Source of the DNA: Micavibrio sp. | Lineage (GTDB): Bacteria; Patescibacteriota; Minisyncoccia; Moranbacterales; GCA-2747515 | Length of the DNA stretch: 64,000 nt | Assembly: GCA_020718085.1 (NCBI GenBank) | Contig: DYDB01000005.1 | Span: 4,109 to 68,108 of the forward strand | Direction: 5' to 3' | Shown here: positions 1 to 64,000 of the stretch, one piece after another | Position numbering within the stretch: the first letter of the stretch is position 1 | How the letters are laid out: every line of letters starts with the position of its first letter | Notes under the pieces: generated by a model | What the model saw: the letters and a program-made list of their open reading frames with translations, nothing else | What the model was told of the DNA's origin: nothing | Databases searched by the model: none | Translations under genes and position numbers: made by a program

Positions 1-1220
1 GGCACCGAGCTATTATCTTTATGATGAAATTGATCATAGTCATATCTGGCAAGACTGTGATCAGCTGTAAGAAAAATATACTCCGATTTTTCAATAAAAT
101 GTCTTAATTTTTTCCCTCTCAATTTTCTTATTGCATAAATTGCGGCAATATCATGTCGCAACGAGGCTTGCGTCTTGTCTTTTTTGCCGTAGGTCATCAG
201 ACGACTTTCTTCATCAATTCCTATCAAAACATCATTCTCACTGAAAGCATAGTCAATATCAATACCCAGCGCATTTAACTTCTCATCTATTTTTTCAATC
301 TCCAAAAAGATACTTGACTTTGTATATCCTTTTCTACACAAAACCGAATACATGGAATTAACTTTAGTCTGAGAATTATAAATACCGTAGTCGCTTAAAA
401 AGCCTTTTAGTTTTCTAATAATCTCATCCTCTGTGAAAGAAAAAATTCTTAGGTCGCAGCCAAAATCTTTAAGTATCGCAAAAATCTCTTGTGCTGGTTT
501 GTTATAGAAATCTTCATGAAAGCCCAATACGCTAAAAACCATGTTTGTATCAAGATACACGACAAGTTTATTGAATTTTGCCTTTGATTCATACCCTCTA
601 ATTAGAAGGGATCTTGAAAGAATACTTCCGTATAAAATAGACTTTAATCTTTTGAAATTAACAGGATCTGATTTCTCAGCATGCATGAAGTACTTTGCAA
701 CTTCAACCTGTAATTCATCGTTTATGTCATTTTTTGATGCATTGTCGTCACCTTCCAGATACAAAATGGCATTATGAGAATTTTTTTCAATAAAAAAACT
801 TATAGCTTTTTCAATTTGATGAATATCGTGTTCCATCTCAAATTCATCATCAAATTGTTTTTTTATATTCATAATGAGAGCCTCTTTTTCTCTTTCGGCA
901 TCTCTAAACTTTTCACATATGGCAACCTTTTCTTTTCTGCCATCATCAAGTAATTTGATTGATTTTATTGAGCTATTACGAATGTCATCAAGATAGACAA
1001 GATGCCTCTTGTGAAGTCGTTTTATTATTGTTCTAACAATATCTTCAGGCACATCAAAGCCTATTTCATCATGAATGATTTTTTGCACATCACAAATAGA
1101 TACCGCAGTATTATCAGATAAATGCTTTAATACTAGACTAGAAAAGACACTGATGACATCATTGCCATTATCATAAAATGATCTTATGGCGGCTAGTGTT
1201 GTGATTTTATTATTAGACAT
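1..1220 (-). CDS. Hypothetical protein, partial. The ATG is at 1218-1220 and the ORF runs open to the window edge (more than 406 aa). The N-terminal region shows no recognisable family. An internal 'KLVVYLDTNMVFSVLGF' segment resembles the first strand and Asp motif of PIN-like nucleases.
   Basis: Manual reverse-complement translation gave MSNNKITTLAAIRSF...LVVYLDTNMVF...LTADHSLARYD with no stop before position 1. The frame is consistent between 1220 and 540. The gene is absent from the ORF track only because its stop lies outside the window. Confidence 0.5.
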   Translation of the reverse strand, partial: MSNNKITTLAAIRSFYDNGNDVISVFSSLVLKHLSDNTAVSICDVQKIIHDEIGFDVPEDIVRTIIKRLHKRHLVYLDDIRNSSIKSIKLLDDGRKEKVAICEKFRDAEREKEALIMNIKKQFDDEFEMEHDIHQIEKAISFFIEKNSHNAILYLEGDDNASKNDINDELQVEVAKYFMHAEKSDPVNFKRLKSILYGSILSRSLLIRGYESKAKFNKLVVYLDTNMVFSVLGFHEDFYNKPAQEIFAILKDFGCDLRIFSFTEDEIIRKLKGFLSDYGIYNSQTKVNSMYSVLCRKGYTKSSIFLEIEKIDEKLNALGIDIDYAFSENDVLIGIDEESRLMTYGKKDKTQASLRHDIAAIYAIRKLRGKKLRHFIEKSEYIFLTADHSLARYDYDQFHHKDNSSV

Positions 1221-1668
1221 AAAAACTTACCAACAAATTAAAACCTCAATATCCAATGATATGAACTAATCGTATACCTACACAATTAAGTTCTTTAGTA
1301 TATAATATCAAATATACACAAATATACTAATGCAATGAAAAAAACGTCACAGAAGCGCAAAATAAGCGTTTCAGGAGTCAATGAGAGGATGATTGGCAAA
1401 ATTAGAAATGTTTCTGAGCAATACGGGATCAGTAAGCCAGAATTCACCATACATACTCCGAGTCCGGATGGCAAAATTCACTATAACTTCTTTTACTCAG
1501 CCAAAATGCCACCAATAGACTTCGGACCAAACAAACAGTCACTTGAAGTTGAAGTCTCTTCTGCTGAACAAGATAACGATAATTTATTGCATTTGTTATT
1601 ATCCTAAAAAACTCTTTCGATATGCAACAAAAAGAGGCTCGTTTAAAGCCTCTTTTTTCAAGCATTTC

Positions 1669-2862
1669 TTATAGTTTACGTTCTAGCACATCAATTCTGA
1701 CGATATTACTACACAGTTTCCACGCAGACTGATCTTTTCCTAGCTTTGTGGGATTATGTATCTCCTTTGCCCGCTCACCAATGGTTGCAGCCAGATCAGC
1801 AGATAGTGAACGAAATGTTTTAATTGGATCAGCTTTCCAAACTACCAAATTGCCTTCGACTTTAACCAAGTTACGAAATGCGGCTAAGACTGGATAAATG
1901 AACGCACTTGGAATCCTGTAATTTGCCTTGTCGGAAATAAAAATCATTTCCTCTCTATGCATTTTTGGTCGATTATTGATTTGAACAACTCCCGTTATGC
2001 CACCAAACTTACCATTCGTAGCTTTGTTATATGCATCAGGTAATTCCTTGTATATTACATCTCGCAATTCAAGTATTTTTGGGATTAGAGGAATAAATTT
2101 CTTCAACTCGGCGCGACGGTTCTTGAAGTGTTCTACGACACCTGATTTCTGGTTATATGCCATCACAGGATGTTTTTCATGATCAAAGTGATCAACATCA
2201 AAACATATCAAGTAAGACAAAATATCCTTAATGTCAACATCCTTCACCTCGCCTTTATCATCTAGCTCATATTCTTTGTATGCAATTCTGTTGGCATATG
2301 GCTTATCCTTAAGAACTTGTTTAATCTCTTCAAAGTGCTGCTTCAACTCTTCGAGACCAATAGCTTGAACTTGTGCGGATGTATTTCGTGCCAATACAAT
2401 CTCAACAGCAGTATCCAAGTCATCAATGCCCTCAATAATCTCCAAGCGAATACAAGCGTTTATATCATTCAACTCATCGGGATCTACGCTTCGAATGTAG
2501 TTTTGAATTACACGATATGTATGACCTCCATCAAGTAAGCCATGCCGTGTTTGGTCAGAAAAATATATGTCCAGCGTGTTAGTTTTGTTGTCGAACAATG
2601 CCTTTTCCACCAATAATGTTATACCTCGATTTCGGAAGAAAAATTGTTCTGGGTTATCCTCTAAAGATTTTTCAATCTTTTTGCTTACACCAGAAGTAAC
2701 CTTTGGATCTCTAGGATTTATTTTCCTCCACTCCTCAATTTCGATTGGCAAACTTTTTACCTCAGCAACTGCAATGTACGATCGAGCCACTGATTCATCG
2801 AAAGGACTTTCAATGCGTCGAAATGATTCAACTGGAATTTTAATTACCGTGCTTTTTTGCAT
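1669..2862 (-). CDS. AIPR-like (abortive infection phage resistance) family protein, tentative
   Basis: The 397-aa ORF contains the motifs 'FFFRNRGITLLV' and 'GLLDGGHTYRVIQ'. These resemble the N-terminal NxGITI and NGxQT signatures I associate with Pfam AIPR. The gene sits on a tRNA-flanked island next to a serine recombinase. Confidence 0.5.
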   Translation of the reverse strand: MQKSTVIKIPVESFRRIESPFDESVARSYIAVAEVKSLPIEIEEWRKINPRDPKVTSGVSKKIEKSLEDNPEQFFFRNRGITLLVEKALFDNKTNTLDIYFSDQTRHGLLDGGHTYRVIQNYIRSVDPDELNDINACIRLEIIEGIDDLDTAVEIVLARNTSAQVQAIGLEELKQHFEEIKQVLKDKPYANRIAYKEYELDDKGEVKDVDIKDILSYLICFDVDHFDHEKHPVMAYNQKSGVVEHFKNRRAELKKFIPLIPKILELRDVIYKELPDAYNKATNGKFGGITGVVQINNRPKMHREEMIFISDKANYRIPSAFIYPVLAAFRNLVKVEGNLVVWKADPIKTFRSLSADLAATIGERAKEIHNPTKLGKDQSAWKLCSNIVRIDVLERKL

Positions 2863-3049
2863 ATATTTATGCTTAATTTAATTAACGGGGCACAAAAAAA
2901 ACGTGCCCAATCCGCACGTTTAGTAATAAATCTATGAATATATATCATTAGGTCATTGACTAAATGTTTGCTGAGATCACTCTACAGCCTCTGCAGTTTT
3001 CACTACCAGAGTCAGTGTGCGGAGCACCACTGATTGACATAATCTTATC

Positions 3050-3540
3050 ACGAGTTTTTCACTTTGTCAAATTTGTTATCTTTACAAACTTTTCTAATTA
3101 TAGAAATATCAACCATTAGCAACCCTTTCATTTCAATATATCGAACTAAAAATGACACTTTTTTGCCATACTATACTGCAACCATTTGCAACCATGTCAA
3201 AAATGATCACAATACTCGAATCACCCTTTATTTTTCAGCAAAACTCAATTTCTGACACTCACCATTACTCACCATCTGATTGCATATTTTTTCAAAGAAA
3301 AAACCATGCTTTTTTCTTATTTTTATATATTCTACATTCCCACCATTATCCACCATTTGTTGTTGATTTAGTGGGATTGAAAATACTCTTTTTTTCTTTT
3401 ATTTTCAAGCAAAAAAGTTGTTTTTTGACTGTTCTCTATATCCACCATTTTCCACCATTATATTTTCACCATTTAGGATCAAAAATGATCCGCAAAACTA
3501 ACAAAAGATGCGTCTTATCAGGGTGGTTTTTGCACACGCT
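3050..3540. repeat. Array of about 10 degenerate direct repeats with core (C/T)CACCATT, e.g. 'tcccaccattatccaccattt' and 'tccaccattttccaccattatattttcaccattt'. It occupies a roughly 500 bp non-coding gap upstream of the AIPR-like gene.
   Basis: Read directly in the sequence at 3107, 3181, 3252, 3336 and 3440-3475. The overlapping + ORF 3152..3670 is His/Pro-rich low complexity generated by the repeat. Confidence 0.6.
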
Positions 3541-3542
3541 AA

Positions 3543-4034
3543 TCAACTCCCGCATTTTTGCAAATATGCCTTATATTCAGTCGCATAAGAATCAGCGTAA
3601 TCTTTTTCTTCTTCGTATGTGTCATCACAATCAGCCCCGCTTACATTCATTTTTTTTAGCTTCTTCTTAGCTTCTTCACACTTTTCTTTAGCCTCATCTG
3701 GACGCTTCATAATATCGTCATATTTTTCCTTGGTATATTTAGCTTTGTTTGTTTCACAGTATGCAATATCAGCAACCTGTTCCTCACTGAGTGAGTTACT
3801 AGCATTCTCTGAAGTATTTTTTATATCTTCAATTTCACCACTTTGAGTGCTCACAATTTCTTCTTGCTTACTAATTTTTTCTTGCTGTTCTCTTACTTGG
3901 TTGTTTAATCTTTCAACCTCCTGAGACAATTCTTCATTCTTTGTAGCAACAGCTTGATTTGATCTGTAGGAATAAAATCCCATAGAAGAGAGCAGGCTAA
4001 TAAAAATGACTGTGAGTATTGCAATGGCTTTCAT
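3543..4034 (-). CDS. Hypothetical secreted or membrane-anchored coiled-coil protein
   Basis: 163-aa ORF with an N-terminal hydrophobic segment (MKAIAILTVIFISLLSS), a Glu/Lys-rich coiled-coil body and paired Cys residues at the C-terminus. Confidence 0.45.
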   Translation of the reverse strand: MKAIAILTVIFISLLSSMGFYSYRSNQAVATKNEELSQEVERLNNQVREQQEKISKQEEIVSTQSGEIEDIKNTSENASNSLSEEQVADIAYCETNKAKYTKEKYDDIMKRPDEAKEKCEEAKKKLKKMNVSGADCDDTYEEEKDYADSYATEYKAYLQKCGS

Positions 4035-4123
4035 AAAATCTAAACTAATGATTATGCTATAAGTATTATTCGATGTGTAATAACGTTTAATTTTTGCATC
4101 ATAGCTTCAAACTGTTTAGTATA

Positions 4124-4690
4124 TTAGCTTTTATTAAAAATTGGATCTGACATAAATGGTCTTGCGCTAGTAAAAAATGCAACGCCATCTGGTAGATAAT
4201 AATCATACACTTGAGGTTTTGCCGTTCGATAATCAGACGAATTTTCCATGTTTTCACGATATATCATCTCGATCAACTTTCCCTCTGTTTTAGAGAAAAT
4301 AACAACTTCTCCTCTATTCAATAAGTTGGCGAAGTGATCCTGATATACCCCCATAAAAAAGCATTCACCATCTTCAAAATCTGCCATTATTTCATTCTTC
4401 GTAGTAATTGAAAGATGCGGATCATCTACATGCTTAAAATAAAAAGCAGCAAAGACATTTTCATCATTAAAGTAAGCGTTACATGTCCCAAGATCGTTTT
4501 TTAGTTTTATTTGCGTCGCTGTTTTTGAATTTCTCCCCATAGAAGAATTACGACGACTCTGAACGCTCATCGAAAAATCATCTGTTTTTTCATCGTGAGA
4601 GTTTTCATCTTTTTCTTTTTGTCGAGCAATTATATATCCAGTCACAAATGAAAGTATTAAGCTTCCCATAATCGCCAATATCTTCAACAT
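4124..4690 (-). CDS. Hypothetical membrane-anchored protein
   Basis: 188-aa ORF with an N-terminal TM helix (ILAIMGSLILSFVTGYIIA). No recognisable family. Confidence 0.45.
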   Translation of the reverse strand: MLKILAIMGSLILSFVTGYIIARQKEKDENSHDEKTDDFSMSVQSRRNSSMGRNSKTATQIKLKNDLGTCNAYFNDENVFAAFYFKHVDDPHLSITTKNEIMADFEDGECFFMGVYQDHFANLLNRGEVVIFSKTEGKLIEMIYRENMENSSDYRTAKPQVYDYYLPDGVAFFTSARPFMSDPIFNKS

Positions 4691-4747
4691 ATATGCTTAT
4701 TTTAGCTTTTATTACATTGGTTTATTGTCATACACGTATGTTGCGTA

Positions 4748-4948
4748 TCAGATATTTTTAACTTTATTTTTTAAATTTTCAAAATCGTTTCTCAGTTTCC
4801 GGTTTTTTTCTTTTAATCGTTCAATATCTTCAAAAGCACGTCGTATTTTGATCCTTACACCTCCAAGCCACATCAATCCTCCTAACAGAGCAAGAGCTAA
4901 TATCGCCCACAATACATTACCTAAAATGAACTTTATGACCATTTCCAT
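4748..4948 (-). CDS. Small membrane protein (66 aa), hypothetical
   Basis: One TM helix (LWAILALALLGGLMWLGG) followed by a charged coiled-coil tail. Confidence 0.35.
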   Translation of the reverse strand: MEMVIKFILGNVLWAILALALLGGLMWLGGVRIKIRRAFEDIERLKEKNRKLRNDFENLKNKVKNI

Positions 4949-4962
4949 ACAAAAAACGACTT

Positions 4963-4990
4963 AATAAATTAAGTCGTCGGGAAGATTTCG
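4963..4990 (-). terminator. Intrinsic terminator reading on the minus strand. A perfect 9-bp stem (cgacttaat / attaagtcg) is followed on the minus strand by a T-run.
   Basis: Plus-strand sequence is 'aaaaaacgacttaataaattaagtcgtcggg'. An A-run precedes it on plus, which is a T-run after it on minus. This implies a minus-strand transcript originating in 5000-5200. Confidence 0.45.
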
Positions 4991-5287
4991 CTTGAGTGGA
5001 CGACCCGACGGGACTCACACTCAAAAAGCATTAAATGCTCCATCATGTGCATCGAGCCGCCCGCTAAAGGGCGTGATGGAGCCTTAAAAATCCGGATTAA
5101 ATCCGGTGCCTATTGAGTATGAGTCCACATATAACGTAACATTTATTACATCAAAATACAACTTTTTGCGCCCGCCACATCCTTCTTATTTCTAAATAAT
5201 TAAAACATTGTTACAATGTACTCATGCAATCGCCAATCTTGCATATATATCTATATACTTATAGTTCGTACCCCTCTCCCTCTAATT

Positions 5288-7057
5288 ATGGATGATATAA
5301 AAAATCGCCAAAGGCCACTAAAAGTTGCCTTGTACATCCGCGTATCTACGGAAGAACAAGCTGAAAAATACGGACCAGAGCTTCAAAAAGATGCCCTGAA
5401 CGGCCTTATTAAGTCCAAAGGGCTTCTCCTGAACGGTAAACCATCGTACGTTTTAGCTGGTGAAAAATATATTTACTCTGATAGAGGCGTTAGTGGCACT
5501 ACGCTTCTTGATGAACGTCCGGAGTTTGCTCGTATGAAAGAGGACGTCTTATTGTCTTCTGAAGATAATAGGCCTTTTGATATTGTCGCCGTATATAAAA
5601 TTGATCGATTTGCTAGAAAACTTACTATACTTCTTGATATCATTGATTTTTTTGAAAGCTACAACATTGGATTTGTCTCTGCCACAGAGAGCATAGATAC
5701 ATCCACACCTTTCGGACGCGCGATATTGAATATCATTGGCGTTATTGCAGAATTGGAAAGAGAAACAATCAAACAACGCACCCAAGCCGGTCGCGAACAA
5801 GCTGCCAAAAGAGGTGTTCTTATGGGCTCATTTTCAGCATATGGTTATGTAAAAAACAATGAGAAGTTCCCTATAATCTTTGAAGAAGAAGCAAAAATCG
5901 TACGTGAAATTTTTGATCTTTTTGTGAATCAAAAGAGATCCGCATATGAAATTGCACAACAGCTTACCTCTAACAAAATACTTTCCAAAGAAGCATCCGC
6001 CGTACAGCATGAAAAGAAAAAAGGTGATATAAAAAAGAAAACCAACATCTTCTTTTGGCGCGATGAAGCAGTGCGCAACATTCTTCGAGATGAAATATAT
6101 ATCGGAAAACTCTATTACAACAAAGGCACGAGAGGTAAAATTGCACCGAAAGAACAATGGAAACTTGCTGAATATGAAGTGCCCCCGATTATTGATGAGC
6201 TTACATTTGAAAAAGCTCAGAGCCTCTTGGAAACATCAAAACATGAGAAAAAACATACGAGAAGTAATCATACATACCTTCTCAGTGGCCTTTTGCGTTG
6301 TGATTCATGTTTTGATGAGTCACAGGATGTGCGAGGTCGCACTCATTGGAACGGTGATCGAAAGAAAGTCAAAAAATCTGGCAGATTTACTTATTCCTAC
6401 AAGTGTGGTCGCAAAAATCCTTCAAAACATGAAAAAAGATGTCACACAATCCCTCTTCCTGCCCATGAAATCGAAAAGTATATCATCGATTTTTGCAAAA
6501 AACTTATTAAAAATCCTGTTGCCGTCTACAATCACCAAATTAAATTACGCTCATCCAAAACGGCAATCAAACATCTTAAAAACAAGGAGGATGAGATCCG
6601 TAAGGCGCTTAGAGCTCTTCCAATCCAAAAAGAACGCCTTTTAGAACAACACCAACATGGCTATATGGATAGCAAAACGCTGGATAAGCGCATCAGGGAT
6701 ATACATACACGCGAATCTGAGTTGAAAAAAAGACAGAATGAGCTTAAAAAGGAGATCTCCCAAAATATACTATCCGAAGAATACAATAAAACTCTACAAT
6801 TATTCTCTGAAAAATATAAGAATGACATTGAAAAAATACTCGTTGATCGATCAAAAACCTATGAATTGGTCCACCTTCTCATTGAAGAAATTATTGTATA
6901 TTCACGCCCAGTGAAAGATACTGACAAAATCGCCGGAATACGAAAAAAGGATCAAAAGATCCCTTTCCGTATTCATATTAAGTTGAAGTTACCCCAAGAG
7001 ATTCTACAGGACCTTACGGACCAGTTCGGGGTAAAAAATACTCCTTTGAGCGGGTGA
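5288..7057 (+). CDS. Large serine recombinase (integrase)
   Basis: The N-terminus 'LKVALYIRVSTEEQ' is the catalytic-serine resolvase/invertase motif. A roughly 590-aa body with Cys pairs (CDSC...CGRK..C) matches the recombinase and zinc-ribbon domains of large serine recombinases. The ORF-track start at 5216 is probably an upstream extension; the likely start is MDDIKNRQ at 5288. The stop at 7055-7057 overlaps the 3' end of tRNA-Gly. Confidence 0.85.
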   Translation: MDDIKNRQRPLKVALYIRVSTEEQAEKYGPELQKDALNGLIKSKGLLLNGKPSYVLAGEKYIYSDRGVSGTTLLDERPEFARMKEDVLLSSEDNRPFDIVAVYKIDRFARKLTILLDIIDFFESYNIGFVSATESIDTSTPFGRAILNIIGVIAELERETIKQRTQAGREQAAKRGVLMGSFSAYGYVKNNEKFPIIFEEEAKIVREIFDLFVNQKRSAYEIAQQLTSNKILSKEASAVQHEKKKGDIKKKTNIFFWRDEAVRNILRDEIYIGKLYYNKGTRGKIAPKEQWKLAEYEVPPIIDELTFEKAQSLLETSKHEKKHTRSNHTYLLSGLLRCDSCFDESQDVRGRTHWNGDRKKVKKSGRFTYSYKCGRKNPSKHEKRCHTIPLPAHEIEKYIIDFCKKLIKNPVAVYNHQIKLRSSKTAIKHLKNKEDEIRKALRALPIQKERLLEQHQHGYMDSKTLDKRIRDIHTRESELKKRQNELKKEISQNILSEEYNKTLQLFSEKYKNDIEKILVDRSKTYELVHLLIEEIIVYSRPVKDTDKIAGIRKKDQKIPFRIHIKLKLPQEILQDLTDQFGVKNTPLSG

Positions 7058-7121
7058 AGGGAATCGAACCCTCGTCCTCAGCTTGGAAGGCTGATATAAT
7101 AAGCCACTATACGACACCCGC
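7049..7121 (-). tRNA. tRNA-Gly (anticodon TCC)
   Basis: Reverse complement is GCGGGTGTCGTATAGTGGCTTATTATATCAGCCTTCCAAGCTGAGGACGAGGGTTCGATTCCCTTCACCCGCT. The acceptor stem is GCGGGTG/CACCCGC. The anticodon stem is TCAGC/GCTGA with loop cTTCCaa. The T-loop is GGTTCGATTCC. CCA is not encoded. Confidence 0.85.
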
Positions 7122-7137
7122 TTGTAGTGCATGAGCA

Positions 7138-7842
7138 CTATCCAAAATTGTCAAAAATGATCTTTTCTTTCGGTACGTTCAGTTCTGTTAACACACCTTG
7201 CATCGCCGTGATAAACTCGCCCGTACCTACAACATAGTACATCTGATTTGTGATATCGTCAACATTTCTTGTGATCATTTCCGCATCAATCCGCCCTTTT
7301 TCTCCACTCCATTCACCCTCTTCACGTGTTAATGTATAAACTGTCTTATAGTGATCTAAAGAAATTTTTTCCAAATCTTCCCTCAAGGCAATATCGGCTC
7401 GTGTTTTATTGGAATAGATCACAATAATTGGACGAAATGATCTAATGTGTTCTTCTTGCTTAAGCATGGAGCGCACAGGTGTGATGCCCACGCCTGCAAT
7501 GATAAACGTGACCGGTTGATGTAAATTTTCTGGAATTGCCACATGTCCCAATGGACATTTGATCAATAATTCATCTCCCACCTGCATCGCACGCATGTTC
7601 TTTTTGAACGCGCTATCACTATCACGCATCACAAACATCAATCGATCTTCGCATGGCGCTGATGCAATTGACATTGCCCGCATACTGGGTTTTTCGTCAC
7701 GATTAACCGGACTCGTAAAATCCAAGAAGGCGTATTGACCGGCGATGAAGTCAAAATTATCCGGTTTTTCAAAAAAATATTGATATGTTTGCGGGGCAAT
7801 TTCATTACGCTCCAAAAGCGTAGATAGAGATTGGGTAATCAT
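7138..7842 (-). CDS. Ferredoxin-NADP reductase-like FAD/NAD(P)-binding oxidoreductase
   Basis: 'RAMSIAS' matches the RxYS FAD-binding motif. 'TFIIAGVGITP' is a GxGxxP NAD(P)-binding motif. The size is 234 aa. Confidence 0.65.
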   Translation of the reverse strand: MITQSLSTLLERNEIAPQTYQYFFEKPDNFDFIAGQYAFLDFTSPVNRDEKPSMRAMSIASAPCEDRLMFVMRDSDSAFKKNMRAMQVGDELLIKCPLGHVAIPENLHQPVTFIIAGVGITPVRSMLKQEEHIRSFRPIIVIYSNKTRADIALREDLEKISLDHYKTVYTLTREEGEWSGEKGRIDAEMITRNVDDITNQMYYVVGTGEFITAMQGVLTELNVPKEKIIFDNFG

Positions 7843-7953
7843 TTTTTTATGTTAGTGAATAAATCAAGACATTTACTATCATAATGAATTTTTGCCACTT
7901 GCGCAATTCGCTTGATGTGCGTACACTAAATTCGTATCGATTTTTACAATCTT

Positions 7954-8709
7954 ATGGAAAAACATCATTTACATCATCACACAACTCATTGGAATTCATT
8001 TTGGTTTGGTTTTATGGTGGCGCTTGCAACCGTATTAGCCTGTCTTCTCATTCTTACGATCACAGAGCACATCTCATTTGATGTGGAAAAAGATCCATCT
8101 TATAAAAAAGCGGAAAAAACGATCTCTGATGAAAATACGGACTCCACACAGTCTCTTACGCAAGTTGTGACAGAACTTGGACTTGACGCCACAGAAATTC
8201 ATAATTGTGTCCTCAGCAAAACATATGCGGAAAAAGTGCAAAGCGATAATGATAGTGGCACAAACGCCGGTGTTAAAGGAACGCCACATAGCTTTGTATT
8301 GATCGATAATGCACTATATGAAATTCCCGGCAATTACGAGGAGGATGGCATTCGAGAGTTTTTTGATGACCTTCTTGCAGACAAAAAACCAAAAGCAAAA
8401 GACATCAGTAACAAAACAGATCTTGCACCAGTCACGAAAAATGACTGGAAACGCGGCAAAGATAATGCGCGTATCACCGTAATAATCTACTCTGACATGG
8501 ATTGCCCTCACTGCAAAACATTTCATACAACCGTTTCCAATATGATGCCAGACTATACTGATACTGTTCGTTGGGTTTTTCGACATATGCCCGTTGACAC
8601 GCTGCACCCGAATGCGCGCGAAAAAGCAGAGACTGCTGAATGTGTTGGTAAAATTGGTGATTCAGAAAAATTTTGGGCATTTCTTGATAAAATGTACGCA
8701 CAAAAATAA
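7954..8709 (+). CDS. DsbA-like thiol:disulfide oxidoreductase (thioredoxin fold), membrane-anchored
   Basis: 'DMDCPHCKTFH' contains a CxxC active site. There is an N-terminal TM helix. The fold resembles DsbA/BdbD. Confidence 0.7.
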   Translation: MEKHHLHHHTTHWNSFWFGFMVALATVLACLLILTITEHISFDVEKDPSYKKAEKTISDENTDSTQSLTQVVTELGLDATEIHNCVLSKTYAEKVQSDNDSGTNAGVKGTPHSFVLIDNALYEIPGNYEEDGIREFFDDLLADKKPKAKDISNKTDLAPVTKNDWKRGKDNARITVIIYSDMDCPHCKTFHTTVSNMMPDYTDTVRWVFRHMPVDTLHPNAREKAETAECVGKIGDSEKFWAFLDKMYAQK

Positions 8710-8798
8710 TCTGCCAAAAATATTTGGGATGAGGTTTTTGCTTTACAAAAGCGGATTTTGATGCTATTATCACAAATAATCGTATCAGAATCACTTTT

Positions 8799-9281
8799 AT
8801 GTTTTTTACCTCTTTTGTGCTATCTGTCGTTGATATTGTGGTTATTACCATTGCTCTGATCGCTTGCATGTGTGCAATCATTGCACTCATTAAAGTGTTT
8901 GCCTTTCAAAAAATGCTCACTGCATTGTGTGCTGGAAAAAAAGGAGCTGCATTAGAAAAAATAATCATACATAACAACGAACGTATCCGTGAATTTGATG
9001 CGGAAATCCATGAGTTGTTTGATATTTCCAATACGATTAACAAACAAGCTAATAAAGGACTGCACAAAATCGGACTTATCCGCTTCAATCCCTTTCGCGA
9101 TTACAGTGGCAATCAAAGTTTCGCCCTCGCCCTTCTCAATAGTAAAAACAATGGAATCATCATCTCATCCATACACACACGAGAAGGAACTCGCATTTAT
9201 ACCAAAGAAGTTCAAGGTAATGCTCCTGTGAACAACGAGTTTACTGCTGAAGAAAAAGAAGCAATCGCAATTGCAAAATAA
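8799..9281 (+). CDS. Hypothetical membrane-anchored protein (160 aa)
   Basis: N-terminal TM helix. No recognisable motif. Confidence 0.45.
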   Translation: MFFTSFVLSVVDIVVITIALIACMCAIIALIKVFAFQKMLTALCAGKKGAALEKIIIHNNERIREFDAEIHELFDISNTINKQANKGLHKIGLIRFNPFRDYSGNQSFALALLNSKNNGIIISSIHTREGTRIYTKEVQGNAPVNNEFTAEEKEAIAIAK

Positions 9282-9304
9282 TTTACTAAATCATATTTAA
9301 TATA

Positions 9305-11065
9305 ATGTCTGAAAAAATTATACACATCACACCAACTGTCACTGTCAAAAAATTCGCCGAGATTTTGGAAATGCCGGCAACCGCAGTGATTACAGAGCTT
9401 ATGAAGAATGGGATCATGGCCACGATCAATGAAGAGATCGATTTCGATACTGCATCGATCATTGCTGAGGATCTCGGATTTCATGCTGAGGAAGATCTTG
9501 AGATTGGTGATGACGAGATGCTCACAATCGAAAAATTACTTGATATTTGCAGCAAAGAAAAAACTTCCGGCGAAAAACTGGATGCACGCCCTCCGATCGT
9601 TACAATTCTCGGACACGTTGATCATGGAAAAACCACCTTACTTGACACAATTCGTAAAGCATCTGTCGCAAGTGGTGAGTCTGGTGGGATCACACAACAC
9701 ATTAGCGCATATCAAGTCAAAAAACGCGGTAAAGTACTCACCTTTATTGATACTCCCGGACATGAAGCATTTTCTGCAATGCGTGAGCGCGGTGTTTCAA
9801 TTGCTGATATTGCAATTCTCGTAGTTGCAGCAGATGATGGTGTACGTCCGCAAACACGCGAGGTTATCACTTATCTCAAAGAAAAAGGCATTCCAACACT
9901 CGTGGCAATCAACAAAATTGACAAACCAAACGCCAATACTGCACGTGTGAAACAAGAACTTGCAGAACTTGAGATCGTTATTGAGGAATGGGGTGGCAAA
10001 GTCATGTGTAATGAAATCAGCGCAAAGAACAACATTGGAATCACAGACCTTTTGGAAAGTATCATCCTTTTGGCGGAAGTTGAGGATTTCAAAGCAAACG
10101 AAAAACGTGACGGACTTGCCGTTGTATTGGAATCACACAAAGATGATCAAAAGGGTCCTGTGGCAACCGTTGTTGTCAAAACAGGTACATTGAAGGTTGG
10201 CCAAGATATCAATGTAGGAAAAACATATGGACGCATTCGCCATATGGCGGATTATCGTGGCAATACGATTGAAAAAGCAACGCCTTCCATGCCGGCAACG
10301 ATCTTTGGGCTCCTCGACACTGCAGAAACCAACGACATCGTTCAGGTCGCAAATGCCAAGCGTAGCGCTCGCCTCAAATCACGTGAAATGGCAATTCGTC
10401 TTGCAGGTGACAAGAAAACGGTTAAGAGCATCACAGATAACGATGGTGTCCCTAAATACAACATTATCATCAAATCTGATGTGCAAGGATCGATTGAGGC
10501 AATTCAACAGATCCTCGACACAATTCCTCAGACAAAAGTTGCGATTAGTTTTATCGATACCGGTGTAGGTAATGTGACAGAATCTGATATTAAAATGGCA
10601 CAAAGCTCCGAAGCAACCATTTATGGTTTTAACGTCACTACCAGTCCTGTGGCTAAACGTATGGCAGAAGATGCGAAAGTAACAGTGCTTAACTACAAAG
10701 TAATCTATGAATTAGTTGATCACATCAAAAATACACTCCTCTCGATGTTACCGGATGAAATTGAACGCACCGACGTCGGTGAGTTGGAAGTGCTTGGTAT
10801 TTTTCGTACAGAAAAAAAGCAAATGATCGTTGGCGGACGTGTTAAAAAAGGCAAGGCTGTTGCCAAAGATGCAAAGATCGATGTATATAGAGGTGAAAAC
10901 CTTATTGGCACGGGCAAGTTGGCGAACCTCCAACACAATAAGGTCAATGTGGATGAAGTAAAGAGAGATCAAGAATGTGGCATCACATTTGATGGAGAAA
11001 CCAAGATCAAAGCTGGTGACACATTTAAAATGTACACAGAGATCCTGAAAGAAAAAGCTTTATAA
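9305..11065 (+). CDS. infB: Translation initiation factor IF-2 (short form)
   Basis: The G1 motif 'GHVDHGKTTLLD' is present, along with 'DTPGHEAF' and 'NKID'. The C-terminal beta-barrel domains are present. Confidence 0.95.
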   Translation: MSEKIIHITPTVTVKKFAEILEMPATAVITELMKNGIMATINEEIDFDTASIIAEDLGFHAEEDLEIGDDEMLTIEKLLDICSKEKTSGEKLDARPPIVTILGHVDHGKTTLLDTIRKASVASGESGGITQHISAYQVKKRGKVLTFIDTPGHEAFSAMRERGVSIADIAILVVAADDGVRPQTREVITYLKEKGIPTLVAINKIDKPNANTARVKQELAELEIVIEEWGGKVMCNEISAKNNIGITDLLESIILLAEVEDFKANEKRDGLAVVLESHKDDQKGPVATVVVKTGTLKVGQDINVGKTYGRIRHMADYRGNTIEKATPSMPATIFGLLDTAETNDIVQVANAKRSARLKSREMAIRLAGDKKTVKSITDNDGVPKYNIIIKSDVQGSIEAIQQILDTIPQTKVAISFIDTGVGNVTESDIKMAQSSEATIYGFNVTTSPVAKRMAEDAKVTVLNYKVIYELVDHIKNTLLSMLPDEIERTDVGELEVLGIFRTEKKQMIVGGRVKKGKAVAKDAKIDVYRGENLIGTGKLANLQHNKVNVDEVKRDQECGITFDGETKIKAGDTFKMYTEILKEKAL

Positions 11066-11079
11066 AAGATTTAGAAAAA

Positions 11080-11110
11080 GAGCCCCCTTGAAAAACATGG
11101 GGGCTTTTTT
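11080..11110 (+). terminator. Intrinsic terminator after infB (gagcccccttgaaaaacatgggggctt followed by a T-run)
   Basis: GC-rich stem gccccc/gggggc followed by TTTTTT. Confidence 0.7.
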
Positions 11111-11120
11111 ATACAAAAAG

Positions 11121-11153
11121 AAGAGCTTCATATGCACGCATATGAAGCTCTTT
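11121..11153. terminator. Perfect 14-bp inverted repeat (aagagcttcatatg / catatgaagctctt), bidirectional terminator
   Basis: Seen directly. A-run on one side and T-run on the other. Confidence 0.55.
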
Positions 11154-11305
11154 ACTCAAAAAAGTGTTGAACGATTCTTCACCAAAAATCGGCTCATAAT
11201 CGTATTTTTCATGGGATTAGCAATTGTAATCTAATCCACAGCAAAATACGGTCTCTTTCCGGTTTTTATGATAAAAACATACTACGAAAGAACAAGTGTC
11301 GTTTT

Positions 11306-11914
11306 TCACTTTTTGCCACGGCCAACGGCAGTCAGTCCAGCGAGACCTGTTAAAAACAAAAGCATCGTTGCTGGTTCGGGGACAGGTGCAGGAGTTGCAG
11401 TGATAACATCCAGTTTACATGCCGCTCCAAGGACCCTCATGTCATCAAAGTCACGATCTCCTCCCCCTAGCTGGTCATCGAGATTTGCCAGTAGCAGGTG
11501 ATCTGACCACTGCACCTTTACATGCTGCACAGCAGTATCAACAGACGTACCACCGGCAAACTGATTGAGCGATGAATCACTAAACCAGCTGTAATCGGCC
11601 TTTTTGTCCTTTTTTCCTTCTGTATACACATCGAAATAAAAGCCGAAGCCCTCATCAAGATATGTCCACATGGATTCGGTCACCTTAAAAAATGCACCCG
11701 GCTCGGAATTTTTGTGATCAAAGATCTTAAACCGTTGGGCAACATCGTTCATGGCGAACAGCCCAAAATCCGACTCATAACTCGCATTTTCCACCAGATC
11801 AGCAAAAATAATTTGATCTGTAGCAAAATACAGCCCTGCTTCTGATTTTGTGGCAAAACCGCAGACTGCCAAAAAAAACAAACTCAGTACTACAATACGT
11901 CTCAGCAACATCAT
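11306..11914 (-). CDS. Secreted protein with a C-terminal PEP-CTERM sorting signal
   Basis: Signal peptide MMLLRRIVVLSLFFLAVCGFATKSEA. The C-terminus 'VPEPATMLLFLTGLAGLTAVGRGKK' follows the PEP, hydrophobic helix, basic tail pattern. A strong RBS 'aagaggaga' sits upstream of the ATG at 11914. The ORF-track start at 11974 is probably too long. Confidence 0.6.
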   Translation of the reverse strand: MMLLRRIVVLSLFFLAVCGFATKSEAGLYFATDQIIFADLVENASYESDFGLFAMNDVAQRFKIFDHKNSEPGAFFKVTESMWTYLDEGFGFYFDVYTEGKKDKKADYSWFSDSSLNQFAGGTSVDTAVQHVKVQWSDHLLLANLDDQLGGGDRDFDDMRVLGAACKLDVITATPAPVPEPATMLLFLTGLAGLTAVGRGKK

Positions 11915-12047
11915 TGTCTCCTCTTTAGAATTGATAGTAATTTTCCTCTGCCAATTTGTTGTTCCGGATTTCACCTCCTTTTTATCATTTTGATGGAAAA
12001 GAACTTGATTGAATATTGTACAAGTATATCACAGTAATGTCAAAGTA

Positions 12048-12950
12048 TTAATTTTTATGATCAAAAAGCGATGTGCTCACATATTTTTCCGCACGATCCG
12101 GAAATACTATCACGATACGCGCTTTATCAACTTTTTTAGAAATTTCACGTGCCGCAACAAGTGCCGCACCACTGCTCATACCTACAGAAATTGCTTCTAC
12201 ACGCATAGCAAGTCGCGACATATCGAATGCATCCTCTGACTCTATCATAATTTTTTCATCAATGAGCGATATATCATAAATTGCCGGTACCAACGCTTCT
12301 TCTAGATTCTTCAATCCTTGAATATAATGCCCTTTTACAGGATGCGCTTCCACAACTTTGATTCTTGCATCGTGATCTTTTAACCCTTTACCAATGCCCA
12401 TGATCGTACCGGATGTGCCCAGTGATGAAACAAGATAGTCAATACGCCCACCCATCTGTTTCCAAATTTCCTCCGCTGTTGTACGATAATGCGCCATTTT
12501 ATTATATGCGTTGGAAAATTGATCAGGATTAAAATATTTATGCGGATATTTTGCTACAAGTTCCCGTACACGAAGAATTGCGCCATCCGTACCTTTTGTG
12601 CCATCCGTAAGAATGATTTTCGCACCATATGCCTTGATCATCTTCTGACGCTCCACGGATACCGCGCCACTCATCACAACGTGCACCTCATATCCTTTGA
12701 TCGCACCGATCATTGCAAGTGCAATACCCGTATTACCGGATGTTGCCTCAATGATGATCTTATCTTTTGTCAGCCTTCCTTCTTGCTCCCCCTGTTCTAT
12801 CATGGCAAGTGCAATACGATCTTTGATTGAACCGCTGGGATTTTGCCCCTCCAATTTTGCAAAAACTTCCACTCCTTCTTTTTTGATCACGTGATTAATA
12901 CGAACCATCGGCGTATTTCCGATCAAACCCAACACATTTTCATATATCAT
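12048..12950 (-). CDS. cysK: Cysteine synthase (O-acetylserine sulfhydrylase, PLP-dependent)
   Basis: 'SSGNTGIALAMIGAIKGY' and 'SVKDRIA'-like 'SIKDRIALAMI' are hallmarks of the CysK/CysM family. Confidence 0.85.
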   Translation of the reverse strand: MIYENVLGLIGNTPMVRINHVIKKEGVEVFAKLEGQNPSGSIKDRIALAMIEQGEQEGRLTKDKIIIEATSGNTGIALAMIGAIKGYEVHVVMSGAVSVERQKMIKAYGAKIILTDGTKGTDGAILRVRELVAKYPHKYFNPDQFSNAYNKMAHYRTTAEEIWKQMGGRIDYLVSSLGTSGTIMGIGKGLKDHDARIKVVEAHPVKGHYIQGLKNLEEALVPAIYDISLIDEKIMIESEDAFDMSRLAMRVEAISVGMSSGAALVAAREISKKVDKARIVIVFPDRAEKYVSTSLFDHKN

Positions 12951-13002
12951 ATGTTTATATTATTTAATAAATCATTTTATAACTCTCGTTCAGAACACTC
13001 TG

Positions 13003-13080
13003 TCATTTCGAGCCTGTCGAGAAATCTCTCAAGATTCCTCCACTACGCCTGCCTGCCGGTAGGCAGGGTCGGAATGACAT
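13003..13080. repeat. Short palindromic interspersed element, copy 1. It is 'tgtcatttcgag...cctgcctgccggtaggcagg...gtcggaatgaca' with TGTCATTYSGA-type inverted termini.
   Basis: Seen in sequence. The core 'cctgcctgccggtaggca' recurs in inverted orientation at 27236-27256. Confidence 0.55.
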
Positions 13081-13644
13081 ACTATTTACAAATTAAAAAC
13101 CCTCATCCAATGAGAGTTGTTTTTGGCCTATGAATTTTACGATGCAAAAATACAACTCTCTATAAGGAGCTGCAACAACAAATCATATTTTGTGTAAATA
13201 TTTGCTTCATGTGGAGATTATATAACATATTATAAAAAAATACAATTTCTTTGAAAACAATTAGTCATCTTTAGGAAAAATTGTCACAAACACAAAAACT
13301 GTATATGATGAGGATGTGGAGCAGTTTCGCGACTTTTCGTAAGTTGCCTATCATTCCCACGGCATAAAAGTATTTTATTCACAAAAAGAACTCTGTGATT
13401 CATAAATGTAGTAATTACTACGTCATGCAATCCTTAGGAATCTAAGGAACAAACCTCTTTGTGAAAAATACACCTCCCGCCGTCAGATAGCACATGATCT
13501 TTGATAACTGCAAAAAAGAACTGACGGGCATATTTCAACATAAATATGCCCGTTCTTCTTATTGTGCACATTGTTTCTATAAATATCATAAAGCCCTCAA
13601 CATATTGCATTGAGGGCTTTTTTACTCATAATCATATTTTCTCA

Positions 13645-13734
13645 TCATTTACAATCTCTGAACATGGCGATCACACAACCGGCTGCGATAGGAAGAAGAA
13701 AAAAGATCAAAAGGAACTGAATTGCATTATTCAT
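13645..13734 (-). CDS. Candidate 29-aa hydrophobic peptide (MNNAIQFLLIFFLLPIAAGCVIAMFRDCK)
   Basis: The RBS GGAGG lies 7 nt upstream of the ATG (plus 13741-13750 is 'gcctccataa'). It is too short for the ORF track and was found by manual translation. Confidence 0.3.
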   Translation of the reverse strand: MNNAIQFLLIFFLLPIAAGCVIAMFRDCK

Positions 13735-13824
13735 GATCACGCCTCCATAAAATTATTTATACACACAGATCATTTTATTTATTTTACTCCAAGATAACCC
13801 AAAAAACCAAATCTGGCACAAAAT

Positions 13825-15309
13825 ATGGTTTTCCGCTATCATGAGAGACATATGATCACAAAAATACCACAAGAAGTAAAAAACATCCTTCGTACGCTGA
13901 CCGAAGCAGGTTTTGAAGCATATATTGTCGGTGGGTGTGTGCGTGACCTCACAATAGATCATGCGCCGAAAGACTGGGATATCACAACTAATGCACGACC
14001 GGAAAAGATCCAGGAGATTTTCCCGGACAGTTTTTATGAAAATGATTTTGGGACAGTCGGTGTGAAAGTTGTGCCATTTCTTCCAACAGGCAAACCGGAC
14101 CGCGAACACGATGTGATCGAAGTGACCACATATCGCATAGAATCCACCTATTCTGACAAGCGCAGGCCAGATTCTGTGCAATTTGCCGATTCAATCCACG
14201 ACGATCTTTCTCGTCGCGATTTTACCATGAATGCGCTTGCACTTGATATTCACAATAACTTAATAGATCCATTTGGCGGTCTTGAAGACATGCACAATAA
14301 GCTCATTCGTTGTGTCGGTGATGCACATGAACGTTTCAACGAGGACGCTCTGCGCATGATTCGTGCCATACGTTTTGCTGCACGTTTACATTTTACAATT
14401 GCACCGGAAACATTTCAGGCAATCACAAACAATCATGGTTTGCTCACACACGTTTCCATGGAGCGCATCAGTGACGAATTCACAAAGATCGTCATGAGCG
14501 ATCATGCACGTCATGGCATTCAAATGTTACACGATACGGAACTATTACAACATTTTTTACCGGAATTGGAAGAAGGGATTGATGTAGAACAAAATCATCA
14601 TCACACATTGACCGTATGGGAACATAATTTGGAAGCGTTGCAACACTGTCCAAGCAAGAAGCTGGAAGTACGCCTAGCTGCGCTCTTTCACGATATTGGC
14701 AAACCTGCATCCAAACAAGGACTTGGTCGCGATTGCACGTTTTATAACCACGAATACACCAGTGCGCGCATGACAAAAGAGATCCTACATCGTCTTAAAT
14801 ATCCCAAAAAGATCATTGATCGTACCGTTCTCCTCGTGCGCAACCACATGTTCTATTACAGTGTGGATGAGGTGACAGAAACAGCGGTGCGACGCATTAT
14901 TACAAAAGTTGGATTGGAAAATATGAAAGATCTGATGGATGTGCGCATCGGCGACAGATTGGGCTCCGGTACAAAAAAGGCTAAACCCTACAAACTGCGT
15001 CATTTCGAATACATGATAGACAAAGTTTCCAATGATCCCATCAGCGTCAAAATGCTCAAGCTTAATGGCGATATTATGATCAAAGACCTGAAATTTTCTC
15101 CCGGCCCGCAAATTGGTGCGATTCTCAATGTGCTTTTGGCAGAAGTCCTTGATGATCCGTCAAAAAATACCTTGGAACACCTCACACAGCGCGCACTCTT
15201 GTTAAAAAACGAAAATCTTGCTACACTGCAAGGTCTTGCAAAAGAAAAGATCCAAGAAAAACGCGAGGAGGACGATCAAAATATTAAGAAAAAACATTGG
15301 GTGAAATAA
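13825..15309 (+). CDS. cca: CCA-adding tRNA nucleotidyltransferase with HD domain
   Basis: 'AYIVGGCVRDL' is the head-domain motif. 'RRDFTMNALA' and the HD motif 'LFHDIGKP' are present. An alternative start is MITKIP at 13852. Confidence 0.9.
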   Translation: MVFRYHERHMITKIPQEVKNILRTLTEAGFEAYIVGGCVRDLTIDHAPKDWDITTNARPEKIQEIFPDSFYENDFGTVGVKVVPFLPTGKPDREHDVIEVTTYRIESTYSDKRRPDSVQFADSIHDDLSRRDFTMNALALDIHNNLIDPFGGLEDMHNKLIRCVGDAHERFNEDALRMIRAIRFAARLHFTIAPETFQAITNNHGLLTHVSMERISDEFTKIVMSDHARHGIQMLHDTELLQHFLPELEEGIDVEQNHHHTLTVWEHNLEALQHCPSKKLEVRLAALFHDIGKPASKQGLGRDCTFYNHEYTSARMTKEILHRLKYPKKIIDRTVLLVRNHMFYYSVDEVTETAVRRIITKVGLENMKDLMDVRIGDRLGSGTKKAKPYKLRHFEYMIDKVSNDPISVKMLKLNGDIMIKDLKFSPGPQIGAILNVLLAEVLDDPSKNTLEHLTQRALLLKNENLATLQGLAKEKIQEKREEDDQNIKKKHWVK

Positions 15310-15317
15310 TTAATTAC

Positions 15318-15445
15318 TTTTTAATTTCCAATTTCGAATTTTAAATGAATTTTTAATGTTAAAAATCAAAAAATAAATGTGATTTTTAAAAACATTCATT
15401 CATTTGATATTCAATCAAAATTGAAAATTCGAAATTCAAAATTAC
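15318..15445. other. Large imperfect palindrome (arms about 40 bp: atttcgaattttaaatgaatttttaatgtt ... aacattcattcattt...aaaattcgaaat) between cca and the next gene. Probably a bidirectional terminator or regulatory hairpin.
   Basis: Seen directly. AT-rich arms. Confidence 0.4.
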
Positions 15446-15446
15446 T

Positions 15447-15743
15447 ATGCGATTTACCATTCCCAACATCTCCACCAATCCTGCTGTAGCACTGAGGCGT
15501 GCCGGTTATACGTTCCAGCATTACACGGCTGACAATGAAATGAGCTTTATACGCGTGATGGGTAGTAGCGGATTTCCACGATTTCATATGTATGTCACCC
15601 TTACCGGACGCGATCTCAATATCAGTTTTCACATTGATCATAAAAAATACACATACGGCGATGATACACGTCACCATGGAGAATATGAAGAGTCTCCCAC
15701 ACTGGAACAAGAGGCGATGCGCGTCAAAGGTCTTATAAAGTGA
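15447..15743 (+). CDS. Hypothetical protein (98 aa)
   Basis: ORF with reasonable composition. No family recognised. Confidence 0.4.
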   Translation: MRFTIPNISTNPAVALRRAGYTFQHYTADNEMSFIRVMGSSGFPRFHMYVTLTGRDLNISFHIDHKKYTYGDDTRHHGEYEESPTLEQEAMRVKGLIK

Positions 15744-15842
15744 ACTGCAAAAAAGATGGTGATCAAACCGTCTTTTTTCAATCTTTAGCTGGACATGGTT
15801 TACATTTTTTGATATGATTGTTTTGTTCTCAAATGCACCCTG

Positions 15843-15926
15843 CTGGGGTGGCGGAATTGGTAGACGCACCAGGTTTAGGCCCTGGCGGGAGCAATCCTGT
15901 GGAGGTTCAAGTCCTCTCTCCAGCAC
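15843..15926 (+). tRNA. tRNA-Leu (anticodon TAG), long variable arm
   Basis: GCTGGGGTGGCGGAATTGGTAGACGC matches the canonical tRNA-Leu 5' half. The anticodon stem is CCAGG/CCTGG with loop TTTAGGC. The T-arm is GGAGGTTCAAGTCCTCT. The acceptor 3' strand is CTCCAGC plus discriminator A. Confidence 0.85.
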
Positions 15927-16082
15927 AAGAGAATGATCGTTACACTGCCGTCAAACGCAAAATTATGATCATTCTGCATCCCTTTAACTGACTTGAGCAG
16001 AAAAGGGTCGGAAAAACACTTGTTTTTCCGTTTGAGGAGAGTATTGAGAACCGAGGGTTCTCAAGGAACGATAGTGACGTGA

Positions 16083-16102
16083 AAGTCCTCTCTCCAGCAC
16101 AA
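16083..16102 (+). repeat. 20-bp perfect direct repeat of the tRNA-Leu 3' end (aagtcctctctccagcacaa, a copy of 15910-15929). att-like duplication or scar.
   Basis: Seen directly. Spacing is about 173 bp. Confidence 0.6.
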
Positions 16103-16195
16103 AAATAAAACAAAGTGATTTTAATATAAGATTGCTTTGTTTTGTTTTTATGTAAAAAACCAATCAATAAAGTCCTTTAACAAAATGAGGTTACC

Positions 16196-16555
16196 ATGCA
16201 CACACGTGTAAAAGTAAAAGAAGCCTTACAAAAATCTCATGTGTACAAGATCAAGCCTGCTGTACCACCGTCTATTCAAAATGACTCACTAATAGCTTGT
16301 GAGATACGTGCATTTCATCAACGATTGTTCAAAAAAAGCACAAAGGGAAAAGAGAAGAAATCCCGATTTGTTTCCGGGTACATTTTTATTTTTCCCATTG
16401 ATGTGCATGGCAACACAGGGAAAAAACCCATACGCATCATCCACACATCGCAAATGACATTGCGTACATTTGCAGAGTTTGCCCGTAATTTTACGCAGGC
16501 AGACAGTCCCCGACTGAAAAAAACTCTCCAAAAACTCACACGTTCATCTGCATGA
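16196..16555 (+). CDS. Hypothetical protein (119 aa) immediately downstream of the tRNA-Leu repeat
   Basis: ORF with RBS 'aaaatgagg'. No family recognised. Confidence 0.35.
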   Translation: MHTRVKVKEALQKSHVYKIKPAVPPSIQNDSLIACEIRAFHQRLFKKSTKGKEKKSRFVSGYIFIFPIDVHGNTGKKPIRIIHTSQMTLRTFAEFARNFTQADSPRLKKTLQKLTRSSA

Positions 16556-16584
16556 GCCGCAATGAACTCTGTTCAAAATTTGCA

Positions 16585-16624
16585 AAAAACACCCCACTTG
16601 GCGCGCAAGTGTGGGTGTTTTCAT
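16585..16624. terminator. Bidirectional intrinsic terminator (acaccccacttggcgcgcaagtgtgggtgt)
   Basis: 12-bp GC-rich stem, A-run before and T-run after. It lies between the convergent ORF 16196..16555 and nrdB. Confidence 0.7.
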
Positions 16625-16626
16625 TT

Positions 16627-17670
16627 CTAGAAATCCCAGCTGCCGTTCATACTGCTCGATTGTGTGTAGTTCACAACTGTTGATTCAAAGAAGTTTCCCT
16701 TATCACTATTTGTGTCCTGTAAACGATCAAGATGTTTATATGGATTTTGAACTGCATCTTTATAAAGTGGCGCGATTCCGAGAAGCTCCAACCTCTGATT
16801 TGCAAGCCATTTGGTATATTCTTCCGTTGTACGCCTATTCATACCTGGCATTTTGTTGCCCAAAATATGTTGTCCCCATACGATTTCCTGTTCTACTGCC
16901 GATTGCATCATTTGCACGATCAAATTTTCATCATAAATTTCTGGGAACTCCGCTTTTATCTCTTTTATTAAGTGAGAAAATAGAGTAACATGCGTCAACT
17001 CGTCACGACGAATATATGAGATCATGCGTCCTGTCGCAAGCATTTTCATTTGATCTACCAGTGTGTCAAAAAATGCAAATCCGTTGTAAAAGTACAGTGA
17101 TTCAAGCAAATAATTTGCTACAATGCCTCGAAAAAAACTTTTATCACTTGGCTTATCAATAAAATCCTGATAGATTTGTCCAATATATTTATTACGTCCA
17201 AGCAAGATCTTATCATCACGCCAGAAATAATAAATCTCTTCACGGTCTTTGGAATCCACAACCGTCTCTAAAATCGTTGCATACGACTGTGAATGGATCG
17301 CTTCTTGATATGCCTGAATTGAAAGGATGAGATTAACTTCCGGTGATGTTACATAATCAGAAAAATTTGGCAAATTTACCGTTTGAATGGAATCAAGAAA
17401 GATCAAAAATGATAAAATGCCCTTATATGCCCGCTGTTCTTCCTCCGTAAGTGTACTATGAAACATGCGCGCATCATCTTTGAGTCCGGACACTTTTTCT
17501 GGAACCCAAAAGTTTCCGACCATTACCTGATATAGTGACGTTGCCCACTGATATTTTGTTGCATTAAGTTGAAACAATCCTGTAGTTTGCCCCTTGATAA
17601 TTGTACGCTTTGCCACATCATCATTCCCTTTTGGATTAAATATTGGATTGCGTTTAAAATTATTTTTCAT
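16627..17670 (-). CDS. nrdB: Ribonucleoside-diphosphate reductase beta subunit (ferritin-like)
   Basis: 'EAIHSQSYATILE' is the di-iron ligand motif. Size 347 aa. Adjacent to nrdA. Confidence 0.9.
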   Translation of the reverse strand: MKNNFKRNPIFNPKGNDDVAKRTIIKGQTTGLFQLNATKYQWATSLYQVMVGNFWVPEKVSGLKDDARMFHSTLTEEEQRAYKGILSFLIFLDSIQTVNLPNFSDYVTSPEVNLILSIQAYQEAIHSQSYATILETVVDSKDREEIYYFWRDDKILLGRNKYIGQIYQDFIDKPSDKSFFRGIVANYLLESLYFYNGFAFFDTLVDQMKMLATGRMISYIRRDELTHVTLFSHLIKEIKAEFPEIYDENLIVQMMQSAVEQEIVWGQHILGNKMPGMNRRTTEEYTKWLANQRLELLGIAPLYKDAVQNPYKHLDRLQDTNSDKGNFFESTVVNYTQSSSMNGSWDF

Positions 17671-17695
17671 TTTTCATTATTAATTTTTAATTATT

Positions 17696-20338
17696 CTACC
17701 CCGAACAACTCACGCACACATTCTCACTTTTTTGTACTTCCCCGGACAAACTACGCACATAATACACCGTTTTGATCTTTTTTTGCCATGCATGCATATA
17801 ATAATCATACAATTGTTTTGGGCTCGTGCGCGCAGGATTGATCATCCACTCAAAACTGATTGACTGATCCACCCACTGATAGATCACGCTCATCATATCG
17901 ATCACTTCCGTCATATCCATTGATACATATTCTTTGTAGTACCAATAATTTTCCTTATTTAGTTTTGGTGCAACACGCACGGTCGGTGCAGAGAGATTTG
18001 TTTCCACAAAATATCTCTTGTAAATAGGTAACAGTGCAGCTGTTGTTCCCACAACTCCCGCAGTTGATGTATTTGGTGCCGGAGCTGTATGATATCCAAA
18101 CCGTAAGCCTGTTTTTTTCATATCCGCAAAAAGTGATTTCCATTTCTCGCCTCGCTTTGTGTTTTTGACATACCATGCCTGTTTGCGACCCAAAAGAATG
18201 CCTTTGCTATATTCACTCCCTGAAAAAAGCTCATATGCACCACGCTCCTTAGCCAGATTTGCTGACGTGCGGTATGTATAATATGTATATTTTTCAAACA
18301 AAACGTTCACTGCATCACGCGCCTTTTGTGTCTCATATGCAATCTTACGTGTAGCCAAGTATTCTGCAAGTCCCAAAAAACCCAATCCCACACTACGATA
18401 TCTCATTGCTGTACGCTCCGCCTCTTGAATGGGATAGTAGTTGAGCGTGATCACATTATCCAATACGCGCATCACTGTCGGCACTACATCCGCAATCGTT
18501 TTTTCATCATAAACTTTTGCCACATTGATCGATGCCAAGTTACAAACAACAAAATCTCCAGGTTCGTATCGAATCACAATTTTTCCATCCTCGATCTTTT
18601 CCTCAATGAACTTTGACGGCGATGTATTCTGACAGATCTCTGTGCACAGTTGTGAGCTATAAATATTTCCTGCATGCTTATTTGGATTAACGGCATTGAT
18701 CGTATCACGGAAAAATGTATACGGCATGCCCGTTTCTACAGTTGCCTTGAGAAATTTTTTGAACAACTCTTTTGCATCCACCGTCTTTTTCAGTGAAAAA
18801 TCCTCTTTTTCCAATTTCTCATAAAATATATCGAAGTCTTTTCCAAAACAATCTTGTAATTTCTTGCCATGCTTTTTTTGAATTTCATATGGATCAAATA
18901 ATGTCCATTTTCCATTTTCTTGCACACGTCGCATGAAAAGATCAGGCACAGAAATTGCCGGAAAAATATCAAATGCTTTTGCACGAATGTCTCCCGTTTC
19001 TGTCTGCAGATCCAAAAAATCATAAATATCCGCGTGCCACACATCCAGCGTTACTGAAATTGCACCAAGACGCGATCCTAACTGATTTACCGCAATTGCC
19101 GTATCGTTGATAATTTTGACCCATGGATTTACCCCGCCTGATGAACCATATACACCACGAATCGCACTTCCACGTGCGCGAATATTACCCATATACACAC
19201 CCACACCCCCACCAAACTTTGAAATTTGCGCCATATTTTCAAAACTGTGATAGATCGCCCGCAGATCGTCATCCACATTTGCCTTGAAGCAGCTGGAGAG
19301 TTGATGATAATTTGTGCGTGCATTTAGCAATGTTGGTGTTGGCAATGATATGCGTTGCTGTGAACAGTGTTCGTAGATCTTAAATGCAAACTTTAAACGA
19401 TCCTCATCTTTTTCCGGAATTGCCAAAAAAAGTGCAACGGACATGTACATCTCCTGTGGCAATTCACGTATTACACCATTTGGATTGAGCAAATATCGCT
19501 TGTCCAAAGACAATACCGTCGTATATTCATACGACTTATCTGTGTCTTCGGAGAGAAGTTTTCCCGCTTCCAAAATATCTTTCTCAGAATAATATTTATA
19601 AAAATCCTTATAATACAAACCCTCCTCAATATACATGTCAAAAAGATCTTTATATGCTTGTGGTGTATAAAGTTCTTTCATTGTCATTTTACGATTACGT
19701 GTCGCCTTTTTATAGAGATTGCTCACAAAAACGCGTGCCGCAACATGTTGCCAGTGCGTATTTTCCACACTTACAAGATCAATGCATGTTTTAACAATGA
19801 GCTTATTAATATCAGACGTTTTTATATCCTCCACAATGTTCTTTTTGAATGCTTCCACAAATTCTTTAAATTTGCATTCTCTCCTATATCCAATCGTCGC
19901 ACGGTCAAAGACCTTTTTAATTTTATCAATATTAAAGGATTCTTTTTTACCATGATCTTTAATTACTTTCAACGTTTGGTGTTCAAATTGTTCTATGAGC
20001 AATTGTTCTTTTTTGGCACGATCTTCACTCCTCTCCGCTCGATACAAGATATACGCCTTAACCACCTCGTATTTGTTTACACGCACCAAATGTCGCTCTA
20101 CGATATCCTGCACTTCTTCCACCGTGATAATTGATTCGCATTGTTCCTCGCTATATACAAAATTGATTTCTTGCATAATGTCATCTGCAAGCGTCACAAT
20201 AAATGATTTATCACGCTCTCCCACTTCATCGCATGCTTTCTCTATCGCCCGTTCGATCCTGGCACGATCAAACGCAACGATCTTTTTATTGCGCTTTTCA
20301 ATTTTTGTTATTGTCATATGTTTGTGTTTAAGGGTCAA
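17696..20338 (-). CDS. nrdA: Ribonucleoside-diphosphate reductase alpha subunit with N-terminal ATP-cone
   Basis: ATP-cone segment 'IEKRNKKIVAFDRARIERAIEKA'. Active-site region 'SQLCTEI' and 'CNLASINV'. Confidence 0.9.
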   Translation of the reverse strand: MTLKHKHMTITKIEKRNKKIVAFDRARIERAIEKACDEVGERDKSFIVTLADDIMQEINFVYSEEQCESIITVEEVQDIVERHLVRVNKYEVVKAYILYRAERSEDRAKKEQLLIEQFEHQTLKVIKDHGKKESFNIDKIKKVFDRATIGYRRECKFKEFVEAFKKNIVEDIKTSDINKLIVKTCIDLVSVENTHWQHVAARVFVSNLYKKATRNRKMTMKELYTPQAYKDLFDMYIEEGLYYKDFYKYYSEKDILEAGKLLSEDTDKSYEYTTVLSLDKRYLLNPNGVIRELPQEMYMSVALFLAIPEKDEDRLKFAFKIYEHCSQQRISLPTPTLLNARTNYHQLSSCFKANVDDDLRAIYHSFENMAQISKFGGGVGVYMGNIRARGSAIRGVYGSSGGVNPWVKIINDTAIAVNQLGSRLGAISVTLDVWHADIYDFLDLQTETGDIRAKAFDIFPAISVPDLFMRRVQENGKWTLFDPYEIQKKHGKKLQDCFGKDFDIFYEKLEKEDFSLKKTVDAKELFKKFLKATVETGMPYTFFRDTINAVNPNKHAGNIYSSQLCTEICQNTSPSKFIEEKIEDGKIVIRYEPGDFVVCNLASINVAKVYDEKTIADVVPTVMRVLDNVITLNYYPIQEAERTAMRYRSVGLGFLGLAEYLATRKIAYETQKARDAVNVLFEKYTYYTYRTSANLAKERGAYELFSGSEYSKGILLGRKQAWYVKNTKRGEKWKSLFADMKKTGLRFGYHTAPAPNTSTAGVVGTTAALLPIYKRYFVETNLSAPTVRVAPKLNKENYWYYKEYVSMDMTEVIDMMSVIYQWVDQSISFEWMINPARTSPKQLYDYYMHAWQKKIKTVYYVRSLSGEVQKSENVCVSCSG

Positions 20339-20404
20339 AATAAGAGGTAACTATTCAAAGACGAACAGATACCCCCCATATGGCTCGTAAAGATTCTCTA
20401 AAAT

Positions 20405-21040
20405 TTAGATCTTTCCTACAAGGTTTATACCCGGCTTGAGAGTTTTATCCCCCGGCACCCATCTCGCAGGACAGACCTGACCTTTGTGTGTTTCCACAAA
20501 TTGTGCCGCTTGGATCTTTCGCACAAGCTCTTGTGCATTACGTCCGATGCTATTGTCATGCACCTCCATTGCTTTTAGCTCACCTTTTGGATTGATAATA
20601 AATGTTCCGCGAAGTGCAAGTCCTTCCTGTTCAATATATACACCAAAATCACGCGACAATTGACCGGTAGGATCTGCAGCCATTGGGAAAGACACTTTTT
20701 TGATCGCTTCTGATGTATCGTGCCATGCTTTGTGTGTGAAAACCGTATCTGTTGACACACTTACCACTTCCACGCCCATTTTTTTGAGTTGTGCATATAC
20801 AGCTGCCAAGTCCTCCAATTCTGTCGGACAGACAAATGTAAAATCTGCAGGGTAGAAAAACAATACGAGCCACGAGCTTTTGTTTAGTTTTGATAAAGAT
20901 GTTCTTGTAAATTTGTTGTTGTGATAAATCTCAAATTCACGATCAAAAACCACTTCACCAATTACCGGTTGACGATTGAAACATTCGCATGCATCATCAT
21001 AGTCATAGATCATTTCTTCCTCTGAACAACATGTATTCAT
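20405..21040 (-). CDS. Peroxiredoxin (AhpC/Prx1 family) with a Cys-rich N-terminal extension
   Basis: 'FTFVCPTE' carries the peroxidatic Cys. The resolving Cys is in 'GQVCPARW'. The N-terminal 20 aa 'MNTCCSEEEMIYDYDDACECF' is atypical. Confidence 0.85.
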   Translation of the reverse strand: MNTCCSEEEMIYDYDDACECFNRQPVIGEVVFDREFEIYHNNKFTRTSLSKLNKSSWLVLFFYPADFTFVCPTELEDLAAVYAQLKKMGVEVVSVSTDTVFTHKAWHDTSEAIKKVSFPMAADPTGQLSRDFGVYIEQEGLALRGTFIINPKGELKAMEVHDNSIGRNAQELVRKIQAAQFVETHKGQVCPARWVPGDKTLKPGINLVGKI

Positions 21041-21125
21041 ATGTTTTAATATTACTACTTAGGATTTATAATTGTAGCACCTCACAGTTCAACGTCAATG
21101 CCACTATTGGTGTTGTTACAAAACA

Positions 21126-21153
21126 AAAAAGCACATCATATTGTGCTTTTTCT
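21126..21153. terminator. Intrinsic terminator (agcacatcatattgtgct flanked by A and T runs) downstream of tatD
   Basis: Seen directly. Confidence 0.55.
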
Positions 21154-21178
21154 TGTTCTTGTGATTTTTGCAGCATAT

Positions 21179-22003
21179 TTACATATGAAAAAGCGCCATC
21201 GCATTTTCTGTTGTTTTTTGCAATACAACGTCAATTGAAACACCTTTGACATCAGCAATTTTTTTGGCCACATAAAACACATCGCACGGTTCACATCGCT
21301 GGTCTCGCGGCAATGGTCGCGGTGGCAAATAGGGACAATCCGTCTCAATTAAGATGTCTTGCAAATCAATATTTCGCAACAATTTATCATATGATTCACC
21401 ATATGTCACGATCCCATTCACACCAATCTTATACCCCATTGTGATGAACTTTTCCGCATTTTTCCAACTTCCGATATAGCTGTGGATGACACCTCGTTTT
21501 TCCACAACATTTTTCTCTAAAATAGTCACTAATTCATCATACCCATCCCAACAATGCACAACGATCGGTTTGCTCACCACATTACATATATTGATGAATT
21601 CTTTGAGAACCTCTCGCTGTTTTTCTTTGATCACCTCCACAGGATCTCCTTCACCAAAGTGGTGATAATCCAATCCGACCTCCCCAATTGCCACCACCTT
21701 GTCATCCTGTGCCAAATGAAAATAAAATTCACGGTCAAATTCTTCGATAAATTGATCTTCCGGCTCACAATTTTTTGCAGAAAACAAATGCAAAGGGTGC
21801 ATGCCGACTGTAGCAAAAATATCTTCCTCCACATGAGCCAGATCAATCGCCTCTTTTGATGTATGCTGATTTGTGCCTACCGTGATCATTCGCGTCATAC
21901 CAGCATTTTGCGCTCTCTGCACAACATCTGCGCGATCACTCTCAAAACGTGGATCATGTAAGTGTGTGTGTGAATCGATCATTGGTGTTTTTTTCTCATT
22001 CAT
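21179..22003 (-). CDS. tatD: TatD family metal-dependent DNase/hydrolase
   Basis: 'MIDSHTHL' N-terminal motif. Size 274 aa. Confidence 0.85.
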   Translation of the reverse strand: MNEKKTPMIDSHTHLHDPRFESDRADVVQRAQNAGMTRMITVGTNQHTSKEAIDLAHVEEDIFATVGMHPLHLFSAKNCEPEDQFIEEFDREFYFHLAQDDKVVAIGEVGLDYHHFGEGDPVEVIKEKQREVLKEFINICNVVSKPIVVHCWDGYDELVTILEKNVVEKRGVIHSYIGSWKNAEKFITMGYKIGVNGIVTYGESYDKLLRNIDLQDILIETDCPYLPPRPLPRDQRCEPCDVFYVAKKIADVKGVSIDVVLQKTTENAMALFHM

Positions 22004-22517
22004 ATTTTTTCAATAATAGATCGCTGTAAGACACTGAGACCAAATCCTCATCTACAATGCCAAATAAGTCAAGATAAAATTGGCACTGCTCCAATAATTT
22101 TTCCTTCCCGATGCTTCCATCGTCGTCGATTGCCTCTATTTCCACAAATGTTCCCAAATTCTCAACCACATCAATATGAAATTTCACATTATCAATGAAA
22201 TAAATCTCCCGTTTTTTGTCCACCACAACTAAAACACCACATGCTTTTGTCAAAATGTCTTTAAGAGTTGATTTTGGTTCGGATTCAAAAAGTGTGATAT
22301 CTGATCGTTTCGGACCTGACACATTTTCCCTCGTATAATGTATGAGCTTATTTTCTATATTTCCCTCTCGCAATTTTAACCTTCCGTCACCAACCTTAAA
22401 ATATGTGTCGATTTGATGATCTATACCTTTAAAATCAGCGTTTTTTGACTTCAAAATCTCTCTTACACGATCTTGATCATGTGATCGTGCCTTGATCTCT
22501 ATGTTGAGATGCTTCAT
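21996..22517 (-). CDS. CYTH domain protein (CyaB-like class IV adenylate cyclase or triphosphatase fold)
   Basis: The N-terminal 'NIEIKARS' matches the EIEIKxxx CYTH signature. Size 173 aa. Confidence 0.7.
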   Translation of the reverse strand: MKHLNIEIKARSHDQDRVREILKSKNADFKGIDHQIDTYFKVGDGRLKLREGNIENKLIHYTRENVSGPKRSDITLFESEPKSTLKDILTKACGVLVVVDKKREIYFIDNVKFHIDVVENLGTFVEIEAIDDDGSIGKEKLLEQCQFYLDLFGIVDEDLVSVSYSDLLLKKYE

Positions 22518-22529
22518 ATTTTTTTATAA

Positions 22530-23060
22530 TTACATTACACTTTTTTGCCACTTATGCAGTTCATCATATATGTCATCTTTCCATTCTTGTGGCTTGTAAT
22601 GAAAGATCATTTCAGCTGTCTTTACACAGTGATCCGTCAATTCTTTTGTATTATTTTGTGCCACATACCACCTAAAACTATCGATGATATCTGCCGTTTT
22701 GACGATCAGAGCTTCGTTTCCGCACATAACACACCGTGCGATCATATCATCAACAACATTATTACTATCGCGATCTTTTGTATTTGCGAGAACAATCGAT
22801 AACACCCACTCACCAAATATATCTTTAATTGCATTAGTAGACATATCTTCCCATTCAACGGTATCATGTAAAAATCCCCCAATAACAACTTCTTTTGCGT
22901 ATCCTCGATCATACAAATACATCCCCACACGCATTGCATGCATCAATCGTGGTTTGCGACTATCGCTTTCCGCAAGTGCTACATTTTTTGCCAAAAATTT
23001 TATTGCTTTTTCACACGCAATATCAGTTGTAACATCCATATTTTGATATAAACAAATCAT
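22530..23060 (-). CDS. HD domain phosphohydrolase
   Basis: 'HAMRVGMY...GGFLHDTVE' matches the H...HD motif. Confidence 0.7.
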   Translation of the reverse strand: MICLYQNMDVTTDIACEKAIKFLAKNVALAESDSRKPRLMHAMRVGMYLYDRGYAKEVVIGGFLHDTVEWEDMSTNAIKDIFGEWVLSIVLANTKDRDSNNVVDDMIARCVMCGNEALIVKTADIIDSFRWYVAQNNTKELTDHCVKTAEMIFHYKPQEWKDDIYDELHKWQKSVM

Positions 23061-23773
23061 TATTTTTTCATTGCTTGATTCTTCATTTTCTGGGGCATTT
23101 TCTCGATCGCATAGCGTAGTGCCGTACGTGGCATCCTTTCTTTATTCTTCATTACATATGCAAAAACTTCTTTTTGATGTGCTTCGCTTGCCACTTTGAG
23201 CATCCACCCATATCCTTTTTGTACCATATCATCGTCATCCATCAAAAGCATACCAGCAATCTCAAAGATCTCATTGAGAAATAATCCTTTTCGTGCTGGA
23301 ACAATTAAGGTGACTGCTGCCGCACGACGCACCCAACGATTTTTGGAACGCACCCACTTTTTGAGATAAGTAATATGTTTTGGATACATTTCCACAACTG
23401 TGCCAACTGTATGATTACACAACGTGTCACACATCGCCCAGTTGGTCACATAATTTTTTACCCACTTTTCAAATATACGAAAATCTCCGGATGTGTAATT
23501 TTTGCGCATTGCGTATGACCACGTACATGCAATACTCGCTTCCTCCATATATCCCGACTGCCACAATTCTTCACAGAGATCAAATATCTCCCTCTTTGAC
23601 AAATGTGCAATTTCTTTGAAGTATTTTTTGGCAATCGCAGTCACTGTAGCGGTTTTGATGCCATATAATTTCACATCTTCTTTGAAAAACCGTTCTCCAC
23701 TTTTTTTTATGACCGGATCAGCGCATTGTTTCAATTCTGCGCGCAACGCCACTAAAACCTTTTTTCTTACCAT
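23060..23773 (-). CDS. DNA alkylation repair protein (AlkD/AlkC-like HEAT-repeat glycosylase family)
   Basis: N-terminus 'LRAELKQCADPVIKKSGERFFKEDVKLYGIKTA' and the size are typical of the family. Confidence 0.7.
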   Translation of the reverse strand: MVRKKVLVALRAELKQCADPVIKKSGERFFKEDVKLYGIKTATVTAIAKKYFKEIAHLSKREIFDLCEELWQSGYMEEASIACTWSYAMRKNYTSGDFRIFEKWVKNYVTNWAMCDTLCNHTVGTVVEMYPKHITYLKKWVRSKNRWVRRAAAVTLIVPARKGLFLNEIFEIAGMLLMDDDDMVQKGYGWMLKVASEAHQKEVFAYVMKNKERMPRTALRYAIEKMPQKMKNQAMKK

Positions 23774-23791
23774 GATTTTTTATATAAGAAA

Positions 23792-24037
23792 TTACGCAAC
23801 GAATTGAAATCTCGGTTTTTCTGTCCCATCTATCATCACCGTCTCACAAAACATCCCTTTTGGTCGCACCCATAAGGCATTTTCCCCATATTCCGCACTG
23901 TCATAAAGTGCACGATACACCACCATTTCTTCCATCGTTTCGCTGTGTTGTGCTACACCGATCACCTCGTATAAATCTCCTTTATAATGCCGATATGTAC
24001 CAACCTTGAAGTTTTCCATAGATTTTATTTGAATCAA
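23792..24037 (-). CDS. DUF1653-like small protein
   Basis: 'YRHYKGDLYEVIGVAQHSET...VVYRALY' resembles DUF1653. Confidence 0.5.
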   Translation of the reverse strand: MIQIKSMENFKVGTYRHYKGDLYEVIGVAQHSETMEEMVVYRALYDSAEYGENALWVRPKGMFCETVMIDGTEKPRFQFVA

Positions 24038-24172
24038 TATTTTTAGTATACCACTCCATTATATATTTTGCTTTAAAAAACAAAAACCGCCCTTTATCCA
24101 AAAATAAGAGCGGCTTATATTTGTTCAACGCACGTTTCCCCTGAGGGGCCATCGTCTTTCATCATTTTACAA

Positions 24173-24448
24173 TTACGAATTATTTTGTTCTGCTAGTTGC
24201 GTTTTGGACTTTTCATCCATATGGAAATAATATGTACTGATCACCGTTCCTACTGCACATCCAAAGGCATACAAGAAGACCAATTGCCAATTATCAATAT
24301 CATCCACGATCTTTTGCAGTACATAGTACCAAATAAGAATATTTACCATCGTCACTGCACCACTGGCCACAACTCTGGTTTCAACAACCATTTTGGTCCA
24401 TAGAGTAACAATGATCATTTCCACAACTCCGACAAAAAATAGCACCAT
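24173..24448 (-). CDS. Small membrane protein (91 aa)
   Basis: Three hydrophobic helices. Confidence 0.4.
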   Translation of the reverse strand: MVLFFVGVVEMIIVTLWTKMVVETRVVASGAVTMVNILIWYYVLQKIVDDIDNWQLVFLYAFGCAVGTVISTYYFHMDEKSKTQLAEQNNS

Positions 24449-24722
24449 ACTGTTTTTACGTTAAATATTATGCGATTGTTAAATATCGACCTTTACACGC
24501 CATGTAAATCAAAAAACACTGACTCAATCCAATAAAAAAGCACTTTTTTTGCAAAAATGCCTATTTATGTAAGATTGTTCAAAGATTGTAGCAAAGATTA
24601 TCTCTTACGTCAATTCATAAATAAATTTAAACCAAAAGATCGTTCATTCGATCATTCATTCTTCACTCAACACCATATAGGAATGGCTCATACATCCACT
24701 TTTATAATGTCACGTTTACTTT

Positions 24723-26144
24723 TCATATCCGTCCAAAAAGAATTATGCGTTCACGTGTTTTCAACGCGCCCGTGATCTTTTCTGCTGATTCTGGCAAAAA
24801 AGGTAGCAACACATCTGCAATAACATGCAAGTCCTGCAATAGCGTAACCATGACTTCTTCAAATTTCTTCTCATCATTTTTACGCAACTCCCATGGCTTA
24901 TTGTCTTCAATAAATTTATTTGCCCGTGATACATGCTCCCAAACTTTTTCCAATGCATGATTTAATTGCATTGCACGCACATCTTCTGCAAGATCGATCT
25001 TTTCCGCTTTTTCCGCATCATACTGCAAATCTCCTGCAAGCGTAATAATGCGCGATGTGAGATTGCCCAAACCATTTGCCAGATCGGCATTGTATTTAGC
25101 TGTCATCTTGTCCCATGAAATATCATTATCCTCGCCAAAATTGCCTTTGGTAAGAAGGAGATATCGCGTACCATCCACGCCATATTTTTCCACCATTTCT
25201 TTTGGTGCGATCACATTGCCCAATGACTTGCTCATTTTTTGTCCATCCACGCCAATAAATCCATTGATGAAAACTTGTTTGCTCGTTGGCAAATCCGCCG
25301 CCATGAGCATTGCTTGCCACATTGCACTTTGTTGACGCAAATTGTCCTTTCCTGCAATTTGCACAGCATTTGGTGATTCAACAGTTCCCCAAAATTTTTC
25401 AAAGTTATCTGCATCCGTCGGCCATCCAAGCGTAGAAACATAATTTGTGAGCGCGTCAAACCACACATACATCACGTGATCATCATCACCCGGCACCGAT
25501 ACGCCCCACGGCATCTTTTCCTTGAGTCGCGAGATCGAGAAATCCTGTAATCCCCCCTCCACAAAGGATGCAATCTCATTCAGTCGTTTTTGCGGGACAA
25601 CAAATTCCGAATCTTTTTTATAAAGTACAAGAAGTTTTTCGGCAAATGCACTAAATTTGAAAAAATAGTTTTCTTCACTGATAAGCTCCAATTCTTTTCC
25701 CGGATGCAGAGGGCATTCTCCATCAACGAGCTCGCTATCAGTTTTTTCCAGTTCACAACCCACGCAATATTTTACACTATATTGTTTTTTGTAAATAAAT
25801 CCATTGGCATCCACACGACGCCACATTTCTTGTGCTGCCTTTTTGTGATGTATATCTGTTGTGCGTATAAAATGTGTATAGCTCAAATTCAAGATGTTTT
25901 TTAATTCATCGAATTTTGCCGCATATTTATCTACATATACTTGTGGATCCATTCCTTCTTCTGTGGCCTTTTGCCAGATCTTGCTCCCATGTTCATCCGT
26001 GCCAGTGTTAAAAACCACTTCATTGCCCGCATGTCGCTCAAATCGTGCACGTACGTCTGCATACACAATTTCACTGGCAAAACCCACGTGTGGTGCCGCA
26101 TTAACATATGGCAAAGTTGTCGTAATATAAAAGTTTTTGTTCAT
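24723..26144 (-). CDS. metG: Methionine--tRNA ligase (short form)
   Basis: HIGH-region 'PYVNAAPHVGF', the KMSKS motif 'KMSKSLGN', and Zn knuckle 'CVGCE...C'. Confidence 0.95.
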   Translation of the reverse strand: MNKNFYITTTLPYVNAAPHVGFASEIVYADVRARFERHAGNEVVFNTGTDEHGSKIWQKATEEGMDPQVYVDKYAAKFDELKNILNLSYTHFIRTTDIHHKKAAQEMWRRVDANGFIYKKQYSVKYCVGCELEKTDSELVDGECPLHPGKELELISEENYFFKFSAFAEKLLVLYKKDSEFVVPQKRLNEIASFVEGGLQDFSISRLKEKMPWGVSVPGDDDHVMYVWFDALTNYVSTLGWPTDADNFEKFWGTVESPNAVQIAGKDNLRQQSAMWQAMLMAADLPTSKQVFINGFIGVDGQKMSKSLGNVIAPKEMVEKYGVDGTRYLLLTKGNFGEDNDISWDKMTAKYNADLANGLGNLTSRIITLAGDLQYDAEKAEKIDLAEDVRAMQLNHALEKVWEHVSRANKFIEDNKPWELRKNDEKKFEEVMVTLLQDLHVIADVLLPFLPESAEKITGALKTRERIILFGRI

Positions 26145-26221
26145 AACGGTATGAAAAGAAGGATTATATCGTCAGCATACCCGAAAAACCGCATAAAATC
26201 AAGAAAAAACCACACTATTTA

Positions 26222-26250
26222 TTGACAATATGTCAATTTAGTGCTATAAT
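26222..26250 (+). promoter_or_regulatory. Consensus sigma70-type promoter: TTGACA, 17 nt, TATAAT
   Basis: ttgaca at 26222-26227 and tataat at 26245-26250, with an exact 17-nt spacer. It lies upstream of ORF 26320. Confidence 0.6.
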
Positions 26251-26319
26251 GCAAGGTTGTTTTTTATTTTTAGTAACTTAACATTCACATAACAAATCAC
26301 CTTACAAGAGAGGTATGTC

Positions 26320-26694
26320 ATGGGTACACTTGCAATTTCTCAACTCACAGCTTTTATCATCACAACAATCAACAACACGGCCTGCAACAAAAAAGATGTT
26401 CTGCGAAGGCTTCTGAGGTTTCATCAGGGTTTTATCTCTGATGCTGAAATTATCGAGATCATCGATTTTTACAAGAGAAAATCAGTAGTTATCGAGGCCG
26501 TCTTGTCCTCTGGTGCCTTGACCGAAGCTGCTGCATATCGCATGTTACAGCTGTTTCCTACAAAGAAACACTACCGAGATCTGGTAGATAAAACCTACGG
26601 ACACGCACAAGATGCATCCAAACAGTCAAAAGACTCTTTTTTCCCACAGCATGAAAGCATGTTTGATGGGAAAATGGTCAATGCACACGCCTAA
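26320..26694 (+). CDS. Hypothetical protein (124 aa)
   Basis: ORF downstream of the consensus promoter, followed by a strong terminator. Confidence 0.45.
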   Translation: MGTLAISQLTAFIITTINNTACNKKDVLRRLLRFHQGFISDAEIIEIIDFYKRKSVVIEAVLSSGALTEAAAYRMLQLFPTKKHYRDLVDKTYGHAQDASKQSKDSFFPQHESMFDGKMVNAHA

Positions 26695-26718
26695 CCACCC
26701 TTAAAGTGATCACAACAC

Positions 26719-26762
26719 ATCAGCACGGTTCATTAATTGAACTGTGCTGATTTCTTTTTTTA
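26719..26762 (+). terminator. Intrinsic terminator (atcagcacggttcattaattgaactgtgctgat followed by a T-run)
   Basis: 11-bp stem followed by TTTCTTTTTTT. Confidence 0.7.
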
Positions 26763-26813
26763 TACGATCAAACATGCTATAGTAGAGACACATAAATATC
26801 TAAATATATACCT

Positions 26814-27149
26814 ATGGTTACACCTCGCAATGAAGCCTCTGTCCCTGCAGAACAGTCACTCTCCTCTCCTGTTGTTGCGGCAATTTCCGAACTTGCAGGA
26901 TCACTTTTGAAACTCGCTCAGGATCGCATCGCTGATCGCATTGAAGAAACAGCCAATCGCATCACACACAATGCCATCATGACATTTACCGTTGTGTTTG
27001 TCGGCATTATCGGTGGTGTGTTCGTTCTCACAGGACTCGCTCTATGGCTCGGCTCGATCACAAAACTCGGCGCATGGTTTGGACTTCTGGTTGTTGGTGT
27101 GATTTTGTTCATCATCTCACTGATCATTGGGCTTGTACGTAAAAAATAA
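26814..27149 (+). CDS. Small membrane protein with two C-terminal TM helices (holin-like topology), hypothetical
   Basis: Two TM segments, 'TFTVVFVGIIGGVFVLTGLALWL' and 'GLLVVGVILFIISLIIGLV', and a basic tail. Confidence 0.4.
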   Translation: MVTPRNEASVPAEQSLSSPVVAAISELAGSLLKLAQDRIADRIEETANRITHNAIMTFTVVFVGIIGGVFVLTGLALWLGSITKLGAWFGLLVVGVILFIISLIIGLVRKK

Positions 27150-27195
27150 TCTTCTCGCATATTAAAAAACTCCCATGTCATGTAGGAGTTTTTAT

Positions 27196-27312
27196 TTTTG
27201 ACATTTCCATAAATTTTCATGTCATCTGAAAAAAGCTTGCCTACCGGCAGGCAGGTTCAGAATGACAAAAGTTTACGCGGGATTGCCACGCCCGCCATAG
27301 GCGGACTTGCAA
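27196..27312. repeat. Short palindromic interspersed element, copy 2 (inverted relative to 13003-13080): 'catgtcatctgaa...gcctaccggcaggcagg ttcagaatgaca...ttgcaatgaca'
   Basis: It shares the 'cctgcctgccggtaggca' core (as its reverse complement) and the GAATGACA termini with copy 1. Confidence 0.55.
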
Positions 27313-27324
27313 TGACACCCAGGT

Positions 27325-28008
27325 TTATTTATAGGCAATCACAACAAATTCTCCACGCACCTTATCCGCATGTTCTTCAAAATATGCCAAGACCTCTACT
27401 ACTGTGCCACGTACGATCTCTTCATGCATTTTTGTCAATTCACGTCCTACGATCACATGTATTTCTTCTTCTGATAATTCTTGAAGAAGTTGTAGATTTT
27501 TGATCACGCGATGCACACTATCATAATAAATTACCGACTCATCTGACGCGATCACTTTTTGAAAAAATGTTTGTCGTCCTTTTTTATGCGGTGGATACGC
27601 CAAAAAAAGAAATTTTTGCAGATCGATCCCCGCAACAGAAGCAATGGCTCCAAGTGCAGAAGCTCCTGGAATTGGTTCAATGCGCACACCCTGCGCAATT
27701 GCTGCTGCCACAAGTTTATTTCCCGGGTCGCTAATGCCTGGTGTACCAGCGTCTGTTACTACAGCAACATTTTTTCCATCAATGATTTCACCAATAATGT
27801 ATTGTGCCTTATCATCTGTTGTGTGCTGATGATAGGAGATGGTTTTTGTGCTGATCTCGTAATGACGCAATAATTTTATCGTCACGCGCGTATCTTCACA
27901 CGCGATAAGATCAACTTTTTTAAGCGTGTCGATCGCACGAAATGTCATGTCACTTAAATTGCCAATCGGCGTTGCCACGACATATAATGTACCGCTTATT
28001 TTTTCCAT
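27325..28008 (-). CDS. rsmI: 16S rRNA (cytidine1402-2'-O)-methyltransferase
   Basis: The tetrapyrrole-methylase-fold N-terminus 'LYVVATPIGNLSDMTFRAIDTLKKVDLIACEDTR' is present. Confidence 0.9.
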   Translation of the reverse strand: MEKISGTLYVVATPIGNLSDMTFRAIDTLKKVDLIACEDTRVTIKLLRHYEISTKTISYHQHTTDDKAQYIIGEIIDGKNVAVVTDAGTPGISDPGNKLVAAAIAQGVRIEPIPGASALGAIASVAGIDLQKFLFLAYPPHKKGRQTFFQKVIASDESVIYYDSVHRVIKNLQLLQELSEEEIHVIVGRELTKMHEEIVRGTVVEVLAYFEEHADKVRGEFVVIAYK

Positions 28009-28011
28009 ATA

Positions 28012-28575
28012 TTATTTTCCCAAATATTTAAGTGCCAACCGCACACATTCTCCCACATCTTTGATATCTTTTGGTACATTGCCCAGTGCATTACGCGCTT
28101 CAGATACACTATACCCCAAAGATCGTAGTGCATCGATCGCATCGGAATGCGTCATTGCATTCCCAATTGCCGCATCTACAGGCGCAATTACTTTGCCAGA
28201 GAGTTCCAAAATGACCTTTTCCGCTGTTTTTTTACCAATGCCTGAAACTTTTGTGAGAATACTTGTATCCTTATGCGCAATTGCTGTGGAAATTGTTGGT
28301 ACGTCTGCGATAGAAAGTATATTAAGCGCAGCTTTTGGACCAATGCCTGAAATACCGATGAGAAGTTCAAACATATCCAGCTCTTCTTTTGTCAAAAAAC
28401 CATAAAGAGAAATCTCTTGTTCGCGCACATGTGTGTGAACAAAGAAAGACGCATCACCGTCAACTTTTTCCACAGCAAATCCAGACAAAAATACTTCATA
28501 TCCCACATCATGCACATCCAAGATCACAGAGTCTTTTGTCTTGGAAATGATATAACCCTTGAGATAACCGATCAT
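28012..28575 (-). CDS. ruvA: Holliday junction DNA helicase RuvA
   Basis: 'MIGYLKG' start, HhH motif 'LIGISGIGPKAALNILS', and a C-terminal domain III. Confidence 0.9.
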   Translation of the reverse strand: MIGYLKGYIISKTKDSVILDVHDVGYEVFLSGFAVEKVDGDASFFVHTHVREQEISLYGFLTKEELDMFELLIGISGIGPKAALNILSIADVPTISTAIAHKDTSILTKVSGIGKKTAEKVILELSGKVIAPVDAAIGNAMTHSDAIDALRSLGYSVSEARNALGNVPKDIKDVGECVRLALKYLGK

Positions 28576-28821
28576 AAATAAATAGTAATTAAAAACATTA
28601 GATCCATAGACAAGTAGTATACAAAATGATCTTTATAATAACAATGTCTCCTGTCACAAGTGTACCACTTTCACAGTACCATTGCCAAAAACAAAGTTCT
28701 ATGCTACAAATAAGAAACGATTGTTTTTGTAGATTTCTCAGTTCTGCAAACATGATCGGTATCTAAATGCTCACCATAGGTGCTTGCAAGCACCACTAAC
28801 TATCATATATATCATAAAACT

Positions 28822-29094
28822 ATGCCAATCATTGATGCAGCAAAGAAGTACGTAAAAGTCACTGCCAAAAAAACAGAGGCAAATCGCAAAACACGCGGAG
28901 CTTATCGAAATGCGATCAAAAAACTTGAAAAAGCAATTGTAGCAAATGATACCAAAGAAATTGACACTTATCTGAAACTCTCACAAAAAGCCCTTGATAA
29001 AGCAGTACAAAAAAATGTGATTAAGAAAAATACAGCTGCCCGCAAGAAATCCCGTCTCAACAAAAAAGTAGTTGCAATAAAGAAGAAAAAATAA
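28822..29094 (+). CDS. rpsT: 30S ribosomal protein S20
   Basis: 'MPIIDAAKKYVKVTAKKTEANRKTRGAYRNAIKK' is Lys/Ala-rich and matches S20 in length and profile. The ORF-track start at 28780 is a likely extension. Confidence 0.75.
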   Translation: MPIIDAAKKYVKVTAKKTEANRKTRGAYRNAIKKLEKAIVANDTKEIDTYLKLSQKALDKAVQKNVIKKNTAARKKSRLNKKVVAIKKKK

Positions 29095-29113
29095 CATTTC
29101 TTTAGACACACAG

Positions 29114-29144
29114 ACATCATCCCCAGCGATGATGTTTTTGTTTG
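29114..29144 (+). terminator. Intrinsic terminator after rpsT (acatcatccccagcgatgatgt followed by a T-run)
   Basis: Seen directly. Confidence 0.65.
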
Positions 29145-29193
29145 TAAAAAAGTCCCTACTAATCATTTTTTGATTGGTAGGGACTTATTCTGT

Positions 29194-30303
29194 TCATGAT
29201 GCAGCATCATAGCGCCAATTTAACATGTGTCCTGACAAAAATGGAACGGCCATTGTGTGTGCACCAATTGCGCGCTCTTGGGCAATTATACCCTCCGCAC
29301 GTGTCAGTTGTACCATATTCTCACTTGGCGCAAATCCATAAAAATCAGGACCGCGTATGGCAGAAAAATCTTCCAAGATCTCCAGGGCACCAAGTTTTTC
29401 AAAAGCGTGTGCATATAATTCCAATGCATACGGCGATGTAAAACACCCACCTTTTCCATCATAGTATTTTTGATATTTTCCATGTGGCGCACTGTCCGTT
29501 CCCAAGAAAAAACGCCTATGAAAAATTGCTCGCGACACCATCATTTGATCTTCGGCAGAATTAATGATCGGAAAACAAAAATTATGCGGTTGTAGTCCGC
29601 CCATAAATAAATGATTTCTATTGAGCATGATGTGTTGTGGTGTAATTGTTGCAGCAATTCTGTCTGACGCATCCATCACAAATTGCACAGCATCTTTGGT
29701 TGATACATGCTCAATAATAATGCGCAGTGACGGAAATTTCTGTGCAATCACGGAAAGATGCCTATGAATGAAAACTCTCTCTCGATCAAAAAAATCTACA
29801 TTCGCATCAGTTACTTCACAATGTACACTAAGAATCATATCCAGATCCTGCATTACAGAAAGCACGGGAAACAATTTTTCAATTGCTGTGACACCTTTGT
29901 GAGACTGAGTGGTTGCACCCATCGGATATAATTTCGCCACACAAATACCTGCCGCATGAGCCGTACGCATGATCATTGGTGTGATCTCATCAGTGAGATA
30001 AATTGGCACGATCACTCGAAAGCTTTGATCATTTTCTTGTCCATATTTTTCAGCAGATCTCTGGTACAAGATCACAACACGTACGCATGTGAGCGGTTCA
30101 AAAGTATTGGGCATTGCCACAGCACATGCAAACTGTCGTGCACTATACGGCACAGTAAAAAACAACTGATCCAGCTCGCGAAAATGTGCATGCGCGTCAA
30201 AACCACTCTTCATCCGCAAAGTCATATGGCCGTCTTTTTCAATAATATCCATGCTATCTCCTTTGATTTCTTCGATTTTTAATGAAACAATATTCTTTTG
30301 CAT
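29194..30303 (-). CDS. pyrC: Dihydroorotase (type II, E. coli PyrC-like)
   Basis: Long colinear similarity to E. coli PyrC. Examples are 'AATITPQHIMLNRNH', 'FLGTDSAPH' and 'GGCFTSPYALELYA'. Confidence 0.85.
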   Translation of the reverse strand: MQKNIVSLKIEEIKGDSMDIIEKDGHMTLRMKSGFDAHAHFRELDQLFFTVPYSARQFACAVAMPNTFEPLTCVRVVILYQRSAEKYGQENDQSFRVIVPIYLTDEITPMIMRTAHAAGICVAKLYPMGATTQSHKGVTAIEKLFPVLSVMQDLDMILSVHCEVTDANVDFFDRERVFIHRHLSVIAQKFPSLRIIIEHVSTKDAVQFVMDASDRIAATITPQHIMLNRNHLFMGGLQPHNFCFPIINSAEDQMMVSRAIFHRRFFLGTDSAPHGKYQKYYDGKGGCFTSPYALELYAHAFEKLGALEILEDFSAIRGPDFYGFAPSENMVQLTRAEGIIAQERAIGAHTMAVPFLSGHMLNWRYDAAS

Positions 30304-30384
30304 CTTTGGTTGCTATCATGTCATATGCGTGAGGAAAAATCAATGAGAATCACATTTTTCAAAATATATTTTATACTAGTATAA

Positions 30385-30420
30385 AACCCCTGCAAAAATT
30401 CTTTTGCAGGGGTTTCTTTT
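30385..30420. terminator. Bidirectional intrinsic terminator (cccctgcaaaa attc ttttgcagggg)
   Basis: 11-bp perfect stem flanked by A and T runs. Confidence 0.7.
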
Positions 30421-30427
30421 TATCACC

Positions 30428-31489
30428 TCACTTGCGAGCATATGCACGATCTATAATGCTTTTCATGCGCCATGGTCTCGTAATTGCTCCTGTTGCTACA
30501 AAAACCGAGTCTGCACCCGCATCAAAAAACAGGTCAACATCTCTTTTACGACGAATGCCATTGCCGCCATTGATATGTTTTTCAAATCCGTGCTCTCGCA
30601 TCGCGGCAATGTAATTTACAGCAAGAGGCAAAACTTGCGGACCGGAAAATGAACCTCCTCCAAATTTTTCAAGTGGCGACTCATATACTCCAGTCTCATA
30701 GGAGCAGTGTTTTGTATCACACGCACGCCACCAGTCAATTGTGTGCCAACCGACAAATACAGGGCTGGAGATACACAGTCCGTCACATGCAGGATGTTCT
30801 CCAATTGCAATAGCTATATCCACCGGCGTTGTTGCAATACTGATCTTGATCATAAGCGGCACATTCAATATTTGAAAAACGGTTAAGAAATCACCGATTT
30901 CTTTATCAAATATGTGTAAATCACTTTGGTTAATGCATGCGAGATCAATCTGTATACCCATCGGGGCCAATGCCACAACATGACTTTTTGCAATCGCACA
31001 AAAATCTTTTGCCTCTTGCAACCTCTCTGCTCTCGTTCTGGCAACTGGCACAAACGAGATCCAAAATGGTTTGGGGTGTTCTTGCCATTGCCCGCGATCG
31101 AAAAGACTCCGTGCACCGGGACCGGTAAAACCCTCTGCGCGCCATGATTGGTTGCGCAAAAAATCATATTTGATACATTCTGGAAACCATTCCACAGGCT
31201 GATAGGTCTCACGATCCAAGCGTAAATTTCCTGCGCGATAGCGAGGGTCACAGTCATCAGGATAACGCCGTTCAAGCGTCGTTGCTTTAGCAACAAATGT
31301 CACACCTTCAAACGTCAGCCCGAGTAATTGTAAAATGCGATAGTGTTTGTACCCTTCACCAAAAAAACTTCTCACACCAGACGCATCCCATATTGGACCA
31401 AAATCAATGTCACGTATGATCGTACCCATACAAACCCCCTTGTGAGCTGTAAATTTATAGTCAAAGAACCAAAAATCTCCTCGTTGCAC
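30428..31489 (-). CDS. Dihydroorotate dehydrogenase family (PyrD-like TIM-barrel flavoprotein)
   Basis: 'IKISIA', 'GGGSFSGPQVLPLAV' and 'NGGNGI' resemble DHOD substrate and FMN motifs. It is adjacent to pyrC. The N-terminal 20 aa of the ORF are likely an extension. Confidence 0.55.
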   Translation of the reverse strand: MQRGDFWFFDYKFTAHKGVCMGTIIRDIDFGPIWDASGVRSFFGEGYKHYRILQLLGLTFEGVTFVAKATTLERRYPDDCDPRYRAGNLRLDRETYQPVEWFPECIKYDFLRNQSWRAEGFTGPGARSLFDRGQWQEHPKPFWISFVPVARTRAERLQEAKDFCAIAKSHVVALAPMGIQIDLACINQSDLHIFDKEIGDFLTVFQILNVPLMIKISIATTPVDIAIAIGEHPACDGLCISSPVFVGWHTIDWWRACDTKHCSYETGVYESPLEKFGGGSFSGPQVLPLAVNYIAAMREHGFEKHINGGNGIRRKRDVDLFFDAGADSVFVATGAITRPWRMKSIIDRAYARK

Positions 31490-31528
31490 CGTATTGTGCC
31501 ATAGAGAAAATCTTTTGGCAATTTTTTG

Positions 31529-32470
31529 TTATACATTCACCACAAAAAGATCCAACGCGCTATAAATATCGCGCTTGCCCGTTTTGATCTCACGATCGAG
31601 AATGGTAAGGTGACGATGCGCATTTGTTAACATTTTTTGTGAAATAGTTTTTATAACCGAGAGTGATTTTTGAACAACAAAGGGATGAACGCCGGCATTT
31701 TTTGCGATCAGCGTCTTATCCTGTATTTTTCCCCATTCTGATGCATTTCCAACTAAAAGTAATGTGCGAATGTGATACGCATACATACTAAATACATAGA
31801 AAGGATCATCACCTTTGGCAAGTTGTTTTTTCAGAAGTGCAAGAGCACGCCCCTTATCGTGAGAAGTTAACGCCTCAATTGTTACAAACATATCCGCATC
31901 CACTTGTCCGTGCACAAGCATATGCACATCGCCAATGACAATTTCTCGCCCCTGCGCGTATGCTACTAATTTTTCAATTTCTTGTACAAGATGCCATAGA
32001 TCGTTATTTACATAAAGGATCAATTCCTCAACAGCATCTCTGTCGATCTTTCCACCTTTGTCCTTTACACATGATATGATCCACGAAGATAGCTCCCGCC
32101 CAAGTAGTTTTTTACCCTCAATGATTTCATCGGCATTTTCACCAAGCCAACCTGCAAGAAATGCATTTTTTCTCGGTATGCCGGTTTCCCAAAAGACAAT
32201 ATGATCTTTTTGTGTAATCGCTTTTTGCAAGGTCTTTTGTTCTTCAATTTTTGTCGTTTGGATAAAATTTTTGATAATGATCATTTTTTCAGAAGCAAAA
32301 AGGTCTTGTGCACCAAATATGCCGCATATTTCGGATATATCACACCTTTCTCCACAGTCAAAAGATATAATATTTCCTTTTCCTTCCATTTTTTTCATAT
32401 ACACATTTTTTATTTCTTCCACTTTGTGAAATGTTGTATATGTTTCTTCGCCAAATATGTACGTGAGCAT
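31529..32470 (-). CDS. holA: DNA polymerase III delta subunit
   Basis: Size 313 aa, with an N-terminal 'IFGEE' start and overall delta-subunit architecture. Assigned by pattern, moderate confidence. Confidence 0.65.
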   Translation of the reverse strand: MLTYIFGEETYTTFHKVEEIKNVYMKKMEGKGNIISFDCGERCDISEICGIFGAQDLFASEKMIIIKNFIQTTKIEEQKTLQKAITQKDHIVFWETGIPRKNAFLAGWLGENADEIIEGKKLLGRELSSWIISCVKDKGGKIDRDAVEELILYVNNDLWHLVQEIEKLVAYAQGREIVIGDVHMLVHGQVDADMFVTIEALTSHDKGRALALLKKQLAKGDDPFYVFSMYAYHIRTLLLVGNASEWGKIQDKTLIAKNAGVHPFVVQKSLSVIKTISQKMLTNAHRHLTILDREIKTGKRDIYSALDLFVVNV

Positions 32471-32550
32471 AGTTTTTCCACTAAAAAAGCGTTCATCTGC
32501 ACATTATAGCACATCCATGAACGCTTTTTATCTTTCATTTTTACAAAGAC

Positions 32551-33801
32551 CTATTCTTCTGTTGTCGCAGCAGTTGATGCCGGTGCAGCAGCCTCTTGTT
32601 CACGTTTCACCTTCTCTTCTGCACGATCTTCTGCTGTGCCAGGATCCCACTTTATTGTCTTGCCGGATGACACAACTTGTAACCAAATCTGCCCTGGTAC
32701 AAAATGGATCTCTTTTCCAGCAGCATCATAAAATGCAAATGGTTTTTTATCCCCGCGTTCTTTCTTCCACATACCAATAATTTCTTGCCCATTCATGTAA
32801 AATTGCGCTTCACCTTCAGTTTTTGTGTCAAACCATGGATCACCAAGCTGGAAGTTTGGATATTGACCGGTATCATTTTTTTGATGTGCGTCATCTACAC
32901 CGGCCCACGGATCACGAAGCCCTTGTGAGACATAGTCTGTATCGGTGTAAAAAGCGTCTTTTTTTGTTTGAATGACAATGACATTTTTTGGTGACACACG
33001 TTCTTTTGTTGCAAAATCATATTCTTCCTTTTTATTGAAAAGGCGGTCATAGGAATTTGTGTCGGGATTATATTCATAATGCACACGGAATGGATTTTCA
33101 TATCCTACTGTAAGAATGCCATATGCCGGTCGTTGATCTTTGGCGATTTCTCCTTGATGCTGAAATCCGGTAAATGTGTTTTGATTGGAATATCCATATT
33201 CACCTGCTGATTTGATGAGCTCCGGCATAGATGTAAATGCCCGATCTTCCATATCCAATGGCACCAAAGCCGTATCGGCACGAAAACATGCAGAAGCCCC
33301 TGCATTTACTCCGCCATCAGCACATGTCAAACTATTCATTACCTTATTATCCAAAAGATTCTTTGTCACACTATCACCGCCCCAGAGAACGAACACCGCA
33401 TCAATTGAATTCGCCACATTCATGAAATCCACGCGCCCAGAACGCATCGGCCCAATTTGTGTTGGTGCATTGCACCCAAAAACACCCATTACACGTGTGC
33501 CGTCATGAATCGCGCGATGTGGCATTTCTACCACCATATCCGCCTTCGTAATATTAGAAAAATATGGTCGCGTTTCCACATCACCGCTATACATCACCCC
33601 AAAAGGACGTTTATCATAATTTTCACATGCCAGACCTGTGATCGGACTTGCATTTGCGGGTTTTTCATATGGCACAATTCCTCCCACAGCTTCCTCTTCC
33701 GAAGATATTTCCTTCGCATCTTTTTTCTTACATCCACATCCTGCAAGTGCAATCACAGCAATGCACCCAATGCTGATCGCATATACATATCCTTTTTTCA
33801 T
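32551..33801 (-). CDS. DUF3048-like lipoprotein (YerB family)
   Basis: Lipobox 'IALAGCGC'. Size 416 aa. A C-terminal Ala/Glu-rich tail. Confidence 0.55.
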   Translation of the reverse strand: MKKGYVYAISIGCIAVIALAGCGCKKKDAKEISSEEEAVGGIVPYEKPANASPITGLACENYDKRPFGVMYSGDVETRPYFSNITKADMVVEMPHRAIHDGTRVMGVFGCNAPTQIGPMRSGRVDFMNVANSIDAVFVLWGGDSVTKNLLDNKVMNSLTCADGGVNAGASACFRADTALVPLDMEDRAFTSMPELIKSAGEYGYSNQNTFTGFQHQGEIAKDQRPAYGILTVGYENPFRVHYEYNPDTNSYDRLFNKKEEYDFATKERVSPKNVIVIQTKKDAFYTDTDYVSQGLRDPWAGVDDAHQKNDTGQYPNFQLGDPWFDTKTEGEAQFYMNGQEIIGMWKKERGDKKPFAFYDAAGKEIHFVPGQIWLQVVSSGKTIKWDPGTAEDRAEEKVKREQEAAAPASTAATTEE

Positions 33802-33874
33802 ATGTTGTTTACATTTTTAGTTAATATTCTGCCGCTAGTATAGCACATATCAGGTGATACGTGCCAGTATGCCA

Positions 33875-36538
33875 CTATAATTCACTCCAACTCGTACCTT
33901 GGGACACATCTACAACAAGTGGCACCTTAAGCACACACACCTGCTCCATAATGCGTACCATATTTTGTGCAAATTCATCTGCCAATCCCGCTCGTACTTC
34001 AAAAATGATCTCATCATGGATCTGCAATACAGCATATCCCTCATTATTTTGATATGCCTTGGCTATGTAACGATCAGCCGCGATCATCGCAAGTTTCATA
34101 ATATCTGCTGCAAGACCTTGGATTGGCATGTTGATTGCTGCACGTTCCCCGGCTGCACGGAGTTGAAAATTCTTCGATTGAATTTCTTTGACATAACGTC
34201 TTCGACCAAATAATGTCTCCACGTAACCACGTTCCGCAGCCTGTTTTTTTGTGTTTTCAATATATGCTTTTACACCGGAAAATTTTTCAAAATACGCTGC
34301 GATAAATTTCTTCGCTTCTTTAGAATCAATACCGGCCGCACGCGCAAAACCAAATTGTCCCATGCCATAGATCAAACCAAAATTCAGCTCTTTGGCACTT
34401 CTGCGCTGTTCCTTTGTGATTTCTTCCGGTGCAACTCCCAAAACTTGTGCTGCAGTATATGTGTGAATATCCATACCATCATTAAATGCCTTGATCAAAA
34501 CAGGATCATCACTCACATGTGCAACACAGCGCAGGTCAATTTGTGAATAATCAACACTTACAAAAACGTATCCTTTTTTAGAAACAAATCCCTCCCGTAG
34601 CCGTCGCCCATCTTCCGTGCGAATGGGAATGTTTTGCAAGTTTGGATCTGATGAAGATAAACGGCCCGTAGTCGCCACTGCTTGATTAAATGTGGTATGG
34701 ATACGATCTTCCGCATCCGTCAATGTCGGTAAAACATCTACATATGTGGTCTTGAGCTTAAATAATTCACGATATCTCTCAATTGCCGTAACGATCGGAT
34801 GTACATCACGAATTTTTTCCAATTCATCAGATGCCGTGGAAAATCCTGTTTTGGTCTTTTTGATATTCTGTGTTGGTATGTGTAATTTATCAAAAAGGAT
34901 GACCCGCAATTGTTGTGTGGAGTTAATGTTAAATATCTCACCTGCGTGATCAAAGATTGTTTTGGTCAATGTTTCGATTTCATCGTTAATCACTTGCGCG
35001 ATTTCTCCAAAACGCACTTTGTCCAAGGCGATTCCACGCTCTTCCATTGCAAAAAGTACGTGGATAAGAGGCATTTCGATAGTATTCAATACAGTTTTGA
35101 TATTTGCCTTGTCGTTTTGTGTTGTGATAATTTCATCGATCTTTGCGCAAAAATGTGCATGAATTTGCACGGTATGAAATGCTCGTGTACATGACTCTGC
35201 GATCTGTTCTTCCGCATCACGCAACATGAGCGACATTTGCGCACTTGTTTTTTTTGTTTCTGTTACCACACCAAGCACATCAAACGCCAAAGCTGAAAGA
35301 TCAAATTTCTTATTTTGTTGCACAACGTATGCTTGCAAGAGCACATCATCGACCACACCCTGTATGACAATGTGCCACTTATACAATTGATGCATTATTT
35401 TTTTGAGATCATATACAACTTTTCGTGCTGTGTTGTTCGTGAGATATTTTTGAATCTCTTTTTTTGTCTTTGTTGTATATGGCACATAATATGTTTGATG
35501 ATCATCACACAAGGTAAACCCATGTAATTGCGCCCCATCCACATCCATTGCGATGCCAACGATCTTTTCTGACAATTCTTCACATACATGTGCCACCTCA
35601 TTCTCTGACACGACTGTCATGAGCATCTTTTTTTCTTTTACATTTGTTTGTCCTTGTGATGCTGTTGACTTCGGAAAACGTCTCAATAAACTGTTAAATC
35701 CAAATTTATGAAAAACTGGACGCGCCTGTTCAAACGTCATCTGTGCTGTGCGCGTACGCTCCAGATCGAGAATCGAGAGAGACACATCGGTACGAATTGT
35801 GCCAAGTGTACGAGAGAGGTATGCGCGATCCTTATCTGTTTCCAGTTTTTTCCGTACACTTTCTTTGATATCTGCAAGGTGTGCATAGATATGATCCAGA
35901 TCATGGTATGCCGACAATAACTCCACAGCTGTTTTTTCCCCAATACCTTTTACGCCCGGTATGTTATCACTTGTATCACCGCGCAGCCCTTTATAATCTA
36001 TGATCTGCTCCACTGTCACACCCATCTTATCTCTGACCAAACTTTGGTCATATAGCACCATGTCATGCAAACCGCGCGACATGGTAAATACACGCACATG
36101 ATCATTTACAAGCTGCAACGTATCTTTATCTCCCGTCACGATCACAACATCCACATCACTATCCATATGTGTCGCAATTGTCCCGATCACATCATCCGCC
36201 TCAAAACCCTCCTTTTCCACGATCGTAATGCCCAGAGATCGCACAACATCTCTCACCAGATCAAATTGCGGCACAAGGTCTTCCGGTGTTTCTTTACGTT
36301 TTGCTTTGTACTCAGGAAACAAATCATGACGGAAATTTTTTCCCGCCACATCAAAGGATGCCACAATATATTCCGGTTGGAACTTCTCCAAAACTGTAAA
36401 AAGCGTTGATACAAAACCATATACTGCATTGGTCTGCACGCCATCGTCAGTTGTCAGTGGTGGAATTGCATGATACGCACGATGAATGATCGCATTACCA
36501 TCAAGTAAAAGCAGTATTTTTTTCTTATTTTTTGTCAT
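33875..36538 (-). CDS. polA: DNA polymerase I
   Basis: 5'-3' exonuclease N-terminus 'LLLDGNAIIHRAYHA'. Polymerase motifs A 'VSVDYSQIDLR', B 'RRSAKELNFGLIYG' and C 'LQIHDEIIFE'. Confidence 0.95.
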   Translation of the reverse strand: MTKNKKKILLLLDGNAIIHRAYHAIPPLTTDDGVQTNAVYGFVSTLFTVLEKFQPEYIVASFDVAGKNFRHDLFPEYKAKRKETPEDLVPQFDLVRDVVRSLGITIVEKEGFEADDVIGTIATHMDSDVDVVIVTGDKDTLQLVNDHVRVFTMSRGLHDMVLYDQSLVRDKMGVTVEQIIDYKGLRGDTSDNIPGVKGIGEKTAVELLSAYHDLDHIYAHLADIKESVRKKLETDKDRAYLSRTLGTIRTDVSLSILDLERTRTAQMTFEQARPVFHKFGFNSLLRRFPKSTASQGQTNVKEKKMLMTVVSENEVAHVCEELSEKIVGIAMDVDGAQLHGFTLCDDHQTYYVPYTTKTKKEIQKYLTNNTARKVVYDLKKIMHQLYKWHIVIQGVVDDVLLQAYVVQQNKKFDLSALAFDVLGVVTETKKTSAQMSLMLRDAEEQIAESCTRAFHTVQIHAHFCAKIDEIITTQNDKANIKTVLNTIEMPLIHVLFAMEERGIALDKVRFGEIAQVINDEIETLTKTIFDHAGEIFNINSTQQLRVILFDKLHIPTQNIKKTKTGFSTASDELEKIRDVHPIVTAIERYRELFKLKTTYVDVLPTLTDAEDRIHTTFNQAVATTGRLSSSDPNLQNIPIRTEDGRRLREGFVSKKGYVFVSVDYSQIDLRCVAHVSDDPVLIKAFNDGMDIHTYTAAQVLGVAPEEITKEQRRSAKELNFGLIYGMGQFGFARAAGIDSKEAKKFIAAYFEKFSGVKAYIENTKKQAAERGYVETLFGRRRYVKEIQSKNFQLRAAGERAAINMPIQGLAADIMKLAMIAADRYIAKAYQNNEGYAVLQIHDEIIFEVRAGLADEFAQNMVRIMEQVCVLKVPLVVDVSQGTSWSEL

Positions 36539-36625
36539 AAAAATTCATCAATATTTGTATTTGTATCATACCACATTGATAAAAAAGAAAAGCGACGGGC
36601 ATTGCTGCACGTCGCTAGGATGAGG

Positions 36626-36835
36626 TTATTTTTTTGAACCGATAAACACTTTGTGTCCATCGATCATTATTACTTGGGTTGCAAAGACATCATCCTCACT
36701 AGATGCGACCCAGAGTGTTTTTCCATCGCCCCATTTTTCAATTGGGACGCAAAAACCCAAACCCTTGGCAATTTCTCCTTTCGCCACAGCATGTGCAGCA
36801 GTCAAGAGAAAATCACCCTTTTTCAAAGTCTCCAT
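36626..36835 (-). CDS. Hypothetical small protein (69 aa)
   Basis: ORF followed by a hairpin at 36588-36613. Confidence 0.3.
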   Translation of the reverse strand: METLKKGDFLLTAAHAVAKGEIAKGLGFCVPIEKWGDGKTLWVASSEDDVFATQVIMIDGHKVFIGSKK

Positions 36836-36923
36836 ATTTTCTCCTTATTATAAGGGATTAATTAAATAAATATAAACAAACTTTGACATTCAATTATATC
36901 ATAAAATATAACAAATGTCAATA

Positions 36924-37850
36924 TCACTTACCCACACCACTATTTGCATCCAAAAACTGTCGCATCATTGAACGTGAGGCTTCTATACCGGCTAAGTCCA
37001 TATCCCGTGCCATATCTGCATTTTTAACATCATCTGCGTAGGCAGATTTTCCAAAATCAATCACGAAAGGCAACCCGGTTTTTTTACAGATCATGATATT
37101 ACGCGGAGCGAGATCATTATGAAAAACCTTTTTTTGTTCATGTAGTGCTGTGATATATTTTTTCAGTCGATCAAAAAAATCGTTAATGTCAAAATTTGGA
37201 GGTAATGGCGCTTTCCCCCGTGCTGCCAATTCAAAATTTACCGCATCCAGCTCTTCCATCACAATAACCGTCAAATCACCTCCGCTGATCGTTTCTTTGA
37301 CAAATGGGGTACGCACACCAGCCACCTCAAAACCACTCAGTTCATTAAGAAATCGCGCTTCTTGCGATACAGAGTTTTCCCTCGCATAACTTACATCATT
37401 GATGACTTTTTTGACACATAAACCCGGCTGATGCGCCAATTTATATACACGGGCAATATTTCCCGAACCCAAGAATAGTTCTTGGTCTGCCGTGGAAGCA
37501 TCGATATCATATACCATGCGCAAGCGTGCCTTGATCACATCACGATCTTTTTCTTGTGAAGATAATCCCGCACGCAAAAACTCCAATGCATTCTTACGTT
37601 TTTGAATGAGGTTTTCCACATAGCAACACGCATCCGCCATCGTCATGATCTTTCGTTCATAAACATCATCGAGCAATTGATCTTCCAATTTTTCGCGCAT
37701 TTCCACAAGACCCAGCTCGCTCAGCTGGTTCAAAAGATCATCAAAAGAATCATCCGTATATATTTCCTTTTGTGTACTTGCTAAAAGATCCTCTATGGGT
37801 TCTCTTTTTTGCGTTTTTGCCACAGGAGCAAAAACTTTTTCAAAATTCAT
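36924..37850 (-). CDS. Protein kinase-like fold protein (ePK/APH-type phosphotransferase)
   Basis: G-loop 'LGSGNIARVY', beta3 Lys 'CVKKV', catalytic loop 'HNDLAPRNIMI', and 'IDFGKS' (DFG). Confidence 0.6.
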   Translation of the reverse strand: MNFEKVFAPVAKTQKREPIEDLLASTQKEIYTDDSFDDLLNQLSELGLVEMREKLEDQLLDDVYERKIMTMADACCYVENLIQKRKNALEFLRAGLSSQEKDRDVIKARLRMVYDIDASTADQELFLGSGNIARVYKLAHQPGLCVKKVINDVSYARENSVSQEARFLNELSGFEVAGVRTPFVKETISGGDLTVIVMEELDAVNFELAARGKAPLPPNFDINDFFDRLKKYITALHEQKKVFHNDLAPRNIMICKKTGLPFVIDFGKSAYADDVKNADMARDMDLAGIEASRSMMRQFLDANSGVGK

Positions 37851-37854
37851 TGCT

Positions 37855-38619
37855 TTATTGTGTGATTTTCACAGACAAGATCTTTATCTCCTCCACAGGC
37901 TTATCCATCGCTCCCGTTTCTACATTTTCGATCTCTGTCACAACATCCATTCCGGCTGTTATTTTACCAAAGACCGTGTGTTTGGTATCCAAATAATTGT
38001 TGTCGTTCACGTTGATAAAAAATTGGCTGCCATTGGTACCATGTCCGGAATTTGCCATTGCGATCGTGCCAGTATTATTTTTGTTGTTTGCATGAATTTC
38101 ATCATCGAATTTATAATCCGGTCCACCTGTCCCCGTGCCTGTCGGATCACCACCTTGGATCATAAAATCCTTGATCACACGATGAAAGATCACGCCATCA
38201 TAAAATCCGTTTTGTGCAAGCGTACAGAAATTTGCCACAGTGATCGGTGCGTCATCATTATAAAATGAAATTGTGACATCGCCCTTGCTCGTTGTGATCG
38301 TTGCGCTTTTGCATGTTTGCGCAAGGCTCATGTTAATTTGAGATGGAATGTTTTCCATAATTTGCTTTTCATTAATAGTTGTTTGTGTTGGCTCTTCTTC
38401 CAGTACGTTCATTGCTTCTTCAATTTTTTTATTTTGTTCTTCCGTTGCTTTTGCAATATTTTCCCGCGACGTTTTATTGACTGACGCTATTGTATCGATG
38501 TATCCTTTTGCTTTTTCTGTTTCTTGTTGCGATTTGTTCGTCAGAACCTCTTGTTGTTCACACCCCGTAAAGATCATACACCCTCCGAGAAATAGAGCGA
38601 TTGCAATATTTTTTTTCAT
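37855..38619 (-). CDS. Cyclophilin-type peptidyl-prolyl cis-trans isomerase, lipoprotein
   Basis: 'FHRVIKDFMIQGGDPTGTGTGGP' is the cyclophilin signature. Lipobox 'LFLGGC'. Confidence 0.9.
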   Translation of the reverse strand: MKKNIAIALFLGGCMIFTGCEQQEVLTNKSQQETEKAKGYIDTIASVNKTSRENIAKATEEQNKKIEEAMNVLEEEPTQTTINEKQIMENIPSQINMSLAQTCKSATITTSKGDVTISFYNDDAPITVANFCTLAQNGFYDGVIFHRVIKDFMIQGGDPTGTGTGGPDYKFDDEIHANNKNNTGTIAMANSGHGTNGSQFFINVNDNNYLDTKHTVFGKITAGMDVVTEIENVETGAMDKPVEEIKILSVKITQ

Positions 38620-38624
38620 ATTTT

Positions 38625-39053
38625 TTATATGTTAATAACATATTTATGCGTTGTGTCATCAATCCATTCACATGTGATATGCACAAACTTTTCCGGCAAA
38701 AGATCTTGGATATGTTCCGGCCATTCAATGATCACGACATTTTTAGGATCATCAATGATCTCCTGCCACCCCAATTCTATCATATCATCACTCTTGATGC
38801 GATATGCATCAATATGATACATTCGCACAAATTCGCGCAATGTAATGTCATATTGTTTCATAATAGTAAATGTGGGACTGGTATACGGACCCTCCGCGCC
38901 ACAATACTGCAATATGCCCTGGGCAAGCGTTGTCTTACCGCCTCCAAGCTCACCATACAGACAAATGACACGGTTGCCGTCGCGTACTTGATCCATAATA
39001 TCCTTTGCCAATGCGTACGTTTGTGCAATTGATGATGAAATAATGGTTTTCAT
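38625..39053 (-). CDS. tsaE: tRNA threonylcarbamoyladenosine biosynthesis protein TsaE
   Basis: 'LYGELGGGKTTLAQGI' is the Walker A motif. Size 142 aa. Confidence 0.85.
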   Translation of the reverse strand: MKTIISSSIAQTYALAKDIMDQVRDGNRVICLYGELGGGKTTLAQGILQYCGAEGPYTSPTFTIMKQYDITLREFVRMYHIDAYRIKSDDMIELGWQEIIDDPKNVVIIEWPEHIQDLLPEKFVHITCEWIDDTTHKYVINI

Positions 39054-39156
39054 ACCTCTCAGAATACGCTATTTTTCTGACAGAAGCAATAATGTTTGAC
39101 AAAGAAAGTGTCTGTTGATACTCTGTACTATCACACAGTAAGAAATATGCTCTGTT

Positions 39157-40308
39157 ATGACACAAGACACCGTCGCACAATTCGAAAAATTGGTCAACAA
39201 TAGCTCTCACATCCTTATACTGTTACCAGAAAGTCCAAAGCATGATCTTTTTTGCTCTGCTTTAGCTCTTTCCCATTTTTGCGAAAACAAAAATATTCGC
39301 ACAACGATCGCATTCTCCGACCCCTATGAGGATACACAGTCTCTCAATTTCCTTCCTCACCCGCAAAACACATCGATCACTCACTCAATTTCAGGTTCTC
39401 GCGACCTCATTCTTTCCTTCAATACAAAATACAACAAAATTCTTCACGTCCGCACAGAACCTCATGACGATCACCTTGAAATTCATATCACACCGGAACA
39501 TGGTATGGTTGACTCACGCGATTTTTCTTTTTTGCCTGGAAAATTTCCTTATGATCTAATCATTGCAATTGGGGCTGTGGAAAAGGAATCCATGGGTAAA
39601 ATTTATGATGATATGCCGGATGTTTTTTATGAAATTCCTATCATTAACATCGACAATAAAAGTGCAAACGAACAATATGGTCAGGTTAATATAATCAATG
39701 CTGTTGCATCTTCCGTTTCTGAGATCATTGGTGATCTTTTGGAAAAATTACATACGCAAAAAATCCCTCAAGCCTGTGCACAATGCCTCCTCACCGGCAT
39801 CATCAGCGAAACAAATAGTTTTCAAAATCACAACACCACACCACATGCACTCACTCTTGCGAGCCATTTAATTGAATTTGGCGCAGATCAACAGATCATC
39901 ATTCGAAATTTATACCGCAATCAGACATTCTCACTGTTACAACTTTGGGGACGCGCCATGAAGAATCTCACCACACTTCCTTGTCACAAAAAAATCGTCA
40001 TCACCACGATCTCTCAGCGTGATTTTGAACAGACAAAGGCGGAAAAACACCAACTGCATGCGATTTTGAAAAAAATGAAACAAAATTATCCTTCCGGTAA
40101 AATTTTTCTTCTTATTTACGAAACTGAAACGGCTAATTTTGCAGCGCTCATTGACACGAAAAATGCCAATTTTTCACTGGATGACACAAGTGAGATCGTT
40201 AAACTTGGTGATTACAATTATGAGCTCCCTCTTACGACATTGACAATTGATGATGCCCATCGCTACATCAATGAATTTTTTGTACCACACGCTCATCTAT
40301 TGGATTAG
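39157..40308 (+). CDS. DHH/DHHA1-family (NrnA-like) phosphoesterase homolog with degenerate catalytic motifs
   Basis: Overall NrnA-like layout ('ILILLPESPKHD...SALAL' and 'TGIISETNSF'), but the canonical DxD, DHH and GGGH motifs are not intact. Confidence 0.5.
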   Translation: MTQDTVAQFEKLVNNSSHILILLPESPKHDLFCSALALSHFCENKNIRTTIAFSDPYEDTQSLNFLPHPQNTSITHSISGSRDLILSFNTKYNKILHVRTEPHDDHLEIHITPEHGMVDSRDFSFLPGKFPYDLIIAIGAVEKESMGKIYDDMPDVFYEIPIINIDNKSANEQYGQVNIINAVASSVSEIIGDLLEKLHTQKIPQACAQCLLTGIISETNSFQNHNTTPHALTLASHLIEFGADQQIIIRNLYRNQTFSLLQLWGRAMKNLTTLPCHKKIVITTISQRDFEQTKAEKHQLHAILKKMKQNYPSGKIFLLIYETETANFAALIDTKNANFSLDDTSEIVKLGDYNYELPLTTLTIDDAHRYINEFFVPHAHLLD

Positions 40309-40444
40309 AACTTTATTCTTTCACTTCTTATTAAAAACTGTTAGAATGACAGTGTTATGATGTGATACCACAATGACTGATCACTTTATTTTTTGATCTG
40401 CATATTGTGTGTTCCGCGTATTATAAAAATGAAAATCAAAACAT

Positions 40445-43400
40445 ATGGTCATCATCACGCATCCAAAGGAACCAGGTGAAAAATTACATGAACGAGAAAC
40501 CGAACGCACCTTGCAACAATTGCAGTCAAAGAGTCAGGAGGAGTTTGCATCTTACACAGCAAAGAGGCTTGGACTTCCTTATATTGATCTAAATATAACA
40601 CCTATTTCAAGCGATGATGTGGCAACCATCACAGAAGAGGATGCCAAAAAGAACCAAGTTGCAGTATTTCATAGTGCCGGAAAATATCTCAAACTTGGCA
40701 CACCACACCCAGAAAATACTGATTTGCATGCTTTTATAGAAAATTTAACAACTGTTAAGGGCTGGGATGTTGAATTGTTCGTAATTTCTCAAGATTCATT
40801 CGAAAAACTCTTACGTCAATACAAAAATTCATATTTCATCGACGCAATCGATACTATGCGATTGACACTGACAGGAAAAGATCTGGAGGAATTTGAAAAG
40901 GGACTTGGGCAATTATTGCGATTAAAAGACAATGTTGATGCACTTCCAACAACAGAGGTGCTCAACATTATTTTTTCTGGCGCTATTATGCTTCTTGCAA
41001 GCGATATTCATTTGGAACCGCAAAGAGAAATTGTGCATATGCGATATCGTATTGATGGTGTTCTGCAAAATGTCGTGTCCTTTCCTCATCACACACACAA
41101 ACTCTTGATCAATCGCATCAAGCTCATGAGCAAAATGAAAATTAACATACGCGATGAAGCGCAGGATGGACATTTTTCTTTTGCTCTGGATAACGAAACT
41201 CAAATTGATGTGCGTGTATCTACAATCCCCGGTAAAGAGTTTGAGGGTGTGGTAATGCGCTTGCTTCGCAGTGATAGCGTAACGGTTGATATCAACAGCC
41301 TAGGTCTTGCAGGCAAAGCTTTTGAAGATGTACAAAAGAACATTGCAAAAAATGCTGGTATGGTTCTCACGACCGGTCCGACAGGATCCGGCAAAACAAC
41401 CACCCTCTACACGCTCATTAATCACATCAAAACTGCGGAGACAAAAATTATTACGATCGAGGATCCAATTGAATATCAGATCGACGGCATTTCTCAAACG
41501 CAGATTTCCAAAGAACGTGGCTACACATTTGCACGAGGTCTCCGTGCGATCGTACGTCAAGATCCGGATGTGATTCTTGTGGGAGAAATTCGTGATGACG
41601 AGACTGCCGACGTTGCCGTCAATGCTGCACTCACAGGTCATCTCGTACTCTCCACATTACACACCAACAACGCGATCGCAACAATTCCTCGTCTCATGGA
41701 ATTAGGTGTCAAACCAACTCTTATTCCATCAGCTACGAACATTTTTATGGCACAGCGTCTTGTGCGCACGCTCTGTGAAAATTGCAAGGAAGAATATGTT
41801 CCTGCACAAGAAACCATTGAAATGTTCATGAAAATGGTCGCTCTCATTTCACCAAAAGCAAAATTAGAGGTGCCAAAACAGATCACAAAAATTCATCGTG
41901 CGGTTGGTTGTGAGAAATGTCATAACACAGGGTATAAAGGGCGTATAGGTATTTTTGAGGTTCTCGCCATGACAAATACCATCGAACAGTTGATCCTTGA
42001 TATGGCAAGTGAGACAGATGTTATGAAAGCAGCTCTTGAGGATGGCTTGGTTACTATGACACAAGATGGCGTGCTCAAAGCACTCAAAGGACAAACAACG
42101 ATCGAGGAGATCATGCGCGTCACCACAGAAGGTGAGTTGATCGAAAAGTTATATGAGGATCTCATGTCCCAATCACTTGCGCGTGGTATCTTCGTAAAAA
42201 ATGAAATTCAAAAACTCACAGCAGGAAATGCACAAAATTTTGATGCGATGAACACATTGATCAATGGCATGGAAGATAATGATGTGCTTCCGGCAATTCT
42301 CGCTTATGGATCAACACTCAAGTCCAGCGATATTCACATTGAACCTCAAGAGGACTTGGTGGACGTACGTATGCGTATTGATGGTGTTCTACAGTCCGTT
42401 GCGCACATGCCAATTATGAGCTACCCTCTTTTTCTCAGTAAAATCAAAGTGGTAAGCAATATTCCAACAACCATTCGCCAGGGAGTCTCCGATAGTCGAT
42501 TTCGCATTATGTATGAAAAAGATGATACCACAGAAAACCATGTGGATGTGCGTGTGTCGATCATCGTTGGTGGTTATGGTGAAACGGTTGTAATGCGTCT
42601 TCTCAACAGAGAAGCTGTGAACATCAATCTTCACACAATCGGTATTCGTGACTACAATCTTGACCGCATCATGTCTCAAGCACATAAACCCTATGGCATT
42701 ATTCTCAATACCGGTCCGACAGGATCCGGTAAAACAACCACACTTTATAGTGTATTGCGTGAGATCAACAGCCCTGACATTAAGATCATCACAATCGAAG
42801 ATCCGATTGAGTATCAATTAGATGGAATTTTGCAAACACAAATAGATAAAAAGGCCGGATACACATTTGCCTCTGCACTTCGTGCACTATTACGTCAAGA
42901 TCCGGACGTTATGCTCGTTGGTGAGATCCGTGATGAAGAAACCGCTGAAACAGCCGTTAATGCCGCTCTTACCGGACATCTCCTCATTTCTTCCCTTCAC
43001 ACCAACGACGCAGTAGGCGCCGTACAGCGCCTCATCCGACTTGGTATCGGCACTGATGACCTTACTACTGCTGTAAATGCTTTCATTGCACAACGTCTTG
43101 TACGCACACTGTGTGACTGCAAAAAAGATCGAACGCCCTCGGAAGAAGAAAAACAGATTATTGAAAAAACACTTGAAGGCATTTCTCCTCTTGTTAAAAT
43201 TCCACGTCCACAAACTGAGAAACTCTATATTCCCGGAGGATGCCCAAAGTGTAATGGAATTGGTTATAAAGGACGTACGGTCGTATCGGAGGTATTTATC
43301 ATGGATGATGATCTTCGTGGACTCATCGCTCATGGCGTACTTGTGTCCGAACTAAAAAACAAAGCCATTGAGAACGGCATGCTCACCATGGAGCAAGATG

Positions 43401-43465
43401 CTCTTCTCAAGGTTCTCGAAGGTGCAACAACATTGGAAGAGGCAAGGCGCGTCACAACATTATAA
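40445..43465 (+). CDS. Tandemly duplicated GspE/PilB-type secretion or pilus assembly ATPase. Two complete N-domain-plus-ATPase modules in one 1006-aa polypeptide.
   Basis: Two Walker A motifs, 'LTTGPTGSGKTTTLY' and 'LNTGPTGSGKTTTLY'. Two Asp boxes 'IITIEDPIEYQ'. Two Walker B motifs 'DPDV(I/M)LVGEIRD'. Two His boxes 'TGHL..S.LHTN'. Two tetra-Cys motifs (CENC...CEKC and CDC...CPKC). Confidence 0.85.
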   Translation: MVIITHPKEPGEKLHERETERTLQQLQSKSQEEFASYTAKRLGLPYIDLNITPISSDDVATITEEDAKKNQVAVFHSAGKYLKLGTPHPENTDLHAFIENLTTVKGWDVELFVISQDSFEKLLRQYKNSYFIDAIDTMRLTLTGKDLEEFEKGLGQLLRLKDNVDALPTTEVLNIIFSGAIMLLASDIHLEPQREIVHMRYRIDGVLQNVVSFPHHTHKLLINRIKLMSKMKINIRDEAQDGHFSFALDNETQIDVRVSTIPGKEFEGVVMRLLRSDSVTVDINSLGLAGKAFEDVQKNIAKNAGMVLTTGPTGSGKTTTLYTLINHIKTAETKIITIEDPIEYQIDGISQTQISKERGYTFARGLRAIVRQDPDVILVGEIRDDETADVAVNAALTGHLVLSTLHTNNAIATIPRLMELGVKPTLIPSATNIFMAQRLVRTLCENCKEEYVPAQETIEMFMKMVALISPKAKLEVPKQITKIHRAVGCEKCHNTGYKGRIGIFEVLAMTNTIEQLILDMASETDVMKAALEDGLVTMTQDGVLKALKGQTTIEEIMRVTTEGELIEKLYEDLMSQSLARGIFVKNEIQKLTAGNAQNFDAMNTLINGMEDNDVLPAILAYGSTLKSSDIHIEPQEDLVDVRMRIDGVLQSVAHMPIMSYPLFLSKIKVVSNIPTTIRQGVSDSRFRIMYEKDDTTENHVDVRVSIIVGGYGETVVMRLLNREAVNINLHTIGIRDYNLDRIMSQAHKPYGIILNTGPTGSGKTTTLYSVLREINSPDIKIITIEDPIEYQLDGILQTQIDKKAGYTFASALRALLRQDPDVMLVGEIRDEETAETAVNAALTGHLLISSLHTNDAVGAVQRLIRLGIGTDDLTTAVNAFIAQRLVRTLCDCKKDRTPSEEEKQIIEKTLEGISPLVKIPRPQTEKLYIPGGCPKCNGIGYKGRTVVSEVFIMDDDLRGLIAHGVLVSELKNKAIENGMLTMEQDALLKVLEGATTLEEARRVTTL

Positions 43466-43470
43466 AATCA

Positions 43471-43504
43471 AAAAACCGCTCACTGGATGTGAGCGGTTTT
43501 TTTG
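43471..43504 (+). terminator. Intrinsic terminator (accgctcactggatgtgagcggt followed by a T-run)
   Basis: Seen directly. Confidence 0.7.
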
Positions 43505-43523
43505 TATTGTTGACATTTTTGTA

Positions 43524-43700
43524 TCTGTAGACAGTTGCTACCTCCTTAGTTGAAACCGTAGGCAGCATACCCGCATGGTCAATGACTCATGCGGGGAGAA
43601 GAAGCGTCGAGGAGAGCCGCAGCCGAAACCACAAGAACCCGATCTGGACGAAACATCTTCCGTATGAGCTTAAAAGATAGAAAAGCCCATAGTTGTGCCT
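43524..43700 (+). ncRNA. Candidate structured RNA, GC-rich relative to its surroundings, closed by the 'gtatctgtag' / 'ctacagatac' stem. Its size and closed-hairpin architecture are compatible with 6S-like RNA, but this is unverified.
   Basis: Internal hairpin cccgcatg/catgcggg. Terminal 10-bp complementarity. It lies between a terminator and the ruvB start. Confidence 0.3.
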
Positions 43701-43771
43701 ACAGATACAAAAAAATCAACTTTTTAATGAATTCATCACAGGACTTACTATCCTAGCACACCTTTGAGTTA

Positions 43772-44878
43772 TTGTCAATAGGTGCTACAATGTACTACGT
43801 AGACATGCACTTTTTCCTTTCACAGAAAGTTTTTTTATACAAAGACACTATGACACTGATCACACATGAACATCACACTGAGATCGAAAATTCACCAGAA
43901 AACATTGACGCTCCTTCCGAGTTCACAATTGACTATACGTTGCGACCACAGCGTCTCTCTGACTACGTAGGGCAAGAAAAGATCAAGAAGCAACTCCGAA
44001 TTTTTCTCGATGCAGCCAAAAAACGCAAAGAGCCTCTTGAGCATATCCTCCTCTACGGACCTCCGGGATTAGGCAAAACCACTCTTGCCAACATCATTGC
44101 ACGCGAAATGAACGTCAATATCAAAACCACATCCGGACCGGCGATCGAGCGTGTGGGTGATCTTGGATCAATTCTTACAAATATGCAAGATGGGGACGTT
44201 CTCTTCATTGATGAAATTCATCGTCTCAATAAGGTGGTGGAAGAAGTCCTCTATCCTGCAATGGAAGATCACAAACTTGATCTCGTTGTAGGAAAAGGAC
44301 CTAGCGCTCAGGCTTTGCAAATAGATCTACCAAAATTCACGCTCATTGGTGCAACTACCCGCATGGGAAATCTCACAGGGCCCTTGCGTGATCGCTTTGG
44401 CGTTATTCATCGATTAGAATTTTACAATCAGGTAGATATTGAAAGTATCATATCCCGCAGCGCGTCAATTCTTACATGTGAAATTGATGAAGGTGGTGCA
44501 ACATGTCTTGCACGAGCCGCGCGTCAAACACCTCGCATTGCCAATCGCCTGCTCAAGCGCGCTCGTGATTGGGCAGATGTGCACGAACATGATCTGATCA
44601 ATGAACATGTTGCACATCAAGCACTTGCGATGTTAGACATTGATGAACACGGCCTAGAACCGACAGATCGTGAATTTTTACGTCTGATCATAGAAAAATT
44701 TGACGGTGGACCTGTTGGCATACAAACAATTGCCAACGCTCTCTCGGAAGAAGTGCAAACAATAGAGGATGTGTACGAGCCTTATCTTATGCAACGCGGA
44801 TTTCTTGCACGCTCACCTCGTGGACGGATCGTAACGGATCATGGCTATGCGCATATTAAAAAAAATAATTTGTTTTAA
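43772..44878 (+). CDS. ruvB: Holliday junction branch migration helicase RuvB
   Basis: '[18 protein letters not shown]', 'LFIDEIHRL' and sensor 2 are present. The likely start is an internal Met (MTLITHE). Confidence 0.95.
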
Positions 44879-44889
44879 ATTTTATTATT

Positions 44890-45114
44890 ATGTTTCCCAT
44901 TCTCGCACTCGTATACATTGCATTTATTCTTCTGATCGTCATATCGAGTTTTTTTATTGTGACGCGCCTGCAAGAATATTCTATTAACCCGACATTTACT
45001 AAGCCGCTTATCATCATGTTTGTCATTGTCACGATCATTTTGATCATTGTAAATTTCTCTTTTTTTGTAGCAATTCCTTTTGATGAAATGTTCTATAGTG
45101 ATAATTTATATTAA
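44890..45114 (+). CDS. Small membrane protein (74 aa)
   Basis: Two hydrophobic helices. Confidence 0.35.
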   Translation: MFPILALVYIAFILLIVISSFFIVTRLQEYSINPTFTKPLIIMFVIVTIILIIVNFSFFVAIPFDEMFYSDNLY

Positions 45115-45119
45115 AAAAT

Positions 45120-45680
45120 ATGAGACCAATTGATTATTATTTTTCTTTACAAAGCGGCAACGAAAAGATCCTGCGCATCATTCATCGACACTGGTTCAAT
45201 ATTGTAATTCAGTTCATCCCAATTTTTGCGTTGCTTGGCATGATGTTTTTGAGCATTGTGCTATATCCATACATTTTTACCGAATTCATCGACGAAAGTG
45301 CCCGCATACTTTTTTATTTTTTGCAAACGTTTTTTGCTCTATTAATGTGGATATATGGTTTTATTATCTGGTTTGACTATTATCTCGACATTTGGATCAT
45401 GACCACCGAACGCGTTGTCAATGTTGAGCAGAAAGGACTTTTTTCACGCCAAGTGAGCGAGCTTAAGTATCGCATGATCCAAGATGTATCTACAGATGTG
45501 AAAGGATTCTTTCCGACAATACTCAATTTTGGTGATTTGACGGTTCAAACGGCGGCTGAACAATCGCGATTCATGTTTCGTTCTGTCGGCAATCCTTATC
45601 ACATCAAAGCAGAGATTATGGCGCAACAAAAGAAAAAGAGCATGGAAGGCGTTACTTCCGTAAAGTTTGATCAATCGTAA
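45120..45680 (+). CDS. Membrane protein with bacterial PH-like (DUF304/bPH_2-type) architecture
   Basis: 'ILRIIHRHWFNIVIQF' followed by two TM helices and then a soluble domain. Confidence 0.45.
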   Translation: MRPIDYYFSLQSGNEKILRIIHRHWFNIVIQFIPIFALLGMMFLSIVLYPYIFTEFIDESARILFYFLQTFFALLMWIYGFIIWFDYYLDIWIMTTERVVNVEQKGLFSRQVSELKYRMIQDVSTDVKGFFPTILNFGDLTVQTAAEQSRFMFRSVGNPYHIKAEIMAQQKKKSMEGVTSVKFDQS

Positions 45681-45787
45681 AAACCACTTTGGGAAGACGA
45701 CTTTTGACATTTAAGATAGTTTTGTTAGAATAAAAAACTATATAAAAAGTACGAGAGCAGGGATCGCATCTCATAAAATCATATTTT

Positions 45788-48442
45788 ATGCGCACGATCG
45801 CTGTTTTTATATTAATATTCTCTCTTCTTTTTAAATTACAATTTGTTTGTGCAGAAAATAGCTCATCACCAGAAATTTTAAAAGATGCAGATGAAGAAGC
45901 AATAGAATCTCCATCAGAAATTGAAAATATATCAGACACAATAGAAGAAAACACATCTTTGCAACCACCTACGGAGGTCATTACAGCAGAAGATCCCAAA
46001 AAATCTATTGATGTGACAAATGGTGCTGAAACGACAATGGAACAACCTTCCGTTCAAGTAACCGAAGAACTCGTTGAGGCCCACACACAAGAAATGACTC
46101 CCTTACAAAGGATCGATCAAGATCCCTCATTAAAAATGCAGGAAAATAAGCAAAAGAAACCACTTGCACAATCCAAGGACATTTCTCTCAATGAAATTTT
46201 AGCTGATCCTGAATCCGGCAACGAATTTATCGAGATTCTAAACACAACAGACCGCCCCTTGAGTTTAGATGGGTGGTACTTATGTGACTTGTCTACATAT
46301 GATTCTGTAAATCAACAATGTGATAAAACAAGATCAAATACATATAAATTTTCACATACAAATATTGATTCGCATGCACTGATCACATTATATACAAAAA
46401 TACATATTAAATTTGGCCTCAATAATACGAGTGAAGAAATTTTCATTGAAGATGATTCTCAACACATCATTGATCATTATGCATATAAAACTTCTCACAA
46501 GGGCAAAAGCTGGAACAGCGATCCATTACAATGGTATGAAGAAACACCCACGCCAAATGCACAAAATATGCCAAATCCTCTCACAAAAGAATATCCCAAC
46601 ATTATCTTGAATGAAATTTTTCCACATCCCAAGGATAATCCAAATGATAATGAATTTATTGAAATATATAATCCCTTAAATGAAGATGTATCATTAGAGA
46701 ATTGGAAACTGATTGACGCCTCGCAATCAGGGTCATTTATATTTTCTTCTACGTCATTTACACCTTGCATCACAGATCCAGTCACGTGTTTTATTGTTCC
46801 CAAAAAAAGTTTTGTGACAGTGTACAGAAGTGACTTTGATTTTGCACTTAATGATAGTGGACCAGAAATAGTTTCTTTGGTCGCACCAAATAATAAAATT
46901 ATTTCCACCATGAGCTATGAAAACTCCGCGGAATCACTGTCACTCAATTTTTCCGCAAAGTGGTATCAGGCAGAGCCCACGCCCGGGAAAGAAAATGTTC
47001 CCGATCCACAAACACAAGCTTATCCCCAAATCCTACTCACAGAAATCCTTCCAAATCCGATTGGGGAAGAAAGTCTGAGAGAATACATCGAATTATATAA
47101 TCCTTTCGATGTGCCGGTTGATCTCAAAAACTGGACACTGCAAGATGCATCTGCTACCAGTCACCATGTCTTTTCGGACAATCTGTTCATCGCCCCATAT
47201 AGTTATCATGTGATCTATCGCGATGCGTTTATATTTGCACTAAATAACAACAAGGAAACTGTATCGCTTGTGGCGCCAAACAGTCAAATAATGAGCAAAA
47301 TATCTTATATCACGTCACGTGAAAACATTGCCTATAGTTATGATATATTAGATAAAAAATGGCGCTGGACCAAACATCTTACACCTGGCGCAAAAAATAT
47401 ATTTAACGACCTTCCTCAAATTTCACAAATTAACATCTCGCCCATCGCTTATAAAAACGTCTACACAAGTTTTACAGTCAGTGCAAAAGATCCAAACAAC
47501 GAACAACTTGCCGTTCGGTGGGATTTTGGCGATGACCACCGAAGTTATTTATGGAATACACGCCACAAGTATGTGTCCGAGGGCATCTATAACGGATCAC
47601 TACGCGTTCAAGATGAAAGCGAGGAGGTCATACACCACTTTACGGTTACTGTGCAAAAATATCCGAAATATGATCTCAAGATCAACAAGATCGCACCAAA
47701 TCCTTCCGGCAAAGATACTGGCGTGGAATATCTCATGATCCATAATCGCTCAAAGAAAGACATTGATCTGAATGGCTGGAGCATCGCAACAGGTTCAACA
47801 AAAAAGACACTTGTCAATCATCCTGTGAATCGCAAATTTACGATCAAAAAAGGCGGTTTGAAGATGATGACGCATAAATATGCCGCCATCACACTTCCCA
47901 ATAAAACTGGCGTCATTGAATTACGTCGACCGGATGGAACTGTAGCTGACCATATATCCTATGGTGATGCATCTCGATCAATTAAAAATGATGCATCTTT
48001 TGAATTGATTGATAATAAGTGGACATGGATCATTCCGGAAAACACTGCTAAAAAACAAGAAACACTTGCAATAATCATGCAAGCAATTGCAAACGAAGAT
48101 GCACTCTACCAACAAAAAAAAGAGCGTGAAATTGCATATGCTAAAATCCATGTTCCCAAAAATAATAATGCTTCCATGCATTTAGCTCATACAAGATATG
48201 CATTTTTGACATACTTATCAGAAGGGATAAATATTTTTCTTGCAAAGCATATTCCCTACATACAAAAAGAACTGATCGTTTTTTGGAAAGAACATACAAA
48301 AACAAAATGGGAACCTGCTGTTTATAAAATTGCCAATGCAAAAAGTCGTTGTTCAATCACACCTATTTTTGCACTGAATAATTCAAAATATGATTTTTGT
48401 GTAGAAAATAAATCAAACACTACTTTCATAAAAAATTTTTAG
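45788..48442 (+). CDS. Secreted protein with four lamin-tail-domain (LTD) repeats and a PKD-like domain
   Basis: Signal peptide. The four LTD repeats are 'NEILADP..NEFIEILN...LDGWYL', 'NEIFPHP...NEFIEIYNP...LENWKL', 'TEILPNP...REYIELYNP...LKNWTL' and 'INKIAPNP...VEYLMIHN...LNGWSI'. The PKD-like segment is 'VRWDFGDDHRS...HKY...G.Y.GSLRV'. Confidence 0.75.
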   Translation: MRTIAVFILIFSLLFKLQFVCAENSSSPEILKDADEEAIESPSEIENISDTIEENTSLQPPTEVITAEDPKKSIDVTNGAETTMEQPSVQVTEELVEAHTQEMTPLQRIDQDPSLKMQENKQKKPLAQSKDISLNEILADPESGNEFIEILNTTDRPLSLDGWYLCDLSTYDSVNQQCDKTRSNTYKFSHTNIDSHALITLYTKIHIKFGLNNTSEEIFIEDDSQHIIDHYAYKTSHKGKSWNSDPLQWYEETPTPNAQNMPNPLTKEYPNIILNEIFPHPKDNPNDNEFIEIYNPLNEDVSLENWKLIDASQSGSFIFSSTSFTPCITDPVTCFIVPKKSFVTVYRSDFDFALNDSGPEIVSLVAPNNKIISTMSYENSAESLSLNFSAKWYQAEPTPGKENVPDPQTQAYPQILLTEILPNPIGEESLREYIELYNPFDVPVDLKNWTLQDASATSHHVFSDNLFIAPYSYHVIYRDAFIFALNNNKETVSLVAPNSQIMSKISYITSRENIAYSYDILDKKWRWTKHLTPGAKNIFNDLPQISQINISPIAYKNVYTSFTVSAKDPNNEQLAVRWDFGDDHRSYLWNTRHKYVSEGIYNGSLRVQDESEEVIHHFTVTVQKYPKYDLKINKIAPNPSGKDTGVEYLMIHNRSKKDIDLNGWSIATGSTKKTLVNHPVNRKFTIKKGGLKMMTHKYAAITLPNKTGVIELRRPDGTVADHISYGDASRSIKNDASFELIDNKWTWIIPENTAKKQETLAIIMQAIANEDALYQQKKEREIAYAKIHVPKNNNASMHLAHTRYAFLTYLSEGINIFLAKHIPYIQKELIVFWKEHTKTKWEPAVYKIANAKSRCSITPIFALNNSKYDFCVENKSNTTFIKNF

Positions 48443-48569
48443 AATATATTATTGCACTGTGTGCCTAACACTGGTCCCAGATGGACGGTATTAAAAAAAT
48501 ATGGTTGAATTGTGAGAGGTTGGAAAGAACATGTACCTTAACACACTTACTAACGGGGAGGATTGATCC

Positions 48570-49856
48570 ATGCACCAATTGACAGTGATTATTTGTGGCG
48601 CATTACTTGGTACGGCATTTTACTATTTGTGCATATATTTGCTTAAAGTAGAAAAAAATCGCACATTTGTACAAGAGAACAACTATCTACATCCAAATAG
48701 CATTTGCTACATACGTACCGTATTGGCATGGTGTGGATACATTGCGTACTTCTTTTATGGATGGCAGGCATGCGGTATCATCGTTTTTACATTTGCGGCA
48801 ATTCTTGACGGCGTTGACGGTCTTGTTGCGCGTCAATGCAATTTGATCACAAAAAAAGGCGAGTCTCTGGACCCGCTTTGTGACAAACTTACATACTTGC
48901 CGCCACTAATCAGTTTTGCATATGATGGTTTTTTGACCATCTGGCTCGTATGGTTGTTCGTTGCCCTGGAATTTTGTGGACAATTTTTTGCGCGCACATT
49001 GTTGGAAAAATTTGATCTTTCTGTATCAGCCAACAACTTTGGCAAGATCAAAACGATCATCAGCTTCATGCTTGTAATCCTTTGTGCACTTAGCGATGCA
49101 AACCCTCATTGGTTCAATATGAACGAAGAGATCTTGGTTTTATGCATACTTCTTGGCTGTGCATCTGTTGTTTTCAAATTTGTAAATCGATCGCTGTATG
49201 CAGATATTTTCTCAATCCTTAATATGATCAGTGGTGTTATCTCTATCATCCTGGCAGTATGTGGACACATCACATTTGCCGTACTTACAGTGGTAATCGG
49301 ACAACTGTTTCATTTGTTGGATGGATACGCCGCGAAAAAATTTGCCATCACGCGATTTAGTGATTCTCTTGATCATTTGGCAGACTTGATCAGCTTTGTT
49401 TTATGTCCATTGGTCATTGTGTCGGTTCGTTGTGGTGACATTGGTATACTACCGGCGTTTGTTTATCTATTATGTGCCGCATATCATGTTACCACACATA
49501 ATTCACACAATACTTCCACCGCTGTATTCACGGGTTTATCCCCAGCTGCTGGCACTATGTCAATTTTGGGCGCATGCTTGGCACTCAACACAACAGGCAT
49601 TGTTATTTTGACCATGCTCGTTTCCATATTGTTAGTAAGTCACATTCGTCTCATGTATTTTGGTGCAATGGTGCGTAAAAAAGCACCTCGACCCGTACTA
49701 TTCGTCGTGAGCGCAGCCATTTTGGTCATCCTTGCATATGTAGTAAAATCACAAGATGCCCAATCCCTTGGCTATTCCATGATCTTATGTACAACGATAT
49801 ATTTTGTGTGTAGTTTTTATTTGTCACGCACATATAAAAATATCGAGATGGCCTAA
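48570..49856 (+). CDS. CDP-alcohol phosphatidyltransferase family membrane protein with two copies of the catalytic motif
   Basis: 'DGVDGLVARQCNLITKKGESLDPLCDKL' matches D-G-x2-A-R...G-x3-D-x3-D. A second copy is 'DGYAAKKFAITRFSDSLDHLAD'. Confidence 0.6.
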   Translation: MHQLTVIICGALLGTAFYYLCIYLLKVEKNRTFVQENNYLHPNSICYIRTVLAWCGYIAYFFYGWQACGIIVFTFAAILDGVDGLVARQCNLITKKGESLDPLCDKLTYLPPLISFAYDGFLTIWLVWLFVALEFCGQFFARTLLEKFDLSVSANNFGKIKTIISFMLVILCALSDANPHWFNMNEEILVLCILLGCASVVFKFVNRSLYADIFSILNMISGVISIILAVCGHITFAVLTVVIGQLFHLLDGYAAKKFAITRFSDSLDHLADLISFVLCPLVIVSVRCGDIGILPAFVYLLCAAYHVTTHNSHNTSTAVFTGLSPAAGTMSILGACLALNTTGIVILTMLVSILLVSHIRLMYFGAMVRKKAPRPVLFVVSAAILVILAYVVKSQDAQSLGYSMILCTTIYFVCSFYLSRTYKNIEMA

Positions 49857-49878
49857 AGTTTCTCAACCTTTCCCCATG

Positions 49879-49917
49879 CCCCCTATCACAATAATTGTGA
49901 TAGGGGGCATTTAAATA
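49879..49917 (+). terminator. Strong intrinsic terminator (gccccctatcacaat aa ttgtgatagggggc followed by atttaaat)
   Basis: 14-bp perfect stem. Confidence 0.7.
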
Positions 49918-49993
49918 ACCGTTGCCAAAAATGAAAAAAAATGTGAAGATATGCACATATCTTTCTTAAATTAAATTATTATCATTTTTCTCT

Positions 49994-50692
49994 ATGTCAG
50001 GACATAATAAATGGTCAGGTATTAAACATCGTAAGGAAGCGCAGGATGCAAAACGTTCCAAAGTTTTCACGCGTATCGCTAAAGCTATTGCTGTTGCAGT
50101 ACAAGATGGCGGTCCGGATGTTGCAACCAACAACTCTTTACGAATTGCAATTGATCAAGCGCGCAAGGCAAATATGCCAAAGGAAAATATTGATCGCGCG
50201 ATCAAACGTGGCAGTGGTGCCGATGGCACACGCATCGAAGAGGTTGTTTATGAGGCAATGGGGCCCGGCGGTGTGGCAATGATGATCGCCTGTGCCACAG
50301 ACAACACCAATCGCACACTTACAGAAATAAAAACGATTCTCAAAAAAAATAATGGAAAATTTGTTCCTAGTGGCAGCGTTGCATTTCAGTTTGATTATGT
50401 TGGATATATCACAACAATTCCGAAAGATCGTGATGAAGCAGAAATGATCGCGATTGAAGCTGGTGCGGACGATGTTTTTATTGAGGATGACAGCGTTGTG
50501 ATCATTACAAAGCCACAAAATTTACATGCCGTACTTGCACAAATCACAGATGACATCACCGAAGCAAAACTTGTATACAACCCAACTCAAACCGTTCAAT
50601 TAAACGATGCAGACAGAGGGGTTTACGAGGCACTATATGATCTTTTGGATGGATCAGATGATGTTGTGGAGATCTTTGACAACATTGCTTAA
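49994..50692 (+). CDS. yebC: YebC/PmpR family DNA-binding transcriptional regulator
   Basis: N-terminus 'MSGHNKWSGIKHRKEAQDAKRSKVFTRIAKAI'. Confidence 0.9.
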   Translation: MSGHNKWSGIKHRKEAQDAKRSKVFTRIAKAIAVAVQDGGPDVATNNSLRIAIDQARKANMPKENIDRAIKRGSGADGTRIEEVVYEAMGPGGVAMMIACATDNTNRTLTEIKTILKKNNGKFVPSGSVAFQFDYVGYITTIPKDRDEAEMIAIEAGADDVFIEDDSVVIITKPQNLHAVLAQITDDITEAKLVYNPTQTVQLNDADRGVYEALYDLLDGSDDVVEIFDNIA

Positions 50693-50723
50693 AAATGCTA
50701 TACTCATCAGTTAAAACAAAATT

Positions 50724-51236
50724 ATGGTTCGTATATTAGGTATAGATCCTGGAACGGCAATTGTGGGATGGGGTGTGATTGATTATAATTCGCAAAAACT
50801 CTCCAGCGCAGTTGTTGCATATGGTCACATTGAAACACCCGCGACACTTACTGACGCTGCACGTCTTGATGAAATTCATTCCGGCATCATTGATCTGATC
50901 AAAACATACAAGCCACAAGAAGCTGGGATTGAAGCGTTGTTTTATTTTAAAAATGCAAAGACTGTGATCACGGTTGCACAGGCACGTGGTGTAATTTTGC
51001 ACACCTGTTATAGACATCACCTTATCATTGGAGAATACACGCCTCTGCAAATAAAACAATCATTAACAGGTTATGGTCGCGCCAATAAAAATCAAATGCA
51101 GGAAATGATCAAAAACGTGTTAAAATTAAAAAAGATACCAGAGCCTGATGACACAGCTGATGCACTCGCTGTTGCAATCTGTCATAGTAATTCTCGCAAG
51201 TATTTACAAACCATTAAATCTCGCATTTATGCCTGA
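50724..51236 (+). CDS. ruvC: Crossover junction endodeoxyribonuclease RuvC
   Basis: 'ILGIDPGTAIVGWGV' carries the catalytic Asp. Size 170 aa. Follows yebC. Confidence 0.9.
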   Translation: MVRILGIDPGTAIVGWGVIDYNSQKLSSAVVAYGHIETPATLTDAARLDEIHSGIIDLIKTYKPQEAGIEALFYFKNAKTVITVAQARGVILHTCYRHHLIIGEYTPLQIKQSLTGYGRANKNQMQEMIKNVLKLKKIPEPDDTADALAVAICHSNSRKYLQTIKSRIYA

Positions 51237-51921
51237 ACTATATTACAATCCGTTGATCAATTTTCTTCTCATGCAACACGTTGATATTTCCACAATCACC
51301 CTTCTTTTACTTTTTCCTGTAATCGTGACAGTTGTGGTAGTTTTGCGTCAAATTGTCGGCATTCAAGCTTTTGGTATTTATACACCATCAATCATCACAC
51401 TTGCATTCGTCTTTATTGGACAACAGCGCTGGTCGGATATCAAATATGCCATCATGGTCTATGTCACAGTGCTTTGTGTTGGCATGATGATGCGCTATGT
51501 GCTCAAAAAACTTAGACTTCTTTACTTACCACGCGTTGCCATAACCCTTACAGTTGTATCCTTTTCTGTTTTGGCAATTCTTGCTTTTGGCGGCAGCATG
51601 GGTCGCACAGGATTTGCATCAGCTCCCATTTTTCCCATTCTCATCATCATCATGCTAGTAGAAAAATTTGTAACTGTGCAAATCGAAAAAGGTTCGCGCA
51701 CAGCAATTATTCTTGCTGTTGAAACACTTTTTATCGCATTGGTGGGATATACAATTCTTTCTCCTACGACGATCATTGGTAAAACATTTATCAGCTTTAC
51801 CCTTATTCATACATGGGTTGTTCTCCTCATTATCCCAATCAACCTCTTCATCGGAAAATGGACCGGCTTGCGTCTTAGTGAGTATTTGCGTTTCCGAGAC
51901 GTTATCAAAAAAATTCAATAA
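51229..51921 (+). CDS. Polytopic (roughly 7-TM) membrane protein, first gene of the ATP-grasp cluster
   Basis: Six to seven hydrophobic helices. The ATG at 51229 is translationally coupled to the ruvC stop. The ORF-track start at 51148 overlaps ruvC. Confidence 0.55.
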   Translation: MPELYYNPLINFLLMQHVDISTITLLLLFPVIVTVVVVLRQIVGIQAFGIYTPSIITLAFVFIGQQRWSDIKYAIMVYVTVLCVGMMMRYVLKKLRLLYLPRVAITLTVVSFSVLAILAFGGSMGRTGFASAPIFPILIIIMLVEKFVTVQIEKGSRTAIILAVETLFIALVGYTILSPTTIIGKTFISFTLIHTWVVLLIIPINLFIGKWTGLRLSEYLRFRDVIKKIQ

Positions 51922-51932
51922 TATTTGCGCTC

Positions 51933-53342
51933 ATGTTTATGTTGTTTTCCGCAAGCAAAAAGATTCTCGGGATGAATGCACGCAATCTCACCTACATTCG
52001 TCCAAATAATCGCAAAAAAGCGAAACGCCTTGCCGATGAAAAAATTACATCAAAGAAATTGCTCAAAAAAGCGGGAGTGCCTGTTCCGCGACTGATCGCA
52101 CAAATTTCTTCCCGTCGAACTTTGGAAAATTTTGACTGGACTATTCTTCCACCAAGCTTTGTACTTAAACCGAATCGCGGTTTGGGTGGTGATGGCATTA
52201 TTGTGGTATATGGTAGAAAAAAAGGTTCTACAGATACATGGGTGAGATCCAATGGCAAGCCAATCACGATCACAGATCTCAAAATGCACATCGGACATAT
52301 TCTTGATGGTGAATTTTCTCTTTCGGGCACACCGGACTTTGCTTTTTTTGAAGAACGTCTTAAACTTTCCAAAGAATTTCGCCCCTATGCCTACAGAGGA
52401 ATACCAGATATTCGTGTGATCGTTTATAATAAAGTTCCTGTCATGGCAATGTTGCGACTTCCGACAAAGGAGTCCGATGGAAAAGCAAATCTCCAACAAG
52501 GAGGAATAGGCGTGGGAATTGATATGGCTCGTGGTATCACTACAACGGCGGTGCAGGGGAAGTCACGCATTGTGGAGTACGTACCTGACACGCGACTTTT
52601 GCTTTCTGGTATTAAAATTCCTTATTGGGATGAGATTCTTCATCTTGCCATTAAATCACAAATCGCTTCGGGACTTGGTTATCTCGGTGCAGATATTGCG
52701 ATCGATCGTGACAATGGGCCAGTAATACTTGAACTTAATGCACGACCAGGTCTTTCCATTCAAGTTGCAAATCTCGCTGGACTTAAACGTCGTCTTGAGC
52801 GTGTAGAGGGACTCAAAATCAATACCATTGCTCGAGGCATTGCTGTTGGTAAAAATCTTTTTGGCGGTGAGATCGAAGAAGAACTTGAAAGTGTTTCAGG
52901 GAAAAGCGTCATCGGTCCAGTGGAAAAAGTTGAGATCATTGGCATCGCAAATAAAAAGATAACCACACAAGCAAAGATCGACACTGGCGCATATTCCACA
53001 TCAATCGACACTGAGCTTGCCCGTGAACTTGGCTTTGGACCAACAATTGATTCATTTGCCAAGATCGACCTCACGGAGTTTGGAGAAGTCACTGAAAAAG
53101 GCCTCGGGATAGGCAAAAAGATTGAAAAAAAATATGGTAGTCGCATCCCTCATCTCATTGAAACATCCGTAACATGGTCTTCCAGCGGCGTCACAATTCG
53201 TCCGATCGTAAAACTCACATTTGTCATGGACAAAAAATCCATCACAACAAAAGTGAACATCGTGGATCGCAGCGACCTAAAATACAATATGATCATCGGT
53301 AAAAGAAACCTTGGAAAATTTCTTGTAGATGTCAGTAAATAA
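51933..53342 (+). CDS. ATP-grasp ligase (alpha-L-glutamate-ligase-related / RimK-like) fused to a C-terminal retropepsin-like (DUF785/RimB-type) domain
   Basis: The N-terminus 'LGMNARNLTYIRPNN...LLKKAGVPVP...FVLKPNRGLGGDGIIVV' has an ATP-grasp core. The C-terminus 'QAKIDTGAYSTSI' is a D-T/S-G-A aspartic-protease-like motif. Confidence 0.7.
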   Translation: MFMLFSASKKILGMNARNLTYIRPNNRKKAKRLADEKITSKKLLKKAGVPVPRLIAQISSRRTLENFDWTILPPSFVLKPNRGLGGDGIIVVYGRKKGSTDTWVRSNGKPITITDLKMHIGHILDGEFSLSGTPDFAFFEERLKLSKEFRPYAYRGIPDIRVIVYNKVPVMAMLRLPTKESDGKANLQQGGIGVGIDMARGITTTAVQGKSRIVEYVPDTRLLLSGIKIPYWDEILHLAIKSQIASGLGYLGADIAIDRDNGPVILELNARPGLSIQVANLAGLKRRLERVEGLKINTIARGIAVGKNLFGGEIEEELESVSGKSVIGPVEKVEIIGIANKKITTQAKIDTGAYSTSIDTELARELGFGPTIDSFAKIDLTEFGEVTEKGLGIGKKIEKKYGSRIPHLIETSVTWSSSGVTIRPIVKLTFVMDKKSITTKVNIVDRSDLKYNMIIGKRNLGKFLVDVSK

Positions 53343-53450
53343 AAGATCATTTTTTTAGACACATATCCTGTGATGTGTCCAATCTGTCATATGTAGACAT
53401 AATCGACACTTCTCTTTTTTACTACTGATATATTTTTATACACACTTTTT

Positions 53451-54338
53451 ATGAAAATTGCATATTTTGGATACAAAAAAGAGAGTTATGCTCCCAAAAC
53501 CATTATCGACTTTTGTAAAAAAAATGGTCACAAAATTACATTTTTCAATGTTGATGATCTACTTTTCTGTAATGGCACCCTAACTAAAAATTTATCACCC
53601 TTAAATTTAGATGATTTTGATGCAGCAATTATCCGTAGTCATGGAAGAGTGACCGATGATACCTATCAAGAAAATTTTGTTTTTACATATCACATAAATA
53701 AGTTACTGCATGATCACTCCATCCCAACGATCAATGGCGCCTTTTTTATTAAAAATCCCTTTTTTGATAAGTTCTCACAATCCCTTTTTTTCGCCCAAAG
53801 AGATATTCCGACAATTCCGACAATCTACAGCGCGTCACCATCTAAACTGCAAAGGAAACATATTCCTTGGGACTTTCCTCTGATCATAAAGGAGATCAAT
53901 GGCTCTTTTGGCTTATCTGTACACAAAATCGATATGTACACAGATTTGGCCATCTGGACTAAAAAAAATCCACATGCACAGATCATTCTACAACAGTTTA
54001 TTCCAGCCACATGTGATTATCGCGTGATCGTTTGTGGAAAAAAAGCGCTAGGCATCATGAGAAGATCCAGCATATCAAATGGATGGAAGCATAATTTTTC
54101 CCAAGGTGCTACAATAGAGGCATACTCTGATGAGCGCATGTCCAAATTTGCCGAACATGTGGCACAAAAATTGCACTGTGATTTTGTTGGTGTGGATATT
54201 ATCGTTGATCAGAAAGGAAATTATTTGGTTGTTGAAATAAACTTATCTGCAAATTTTAAGGGCTTTGAAAAAATTCATGCCAAATATCTTGTAGGAAAAA
54301 ACATTATTGAAACACTTGCTCAAAAAAAAATTTATTAA
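53451..54338 (+). CDS. RimK-like ATP-grasp ligase
   Basis: 'PLIIKEINGSFGLSVHK' matches the K...G.G ATP-grasp motif. Size and layout are RimK-like. Confidence 0.7.
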   Translation: MKIAYFGYKKESYAPKTIIDFCKKNGHKITFFNVDDLLFCNGTLTKNLSPLNLDDFDAAIIRSHGRVTDDTYQENFVFTYHINKLLHDHSIPTINGAFFIKNPFFDKFSQSLFFAQRDIPTIPTIYSASPSKLQRKHIPWDFPLIIKEINGSFGLSVHKIDMYTDLAIWTKKNPHAQIILQQFIPATCDYRVIVCGKKALGIMRRSSISNGWKHNFSQGATIEAYSDERMSKFAEHVAQKLHCDFVGVDIIVDQKGNYLVVEINLSANFKGFEKIHAKYLVGKNIIETLAQKKIY

Positions 54339-54348
54339 GATCATCTCT

Positions 54349-55209
54349 ATGAAAAGATCATTTGCTATTATTGGACCAAAAAGATCACAAAATACCATGG
54401 ATCTTCATAATGAGATCGAAAAACGTGGACATGCCTGCACTATATACACTATCAATGATATATCCGTCAATACACAAAATTATGCTTTGCACCCGTTTTT
54501 TTCTCATGATATTTATTTATTCCGCGGGTACAATAGATCAATTGGTTTTGCACGATCACTTGCCACAATACTCCATTCACTTCATAAAACAGTTATAGAT
54601 AACATTCTGTATACATCGACCCTGAGCAATAAATTTCAAGAATCCATTCTATTAAAAGAAAGAAATATACCACAACCACCAACATATTATGCTTGCTCTT
54701 CGCAACAATGGGAGTTTATTTTGAAAGACATCTCCTTTCCTCTTGTTGTAAAACCCATAAATGGTCAACAGGGACAGGGTATTCACAAATGCTTTACAAT
54801 GGAAGAAGTGCTTGATGTTGTCAAAAGTGATGAAAAAAACTTCATTGCACAAGAATTTTTACCCGCTGATGGAGATGTGCGCATTTTCATAGTCGATCAA
54901 GAGATATTGGGAGCAATAAAACGATTTATCATACCAGGTGATTTCAGATCAAATGCTTCGCTAGGCGCTCGTACCGAAACATATCATTTGTCATCAAAAG
55001 AAAAAGAAATTGCCTTAGCTGCTCATAAGGCATTGGGATATAATGTTTCCGGTGTTGATATGATCATTTCACATGATAAACAGTACATATTAGAGGTGAA
55101 CCACACACCGCAGTGGCAAGCATTTAAGAGAACGACAGACATACATCCGGAACCACATATAATCAATTTTGCATTACACCAATATGAAAAAGAAAATCGG
55201 CTTCAATAA
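54349..55209 (+). CDS. RimK-like ATP-grasp ligase
   Basis: 'PLVVKPINGQQGQGI' and 'GDFRSNASLGARTE' closely parallel E. coli RimK 'PLVVKLVEGTQGIGV' and 'GDFRSNLHRGG'. 'LEVNHTPQW' is also present. The ORF-track start at 54307 overlaps the previous gene, so Met 54349 is preferred. Confidence 0.8.
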   Translation: MKRSFAIIGPKRSQNTMDLHNEIEKRGHACTIYTINDISVNTQNYALHPFFSHDIYLFRGYNRSIGFARSLATILHSLHKTVIDNILYTSTLSNKFQESILLKERNIPQPPTYYACSSQQWEFILKDISFPLVVKPINGQQGQGIHKCFTMEEVLDVVKSDEKNFIAQEFLPADGDVRIFIVDQEILGAIKRFIIPGDFRSNASLGARTETYHLSSKEKEIALAAHKALGYNVSGVDMIISHDKQYILEVNHTPQWQAFKRTTDIHPEPHIINFALHQYEKENRLQ

Positions 55210-56119
55210 AAAAATACAAGGCATTTTTGATGCACAAATGATCTTGCAGATAAAGGAATCTCTATCAAAAAAAATTGATTGCGAGATAATAGATGTTGAT
55301 TTTCGTGAGGGGGTCATCATAAATGATCGCGTTTTTGTCAACGATATATGTCTTAATGACTTGGACCTATATTTTTGGCATGATACCGTTTACCCTCGTG
55401 TGTGGGGTGCTGACAATCACTTTTTGCACATTTTATCCGTATTGGAAAAAACTACTCCAGTTGTAAACTCAAGTAATAGCACGCGCATTGTAAATGACAA
55501 ATTTCTCGCACATTCCGCTCTCAAAAACGCTCATATTCCCGTGGGGGATTTTGCACTCGTACGAGCTGACGATACACAAAATCTTCGTCGTATTTTTTCA
55601 CTATTTAACAACGATGTCCTCCTAAAACCACGCTTCGGTGGCTGGGGAATCGGTATCGCACGCGCCACAAAAATTGACGAGCTTCTGAGCACTGTAGAAT
55701 ATATGATGAGTTTTGTACCGAGATCACATCAATCCATTCTGATTGAAAAATTTCACAAAAATGATCTTTCCAAGTGGATATCTGTTGCACTATTTGGAGA
55801 TAAGATCCTCTTTGGTTATAGAAAACAGCTCATGGGAGATGCCGACTGGAAGATCTACGACCCAAAAAAGATCGACGGAAAAGGTTTGCTTTCCACATTT
55901 ATCGATCCTCCACAAGAAGCAAAAAATATCGTTCTGGCCGCACAAAAAGCAATCGGAAAAGACATTATCGGATTTGATCTCATTTACACAGAAGATGGCT
56001 ATAAGATCATCGATGAGAATGGGCGTCCCGGTTTATATAAAAATTGCATCGATACTGCAGGAATTGATATAGCCTCTGAAATAACAGTGCTTGTAGAGAA
56101 AAAATTTGACCAAATATAA
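55169..56119 (+). CDS. ATP-grasp ligase, divergent fourth paralog
   Basis: 'LLKPRFGGWGIGIARA' is the ATP-grasp K...G.G motif. 'IGFDLIYTEDGYKIIDENGRPG' is also present. Confidence 0.65.
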   Translation: MHYTNMKKKIGFNKKIQGIFDAQMILQIKESLSKKIDCEIIDVDFREGVIINDRVFVNDICLNDLDLYFWHDTVYPRVWGADNHFLHILSVLEKTTPVVNSSNSTRIVNDKFLAHSALKNAHIPVGDFALVRADDTQNLRRIFSLFNNDVLLKPRFGGWGIGIARATKIDELLSTVEYMMSFVPRSHQSILIEKFHKNDLSKWISVALFGDKILFGYRKQLMGDADWKIYDPKKIDGKGLLSTFIDPPQEAKNIVLAAQKAIGKDIIGFDLIYTEDGYKIIDENGRPGLYKNCIDTAGIDIASEITVLVEKKFDQI

Positions 56120-56131
56120 AACTGTTTACTA

Positions 56132-57991
56132 CTATATATTTTCCAAAGATGCTTCCTCCGAAGCATCTTTTTGTTCTTTGAGAAGATATTGATCTTTAAT
56201 CCGATCCCATATTGCAAAAACATGTTTTTGTGCCGTCTGAATTTCTCCTGTATCCATAAGGCCAATCTCTAGAAGCGTAGTAAGAGTGGAGAGATTCATA
56301 CCGGAAAAAAATAAATATTTTTCCAAACCTTTTTCTTGTAGTTTTCGTGCGAGCATAATTTGTTCAAGATATGCCGTATCTTTGCTTTTTGTAAGATGTG
56401 CTGATGATAAACTAAGATCAGCACTATGGCGAAAGAGTCGTTTTGCACGAGCTATCGCCAATCGTATTTGTTCTCTATTTTGTTTTTCGAACTCATCATC
56501 AGATATTTGATTCATTTTCTTCTTCTGAAGCAAAGTGTGTGCACTACTATCATAAGATGCCTTTACACAGTCCATATAGTTACCACCTTCCATTTTTTTG
56601 ATCATTGCACGTACATAATGCGGATTCCCGAGTGACCCTGTGCCAAATATTTCTCGCGCGACATGATCCTGCAACAACATTGCTCCGCCTTCGGCAAAAA
56701 CACTGGAGCGATCCCCTTTGATCTTTTTAAAAAGTCGTAGCGGTATTTTGGAGCTATTGATCGATTGAAGGACATGCCCGATTTCGTGACCGAGCGCTAC
56801 TGTCATCGTATGATAAATATCCTTATTTTTTGTATCAGATTTGATAACTTTTTGTTTTCCATCTATGCTCATGGATTTATAACTATCCTTTGCAATAAAT
56901 TGCCATTTATCGTCCGGCGCCGCACCACTGCGCTTAGCATCATATGTTTCCGGACCGTATGCACTTTTAAGTCCGTACATTTCCAAAAGCTCATTAATGA
57001 GAGTTGTGATTTTCTCAATCGACATATCTTTTGCAAAAACCTTTTCCGGGTCATAGCCTTTTTCCACAATTTTCTGATATTTTTCACTATTACTGCGTTC
57101 ATATTCCACGGAAATCTGCTCGGCGAAACTTTTTAACGTATCACTAATTTGTACACGTTCCCCCTCTGTATAATTCTTATCAGCACCATGGATAAATTTA
57201 TCTCTCCGTGAAAGATTTTTTTGCACATTTTGCATGCCCTTTTGCATTTTTAACAACTCTTTTTCTTCCTCCGTCAATAGATCCTCACCAATAGTTTGCA
57301 TCAGATCCACAACAAGTGAGCTATCAAAAAAATCTTCCGTCAATATCTGATTGTATTTTTTTCTGTATAATTCAATGATCTTTTTCTTCGCAAGATCACA
57401 TTGACTCATATTGCTCAAAGATGCATTGATTTTTTTTACATCATTTTTAAATACTGTTAATTCTGCAATTTTGCCCGCCAATTTTTCTGGCGTTAATAGC
57501 ACATCAATACCTCGCGGATTTGGAATTTCTTTTATATCAATAGTATTTAGTTCATCATTGCGCACAGATAATTGATGCAATAGCATCTCATCATAATATT
57601 TCACAGAAAGCGCTGCGAGGCTTTTTAGATCATCATATTTAACCTGCCGCAAAACATCCCTGTTCAAAAATAGTGTCTTTTTAATATCCTGTTCATTATC
57701 CATATCTGACAAAGTCACACCTGTCACTTGCTCAAATTTGTCACGCCCTTGTGACGTTAAAAAATATTCCACATAAAATGTCACTTTTTGCACTGTGATA
57801 TCGGTAATTTTTTCGAAACGTTTTCCAAGAGCATCCTCAAAATCAAGTATTTCTTCTCGTTCTTGCTCTGACAATCTCATCGGTTGAATCAATTTTCTTT
57901 CAAACCCGTCAACAATATCAACTTGTTCATCAAGGCGATCGAACATACGCTGTGGATATAAAGACTGTTTTTCTATTGACCCCTGTTCCAT
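56132..57991 (-). CDS. DUF1704-like zincin metallopeptidase (HExxH), MATCAP/KIAA0895-like. Convergent with the ATP-grasp genes.
   Basis: 'ALGHEIGHVLQ' is HExxH. The downstream 'FAEGGAMLLQ' is an xEGxA motif. Size 619 aa. Confidence 0.6.
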   Translation of the reverse strand: MEQGSIEKQSLYPQRMFDRLDEQVDIVDGFERKLIQPMRLSEQEREEILDFEDALGKRFEKITDITVQKVTFYVEYFLTSQGRDKFEQVTGVTLSDMDNEQDIKKTLFLNRDVLRQVKYDDLKSLAALSVKYYDEMLLHQLSVRNDELNTIDIKEIPNPRGIDVLLTPEKLAGKIAELTVFKNDVKKINASLSNMSQCDLAKKKIIELYRKKYNQILTEDFFDSSLVVDLMQTIGEDLLTEEEKELLKMQKGMQNVQKNLSRRDKFIHGADKNYTEGERVQISDTLKSFAEQISVEYERSNSEKYQKIVEKGYDPEKVFAKDMSIEKITTLINELLEMYGLKSAYGPETYDAKRSGAAPDDKWQFIAKDSYKSMSIDGKQKVIKSDTKNKDIYHTMTVALGHEIGHVLQSINSSKIPLRLFKKIKGDRSSVFAEGGAMLLQDHVAREIFGTGSLGNPHYVRAMIKKMEGGNYMDCVKASYDSSAHTLLQKKKMNQISDDEFEKQNREQIRLAIARAKRLFRHSADLSLSSAHLTKSKDTAYLEQIMLARKLQEKGLEKYLFFSGMNLSTLTTLLEIGLMDTGEIQTAQKHVFAIWDRIKDQYLLKEQKDASEEASLENI

Positions 57992-58135
57992 ATTGTGTAA
58001 ATTATTTTTTACGAAAAGAAATTTGCGCTTATTATAACACGATCACATAATAATGCTTTACAAAAAGGCTTTTTTTCTTTATAATACATTAACTTCGTTT
58101 TCAAAAACACAATAAAGAGTGTATGATAAAACCAT

Positions 58136-60766
58136 ATGAAAAACATGTATTCGCGCTATAATACACGCACGCAGCCCTATCGCCGTGAGCAATATACTGC
58201 CACTAAAAAGGGCGCCCTTTTACGCTTGTGGCAAAAGATCACAAAATTTTTTACCGTTAAAAAATCACTGTCCTCTCAAAACAAACGAGGTTCACGTGAC
58301 ATCCGTTCGCGAATGTTCCTTTTTTTGAGATTTTTTGGCACTCTCTGTGCTATTGGATTTCTCTTTGTCATTGGTATATTTGCATATTTTGCCAAAGATC
58401 TGCCAGAACCTGGAAAGATCAATGCCCGTTCAATTGATGAAAGCACAAAGATCTACGACCGCACAGGCACAGTACTTCTCTATGATATTCATGGTGAGGA
58501 AAAGCGCACCCTCATTCCACAAGAAGAAATCCCTCTCGTAGTCAAACAGGCAACGATTGCACTGGAAGATCGGAATTTTTATCATCATCCAGGATTTGAT
58601 GTAAAAGGTGTGATCAACGCCGTAATTTCAAATATTTTCAATATTGGTGCGGGTCGCGGCGGTTCCACAATCACACAACAATTTGTAAAAAATTCGATTC
58701 TCACTGATGAGCGCAGTGTTACTCGCAAGATTAAGGAACTTATTCTCGCTGTAGAAATCGAGCTGAGATTCTCCAAAGATGAAATATTGGGAATGTATCT
58801 CAATGAAATTCCTTACGGATCCAATGCATACGGCATTGAAGCGGCATCGCAAACATTCTTCAACAAGCATGCAAAAGATCTAACGTTGGATGAAGCAACA
58901 ATTCTTGCCTCCTTACCACAGGCACCTTCTCGCTATTCGCCCTATGGTTCATACATAGATCGATTGAAAATCCGCCAAGAATATGCCCTTGATCAAATGG
59001 CGGATCTTGGATATATCAGTGCAGATGCTGCAAAAAGCGCAAAAGAGACAAATGTTTTTGCAAAACTTGCCAAGAATTCGGAAAATATCAAAGCTCCCCA
59101 TTTTGTCATGTATGTACGTGATTATCTTGAAGAACAATATGGCACAGAACTTCTCGAAAAAGAAGGCCTTAGAGTGATCACCACGCTCGATTGGGATAAA
59201 CAACAAATTGCTGAGAAGATCGTTCACGATAAAGCAATAGAAAATGAAGAAAAATATGATGCCGAAAATGCTGCACTCGTAGCCGTGGATCCGCAAAATG
59301 GTGATGTAATTACCATGGTGGGCTCACGTGATTATTTTGATGAAAAAATTGATGGTCAAGTAAATGTCGCCATCCGTGACAGACAGCCAGGATCCTCCTT
59401 CAAACCCTATGCCTATCTTTATGCATTTAAAAAAGGTTACACACCAGAGACCATTCTCTTCGATGTTGAAACAAACTTTGGCGTTGATGGAGCTGAGGAC
59501 TATGTTCCACAAAATTACGATGGCACATTTCGCGGTCCAGTAAAAATGAAAGATGCGCTTGCAATGTCATTGAATATTCCTGCCGTTAAAACATTATATT
59601 TAGCAAATCCAGAAGAGGTTATTACGTTTGCAAAACAACTTGGCATTACAAGTCTACAAGACCCAAAGCGCTATGGGCTATCTCTTGTGCTTGGGGGTGG
59701 CGAAGTTAAGCTCCTTGATCATACAGCTGCATTTTCTGTACTTGCCAACAATGGTATAAAGCATGAAAAACGCGCTGTGCTTAGCATTACTGATAAAAAT
59801 GGAGAAAAAATCTTCGAGGCGCAAACTACTGAGGGGGAACGTGTAATTGATGAAAAATATGTTGCCATGCTTTCTCACATTCTCTCAACTAATAAATATC
59901 GTGTTCCAACGTTCGGTGAAAACAGTGTTTTAAAATTCGATGATCGCCCAGTTGCAGCAAAAACCGGTACCACAAATCAAAATCGTGATGCTTGGGTAAT
60001 GGGTTATACGCCAGATATTGCCGTAGGTATATGGAGTGGAAATAACGACAATTCTTCTATGAGTAGTTATGGCGCTGGCGTTAGTGCATCAGGTCCAATA
60101 TTTCGTGATTTTATCGTACAAGCTTATCCAGATCCATCTGGTAAGGAATTTCCAAAATACGACAAGGATGAAAACAAGACAAACAAGGACATCCTTGACG
60201 GTGAGCTTCCTGACATGGAAAAAGTTGAGATATGTGAAATTCCTGGAGAGGATGACAAATATTGTAAAGCAAATAAATATTGTCCGGACAGTAAAAAGGA
60301 TAAGATTCTTTTTGCTGACATCCACAACATTCTCTATTATGTTTCCAAGGATGATCCTCGTGGCGATAAGCCTGAAAATCCAAAATCTGATCCTCAGTTC
60401 AAAAATTGGGAAAAAGGTGTCAAAAAATATTACACAGACAAAGATAAAGATGCGATCTTTGATGAAATTCCCGAGGATTGCAAAGAGGAAGATTTTGAAG
60501 ATCTTACGGCAGAAATCTCCCTATCTGTTCCAGATTCAATTGATTCCGACAAACTCACTATCAAAGTTGACCCAAAAACAGACTATGAGATCGAAAAGAT
60601 CGAATATTACATTGAAGGAGACAGGAAAGCAGAAACAAAGGATGAAAAATATGAATATTCCATTCCGTCAAGTCAAAATAATTCCACAATTACTGTTGAG
60701 GTAATTCTTACAGATTCTGCAGGCAACACAGCTTCTGCAAAAAAATCCGTATCCGTAGCTTACTAA
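58136..60766 (+). CDS. Class A penicillin-binding protein (bifunctional transglycosylase/transpeptidase) with a C-terminal extension
   Basis: GT51 motif 'IALEDRNFYHHPGFD'. TM anchor. Transpeptidase motifs 'SSFKP' and 'KTGT'. Confidence 0.9.
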   Translation: MKNMYSRYNTRTQPYRREQYTATKKGALLRLWQKITKFFTVKKSLSSQNKRGSRDIRSRMFLFLRFFGTLCAIGFLFVIGIFAYFAKDLPEPGKINARSIDESTKIYDRTGTVLLYDIHGEEKRTLIPQEEIPLVVKQATIALEDRNFYHHPGFDVKGVINAVISNIFNIGAGRGGSTITQQFVKNSILTDERSVTRKIKELILAVEIELRFSKDEILGMYLNEIPYGSNAYGIEAASQTFFNKHAKDLTLDEATILASLPQAPSRYSPYGSYIDRLKIRQEYALDQMADLGYISADAAKSAKETNVFAKLAKNSENIKAPHFVMYVRDYLEEQYGTELLEKEGLRVITTLDWDKQQIAEKIVHDKAIENEEKYDAENAALVAVDPQNGDVITMVGSRDYFDEKIDGQVNVAIRDRQPGSSFKPYAYLYAFKKGYTPETILFDVETNFGVDGAEDYVPQNYDGTFRGPVKMKDALAMSLNIPAVKTLYLANPEEVITFAKQLGITSLQDPKRYGLSLVLGGGEVKLLDHTAAFSVLANNGIKHEKRAVLSITDKNGEKIFEAQTTEGERVIDEKYVAMLSHILSTNKYRVPTFGENSVLKFDDRPVAAKTGTTNQNRDAWVMGYTPDIAVGIWSGNNDNSSMSSYGAGVSASGPIFRDFIVQAYPDPSGKEFPKYDKDENKTNKDILDGELPDMEKVEICEIPGEDDKYCKANKYCPDSKKDKILFADIHNILYYVSKDDPRGDKPENPKSDPQFKNWEKGVKKYYTDKDKDAIFDEIPEDCKEEDFEDLTAEISLSVPDSIDSDKLTIKVDPKTDYEIEKIEYYIEGDRKAETKDEKYEYSIPSSQNNSTITVEVILTDSAGNTASAKKSVSVAY

Positions 60767-60780
60767 AAAAAATCGCCATC

Positions 60781-61086
60781 TTATGTGGCGATTTTTATCA
60801 TTTTTACAACCTTACGACCAATCTTTTCATTAAGTGCATCTACAAAAAAATCTCGACGAAGCCAGATCTCCTGCGCCCAAATTGCATTGTGGATCGCAAT
60901 GAATATTGTACCATTTTTATATAGTTTTGGAACAATATTTTTTTCACCTTGTCGCCCATATTCCTCACGTACTGCACGTGCAAAGAGATGCATGATCGTT
61001 TGTTCATCAATAACACTGTTTGTTGAGGTGTTTTTTACATGAGCACTTTTTTGCTTTTTTTGAATATATGCATCAATTCCTTTCAT
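60781..61086 (-). CDS. DUF721/DciA-like protein
   Basis: 'NGTIFIAIHNAIWAQEIWLRRDFFVDALNEKIG' matches the DUF721 core pattern G.L.I.V.s.AWaqEL. It lies immediately downstream of dnaN, as is typical. Confidence 0.6.
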   Translation of the reverse strand: MKGIDAYIQKKQKSAHVKNTSTNSVIDEQTIMHLFARAVREEYGRQGEKNIVPKLYKNGTIFIAIHNAIWAQEIWLRRDFFVDALNEKIGRKVVKMIKIAT

Positions 61087-61091
61087 GTATT

Positions 61092-62234
61092 TTATGCACT
61101 TTTTACAGGCATTACGATGTATGTGTATCTTTCCACAATCTCTCCATTTTTATATCCACGAAACATCACTGGTGACGAATTACTGTTGATCATGACACTT
61201 ACCTCCTCCTCATCAATTCGTCCAATACCATCGATAACAAACCGCGGATTAAGCACGATACCTTGCGGCTCTCCTTTTACTTTTACAGATAGTTCAGTTG
61301 TGTTTTCACCAACTTCTTGTTGTCTTGTTGTAATTTTAAGCGTATTTTCATCAATATCCAAATGGATCTCACCACTTTCTCTACCCGTAAAAACCGTTGT
61401 CACTTTCATTGCCTCCATCAGAGCATCTTTTGTAATTACGATGTCTGTAAGTGCACTCTTTGGAATGATCTGTCTATAGTCTGGATACGAACCATCGATC
61501 AATCTTGCCGTTATGGACAAGTCTCCACAGACAAAAAAGAGATGATTTTCTTCAATGCTGCATTGAATTGTGCCATGTTCATCAGAAAGCTTGTGAATAT
61601 ATGCACATAATTGCTGTGGCAAAATAATATTTTGATTATTCTCCGTAACAGATTGGTATTTTTGCATATCTGTTACCAGCTCATGCGCTGGAATACGAAC
61701 CTCTCCCAAGCGAAAACTGTCTGTTGCAGCACTACAGATCTCATCTGCACCAAAAGACATAAAGACGCCCGTTAACTCGATGCGCGTCTCGGTTTTTGAT
61801 GTAAAATGCAATACTTTTGCAATAGATTCCTTGAGTTGTGGCAGAAGAAGCTCAACCATGTTTTGCGCACTACTTTGTGGAATAATGGGAAAATCATCAA
61901 CATCATATCCGTTCACTCTCGCTTTATGTGCACCGCTTTGCAATGTTAATATGCGCCCCTCTACGCTCATAATTATGTGATCAGTGCCACGCAAAGCTGT
62001 AAGAAAATTTCCCAAAAGACTCGCTGAAACAACAATTTTTCCCGGTGCGTCAATTTTTGCCTGAATTCTCTTTACAATGCCTATTTCTAGATTTGTTGCA
62101 GAAAAACAAAGTTGTCCGCCATCCGTCTCGATTAAAATATTATTAAGAATGGACAATGTTGCACTTTTACTCGTAGCAAATTCCGTTGCATGAAGTGCGC
62201 TCTTCAAGTTCTCATAAGTACATGTTGCCTTCAT
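61092..62234 (-). CDS. dnaN: DNA polymerase III beta sliding clamp
   Basis: N-terminus 'MKATCTYENLKSALHATEFATSKSATLSILNNILIE'. Size 380 aa. Follows dnaA. Confidence 0.9.
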   Translation of the reverse strand: MKATCTYENLKSALHATEFATSKSATLSILNNILIETDGGQLCFSATNLEIGIVKRIQAKIDAPGKIVVSASLLGNFLTALRGTDHIIMSVEGRILTLQSGAHKARVNGYDVDDFPIIPQSSAQNMVELLLPQLKESIAKVLHFTSKTETRIELTGVFMSFGADEICSAATDSFRLGEVRIPAHELVTDMQKYQSVTENNQNIILPQQLCAYIHKLSDEHGTIQCSIEENHLFFVCGDLSITARLIDGSYPDYRQIIPKSALTDIVITKDALMEAMKVTTVFTGRESGEIHLDIDENTLKITTRQQEVGENTTELSVKVKGEPQGIVLNPRFVIDGIGRIDEEEVSVMINSNSSPVMFRGYKNGEIVERYTYIVMPVKSA

Positions 62235-62265
62235 ATGTGTGTATTTTATGATAATTTATATATTT

Positions 62266-63720
62266 TTATGCTGAATAAAGCTTTTCACGCAAAAAACCAA
62301 TCTCTTCCTTGAGTCGTTCATTTTCTTTGAGTTCCCTGCTAATTTTTTCATACGCATGCAATGCTGTAGTGTGATCTCGACCACTGAAATACTTACCAAT
62401 ACCAGGATATGACATATTGAGCTCTTTGCGCAAAAGGTACATCGCAACTTGTCGTGGGTATACAACTTCCTTTTTACGTCCTTTTTTTATAAGCTCTTCT
62501 CTATCAATTTCATAAAATTCAGAAATTACGTCGATAACGTTTTTGTTTTGCACGCACCTTTTTTTACTACTCTGAATAATTTCTCCAAGTGCCTGCTCCA
62601 CCATTTGCTGCGTTGGTTCTTTTTTGTGCAGATCACAAATTGCAATTACACGATTTAGAGCACCTTCCAATTCACGTATATTATTTTTAATATTTTCCGA
62701 CATAAATCGCAACACATCATCACTGAGATAAAAACCTTTTTCCATTGCCTTTGTACGTAGAATTGCAATACGTGTTTCCAAATCTGGCTGACTCACATCC
62801 ACGATCATACCCCCTTCAAAACGTGATCTTAAACGCTCTTCCAAGGTGCTAATTGCCTTAGGTGGACGATCACTTGAAATTACTATTTGTTTATTAAGAT
62901 TGTATAAAACATTGAAAATGTGAAAGAATTCTTGTTGTGTTTTTTCTTTTCCGGCCAAAAACTGAACATCATCAATGATCAACAGATCAACAAGTTGATA
63001 ATCTTCCTTGAACTTATCCGCTTTATTATTTTTGATGGCATTGACCAATTCTGCTGTAAATCGCTCAGATGTTGTATATACGATTTTTTTTGTTGCATCA
63101 TTGGAACGTACGTGATTGCCAATCGCTTGCAGAAGATGTGTTTTCCCCAACCCAACCTTTCCATAAATAAAAAGTGGATTATAAATCCTTCCCAGATTTT
63201 CACACACTGCATGACATGCAGCTTTTGCCAGTTCATTATGTTCTCCCACAATAAAATTATCGAATGTATATCGATTATTGAGGTTGAGATTATTTGCAGA
63301 GAGTAATGAGTTTACAGGTGCAGATTTTGATGAGGTGTTCTGATATGTCCTTTTGACATCTGTTTCTTGCACACTTTTCTTTGTTGTGTATTCTCGGCCA
63401 TCAGAAGATTGCTCTTTTTCTTGATCTTTTCTTGCATAAAAAGCACCTTGTTCATTTTTTTGTTCTACTTCTTGCGGGTTATATACGGCACACCCCATAC
63501 TCACGATTGCCGGCATTTCATCACGAAGTGCCTGCAAAATATACGATTGATATTTATTCTCCAACCATTCTTTTGCGAAACCATTTGGAACACCCACAAT
63601 CACATGATTATTTTCAATTGACAAAATTCTGGTATTTTTAAACCATGTACTAAAGTTTGCTTTTGAAATTGACAATTCAATACTGCCAAGCACCGATCTC
63701 CACAAATCTACATTATTCAT
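62266..63720 (-). CDS. dnaA: Chromosomal replication initiator DnaA
   Basis: Walker A 'GKVGLGKTHLLQAIGN'. Box VII/sensor region. The C-terminal HTH 'YPRQVAMYLLRKELNMSYPGIG' is present. Confidence 0.95.
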   Translation of the reverse strand: MNNVDLWRSVLGSIELSISKANFSTWFKNTRILSIENNHVIVGVPNGFAKEWLENKYQSYILQALRDEMPAIVSMGCAVYNPQEVEQKNEQGAFYARKDQEKEQSSDGREYTTKKSVQETDVKRTYQNTSSKSAPVNSLLSANNLNLNNRYTFDNFIVGEHNELAKAACHAVCENLGRIYNPLFIYGKVGLGKTHLLQAIGNHVRSNDATKKIVYTTSERFTAELVNAIKNNKADKFKEDYQLVDLLIIDDVQFLAGKEKTQQEFFHIFNVLYNLNKQIVISSDRPPKAISTLEERLRSRFEGGMIVDVSQPDLETRIAILRTKAMEKGFYLSDDVLRFMSENIKNNIRELEGALNRVIAICDLHKKEPTQQMVEQALGEIIQSSKKRCVQNKNVIDVISEFYEIDREELIKKGRKKEVVYPRQVAMYLLRKELNMSYPGIGKYFSGRDHTTALHAYEKISRELKENERLKEEIGFLREKLYSA

Positions 63721-64000
63721 TACATTTCACTAATCATTTATTACATTGATACAGTTTCCGTGTAAAGAATTACCCCTATTTAATCCTTTTTACCCACAAA
63801 AACATGTGACTTTTTTGTTATCCACATGATATCCCCATATCAGTGAGTGCATTTTGCCACGTGTTCATTAGGAAAATTATAACACCGTTCCCCTATTACA
63901 CAAAATATAGCTAGTTATCCACAGTTTGTGAACAACCTGTGGATAACTAGCTATATTCCCCGATAAGTTTACCTATATAATATTGACTTCTTTCATTTGA
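63721..64000. other. oriC candidate: perfect DnaA boxes TTATCCACA at 63818-63826 and an inverted pair at 63915-63923 / 63938-63946, in an AT-rich region upstream of dnaA
   Basis: Seen directly: 'ctagttatccacagtttgtgaacaacctgtggataactag'. Confidence 0.65.

Follow-up and report, generated by a model that had tools for sequence, protein, structure and literature searches.

How does a serine recombinase come to lie at the end of a tRNA gene, a place that, to our knowledge, has been regarded as reserved for tyrosine integrases? The question is raised by the left part of the window, that is the whole 64,000-nt stretch of contig DYDB01000005.1 that was analysed, which derives from an ultra-small groundwater bacterium of the CPR, resembling Candidatus Moraniibacteriota. 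A sequence-only reading had taken this part for an island integrated at the 3′ end of a tRNA-Gly gene. The analysis presented here argues that window positions 1–7049, together with 896 nt to the left, very probably form a 7.9-kb integrative element, which a large serine recombinase (LSR) encoded on it has inserted directly where the templated nucleotides of tRNA-Gly(TCC) end (Table 1).

Table 1. Features of the element and of its target, in window coordinates.
Feature	Position	Strand	Remarks
Probable integrated element, part in window	1..7049		Whole element 7,946 nt, core to core; 896 nt more to the left
656-aa cargo protein, N-terminal 406 codons in window	3..1220	-	Full ORF L002 3430-5400(-); 3′ end of gene left of window
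90-aa ORF	1335..1607	+	Called as gene in public contigs
AIPR (abortive-infection phage-resistance) family protein, 397 aa	1669..2862	-	Pfam PF10592, E 7.1e-29
Iteron-like repeats	3176..3476		In 680-nt intergenic region; ~10-nt (C)CACCATT motif
163-aa protein	3543..4034	-	N-terminal hydrophobic segment and coiled coil
188-aa protein	4124..4690	-	N-terminal hydrophobic segment
66-aa protein	4748..4948	-	Single-pass membrane and coiled coil; DivIC-like Pfam match below cut-off
Conserved, apparently structured non-coding region	4952..5100	+ (tentative)	Upstream of LSR gene
LSR (serine integrase)	5288..7057	+	589 aa; stop codon from tRNA gene
P arm of attR (putative)	7023..7047	+	AGTTC + 20 nt, inside last ~10 LSR codons; complementary to P′ arm L002 3284-3308
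Predicted crossover dinucleotide GA	7048..7049	+	Complement of tRNA positions 74 and 73 (discriminator)
B arm of attR (putative)	7050..7069	+	tRNA acceptor 3′ strand, T stem, T loop
tRNA-Gly(TCC), intact, probable integration target	7049..7121 (left bound 7048/7049)	-	ARAGORN; Rfam tRNA model 61.6 bits, full length

The recombinase and the tRNA gene

The recombinase ORF spans 5216–7057, and the alignment of homologues places the true start at 5288. The serine recombinase with the motif YIRVSTEEQ that had been read here from the letters was recovered by domain searches, with that motif in the catalytic domain (Pfam Resolvase PF00239, E 6.5e-34) and a recombinase domain (RD) matching Pfam Recombinase (PF07508, E 1.9e-22); R18, V19, S20 and T21 are at least 90% conserved among 24 aligned homologues. 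In the AF2 model a helix at 141–175 (long αE) is followed by a mixed α/β domain at 187–317, which is the RD. The Pfam match of the zinc ribbon is sub-threshold (18.6 vs the cut-off of 25.3 bits); its four cysteines (C338, C341, C373 and C385) are invariant in the homologue alignment, and the model shows β strands at 336–373 and then antiparallel helices at 410–456 and 462–493, as in a zinc domain (ZD) with an inserted coiled coil. PHROG returned an integrase (5.6e-106), and the PDB matches are catalytic domains of serine recombinases and integrases, i.e., 3guv, TP901-1 integrase (3bvp) and γδ resolvase. By the catalytic, RD and zinc-ribbon/coiled-coil criteria the protein is an LSR, for which recombination activity is predicted. 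It is the only recombinase present, in agreement with the earlier view that the integrase is of serine and not tyrosine type.

The overlap of its stop codon with the 3′ end of the minus-strand tRNA-Gly(TCC) was borne out by ARAGORN, Rfam and the coordinates: TGA at 7055–7057 sits within the acceptor 3′ strand, and 9–10 nt are shared by the two genes. The tRNA gene is unsplit, and the crossover is predicted at the discriminator and position 74 (tRNA 73/74), so the tRNA would stay intact. To the right of it the expected housekeeping genes were found, i.e., those of an FNR-like protein, a DsbA-like protein, IF-2, CCA-adding enzyme and RNR.

Attachment sites and extent of the element

The far att site, said to lie beyond the window, was located 0.9 kb left of its start in the parent contig (L002), at window −898/−897, which corresponds to L002 3282–3283 and to ~3214–3215 of NCBI JAEMOL010000024.1. 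There the far arm GGAGTCTTTTTCACCCCGAACT (P′-type) is complementary at 20 of 22 positions to the 3′ end of the LSR gene, 7,894 nt away. An ungapped scan of the arms gave 21/28 against a shuffled maximum of 19, and only seven candidates were returned by a scan with the geometry "core + 19–21 nt + GAAC", of which the best matched at 16/20. The dinucleotide GA is identical at both junctions, 20 nt from mirrored GTTC/GAAC motifs, and the attP reconstructed in silico has arms matching at 16 of 20 positions around it. From this symmetry and the shared bases we infer the position of crossover, and the half-site roles of the arms are assigned, with the same caution, from sequence anatomy and comparison. 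In both P and P′ arms 19 nt separate the motif CGAAC from the core, but in the B arm 15 nt, a shift that seems to parallel the one described for LI integrase, whose ZD motif lies ~5 bp inward in attB (Rutherford 2013, PMC3783163). The left (B′) arm of attB has no mirrored GTTC motif, with the exception of locus L003.

The check proposed originally, a search for a direct repeat of the tRNA-Gly 3′ end, came out negative: with at most 3 mismatches allowed, neither the window nor the adjoining 4.2 kb on the left contains a second copy of the 3′ 23-mer, and the two ends have in common 6–8 nt only, including TTTGAG. Since serine integrases need only a 2-bp core, a long tRNA-derived repeat is not to be expected; the diagnostic feature is the inverted P/P′ arm pair of short LSR-type sites. 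A serine recombinase next to inverted repeats that match at 20 of 22 positions over a distance of 7.9 kb might also indicate a phase-variation switch, in which a serine invertase flips the segment. However, the asymmetric GA core and the hexamer TTTGAG read alike on the plus strand at both ends, and this direct orientation implies excision or integration, not inversion. Moreover, the outer halves are unrelated (terminator vs tRNA), the catalytic domain is joined to the RD, ZD and coiled coil of an integrase and not to the HTH of a small invertase, and the segment is absent from the relative CP175956.1, so that we regard inversion as highly improbable.

The GC content of the element is 35.1% vs 39.5% in the host, and none of 98 equal-size host windows is as low, which is the compositional difference that the island reading called for. 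The DNA left of attL has 39.1% GC. The statement that everything left of the tRNA is accessory had to be given up: the element stops 0.9 kb past the window start, and the helicase beyond has host-like GC and is syntenic in an element-free relative. This relative, the complete genome CP175956.1, keeps the genes of helicase, tRNA-Gly, FNR-like protein, DsbA-like protein, DUF4446, IF-2 and PALP in order (52–77% aa identity), and nowhere in it, including the syntenic locus (L180), was a match found to any of the eight element genes. As to the empty site to be sought in related genomes, the relative lacks the element genes but its site is no clean attB: an insert of 0.76 kb with a 181-aa ORF lies between the homologous terminator and the tRNA.

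Could the mobile unit be larger? A second copy of the left-flank 34-mer (terminator + TTTGAG), 88% identical, occurs 2.3 kb further left at L002 984–1017 and is followed by another P′-like arm (GA+21 nt+GAAC, L002 1018), thus the island may be composite. A unit of ~10.2 kb would then reach from that outer arm to the tRNA and include the SNF2/ResIII helicase, and the arm at L002 3284 would be the internal junction of two tandem elements at tRNA-Gly. In favour of it, domains of defence type occur in the helicase, the outer TTTGAG is exactly where the Logan contig L181 (10,245 nt) begins, and in L180 the 22-mer P′-type arm occurs three times left of tRNA-Gly, in tandem cassette-like units. Against this, L181 runs on through the right junction, where a circular form should break, complementarity to the P arm of the integrase is seen in the inner arm (16/20) but not in the outer one, and the helicase region has the GC of the host and is syntenic, together with the region upstream, beside tRNA-Gly in the element-free relative. 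We therefore hold the larger unit to be unlikely and keep to the 7.9-kb element.

Is this element still mobile? Exact-protein look-ups for an empty site in the organism itself gave occupied contigs only, a search of metagenomes for the predicted attB recovered nothing but unrelated tRNA-Gly genes, and the circular excised form hoped for earlier was not met with, as no attP junction was found in IMG/VR. All three same-project assemblies that carry the element show the integrated form, and no directionality factor was recognised. These observations would suit a fixed, immobile remnant, whose integrase is kept for another role or has not yet decayed, at a locus that is now ordinary chromosome. 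Yet the integrase ORF has kept its full length and every invariant catalytic and zinc-binding residue, both att arms are well preserved (16/20), the GC is not ameliorated, and relatives hold different cargo at the same kind of site, which indicates recent turnover; sister elements carry AbiTii, AAA_15/21, SNase and DUF4238. A remnant is rather improbable on this evidence.

Cargo genes

The element carries eight genes. The 656-aa protein, for which just nine homologues were found, had been called PIN-like. It has no Pfam, PADLOC or PHROG match, and the label is retained at the level of fold only: in the AF2 model (pLDDT 77) a winged-helix domain, a PIN-like domain and a long coiled coil are predicted, and the best Foldseek matches are PIN proteins (2fe1, 1v8o and 7vwo) and PadR/MarR wHTH proteins, with weak E-values of 0.03–0.3. 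The AIPR-like gene was recognised as such by Pfam (Table 1), with a PHROG match to "Abi alpha-like" (9.8e-8) and a weak PADLOC match to AbiU. For the 90-aa ORF, which has no family matches in Pfam, PADLOC or PHROG, the role of a small regulator or directionality factor is conceivable. The three small ORFs described as secreted or membrane proteins (163, 188 and 66 aa) all have N-terminal hydrophobic segments; the first gave weak coiled-coil-type matches only (Rz-like spanin at 7e-5 in PHROG; LmuB/JetC in PADLOC), the second no match in Pfam, PADLOC or PHROG.

The repeats noted between these genes are present, but as dispersed iteron-like doublets and not as a tandem array: CACCATT doublets start at 3177, 3257, 3340 and 3441, 80–100 nt apart, a single copy lies at about 3466, and three of the doublets were detected by TRF as 1.9-copy arrays of period 10. 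The region 4952–5100 is, by alignment, common to the Gly-clade elements L003 and L175; it has no Rfam match, and its predicted structure comprises 33 pairs, five of them with compensatory changes, in three sequences only.

A prophage was considered and rejected, as no virion structural, packaging or lysis genes were found among all cargo ORFs with PHROG, Pfam and PADLOC, and the element has only 7.9 kb; the sole lysis-like signal is the weak coiled-coil "spanin" match. PADLOC called no complete known defence system in the cargo, and the element yielded no recognisable directionality factor and no gene for replication or transfer. To judge from its sequence, the cargo resembles a small module for defence or addiction rather than a phage.

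A family of integrases at tRNA ends

The LSR stop codon overlaps the tRNA 3′ end in 15 of 16 loci whose LSR has at least 38% identity (14/15 besides the present locus), and the tRNAs are those for Gly, Val, Lys, Leu and Phe. Among more distant LSRs the overlap was seen in 10 of 108, and the difference argues that it is not due to chance. The LSR clades track tRNA identity. More than 1,000 LSR homologues were found across CPR/Patescibacteria, and the layout with the stop codon in the tRNA also occurs in distant relatives from Gracilibacteria, Bdellovibrionales and Oscillochloris. The identity to integrases in 50,697 phage records and in PLSDB plasmids is at most 31%. The element belongs to a large and essentially undescribed family of serine integrases targeting tRNA gene ends.

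The arm motif AGTTCGGGG stands at a fixed distance from the tRNA in all family loci. It is kept in 97 of 102 homologue tails, where it is read as FGV (45), SSGQ (47) or VRGE (5), and conservation in three reading frames implies that selection acts on the DNA site; residues 573–589 of the present LSR, which are encoded by the P arm, are disordered in the AF2 prediction. The geometry recurs in L003, L173, L175, L010, L177 and L004, again with a core common to the two ends and flanked on the left by a terminator hairpin; the elements there have 6.0–10.2 kb. In seven loci the core dinucleotide is in the same register at attL and attR, GA at tRNA-Gly and GT at tRNA-Phe and tRNA-Val. In integrase-less, attL-like modules stacked beside tRNA-Gly, the P′-type arm is identical (22/22) between two genomes with 62% identity in the flanking protein.

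The family loci also bear on the possibility of a classical tRNA island left by a lost tyrosine integrase, in which case the serine recombinase would have come along as cargo or would act as a resolvase. The position at a tRNA 3′ end and the accessory gene set of lower GC are what such an island would show. Nevertheless, a tyrosine recombinase (Phage_integrase) is missing from the element, no repetition of the tRNA 3′ segment was found at the far end, one of the att arms is part of the integrase gene, and the stop-in-tRNA overlap recurs in nearly all family loci at five tRNA types, which leaves this account with hardly any probability. The reading as an island at a tRNA 3′ end has stood, with the LSR as its agent: the element is bounded, has attL and attR of LSR type, is low in GC and absent from the relative, and shares its architecture with the family.

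From sequence anatomy and comparison a mechanism may be proposed. The free element would have a pseudo-palindromic attP of ~50 bp, AGTTCGGGG-N16-GA-N16-CCCCGAACT, whose left arm would be the final ten integrase codons. Two integrase dimers, one bound to attP and one to attB, would pair; in attB the right half would be the acceptor 3′ strand and T arm of the tRNA and the left half the tRNA's own terminator hairpin; the universal T-loop GTTCGA would serve as the distal motif of attB, 4 nt nearer the centre than in attP. Strand exchange at GA (tRNA positions 74/73) would leave the tRNA whole and move its trailer and terminator 7.9 kb away. After integration the integrase ORF would enter the tRNA and take the TGA of the acceptor stem (589 aa); in the reconstituted attP it would read through to 640 aa. 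Excision would require recombination of attL with attR and a directionality factor.

How does this scheme compare with known systems? With the phage-type integrases (A118/LI, TP901-1, phiC31, Bxb1 and SPbeta) it has in common the domain order (catalytic, αE, RD, zinc ribbon with inserted coiled coil), the short att sites with an imperfect-palindrome attP around a 2-bp asymmetric core, the distal motif nearer the centre in attB than in attP, and the int gene adjoining attP. It differs in that the target is a tRNA gene end and not a protein-coding gene, the cargo is a non-phage island of 6–10 kb, and the int coding sequence includes one of the attP arms, so that the stop codon is supplied by the host. 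In SCCmec cassettes the large serine recombinases CcrAB or CcrC insert at the extreme 3′ end of rlmH/orfX without inactivating it, and tandem or composite arrays form there. These cassettes likewise carry non-phage cargo, and their LSR spares the conserved housekeeping gene whose 3′ end it uses, but the recombinase clade differs, the target is protein-coding, and the ccr genes are internal with no att overlap. Islands and prophages of tyrosine integrases at tRNA/tmRNA 3′ ends (Islander-type) resemble the present element in an integrase that abuts the tRNA, preserved tRNA function and accessory or defence cargo; unlike it, they are bounded by direct repeats in which at least 15–50 nt of the tRNA are duplicated (6–8 nt are shared in the present case), and the enzyme and its chemistry are unrelated, with the crossover placed here after the discriminator.

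The SSV1-type archaeal integrases are tyrosine recombinases with attP inside the int gene and a tRNA target, and their integration splits int into two large parts. The recombination site within the integrase ORF, the tRNA target and the altered reading frame of int are shared; here only the last codons and the stop would change (589 vs 640 aa). Also comparable are bioinformatic cases of LSRs in tRNA-associated elements: TIGER reported S-Int islands at t(m)RNA genes in 14 of 297, for which "experimental proof will be required" (Mageeney 2020, PMC7192596), and ~3% of tycheposon-like elements of Prochlorococcus have an LSR (bioRxiv 10.1101/2020.12.28.424599). Both were published as counts, without att anatomy, family definition or int/att overlap, and are compared here by those descriptions.

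What may the arrangement mean for the family? Taken together, the data permit a tentative reading, which we put forward as a possibility rather than an expectation: a large undescribed clade specialised on tRNA ends, in which the universal T-loop and the acceptor stem serve as attB half-site and the tRNA identity switches between clades. Because attP is embedded in the 3′ end of the integrase gene, the integrase C-termini would differ between the integrated and the excised state, and the switch of C-terminus might be a built-in sensor of integration. The integrase-less, attL-like modules stacked at tRNA-Gly are perhaps cassettes accreted or mobilised in trans; if so, they would constitute an integron-like platform run by a serine integrase.

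The serine integrase and its junction with tRNA-Gly

tRNA genes are classic landing pads of tyrosine integrases, and a tyrosine-integrase island was rejected as a reading of the present element. The protein encoded at the tRNA-Gly(TCC) junction is, by every criterion that can be tested on its sequence, a large serine integrase. PHROGs assigns it as an integrase (E 5.6e-106), and its alignment with 23 homologues sets the start codon, giving a protein of 589 aa, and shows the catalytic RVST motif together with four invariant cysteines. The structure model built from this alignment comprises a catalytic domain, a long αE helix, a recombinase domain, zinc-ribbon strands and a long antiparallel coiled coil.

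The final codons of the integrase read ...CCT TTG AGC GGG TGA, and AGCGGGTGA is the reverse complement of the tRNA-Gly discriminator and acceptor 3′ strand; therefore, the integrase stop codon is tRNA DNA. The overlap of the recombinase stop codon with the tRNA-Gly 3′ end, claimed by the sequence-only reading, is thus correct, as it is carried by the ARAGORN and Rfam tRNA, the domain-bearing ORF and the shared AGCGGGTGA.

Coordinates of the features discussed (L002, ENA groundwater contig; L180, locus in CP175956.1; window coordinate = L002 coordinate − 4180)
Feature	Location	Strand	Detail
tRNA-Gly(TCC)	window 7048-7121	minus	ARAGORN
tRNA-Gly, Rfam tRNA model	window 7049-7121		full length, 61.6 bits
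Integrase ORF	window 5216-7057	plus	Resolvase E 6.5e-34; Recombinase E 1.9e-22; recombinase zinc-ribbon match sub-threshold
Integrase start	window 5288	plus	ATG
Element, core to core (predicted)	window -896 to 7049		7,946 nt
Inverted repeat, left arm	L002 3287-3308		GGAGTCTTTTTCACCCCGAACT
Inverted repeat, right arm	L002 11203-11224		AGTTCGGGGTAAAAAATACTCC
Flanking helicase, 656 aa	L002 1141-3111, left of window		ResIII/SNF2 + 'integrase repeat' (INT_rpt) + treble-clef zinc finger (DUF4379)
Outer attL-like module	L002 984-1042 (window about -3196 to -3138)		34-nt terminator + TTTGAG, then GCCGAGTAGGTAATGACGTTCGAAC
22-mer arm copies	L180 9806-9827, 12365-12386, 18965-18986		two exact, one with one mismatch
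Motif 5′ of integrase start	L005 ~9945; L006 ~2710; L007 ~2285; L011 ~2735; window 5266-5271		GAACT-/AGTTC-type
P-arm region of L093	L093 9924-9975		followed by GTGAG
(C)CACCATT repeats	window 3176-3476		in 680-nt intergenic stretch
Conserved non-coding region	window 4952-5100; L003 9670-9815; L175 9725-9885		upstream of integrase; Gly-clade elements
Low-GC 1-kb bins	window 45001-46000, 53001-55000, 57001-58000, 62001-64000		GC 0.35-0.36

Element boundaries, predicted attachment sites and the element-free locus

The integrase sequence is present on NCBI JAEMOL010000024.1 (GCA_017973795.1, 76 kb), in which the window starts 4,112 nt in, and also on L002, which extends 68 nt further left. The left extension contains the remainder of a 656-aa ORF, an SNF2/ResIII helicase (INT_rpt, DUF4379) and a secreted Fib_succ-domain protein. 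Helicases of this type are very common among CPR genomes (4,004 matches at E ≤ 1e-30), and the present one scores well against the type IV restriction and PbeA models of PADLOC.

A direct repeat of the tRNA 3′ end, proposed as a check by the sequence-only reading, is absent: the tRNA-Gly 3′ 23-mer has no second copy at ≤3 mismatches in the window and L002, and the direct-repeat model was dropped in favour of inverted P/P′ arms (element-side arms of the att sites). A repeat search detected an inverted repeat of 20/22 identical positions with 7,894 nt between its arms; the right arm is made up of the ten final integrase codons. When the 28 nt adjoining the tRNA were used in an ungapped scan, 21/28 positions matched at the far arm, against a maximum of 19 for 50 shuffled queries. 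TTTGAG is found at both junctions in direct orientation and, when read from the symmetry centre of the arms, attR (the integrase/tRNA junction) is AGTTC-20 nt-GA-tRNA and attL (the far-left junction) is terminator hairpin-GA-20 nt-GAACT. Only seven upstream candidates have the same dinucleotide followed by 19-21 nt and GAAC; the best of them matches the P arm at 16/20 positions and the next one at 10/20. Measured between the two cores, the element is therefore 7,946 nt long. The sequence-only reading was right to place the far end beyond the window, as the element spans window positions -896 to 7049.

The GC content of the island also differs from that of the flanking DNA, a comparison that the sequence-only reading had called for: it is 35.1% in the element (34.3% without the integrase gene) vs. 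39.5% in the 57 kb right of the tRNA, where none of 98 sliding windows of equal length is as low (minimum 37.3%), and it is 39.1% in the 3.3 kb left of attL. Some 1-kb bins further right are as low in GC as the element and may be other accessory regions. With these corrections, the initial interpretation is essentially right and the observation is real.

The predicted 60-mers are ggaccagttcggggtaaaaaatactccttt GA gagggagtctttttcaccccgaactccccc for attP and aaagccccataaaatgggacttttttgttt GA gcgggtgaagggaatcgaaccctcgtcctc for attB. The reconstructed attP, ggaccAGTTCggggtaaaaaatactccttt GA gagggagtctttttcacccc GAACTccccc, is an imperfect palindrome of ~50 bp, and the reconstructed attB consists of the tRNA terminator hairpin, GTTT GA and GCGGGTGAAGGGAATCGAACC, which is the tRNA. 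The T-loop CGAAC begins 15 nt from the core in the tRNA arm vs. 19 nt in both attP arms. A shift of the distal motif was described as the basis of attP/attB discrimination and directionality (PMC3783163), and the predicted 15- and 19-nt spacings would fit this shift model. From the anatomy of the sites we infer the whole att and crossover mechanism. Strand exchange would take place at tRNA positions 74/73, so that the whole tRNA would be kept and only its trailer and terminator displaced, by 7.9 kb. An asymmetric core in direct orientation would specify integration and excision and not inversion, and this is among the grounds on which an inversion switch was rejected. In the integrated state the integrase ORF would stop at the tRNA-derived TGA (589 aa), and reading through attP would extend it to 640 aa; that this difference is relevant to regulation is speculation.

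Identical copies aside, the nearest homologue of the left-flank helicase (62% identity) is encoded in CP175956.1, a complete 1.29-Mb Ca. Moraniibacteriota genome. At this locus (L180) the order helicase, tRNA-Gly(TCC), FNR-like, DsbA-like, DUF4446, IF-2, PALP, CCA-adding enzyme and RNR small subunit is the same as in the window, and the flank proteins are 52-77% identical. The two genomes have recognisable homology in the helicase upstream region, including the attL left-flank terminator hairpin. The gap between helicase and tRNA is 0.98 kb in L180 vs. 8.1 kb here, and tblastn of all eight element genes against L180 gave zero matches. L180 carries, from terminator to tRNA, a 0.76-kb insert with a 181-aa ORF. 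It is thus an element-free syntenic site, though no clean attB.

An empty site in this organism was sought through exact matches to the FNR-like protein, helicase and integrase, all of which fell on occupied contigs, and the predicted attB 28-mer searched against metagenomes matched nine unrelated tRNA-Gly loci with no genes in common. The circular excised form was likewise sought in sequence data, and neither exact nor degenerate patterns of a circular or free attP matched in IMG/VR. As neither an empty site nor a circular form was found for this organism, present-day mobility is a proposal.

The 34-nt outer flank of attL, a terminator with TTTGAG, recurs left of the helicase at 88% identity, where it belongs to a palindromic module of ~110 nt, composed, in order, of a tRNA-3′-like fragment, a hairpin terminator and GA + GCCGAGTAGGTAATGACGTTCGAAC (attL-like module search sequence, GAGTAGGTAATGACGTTCGAAC). 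From GA onwards the arm resembles the tRNA-Gly arm with TCGAAC moved 5 nt outward, and by sequence it looks like a P′-type half-site for that arm. The 22-mer arm occurs three times in L180, each time after a gene and a hairpin; all copies are stacked left of tRNA-Gly and separate gene cassettes. It is identical between the two genomes, in which the flanking helicases are just 62% identical, it is absent from the 57 kb right of the tRNA, and no integrase is found near the module copies. The modules could stem from earlier integrations, be cassettes that have no integrase, or represent an unrelated repeat. A Logan contig of the same sample, assembled by de Bruijn graph (L181, ERR628383_15988, 10,245 nt), equals L002 1012-11256, beginning exactly at the outer-module TTTGAG and stopping 27 nt into the tRNA. 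Its right end is explained by tRNA sequence common to other genomes in the sample; its left break implies that the graph branches at the outer module, and either a repeat or a variant could be the cause. A circular 10.2-kb form is unsupported by this contig, which has no break at the right junction.

The integrase family and the attP arm within its genes

At E ≤ 1e-10 the integrase has more than 1,000 homologues, of which the best 120 show 48-63% identity over near-full length; those of the 120 with a named source belong to bins of Parcubacteria, Levybacteria, Minisyncoccia and similar CPR groups. Fifteen further loci with a recombinase at least 38% identical were taken as the family set. In 14 of them the integrase stop overlaps the 3′ end of a minus-strand tRNA, by 3-90 nt; the targets are Gly-tcc (three loci), Gly-ccc (one), Phe-gaa (one), Val-tac (three), Val-gac (one), Lys-ctt (three), Lys-ttt (one) and Leu-cag (one). 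The recombinase clades track tRNA identity, with pairwise identities of 57-76% in the Gly-tcc clade, 60-72% in a Val clade and 55-59% in the Lys/Leu clade. Far junctions of like geometry, with identical core at both ends and a terminator-hairpin outer flank, were located in six more loci (P/P′ arm match in brackets): L003, 8.6 kb (13/20); L173, 6.1 kb (11/20); L175, 10.2 kb (12/20); L010, 7.2 kb (16/20); L177, 6.0 kb (15/20) and L004, 7.8 kb (12/20). The core always complements tRNA positions 74 and 73, being GA at Gly and GT at Phe and Val. The family is a widespread, uncharacterised serine-integrase clade dedicated to tRNA gene ends.

As a control, 108 more distant recombinases from the same scans, each with at least 150 nt of downstream sequence, were examined. 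The stop-in-tRNA layout is absent in 98 of them and present in ten, which form groups of their own (L015, L025, L027, L045, L054, L058, L065, L067, L075 and L078; recombinases 25-30% identical). Their sources are Peribacteraceae, Gracilibacteria, Oscillochloris, a Pseudomonadota MAG and Bdellovibrionales, and the habit therefore reaches beyond CPR. The minus-strand tRNAs are Met, Arg, His, Ala and Leu, with an overlap of mostly 21 nt; in the Bdellovibrionales group AGTTCG lies closer to the core (~17 nt). The sole family member without a tRNA after the stop is the IMG/VR contig L093 (IMGVR_UViG_3300020195_001091, 10,084 nt; recombinase 47% identical), with a Fic/HTH protein, an IS1595 transposase and an HTH_7 protein as cargo. 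After its P arm and GTGAG comes a poorly matching GAAC-containing stretch, and this putative P′ is poorly complementary to P. Either a free form or integration outside a tRNA gene could explain L093.

AGTTC, usually as AGTTCGGGG, stands exactly 20 nt before the core in every family locus. The arm is read as Q-F-G-V in the window, and the same bases as G-S-G-Q in L177 and V-L-A-E in L004. The LKLPQ anchor was found in 102 of the 120 best homologues; among their tails, 45 contain peptides of FGV type, 47 of SSGQ type and 5 of VRGE type, the three translations of AGTTCGGGG. Many homologue tails run on as translated tRNA (e.g., ...LWARRDSNPH, ...GGNRTP), and the arm-encoded residues 573-589 are the only long low-confidence C-terminal segment in the structure model. 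A fixed distance to the tRNA combined with three frames is the expectation for a recombination-site arm within a gene, and such a pattern points to conservation of the DNA, not of the protein.

A second motif of this type lies just 5′ of the integrase start in many loci, at 30-60 nt in L005, L006, L007 and L011. The Lys/Leu clade has it as TTACCnnGAACT and the window as tAGTTCGTACCCC. Integrase may bind it as an operator and so regulate its own gene. TTACCnnGAACT prompted the idea of integrase-only minimal elements of 1.8 kb at Lys/Leu sites, which was rejected, the motifs having no core at the needed distance; better P′ candidates for these loci are 3.5-11.8 kb away.

Cargo, known systems and significance

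The element, a cargo island of ordinary size, has the look of a small defence or addiction module. Its cargo includes an AIPR abortive-infection protein (Pfam and PHROG matches), a 90-aa ORF, three small proteins with N-terminal hydrophobic segments and a 656-aa protein with only nine detectable homologues. In the model of the latter (pLDDT 77), a winged helix forms the N-terminus, next to a central α/β domain and a coiled coil of ~150 residues. The central domain best matches the fold of the PIN-domain proteins 2fe1, 1v8o and 7vwo, at weak E of 0.03-0.3, so that the earlier designation of this gene as PIN-like is plausible but not established. Pfam, PADLOC and PHROG scans detected no virion, replication or conjugation genes in the element, and a known defence system was rejected as cargo, PADLOC having called no complete one. 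Cargo varies among sister elements (AbiTii, AAA_15/AAA_21 ATPases, SNase, DUF4238).

Two non-coding regions stand out. The ~10-nt (C)CACCATT repeats, four doublets 80-100 nt apart and one single, resemble iterons or an operator array, and no Rep-like protein was recognised within the element. The conserved region upstream of the integrase has predicted hairpins with compensatory changes in 5/33 pairs (three sequences only); a known RNA family was rejected for it, with no Rfam match at E ≤ 1, and a role as leader, sRNA or regulatory site is conceivable.

The integrase is at most 31% identical to any in 50,697 deposited phage genomes or PLSDB plasmids. In SCCmec, serine recombinases insert a cassette at the rlmH 3′ end, and this system may be seen as the closest functional analogue of the island; the SSV1-type tyrosine integrase would be the closest analogue of the int/att overlap. 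According to the main survey of integrative elements, serine integrases are 'not known for targeting tRNA genes'; 14/297 serine-integrase islands were at t(m)RNA genes, for which 'experimental proof will be required' (PMC7192596). Among Prochlorococcus tycheposon-like elements, about 3% have a large serine recombinase (bioRxiv 10.1101/2020.12.28.424599), and tRNA is never mentioned in the large catalogue of Durrant et al. A full-text literature search returned no account of this integrase family or of such an int/attP overlap.

A coherent family with readable att anatomy makes tRNA targeting by serine integrases directly testable. Serine integrases are the preferred tools for insertion of large DNA, and the attB half-site considered here, the T-arm/acceptor, is conserved in every genome and varies predictably among tRNAs, which provides a natural series for the study and re-targeting of specificity. 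The island also gives insight into the traffic of mobile DNA and defence genes in CPR bacteria, in which mobile elements are poorly known. The interest rests in the integrase family, with an attP arm written within the final codons of the integrase itself; attP and the int 3′ end overlap, a clear case of constraint at the DNA level, with one motif read in three frames.

Follow-up and report, generated by a model that had tools for sequence, protein, structure and literature searches.

A conserved structured RNA leader of short AIPR genes and a family of predicted membrane-tethered PIN-like proteins

Introduction

Among the "abortive infection" families of proteins, AIPR is one of the oldest. 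It is classed as an abortive-infection family, and the N-terminal region of its AbiU1-type proteins is described as a HEPN toxin (PMC3506569) and the AIPR core as a ParB-superfamily domain (PMC3632139). Linkage of the family to restriction-modification (R-M) genes has been described (PMC3506569, PMC3632139, PMC2292703), and DndB, the regulator of the dnd DNA phosphorothioation operon, shares an AIPR/ParB-like N-terminal region (PMC3506569, PMC3632139). Among described PIN-domain systems, DefensePredictor DS-3 is a one-protein system whose PIN domain is split between the N and C termini (PMC13092281).

Here, we describe two adjacent, co-oriented genes at one end of a 64,000-nucleotide stretch of DNA, which as a whole is referred to as the window. 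One encodes a short AIPR-family protein, and the other, ORF B, encodes a PIN-like protein. An initial annotation of this DNA had proposed that the two genes form a defense module.

Results

Genomic setting

The two genes lie in a region of low G+C content (32-38% over bases 1-5000, then mostly 37-44% further on). The integrase-bearing island assumed by the initial annotation is recovered in the form of a large serine recombinase gene with Resolvase and Recombinase Pfam domains (5216-7057, + strand), which ends on a tRNA-Gly(tcc) gene detected by ARAGORN (7048-7121, - strand). This tRNA gene is likely to be both the integration site and the island boundary. Next to the AIPR gene or ORF B in this island, neither a methyltransferase nor a restriction endonuclease gene was seen, so that the trait known from the literature, an AIPR gene encoded beside R-M genes, is represented here by a restriction-type helicase only.

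Two further features were considered and set aside. A 90-aa ORF lying antisense between the two genes (1335-1607) is probably no gene, and a homologue was present in no fetched locus. Iteron-like repeats at 3111-3459 were rejected as a conserved AIPR feature, being confined to this island.

A short AIPR protein with a ParB-like core

The product of the gene at 1669-2862 (- strand) is a short-form AIPR protein of 397 aa. The family had first been proposed from two N-terminal signatures, and both the assignment and the signatures are borne out: the Pfam AIPR profile (PF10592) matches residues 49-354 over profile positions 4-290 of 308 (E=7.1e-29; score 101.9 bits, cut-off 25 bits), and the two motifs, FFFRNRGITLLV (residues 74-85) and GLLDGGHTYRVIQ (residues 108-120), fall on columns that are invariant in the short-AIPR subfamily (F74, N78, R79, G80, T82, G108, L110, D111, G112, G113, H114, and T115). 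Sequence conservation within this subfamily is unusually high. A total of 430 relatives were found, and the best 120 of the 430 are almost all 390-427 aa in length, the close relatives among them measuring about 395-410 aa. The AF2 model of the protein has a pLDDT of 86. A Foldseek search of this model against the PDB gave no significant match, the top entry being a ParB-N domain (E 0.14), and the AIPR profile matched none of the PDB sequences. The core appears to be of the ParB-superfamily type, and the N-terminal HEPN/toxin domain of canonical AbiU1-type proteins is lacking (see also Discussion).

In all three long contigs that carry AIPR relatives (3/3), R-M genes adjoin them, and the 114 neighbor proteins include 12 N6_N4 methyltransferases, 3 D12 methyltransferases, and DpnII, AlwI, MutH, and RAMA twice each. 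A conserved protein partner of the AIPR protein was considered and rejected, since the neighbors vary and only R-M genes are enriched. The conserved partner of the AIPR gene is an upstream structured RNA.

A structured RNA leader precedes the AIPR gene

This RNA forms a 5' leader of about 140 nt (2894-3034, - strand; 143.9 bits with the covariance model). The initial annotation covered bases 1-2862, and the leader lies just outside them. Upstream of it, a promoter scan placed a sigma-70-like promoter at 3042-3070 (- strand; 9793-9821 in an identical public contig, L001), recognized by consensus match alone (10/12 matches) and composed of TTGACA, a 17-nt spacer, and TAAGAT with a TG extension; in other leader loci, a TTGACA/-10 pair is found at the equivalent alignment position. 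The leader itself comprises helices P1/P1a, P2, and P3, a switch region in which P4 can give way to an alternative long-range helix, and an intrinsic terminator. The terminator hairpin (2899-2921, - strand; L001 9942-9964 in the terminator scan) leads into a T run at the end of the leader (2894). This T run precedes the AIPR start codon (2862) by 31 nt, and the hairpin coordinate 2899 precedes it by 36 nt.

With the covariance model, 47 further loci were found in which the leader directly precedes an AIPR gene on the same strand. Of the 46 loci with at least 46% AIPR identity and enough upstream DNA, 44 carry the leader, in every case on the strand of the AIPR gene and with the leader's 3' end falling 16-74 nt ahead of the start of the AIPR protein match. 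The leader thereby shows what characterizes a cis-regulatory RNA, a covarying structure found always upstream of one gene family and on its strand. In the alignment fitted to the model, which favors the modeled structure, 97% of cells are paired and double-sided changes occur in 30 of 34 pairs, with slid controls at 25-43%; for the terminator, covariation extends to 6/6 modeled stem pairs, with 99% of cells paired. The leader helices were already predicted from a plain MAFFT alignment of four sequences, before model fitting, and the single-sequence minimum free energy (MFE) is -42.5 kcal/mol (z = -3.66). Conserved bases are mostly located within stems, and a conserved UAG/CUR core recurs in the stems of hairpins P2, P3, and P4. 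The leader matches no family in Rfam 15, and its exact pattern had 0 matches in viral contigs. It is a previously undescribed structured RNA.

Only the switch region is left unpaired by RNAalifold. Here GUUUAG, the 5' strand of P4, can pair with a nearby CUAA or with CUAAAC, which makes up the terminator foot. Pairing in the alternative helix amounts to 85.5%, compared with 24-52% in slid controls, and the helix contains 25 double-change cells, compared with 13.7 +/- 3.3 in shuffles. Because it overlaps the modeled terminator stem by 2 pairs only (4 including the A-U foot), and because alternative helix and terminator coexist in the MFE structure of the window's own leader, their mutual exclusion is plausible, not proven. 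A related leader in the clade with 39-42% AIPR identity has no terminator and ends at the ribosome-binding site, and 22 of its 23 pairs are compensatory.

The arrangement is consistent with a transcription-attenuating leader that gates AIPR expression. Transcription would begin at the gene's own promoter, proceed through the leader, and meet the intrinsic terminator before the start codon, where an effector would decide between termination and read-through, so that the AIPR protein would be made only under certain conditions. The effector may be a small molecule, a factor linked to infection, or the AIPR protein acting on its own leader. Once made, the AIPR protein would most likely act on nucleic acid alongside neighboring R-M systems.

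Alternatively, the leader could be a separate small RNA that neutralizes the AIPR protein, as in type III toxin-antitoxin systems (ToxIN, AbiQ). The layout of promoter, RNA, terminator, and ORF is identical to that of type III loci, whose terminator sets the RNA:protein ratio; the UAG/CUR core repeated in P2, P3, and P4 looks like a set of protein-binding sites rather than a ligand pocket; and the AIPR family is among those classed under abortive infection (PMC3506569). Type III systems, however, are built from tandem repeats and a ToxN/AbiQ-type toxin, whereas no tandem repeats were found in the leader (2894-3034) and AIPR is unrelated to the ToxN/AbiQ endoribonucleases. The covariation of the alternative helix also argues against a free antitoxin RNA, as does the distant-clade RNA, which runs without a terminator straight into the ribosome-binding site in the manner of a typical 5' UTR. 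We regard a neutralizing RNA as unlikely and retain attenuation as the preferred reading of the leader.

ORF B is predicted to be a membrane-tethered PIN-like protein

Downstream of the AIPR gene, the co-oriented ORF that had been reported as cut by the window edge is indeed so: ORF B (3-1220, - strand) starts at 1220 and leaves the window at base 3, with the first 406 of its 656 aa inside. The complete protein is encoded in the identical public contig (L001 11643-13613). Structural modeling predicts a winged helix, a PIN-like nuclease, a coiled coil, and two C-terminal transmembrane helices (AF2 pLDDT 77.7 overall, about 90 in the core). The N-terminal 200 aa, initially considered unclassifiable, can now be described from Foldseek and profile matches as a PadR/MarR-like winged helix-turn-helix (residues ~1-95; 936-1220, - strand), supported by weak profile matches, and a helical linker. 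In Foldseek searches, in which all E-values were > 0.001 (best 0.04), the N-terminus matched PadR and MarR regulators (probability 1.0, TMt up to 0.76), and the best PDB match of the core was the PIN protein PAE0151 (2fe1; probability 1.0, TMt 0.67), with PAE2754 (1v8o) also recovered. A profile of the ORF B family found nothing significant among PDB sequences, giving weak PadR matches (E 0.03-0.07) and coiled-coil/TM noise.

The PIN-like core spans about residues 215-425, including an insertion of ~75 aa, and residues ~215-406 of it fall in the window (3-578, - strand). The motif from which a PIN-like nuclease had been guessed lies in KLVVYLDTNMVFSVLGF, at residues 218-234. Putative catalytic residues are D224, E245, (T263/E266), D357, and T385-x-D387, and the PIN order of acidic residues (D ... 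E ... D ... T/S-x-D) is present throughout the family (n=144 members): D224, D357, and T/S385 are each conserved in 100%, E266 in 95%, E245 in 93% (D in 6%), N226 in 92%, and D387 in 88% (N in 12%). Since D224 is invariant and N226 is kept in 92% of the 144 members, the YLDT motif is no chance match. ORF B itself matched no Pfam PIN-family model at E<=1, whereas 73 relatives gave 16 sub-threshold PIN matches, namely, PIN_3 in 8 (best 5e-4), PIN in 6 (best 4e-4), and PIN_12 in 2. The guess is thus upheld by the predicted fold, the family-wide acidic positions, and the relatives' profile matches. The same 73 relatives matched HTH_45 (8), wHTH-PRTase_assc (6), HVO_A0261_N (4), and DUF2207_C (19). 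Transmembrane segments are predicted in 140 of the 144 members, and in 126 all of them fall within the last 20% of the protein.

A large, unnamed family found beside defense genes

ORF B belongs to a family of 4,598 representatives (50% identity clusters, E<=1e-3), nearly all 620-680 aa long, whose hosts range from Patescibacteria to E. coli, Klebsiella, and Enterococcus. This very large family is unnamed and has no Pfam, NCBIfam, or PADLOC model, and four RefSeq homologues are annotated "hypothetical protein". ORF B had no useful matches in NCBIfam or PHROGs and matched no system model in PADLOC-DB v2.0.0; matches of the 73 relatives to PADLOC were weak and scattered (WH_III-A 7, LeoBC 5).

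A locus search with a nine-sequence alignment of the family yielded 13 genome loci. In two loci, the relative lies between hsdM and hsdS, separated from them by 0/-4 nt and 5/-29 nt, respectively. The corresponding place in the EcoprrI locus is held by PrrC, and by analogy the placement suggests that ORF B could be a latent nuclease backing up R-M. Other relatives are found next to type II R-M genes with Vsr, and further neighbors are Shedu SduA_C, HEPN_AbiU2 with HNH, an OLD-family ATPase, and a NERD domain protein. Solitary ORF B genes are carried by Klebsiella and Enterococcus plasmids and by two P2-like prophages of E. coli. The copy in E. coli FDAARGOS_1337 is a single gene on the opposite strand between the tail sheath (FI) and tail-fiber-assembly (G) genes, the position of P2 fun(Z), which is annotated "blocks growth of T5". 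Homology of ORF B to P2 Fun(Z) was rejected, there being no sequence similarity. A tblastn search with the E. coli homologue found no match among INPHARED phages, and none of the accessions of the homologues from E. coli and Klebsiella appeared in the searched part of the supplementary tables of Rousset et al. 2022.

Taken together, ORF B is a strong candidate for a new single-gene defense system with a membrane-tethered PIN nuclease. It would act as an autonomous protein of ~650 aa, in which a coiled-coil stalk continues into the two C-terminal membrane helices and holds a self-restrained nuclease at the membrane. The nuclease would be activated when phage or other foreign DNA invades, and would then cleave either the invader, close to the membrane, or host RNA, the latter leading to abortive infection.

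The same architecture could instead belong to a membrane-bound transcription regulator, or to a plasmid or island maintenance (addiction) factor, with the PIN-like domain binding rather than cutting. The PadR/MarR-like winged helix would suit such a role, as would the occurrence of ORF B on plasmids between IS elements, the presence of a Peptidase_S24 (LexA/CI-like) gene directly upstream of it in three loci, and the lack of any matching PADLOC model. However, all canonical PIN acidic positions are kept across 144 diverse members, the hsdM-hsdS operons and the P2 fun(Z) slot are positions typical of exclusion genes, and the neighbors are overwhelmingly defense genes. We consider a role outside defense distinctly unlikely and continue to prefer the tethered nuclease.

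The two genes do not form a conserved pair

The initial annotation had joined the two genes into one candidate module, a claim that finds no support. No AIPR gene was found within up to 10 kb of ORF B in 16 other independent loci, and no ORF B gene was found in 83 AIPR loci (521 kb). A co-transcribed two-gene abortive-infection module, for instance of a sensor plus an effector, would be in keeping with the adjacency and shared orientation of the genes across a 448-nt gap without a predicted terminator, with the association of both families with R-M systems, and with the one ORF B relative that adjoins HEPN_AbiU2, the other component of lactococcal AbiU. Against it stand the absence of co-occurrence in either set of loci, the solitary ORF B genes on plasmids and in prophages, and the AIPR gene's own conserved promoter-leader-terminator unit, and we judge it very improbable. 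Given their shared orientation and the lack of a detected terminator in the gap, the two neighbors may be co-transcribed in this particular island; their adjacency on one island is here no evidence of a functional pair. The proposed defense role survives in part: by analogy with gene neighborhoods in other genomes, it is plausible for each gene separately.

Least credible of all is a restriction-like pairing of ORF B, as nuclease, with the next gene beyond the window edge, an SF2 helicase, as motor. In favor of it, the helicase is co-oriented and begins 318 nt after ORF B (L001 13932, the ORF B stop being at 13613), lacks a recognizable nuclease domain, and has a type IV methyl-directed restriction enzyme (E=1.5e-46) and PbeA as its best PADLOC matches; in 3 of 17 loci, an SF2 helicase is found no more than 4 genes away from ORF B. 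Against it, those counterparts are R-M subunits of different types, with 30% identity to the island's helicase or an indirect relation to it, a helicase is missing from most ORF B loci, ORF B also occurs as a solitary gene, and the island's helicase has its own strong promoter-like site (11/12 matches).

Discussion

On balance, with moderate confidence, we favor an explanation in which two independent single-gene defense-island cassettes lie at tRNA-Gly, the AIPR gene attenuated by its leader and ORF B encoding a tethered nuclease. The domain identities, the conserved RNA structure, the genomic contexts, and the lack of co-occurrence are observed here, whereas defense function, switching, nuclease activity, and membrane location are inferred. 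A more far-reaching proposal would make the leader a new class of sensor RNA gating a defense gene through transcription termination, as a riboswitch or as an AIPR-bound RNA, and the ORF B family a new, widespread single-gene anti-phage system; we put this forward as tentative and, taken whole, rather doubtful. In the riboswitch case, the ligand may be an infection-linked small molecule, and in the other case the RNA may be bound and controlled by the ParB-like AIPR protein. Were these proposals true, a leader that controls or partners a minimal, toxin-domain-free AIPR would provide a concrete experimental handle on AIPR and may represent a new regulatory RNA class absent from Rfam, and the ORF B family would be a widespread candidate defense system in textbook exclusion-gene positions. 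ORF B is testable at once, because homologues exist in cultivable hosts.

Comparison with known systems

The nearest described relative of the AIPR protein is the AbiU1/AIPR family itself (PF10592; COG1479; Lactococcus AbiU1-type), with which it has the AIPR domain in common and whose members are likewise R-M-linked. Canonical AbiU1 and Abi-alpha proteins are ~550-590 aa long and carry an N-terminal HEPN/toxin region. The AIPR domain here, in contrast, begins at residue 49 of 397, and the PADLOC AbiU profile and PHROG 1841 (Abi-alpha) match at positions 250-371 of 537 (E 2e-4) and 256-428 of 567 only. The protein is not of the canonical AbiU1 type, because the ~250-residue N-terminal region is missing. 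A conserved structured RNA leader further sets this gene apart from AbiU1; we found none reported for the AIPR family. DndB is similar in size to the AIPR protein, and the GLLDGGHT motif of the latter presumably resembles the DGQHR-type motif; the NCBIfam DndB and DGQHR models gave no match to the AIPR protein at E<=1, and no dnd genes were found near the AIPR gene in the island contig.

For ORF B, the core has in common with VapC-type PIN nucleases (PAE0151, PAE2754) the acidic pattern of D on strand 1, E, D, and T/S-x-D. It differs from them in its ~75-aa insertion and in forming part of a 650-aa protein that also contains a winged helix, a coiled coil, and two transmembrane helices, and no conserved small upstream gene that could encode a VapBC-type antitoxin was found adjacent to ORF B across loci. 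PrrC and RloC are nucleases of type I R-M loci, and in two relatives the ORF B gene is likewise inserted between hsdM and hsdS, in overlapping or abutting frames. The family is nonetheless unrelated to them, with no ABC-ATPase head, with a PIN-like domain in place of the PrrC nuclease domain, and with membrane helices, and no type I R-M system stands beside ORF B in the window. Judged by description alone, the central PIN core and C-terminal membrane helices of ORF B do not fit DS-3.

The leader differs from known attenuators, riboswitches, and type III toxin-antitoxin RNAs in having no Rfam match, no tandem repeats, and conserved bases that lie largely in stems. With attenuating leaders and riboswitches, it nevertheless shares the order of promoter, structured RNA, intrinsic terminator, and ORF, together with a covarying alternative helix that touches the terminator, and in a second lineage (the clade of 39-42% AIPR identity) the same leader core is combined with a platform proximal to the ribosome-binding site.

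The AIPR and PIN-like genes are not a conserved module

The initial annotation had read the AIPR gene (1669–2862, minus strand) and the co-oriented ORF B (1220 to past window base 1, minus strand), which carries a PIN-like 'VYLDTN' signature, as a two-gene abortive-infection module. Both family guesses proved sound: the first protein matches Pfam AIPR over residues 49–354 (E=7.1e-29; bit score 101.9, cut-off 25), and the second matches the PIN-domain protein PAE0151 in Foldseek, has conserved acidic positions, and has relatives with PIN-type Pfam matches. The proposed pairing did not survive comparison with other loci, as an AIPR gene was found within up to 10 kb in none of 16 other independent ORF B loci and an ORF B relative in none of 83 AIPR loci (521 kb). 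Because the two families were not found together in the other loci examined, their adjacency here is probably an accident of island assembly.

The genes lie on an integrase-bearing island

The same DNA was recovered on a groundwater-metagenome contig (L001) by exact look-up of the AIPR protein, and this contig supplied the sequence beyond the window edge. The island integrase, a large serine recombinase (5216–7057, plus strand), lies beyond three small unannotated ORFs, and the last codons of its gene are overlapped by a tRNA-Gly(tcc) gene (7048–7121, minus strand). This overlap is probably the integration site and one island boundary; the second boundary falls beyond both the window and L001. 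G+C over the first 5 kb of the window is below that further in. The recombinase, the tRNA-Gly overlap, and the lower G+C together uphold the island setting that had been proposed.

Downstream of ORF B, L001 encodes a 656-aa SF2 helicase (ResIII/Helicase_C/SWI2_SNF2; L001 13932–15902, just past the window's left edge) whose C-terminal end bears two INT_rpt repeats and two DUF4379 zinc ribbons, and after it a truncated Fib_succ_major protein. A strong promoter-like site (11/12 matches) lies just upstream of the helicase gene. PADLOC places the helicase closest to PbeA and to the type IV methyl-directed restriction enzymes, whose helicase core it matches at E 1.5e-46; no nuclease domain was detected in it.

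Several smaller features surround the two genes. The 448-nt gap between them holds an antisense 90-aa ORF (1335–1607, plus strand), which is called by public gene predictions and has a promoter-like site; a homologue was found in none of the 117 fetched loci, and the ORF probably does not represent a real gene. Between the recombinase and the leader of the AIPR gene lie two small ORFs (3543–4690, minus strand) of 163 and 188 aa, both with an N-terminal hydrophobic segment, the former also with a highly charged Glu/Lys-rich, coiled-coil-like sequence, and both without a precomputed Pfam match. Upstream of the leader promoter, an ORF-free stretch (3111–3459, minus strand) contains five AATGGTKnnnAATGGTK doublets spaced 69–102 nt apart, against 0.19 matches expected, and none occurs in the rest of the 64 kb. 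The iteron-like array is specific to this island, since none of the other loci fetched contains a match to the exact doublet core AATGGTnnnnAATGGT.

The AIPR protein is a short, highly conserved member of its family

The AIPR ORF encodes 397 aa and contains both motifs that had been quoted for it. The 430 relatives detected include a tight subfamily of ~395–410 aa, many of them from Patescibacteria. In an alignment of this short subfamily (A4, 35 sequences), which spans many Patescibacteria lineages, mean column identity is 66% and 75 columns are invariant, a degree of conservation that is unusually high for a defence-island gene.

Alignment of the AIPR protein to the AbiU (PADLOC) and Abi-alpha (PHROG) profiles starts only at profile position ~250. 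An N-terminal HEPN toxin domain is described for canonical AIPR/AbiU1 proteins, and the core of the family is a ParB-superfamily domain that is common to DndB and linked to restriction-modification (R-M) (PMC3506569, PMC3632139, PMC2292703). Set beside the published HEPN N-terminus, the profile alignments mark the window's protein as a minimal form without the toxin domain. Its AF2 model is confident (pLDDT 86) and has no significant neighbor in the PDB, the top match being a weak one to a ParB-N domain (E 0.14); a search by sequence profile likewise found no solved relative.

On three long contigs, the AIPR gene stands alone beside R-M genes: Ymh, an MmeI-type methyltransferase, and an SNF2/PLD helicase on one; a MutH-type endonuclease and an N6/N4 methyltransferase on another; and a LexA-fused methyltransferase on the third. 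Of 114 proteins neighboring AIPR at ~50 loci, more belong to the DNA methyltransferases (N6_N4, 12; D12, 3) than to any other family; DpnII, AlwI, MutH, and RAMA occur twice each.

A structured RNA leader precedes the AIPR gene

The AIPR gene is preceded by a structured leader that is previously undescribed, with no counterpart in Rfam 15 or in the literature searched. On all three long contigs, 335–497 nt upstream of the AIPR start are gene-free, and aligning these regions with the window brought out conserved blocks: a promoter (TTGACA / −10), several hairpins in which changes are compensatory, and a terminator. The window's promoter-like site (3042–3070), leader RNA (2894–3034), terminator hairpin (2899–2921), and AIPR ATG (2862) all lie on the minus strand. 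From the plain four-sequence alignment, RNAalifold predicted five helices and the terminator, with 13 of 34 pairs already compensatory.

A covariance model built on these four sequences located the leader in 43 sources, directly upstream of an AIPR gene and on the same strand, and a second-round model located five further loci. Of the 46 loci with sufficient upstream DNA and at least 46% AIPR identity, 44 carry the leader. Its 3' end is placed 16–74 nt ahead of the start of the AIPR protein match, and no copy was found elsewhere in the 1.1 Mb searched. Two loci (L039 and L074), whose AIPR genes are 55% identical to the window's and have ample upstream DNA, match neither RNA model, and the protein match in L074 does not begin until residue 32; loss or rearrangement of the leader there is a possibility.

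In the 43-sequence alignment, which was fitted to the model and thereby inflates pair and compensatory counts, standard pairs occupy 97% of cells, double-sided changes occur in 30 of 34 pairs, and compensatory cells number 275 against 85.8 ± 9.5 in shuffles. Pairing falls to 25–43% once partners are slid by 1–3 columns. These slid controls, together with the structure predicted before any model was built, argue that the leader structure is real. The window's own leader sequence folds at −42.5 kcal/mol (z = −3.66).

The 5' strand of helix P4 (GUUUAG) can pair either with a nearby CUAA or with CUAAAC, a conserved sequence that makes up the terminator's foot. The alternative helix, formed with CUAAAC, reaches 85.5% pairing (24–52% in slid controls) and contains 25 compensatory cells against 13.7 ± 3.3 in shuffles, and RNAalifold on the large alignment leaves exactly the P4/alternative-helix region unpaired. 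The leader looks like a terminator/antiterminator platform; because the alternative helix and the terminator overlap by only 2–4 nt and coexist in the window's minimum free energy structure, we only infer that it switches between helices.

In a distant AIPR clade (39–42% identity, higher G+C), the leader model has no matches. A related leader there retains the GUAGGG...CCCUC and GUUAAAGG...CCUUUAC hairpins, lacks a terminator, and ends at the ribosome-binding site, with 22 of 23 pairs compensatory. Two different expression platforms joined to one shared core are what would be expected of a cis-regulatory leader. Most of the conserved bases are located within stems, with a UAG/CUR core repeated in P2, P3, and P4, and such conserved stem bases fit a protein-binding RNA better than a small-molecule pocket, the binder possibly being the AIPR protein itself. 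Leader and AIPR gene could alternatively form a type III toxin-antitoxin-like pair, a possible reading against which stand both the lack of tandem repeats in the leader and the variant whose RNA continues into the ribosome-binding site.

ORF B is predicted to be a membrane-anchored PIN-like protein

ORF B leaves the window at base 3 after 406 aa; the complete protein, taken from L001, has 656 aa, with VYLDTN at residues 221–226. It has no match in Pfam, NCBIfam, PHROGs, or PADLOC, and word-indexed search returned only 9 relatives. Exhaustive profile search returned 4,598 cluster representatives at E≤1e-3, of which 1,900 reach E≤1e-30; the best 150 of the 4,598 are nearly all 620–680 aa long and matched over their full length.

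From N to C terminus, the AlphaFold model (mean pLDDT 77.7, about 90 across residues 220–420) consists of a small helical/winged domain, a helical linker, an alpha/beta core, further helices, a ~90-residue helix, and two C-terminal helices. The best Foldseek match in the PDB is PAE0151 (2fe1; probability 1.0, TMt 0.67, E 0.04), with further matches to PAE2754 (1v8o) and a yeast RNA-decay protein (7qhy), and the N-terminus matches dozens of PadR/MarR winged-helix regulators (TMt up to 0.76). Since none of these E-values is below 0.001, the fold comparison taken alone is suggestive of a PIN-like core.

Two independent lines support this fold. Across 144 aligned relatives, the expected PIN catalytic positions are conserved (D224 100%, E245 93%, D357 100%, T/S385 100%, and D387 88%), as are T263 (97%), E266 (95%), R368 (100%), and W420 (100%). 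Individual Pfam scans of 73 relatives gave matches to PIN_3 in 8, PIN in 6, and PIN_12 in 2 (best E near 4e-4). The same scans returned HTH_45 (8), wHTH-PRTase_assc (6), and HVO_A0261_N (4), along with the membrane-helix domain DUF2207_C in 19 relatives (best 3.6e-6). A hydropathy scan predicts C-terminal membrane segments at residues 572–590 and 600–618, and at least one segment is predicted in 140 of the 144 relatives, in 126 of which all segments fall in the last fifth of the protein. Model, matches, conservation, and hydropathy thus point to a predicted four-part architecture: a winged helix, a PIN-like nuclease with a ~75-aa insertion, a coiled-coil stalk, and a two-helix membrane anchor.

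ORF B relatives favor defense and exclusion positions

The family is very large and unnamed, and its members are predicted to be membrane-anchored winged-helix/PIN-like proteins. In genomic contexts drawn from exact look-ups, a genome scan, and annotated records, no constant neighbor family was found. In two Patescibacteria loci, a type I R-M operon encloses the gene, in the order hsdM – ORF B – hsdS (gaps of 0/−4 and 5/−29 nt), and in a third locus HsdS, HsdR, and a YgjP peptidase lie just upstream. Neighbors elsewhere include Vsr together with type II R-M genes (R.HinP1I, Eco47II, C5 methyltransferases), HEPN_AbiU2 with HNH, Shedu SduA_C, an OLD-family ATPase-TOPRIM protein, and a NERD protein. 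A solitary copy, annotated as a hypothetical protein, sits between IS elements on one Klebsiella plasmid and several Enterococcus faecium plasmids, and two E. coli genomes carry relatives in P2-like prophages, the first (WP_096936374.1, strain MEI7BO1-21) between ogr and D and the second (WP_204691543.1, strain FDAARGOS_1337) between the tail sheath and tail-fiber-assembly genes on the opposite strand. The proteins from E. coli, Klebsiella, and Enterococcus are full-length members of the family (E 1e-91 to 1e-101). From these varied, solitary, and defense-rich contexts, the behavior of the family is that of an autonomous gene with horizontal mobility and a preference for defense and exclusion positions.

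In three closely related loci (L010, L013, and L018), a gene for a 221-aa Peptidase_S24 (LexA/CI-like) protein overlaps the ORF B gene start by 14 nt and may be a lineage-specific regulator; the genes downstream of ORF B differ among the three (HEPN_AbiU2 and HNH versus Shedu SduA_C).

Judged from the genomic positions of its family, ORF B is likely a single-gene defense or exclusion factor, a putative function that is directly testable through the homologues in E. coli prophages. The hsdM-X-hsdS placement of two relatives would suggest a PrrC-like role, that of a latent nuclease backing up R-M. The Fun(Z) protein of phage P2 is itself unrelated to ORF B; its gene, annotated as blocking T5, occupies the same slot as the ORF B relative in the second E. 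coli prophage.

Follow-up and report, generated by a model that had tools for sequence, protein, structure and literature searches.

The window, the whole 64-kb stretch of DNA that was analysed, encodes a conserved double-module ATPase of the PilB/GspE class, three chains of which would make up one six-module ring that serves as the motor of a type IV filament; we put the probability of this explanation as a whole at roughly 0.6. The gene itself, its conservation, duplication history, motif integrity and synteny are as good as certain, the arrangement of the single ring as a trimer of doubles is probable, and the chances that it works on a filament are about even. The gene represents, in duplicated form, a stand-alone motor gene that is conserved throughout the ultra-small CPR bacteria, and we found no description of a tandem PilB in the literature.

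The reading frame has an ATG start, a TAA end and zero internal stops (Table 1), and its product has the domain order N1 - [N2 + CTD] - linker - [N2 + CTD]. Pfam T2SSE (PF00437) matches it in two stretches (735.7 bits, cutoff 24.9, E = 9.8e-222), and self-alignment of the protein, a check suggested in the initial annotation of this DNA, places module 1 (aa 164-561) on module 2 (aa 606-1005) with 46% identity over 402 aa (E = 4e-123). The claim made there of two complete secretion-ATPase modules in one polypeptide thus holds, with both motif sets full in one uninterrupted 1006-aa ORF. Each module carries the Walker B pattern RQDPDV.LVGEIRD once, the Asp box IITIEDPIEY (aa 335 and 781), the His box TGHL..S.LHTN (aa 397 and 843) and the N2-domain arginines (R200/R202/R272 in module 1, R642/R644/R718 in module 2). 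The motifs first listed do all occur twice, except that the second cysteine motif is not an exact C-x-x-C copy: the first pair of module 2 is C-x-C (C890-D-C892), a spacing that is constant in the 117 core-family orthologs, and conservation of C892 and C933 drops to at least 90% once more distant doubles join (alignment A1). This variant of the putative Zn motif is a signature of the double-module family. The 'N-terminal domain' originally assigned to both halves proved to be two different things, the repeated unit being N2, while the true N1 docking domain is single, with no second one found by Pfam in module 2. N1 is the least conserved region of the protein (mean pairwise identity 0.42). 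In the AF2 model, the linker runs from a helix through a short low-confidence hinge (aa 573-579) to helices matching those that precede N2 in module 1; because the pTM of the AF2 monomer is only 0.57, the relative placement of the two modules is uncertain.

Table 1. Features of the ATPase gene and its neighbours (window coordinates)
Feature	Position	Strand	Evidence or remark
tsaE, divergent orientation, conserved upstream neighbour	38625..39053	-	Pfam TsaE; synteny
DHH-like protein, 383 aa, conserved upstream neighbour	39157..40308	+	Pfam DHH 24.9 bits, below cutoff 28.1
Promoter-like site TTCACT-16-TAGAAT, preceded by TG	40320..40347	+	In the 137-bp upstream gap; consensus match only
Double-module PilB/GspE-class ATPase, complete ORF, 1006 aa, 111.9 kDa	40445..43465	+	
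N1 domain (MshEN/GSPII-like, aa 42-127), single copy	40568..40825	+	Pfam PF05157, 28.1 bits, cutoff 23.1
Module 1, aa 164-562 (N2 aa 164-290, catalytic CTD aa 291-562)	40934..42130	+	
Walker A, module 1, GPTGSGKT (aa 311), K317	41375..41398	+	100% conserved, 117 orthologs
Walker B, module 1, RQDPDVILVGEIRD (aa 371), E381	41555..41596	+	E381 100% conserved
Tetracysteine Zn motif, module 1, C444-x2-C447 ... C489-x2-C492	41774..41920	+	4/4 Cys 100% conserved
Inter-module linker, aa 563-605	42131..42259	+	AF2 model; mean pairwise identity 0.44
Module 2, aa 606-1006 (N2 aa 606-736, catalytic CTD aa 737-1006)	42260..43462	+	
Walker A, module 2, GPTGSGKT (aa 757), K763	42713..42736	+	K763 100% conserved, 117 orthologs
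Walker B, module 2, RQDPDVMLVGEIRD (aa 817), E827	42893..42934	+	E827 100% conserved
Variant putative Zn motif, module 2, C890-x-C892 ... C933-x2-C936	43112..43252	+	4/4 Cys 100% conserved, 117 orthologs
Predicted bidirectional intrinsic terminator, 14-bp stem, T-runs either side	43470..43502	.	5 bp past the ATPase stop
ruvB, conserved downstream neighbour	43772..44878	+	Pfam RuvB_N/RuvB_C; adjacent in most ortholog loci

Both modules belong to the PilB/GspE class and not to PilT. The PilB equivalog TIGR02538 (cutoff 675.65) scores 473 for N1 plus module 1 and 377.8 for linker plus module 2, and the GspE equivalog TIGR02533 (cutoff 630.25) scores 469 and 417.8 for the same segments. Two other classes were tried and rejected, PilT/PilU (TIGR01420, 191.6 and 167.3 bits against a cutoff of 319.1) and ComGA (NF041000, 247.8 and 221.1 bits against 300); solved PilT chains match at ~120 bits, compared with 300-350 for PilB/GspE. 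PilT lacks the tetracysteine Zn motif and is also without N1. The best solved match is PilB for module 1 (6OLJ/5TSH, ~350 bits) and GspE for module 2 (4PHT, 299 bits). Superposed on solved PilB/PilF cores, the modules reach target TM-scores of 0.88-0.92 (RMSD 2.6-3.4 Å, 41-43% identity), and none of the solved chains spans more than one module (query TM-score <=0.36).

PilB (Geobacter metallireducens 5TSH/6OLJ; Thermus thermophilus PilF core 5IT5/5OIU) has the N1-N2-CTD layout and the same motifs, including the tetracysteine Zn motif; the window ATPase differs in its two modules per chain, single N1 and C-x-C pair in module 2, and its gene lies outside the pilus operon and in a separate CPR-specific clade. 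Internal repetition in Thermus thermophilus PilF presumably concerns its N-terminal GSPII domains, with one ATPase module only. At 913 aa that protein is a long PilB homolog with domain repetition (6F8L). GspE (Vibrio EpsE/GspE 1P9R, 4KSS, 4PHT) has its fold and motif set in common with the window modules, but these are in tandem and have no T2SS genes nearby; an outer membrane and secretin are absent from CPR (PMC6744442).

The double module is not peculiar to one locus and marks a conserved family. The best 120 database matches (NCBI, JGI, ENA, Logan) are 936-1055 aa long, save for the 1460-aa P0019, with 53-97% identity and 93-100% coverage. An HMM scan of 270 fetched proteins found 134 doubles, one triple and no chain with more than three modules. 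The full-length double-module orthologs, more than 130 in number, come from Moranbacteria and other Parcubacteria and from independent assemblies, and they dispose of the possibility, raised with the initial annotation, that an assembly or sequencing error had spuriously fused two adjacent genes. We found no evidence in favour of such an artefact and regard its probability as negligible: (i) the same junction recurs in all these proteins, including those on the 1.29-Mb contig CP175956.1 and on a 1.55-Mb contig; (ii) the one protein that has module 2 alone is a fragment, from a contig of 1.9 kb with ~1.4x coverage; and (iii) there is no near-identical DNA between the halves, which are only ~70% identical at the DNA level, in the motif region only, so that repeat collapse is ruled out.

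In both modules the catalytic residues (Lys of Walker A, Glu of the Asp box and of Walker B, His of the His box) and the Arg of N2 are conserved in 100% of 117 orthologs, and 86 aligned positions are both conserved and identical between modules 1 and 2. Positions that are near-universal in PilB are relaxed in module 2 (5/73) and not in module 1 (0/73). Module 1 evolves at the rate of the single-module orthologs, and module 2 is ~10% more diverged than module 1. The asymmetric specialisation of sites envisaged in the initial annotation would, on this evidence, be mild.

The ATPase goes back to a single-module gene that underwent an old internal duplication. Both modules fall within a group delimited in the present analysis, the Ruv/TsaE-locus orphan PilB paralog, whose clade joins 31 modules from Ruv/TsaE contexts with three others (34 modules; 184 of 200 bootstraps, 92%) and takes in none of 56 operon-type PilB sequences. 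This common placement bears out the intragenic tandem duplication first proposed. A phylogeny of the halves had also been suggested; it speaks for duplication insofar as both halves lie in a clade that excludes the operon-type PilBs, but an exclusive sister pairing of modules 1 and 2 has only 31% bootstrap. The orthology groups of module 1 and module 2 have 100% bootstrap each.

Most members of the clade are single-module, among them P0137 (565 aa) and a Parcubacteria family around P0297 (~558 aa), both in the same DHH / ATPase / RuvB slot. These orthologs have clade, synteny and N1 + module layout in common with the window ATPase; they differ in having one module per chain, presumably as ordinary homohexamers, and some single-module clade members lack N1 altogether (L023, L028, L038, L040, L068). 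Module 1 matches P0137 (49.6% identity, 430 bits) better than it matches module 2 (46%, 357 bits), and the duplication is therefore old. Modules have been duplicated at least three times in the lineage, in an old event (the window gene), an intermediate one (P0131, modules 54% identical) and a recent one (P0130, 74%), and P0019, known from one contig only, has three modules. In all doubles and triples measured the linker has 35-48 aa, across all duplication events.

A fusion of two different paralogs, either an operon-type pilB with a second ATPase gene or a pilB-pilT read-through, is very improbable. Adjacent pilB-pilT pairs are common, with tblastn matches of 2.4-3.3 kb in many phyla, but the long GTDB matches are not continuous ORFs, the sole exception being a Moraniibacteriota ortholog (L006). 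Neither module is of the PilT class, and since both sit in one CPR-specific clade without operon-type PilBs, the gene does not join two different PilB paralogs. The younger duplicates P0130 and P0131 display the duplication process directly.

The flanking genes had been taken as unrelated; they turn out to belong to a synteny block, TsaE / DHH-like / ATPase / RuvB, that is conserved across CPR and surrounds both single- and double-module members. In at least 25 loci the ATPase is preceded by tsaE and/or the DHH-like gene and followed by ruvB, without adjacent pil genes. The DHH-like gene is directly upstream of the ATPase in 11 fetched loci (L001-L007, L012, L023, L028, L086) and also lies beside it in L068 and L090. 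In the window its product scores 32.8 bits with the NrnA model, against 350, and its catalytic motifs are degenerate (motif I PKHD for PDGD, motif III DNK for DHH). With respect to pilus genes the ATPase is the orphan that it was first said to be, and the whole window is without other pilus or secretion genes: Pfam finds neither T2SSF nor PilM/N/O, PilT or a prepilin peptidase in the 40 larger ORFs, and no prepilin G-F-T-L-I-E motif occurs in the six frames. Pilus, platform and pilin genes are absent within ~10 kb in eight ortholog contexts, and among the loci examined pil genes never adjoin members of the clade. The window has dnaA and dnaN ~18 kb from the ATPase. Canonical CPR pilus operons are present in L033, L058, L015 and L036, and T4P operons, found widely in CPR and Parcubacteria, are core there (PMC6744442; PMC4508563).

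This setting could also accommodate a non-pilus role, which we consider rather unlikely: the paralog would have been recruited elsewhere and assemble no filament, acting for example in DNA uptake or processing with its DHH-like (RecJ/NrnA-fold) neighbour and Ruv proteins, or in nucleotide-dependent signalling, and a trimer-of-doubles ring would still be possible. The separation of the clade from operon-type PilB (92% bootstrap) and from pil genes is consistent with this, as are the conserved DNA-related neighbours (DHH-like, RuvB, RuvC, 6 bp downstream in L087, YebC and PolA), the scores under the PilB and GspE equivalog cutoffs, and the clade members without N1, which weaken the assumption of PilM/GspL-type docking. 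So is an orphan GspE/PulE of a Saccharibacterium (SEML1_0527), a putative counterpart, which was scored growth-defective/essential in Tn-seq; comEC was dispensable (PMC10633639). Yet the block also includes unrelated housekeeping genes (tsaE, PPIase), so its synteny may simply reflect the inherited order of genes close to the replication origin; a strong predicted terminator stands between the ATPase and ruvB; the DHH-like motifs are degenerate here; and all PilB-class features are kept, including the Zn-motif cysteines and N1. To our knowledge, no member of this superfamily class is known to act directly on DNA. Unlikely, and a little more so, is a further reading in which the ATPase would be the engine of a separate CPR-specific machine with the DHH-like pseudo-phosphoesterase, with a task such as DNA uptake or hand-over to recombination; the repeated linking of modules (2x, 3x) would then have been selected for a fixed threefold/twofold asymmetry, alternating and slightly specialised sites giving an asymmetry that is impossible for a homohexamer.

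We favour the ring of three double chains working as a filament motor. Solved PilB and GspE are toroidal hexamers in which N2 of one protomer rests on the next CTD (PMC11656802). Three chains of the window ATPase would reproduce such a hexamer as one ring with modules 1 and 2 alternating and neighbouring positions tied by the covalent linker, and ATP would be hydrolysed by both module types. A C2 cycle has been proposed for PilB/GspE-type motors (PMC11656802); in an A-B-A-B-A-B ring, opposite positions differ in module type, so both types would need to work, in line with the strict conservation seen at the two sites. The same ortholog group contains doubles (x3) and a triple (x2), and since 2 and 3 both divide 6 the best reading is a pseudo-hexamer built from three doubles or from two triples. 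The three-module relative and the constant linker length lend indirect support to this arrangement, which the initial annotation had put forward as a trimer of dimers. The machine that the ring would most likely drive is a type IV filament system, either a pilus or a competence pseudopilus, with its remaining components presumably encoded at other loci.

Tandem ATPase modules commonly stack as two rings elsewhere, as in KaiC, p97 and ClpA/B; the double ring of ClpA is treated in PMC7568338. ATPases of the KaiC/p97/ClpB type have two modules per chain, as the window ATPase does, but are of a different fold family. On this precedent six chains could form a stack of two hexameric rings, with module 1 in one ring and module 2 in the other, and the 100% bootstrap of each module group is what would be expected if the rings had their own identity; we nevertheless hold such stacking to be quite unlikely. 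In PilB/GspE, N2 packs on the neighbour's CTD within a single ring, and the ring faces are functionally distinct (PMC11656802), N1 being on module 1 only in the window ATPase. The 35-48 aa that lead from the end of one CTD to the following N2 fit neighbouring positions, the three-module P0019 would need three stacked rings, and in recent duplicates, whose modules are 74% identical, the rings would initially have been mixed.

The preferred trimer of doubles has several parallels. PilC/GspF is proposed to be a trimer, each monomer having two cytoplasmic domains (PMC11656802); this platform protein is itself internally duplicated, its 3 x 2 layout would be mirrored by that of the ATPase, and three N1 docking domains per ring would fit its threefold organisation. 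The likeness is architectural only, PilC/GspF being a membrane protein of unrelated fold and not an ATPase. Linked Msp1 dimers are described as assembling into active pseudo-hexameric trimers of dimers (PMC12793716); these and single-chain ClpX are artificial AAA+ constructs, whereas the window ATPase, a member of the PilT/VirB11-like secretion ATPases, is a fusion that arose in nature and was fixed in ancient times. Acinetobacter baylyi has PilB and TfpB, two diverged PilB-type extension motors that co-operate in one system (PMC8213720; PMC11656802), and PilB-TfpB hetero-oligomers have been raised as an open question in a review (PMC11656802). Unlike the two modules of the window ATPase, PilB and TfpB are separate genes and polypeptides and are not known to be covalently joined.

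How six sites are coordinated in PilB/GspE/PilT motors is debated (C2 rotary versus C3/C6), as is whether mixed rings of two paralogs work, and for other ring ATPases coordination is usually probed by engineering links between subunits. In the present family PilB-type motors occur naturally as linked dimers and, in one case, as a linked trimer; if the three-chain ring is true, they would be a natural counterpart of such constructs, and as both sites have remained intact through a long evolution, it would be straightforward to mutate a single, defined position of the ring. The episymbiotic lifestyle of CPR bacteria depends on pili. In their genomes a conserved PilB lineage stands apart from the pilus operon and has neighbours of its own, and pilus gene inventories of CPR bacteria have not told this second lineage apart.

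The gene of the double ATPase is a single unbroken ORF of 1006 codons with an ATG start and a TAA stop. Pfam detects the T2SSE domain in two stretches of the product (E = 9.8e-222), and self-alignment pairs aa 164-561 with aa 606-1005 at 46% identity over 402 positions (E = 4e-123). Both halves carry the Walker A (GPTGSGKT), Asp box (IITIEDPIEY), Walker B (RQDPDV.LVGEIRD) and His box (TGHL..S.LHTN) motifs, the N2-domain arginines and four cysteines, so the claim of the initial annotation, that two full PilB/GspE motif sets lie in one polypeptide, holds for every motif it listed. Two of its details need amending: N2 is indeed repeated, but the true N1 docking domain (MshEN/GSPII in Pfam) is present in one copy, and although each half has its four cysteines, the first pair in module 2 is C-x-C, not C-x-x-C.

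Positions of features in the window (nt) and in the double ATPase (aa); single residues listed are 100% conserved in 117 orthologs
Feature	Window (nt)	Strand	Whole chain (aa)	Module 1	Module 2
AIPR/serine recombinase stretch with tRNA gene	1669-7121				
tRNA gene	7049-7121	-			
DsbA/thioredoxin-like protein	7954-8709				
PEP-CTERM protein	11306-11974	-			
Long conserved gene order	38625-56119				
DHH-like protein	39157-40308				
Double ATPase	40445-43465	+	1-1006	164-562	606-1006
LTD/PKD protein	45788-48442				
N1 domain			42-127		
Low-confidence linker hinge			573-579		
Walker A Lys				K317	K763
Asp-box Glu				E339, E343	E785, E789
Walker B Glu				E381	E827
His-box His				H399, H406	H845, H852
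N2 Arg				R200, R202, R272	R642, R644, R718
Zn-motif Cys				C444, C447, C489, C492	C890, C892, C933, C936

A spurious fusion, the alternative raised in the initial annotation, is contradicted by the occurrence of the same architecture in independent NCBI, JGI, ENA and Logan assemblies. These are the sources of the best 120 matches examined when 5.8 billion clustered proteins were searched; the matches are 936-1055 aa long, plus the three-module relative P0019 at 1460 aa, with query coverage of 93-100% and identity of 53-97%, and where named they belong to Moranbacteria/Moraniibacteriota, Parcubacteria or Patescibacteria. Some double-module orthologs sit on long contigs, among them one of 1.29 Mb (CP175956.1, GCA_046116545.1, with P0018) and another of 1.55 Mb. 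DNA identity between the halves is just ~70% and confined to the motif region, which rules out a collapsed or expanded repeat; the independent orthologs, the continuous ORFs and this DNA divergence exclude assembly artefact and read-through of neighbouring genes. HMMER, run exhaustively against 1.84 billion representatives (50% identity), gave ~15 double-length ones, and below these ranked a large body of single-module PilB/GspE proteins of ~550 aa. By a module HMM, the fetched proteins include 134 doubles and one triple. Matches of 2.4-3.3 kb in other GTDB phyla were rejected as fusions, being adjacent genes (pilB-pilT type); a Moraniibacteriota locus (L006) holds the only continuous double among the GTDB genome-scan matches listed. 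P0151, the sole "module 2 alone" protein, was likewise rejected as a naturally split module 2 gene: it is a fragment cut off by the end of its contig, which is 1.9 kb long and has ~1.4x coverage.

Each module scores 300-350 bits against solved PilB/GspE and ~120 bits against PilT, and superposes on PilB/PilF cores with a target TM-score of 0.88-0.92; no solved chain spans more than one module of the double ATPase. In an AF2 model (mean pLDDT 81.8, pTM 0.57) both modules are confidently folded, and the linker runs as a helix, a short low-confidence hinge and then more helices, which resemble the pre-N2 helices of module 1. At the sequence level the double ATPase falls within the definitions of the PilB/GspE family, and by analogy we take it to work like PilB/GspE. 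It departs from them in having two modules per chain, in lacking a pilus-operon context and in scoring under curated thresholds, neither module reaching the NCBI equivalog cutoffs for PilB, GspE, ComGA or PilT.

Conservation was assessed across 117 aligned full-length orthologs of the double ATPase. Mean pairwise identity is 0.42 in N1, 0.64 and 0.73 in the N2 and CTD of module 1, 0.44 in the inter-module linker, and 0.62 and 0.68 in the N2 and CTD of module 2. The outgroup distance of module 1 (0.959) about equals that of single-module orthologs (0.963), and that of module 2 is ~10% greater (1.060). Among 73 near-universal columns, each at least 90% conserved in 126 single-module PilBs, module 1 retains all 73, while module 2 is relaxed at five, none of them a core catalytic residue; because of this, the asymmetry between modules, as judged from the alignment, is real yet mild, and both catalytic sites look competent. 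A loss of a universal arginine from module 1 (QDGH vs QDGR) finds no support, as that column is <90% conserved in single-module proteins.

None of the 40 larger ORFs of the window matches the Pfam platform, alignment, retraction, pilin or prepilin-peptidase families, in agreement with the initial annotation that no pilus or secretion genes lie nearby, and no prepilin motif was found in any frame of the 64 kb. The flanking genes, which had been called unrelated, belong to a conserved order: tsaE, DHH-like, ATPase, ruvB recurs across CPR. Here the genes run tsaE (on the - strand), DHH-like, ATPase, ruvB, small membrane protein, bPH_2 protein, LTD/PKD surface protein, yebC and an ATP-grasp cluster. 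The neighbour order recurs around orthologs of just 42-55% identity, and the DHH-like gene lies directly upstream even of the triple-module P0019, where the ruvB block has shifted away. A single-module ATPase occupies the slot between the DHH-like gene and ruvB in many lineages of the CPR, among them Paceibacterota and Doudna-, Wildermuth-, Nealson- and Staskawiczbacteria. Sorted by neighbourhood, the 103 PilB-like modules of the fetched loci comprise 56 of operon type, with PilT, PilC or PilM no more than 3.5 kb away, 31 of Ruv/TsaE type without pil genes, one of both types and 15 of neither. Such a recurrent setting might point to a non-pilus role tied to the DHH-like and Ruv neighbours, which we consider unlikely. 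A promoter-like site precedes the double-ATPase gene and a terminator with a 14-bp stem lies 5 bp past its stop codon, which suggests that it is transcribed on its own. The DHH-like neighbour has degenerate catalytic motifs (motif I PKHD, motif III DNK) and is probably a pseudo-phosphoesterase; other members of this CPR family have PDGD, PEGD or PSGD at motif I, and DHH is kept at motif III in locus L090. The GC-rich 270-bp spacer before ruvB was rejected as a structured RNA (no Rfam match at gathering threshold or with a meaningful E-value; folding z-score -0.2).

A longer CPR-conserved gene order, shared by the window with loci L001, L003 and L086 at 42-75% protein identity, reads PolA ... 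TsaE, DHH-like, ATPase, RuvB, small TM protein, bPH_2, LTD/PKD surface protein, YebC, (RuvC), 7TM_transglut, ATPgrasp_ST and two to three RimK-like ATP-grasp proteins. Its LTD/PKD member, a secreted protein of 884 aa with four Lamin-tail (LTD) domains and one PKD domain, is kept downstream of ruvB/bPH_2 in orthologous loci. Elsewhere in the window, an AIPR protein (abortive-infection type) lies with a large serine recombinase (Resolvase and Recombinase domains) in a stretch that runs right up to a tRNA gene; it looks like a mobile or defence element integrated at the tRNA. A 222-aa protein ends in a PEP-CTERM sorting motif (Pfam E = 3.6e-5), unexpected for CPR; the motif is associated with Gram-negative exosortase systems. 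There is also a membrane-anchored DsbA/thioredoxin-like protein. Thiol-disulfide oxidoreductases such as DsbA-like proteins are CPR-enriched and possibly serve pilin folding (Meheust et al. 2019, PMC6744442).

Neighbour-joining trees on Kimura distances place all Ruv/TsaE-type modules in a single clade (184/200 bootstraps) that contains none of the 56 operon-type PilBs; it takes in both halves of every CPR double and the three modules of the triple, and the operon-type PilBs of CPR are sister to it. Because both halves fall in a clade excluding operon-type PilBs, the double ATPase arose, on these trees, by internal duplication of a CPR-specific orphan paralog and not by fusion of differing paralogs, which upholds the intragenic duplication first proposed. 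In the core family, module 1 orthologs cluster at 100% bootstrap and module 2 orthologs likewise, so the duplication is older than the core-family radiation; an exclusive sister relation of modules 1 and 2 has a bootstrap of just 31%, and module 1 is nearer to P0137 (49.6% identity, 430 bits), a syntenic single-module ortholog, than it is to module 2. We note some further duplicates in the same orthologous slot: (i) In P0130 (context PolA, TsaE, ATPase) the modules are 74% identical and sisters at 100% bootstrap. (ii) In P0131, with ruvB downstream, they are 54% identical and sisters at 99%; intragenic gene conversion could give the look of two younger events in P0130 and P0131. (iii) P0019 (L005:10001-14383, JGI 3300022698, Ga0248662_100121), a triple known from one contig, has one N1 and, within 1460 aa, three complete ATPase modules whose Walker A motifs lie at aa 314, 761 and 1211; its modules 2 and 3 pair as sisters (58% identity, 77% bootstrap), and by tree position the third module is a duplicate of module 2. 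The inter-module linker is 35-48 aa in each double or triple measured. Single-module members of the clade in L023, L028, L038, L040 and L068 are ~431-450 aa long and have no N1 domain. Separately, P0144 (L089:9001-12144, GCA_964384625.1; 1047 aa) is an unrelated double-module T2SSE protein from a genome of PVC-like gene content (sulfatase, CBM9, ECF sigma, BatA, MoxR); T2SSF (platform-protein)-like Pfam matches lie N-terminal to its two ATPase modules, and it may be a platform-domain/ATPase fusion.

The Saccharibacterium S. epibionticum ML1 has a third, orphan GspE/PulE gene, SEML1_0527 (540 aa), with Tn-seq calls GD/ES/ES (PMC10633639, Table S1), and its PilB2 (SEML1_0758; NE/NE/GD) is at a locus whose end adjoins a PH-domain gene and ruvB (PMC10633639). 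SEML1_0527, with its strong Tn-seq fitness defect, may belong to the Ruv/TsaE-type clade; a search for a Southlakia/TM7x ortholog from the L009 ortholog returned only a large Parcubacteria family of ~558 aa. Locus L026 (tsaE upstream, pilC downstream) was rejected as a bridge that would make the orphan ATPases orthologs of Saccharibacterial PilB2 (T4P-2), since it clusters with operon-type PilB. The ATPases of four "uncultured Candidatus Saccharibacteria" records (L009, L020, L021, L023) cluster with those of Paceibacterota, Zambryskibacteria and Wildermuthbacteria and are 72-80% identical to Parcubacteria proteins, which suggests that these labels are unreliable.

Literature and full-text searches found no description of a tandem, fused or duplicated PilB/GspE, or of "two T2SSE". 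The 2024 PilB review (PMC11656802) contains neither "tandem" nor "duplicat" and poses hetero-oligomeric PilB rings as an open question. The sequences are already public under the generic annotation "GspE/PulE family protein"; neither the tandem architecture and its recurrence nor the orphan paralog clade appears to have been described so far. The closest analogy is with engineered linked AAA+ dimers, which assemble as pseudo-hexameric trimers of dimers (PMC12793716).

In solved structures PilB/GspE form toroidal hexamers, the N2 of each protomer sitting on the adjacent CTD (PMC11656802). With its ~43-residue linker, a double chain would fill two adjacent ring positions and three chains would close the ring; of P0019, two chains would be needed. 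We give a six-position ring of three double chains a probability of about 0.6; it fits because double and triple forms occur, no protein among the 270 fetched has more than three modules, and linker length is constant. The chains might instead form stacked double rings, which we regard as quite improbable. In the six-position ring, if the C2-symmetric cycle thought to apply to the PilB/GspE family (PMC11656802) operates, opposite positions would be occupied by different module types, and each catalytic state would be taken up simultaneously by one copy of module 1 and one of module 2. Both module types would then have to remain competent, in accord with the strict conservation at both sites. 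[quoted passage not shown]

A type IV pilus operon is generally present in CPR and Parcubacteria genomes (PMC6744442, PMC4508563), and canonical CPR pilus operons are present in loci L033, L058, L015 and L036. For this reason the simplest role for the double ATPase would be to serve, as a second motor, a type IV filament machine whose genes lie elsewhere, and we see the chances of a filament role as evenly balanced.
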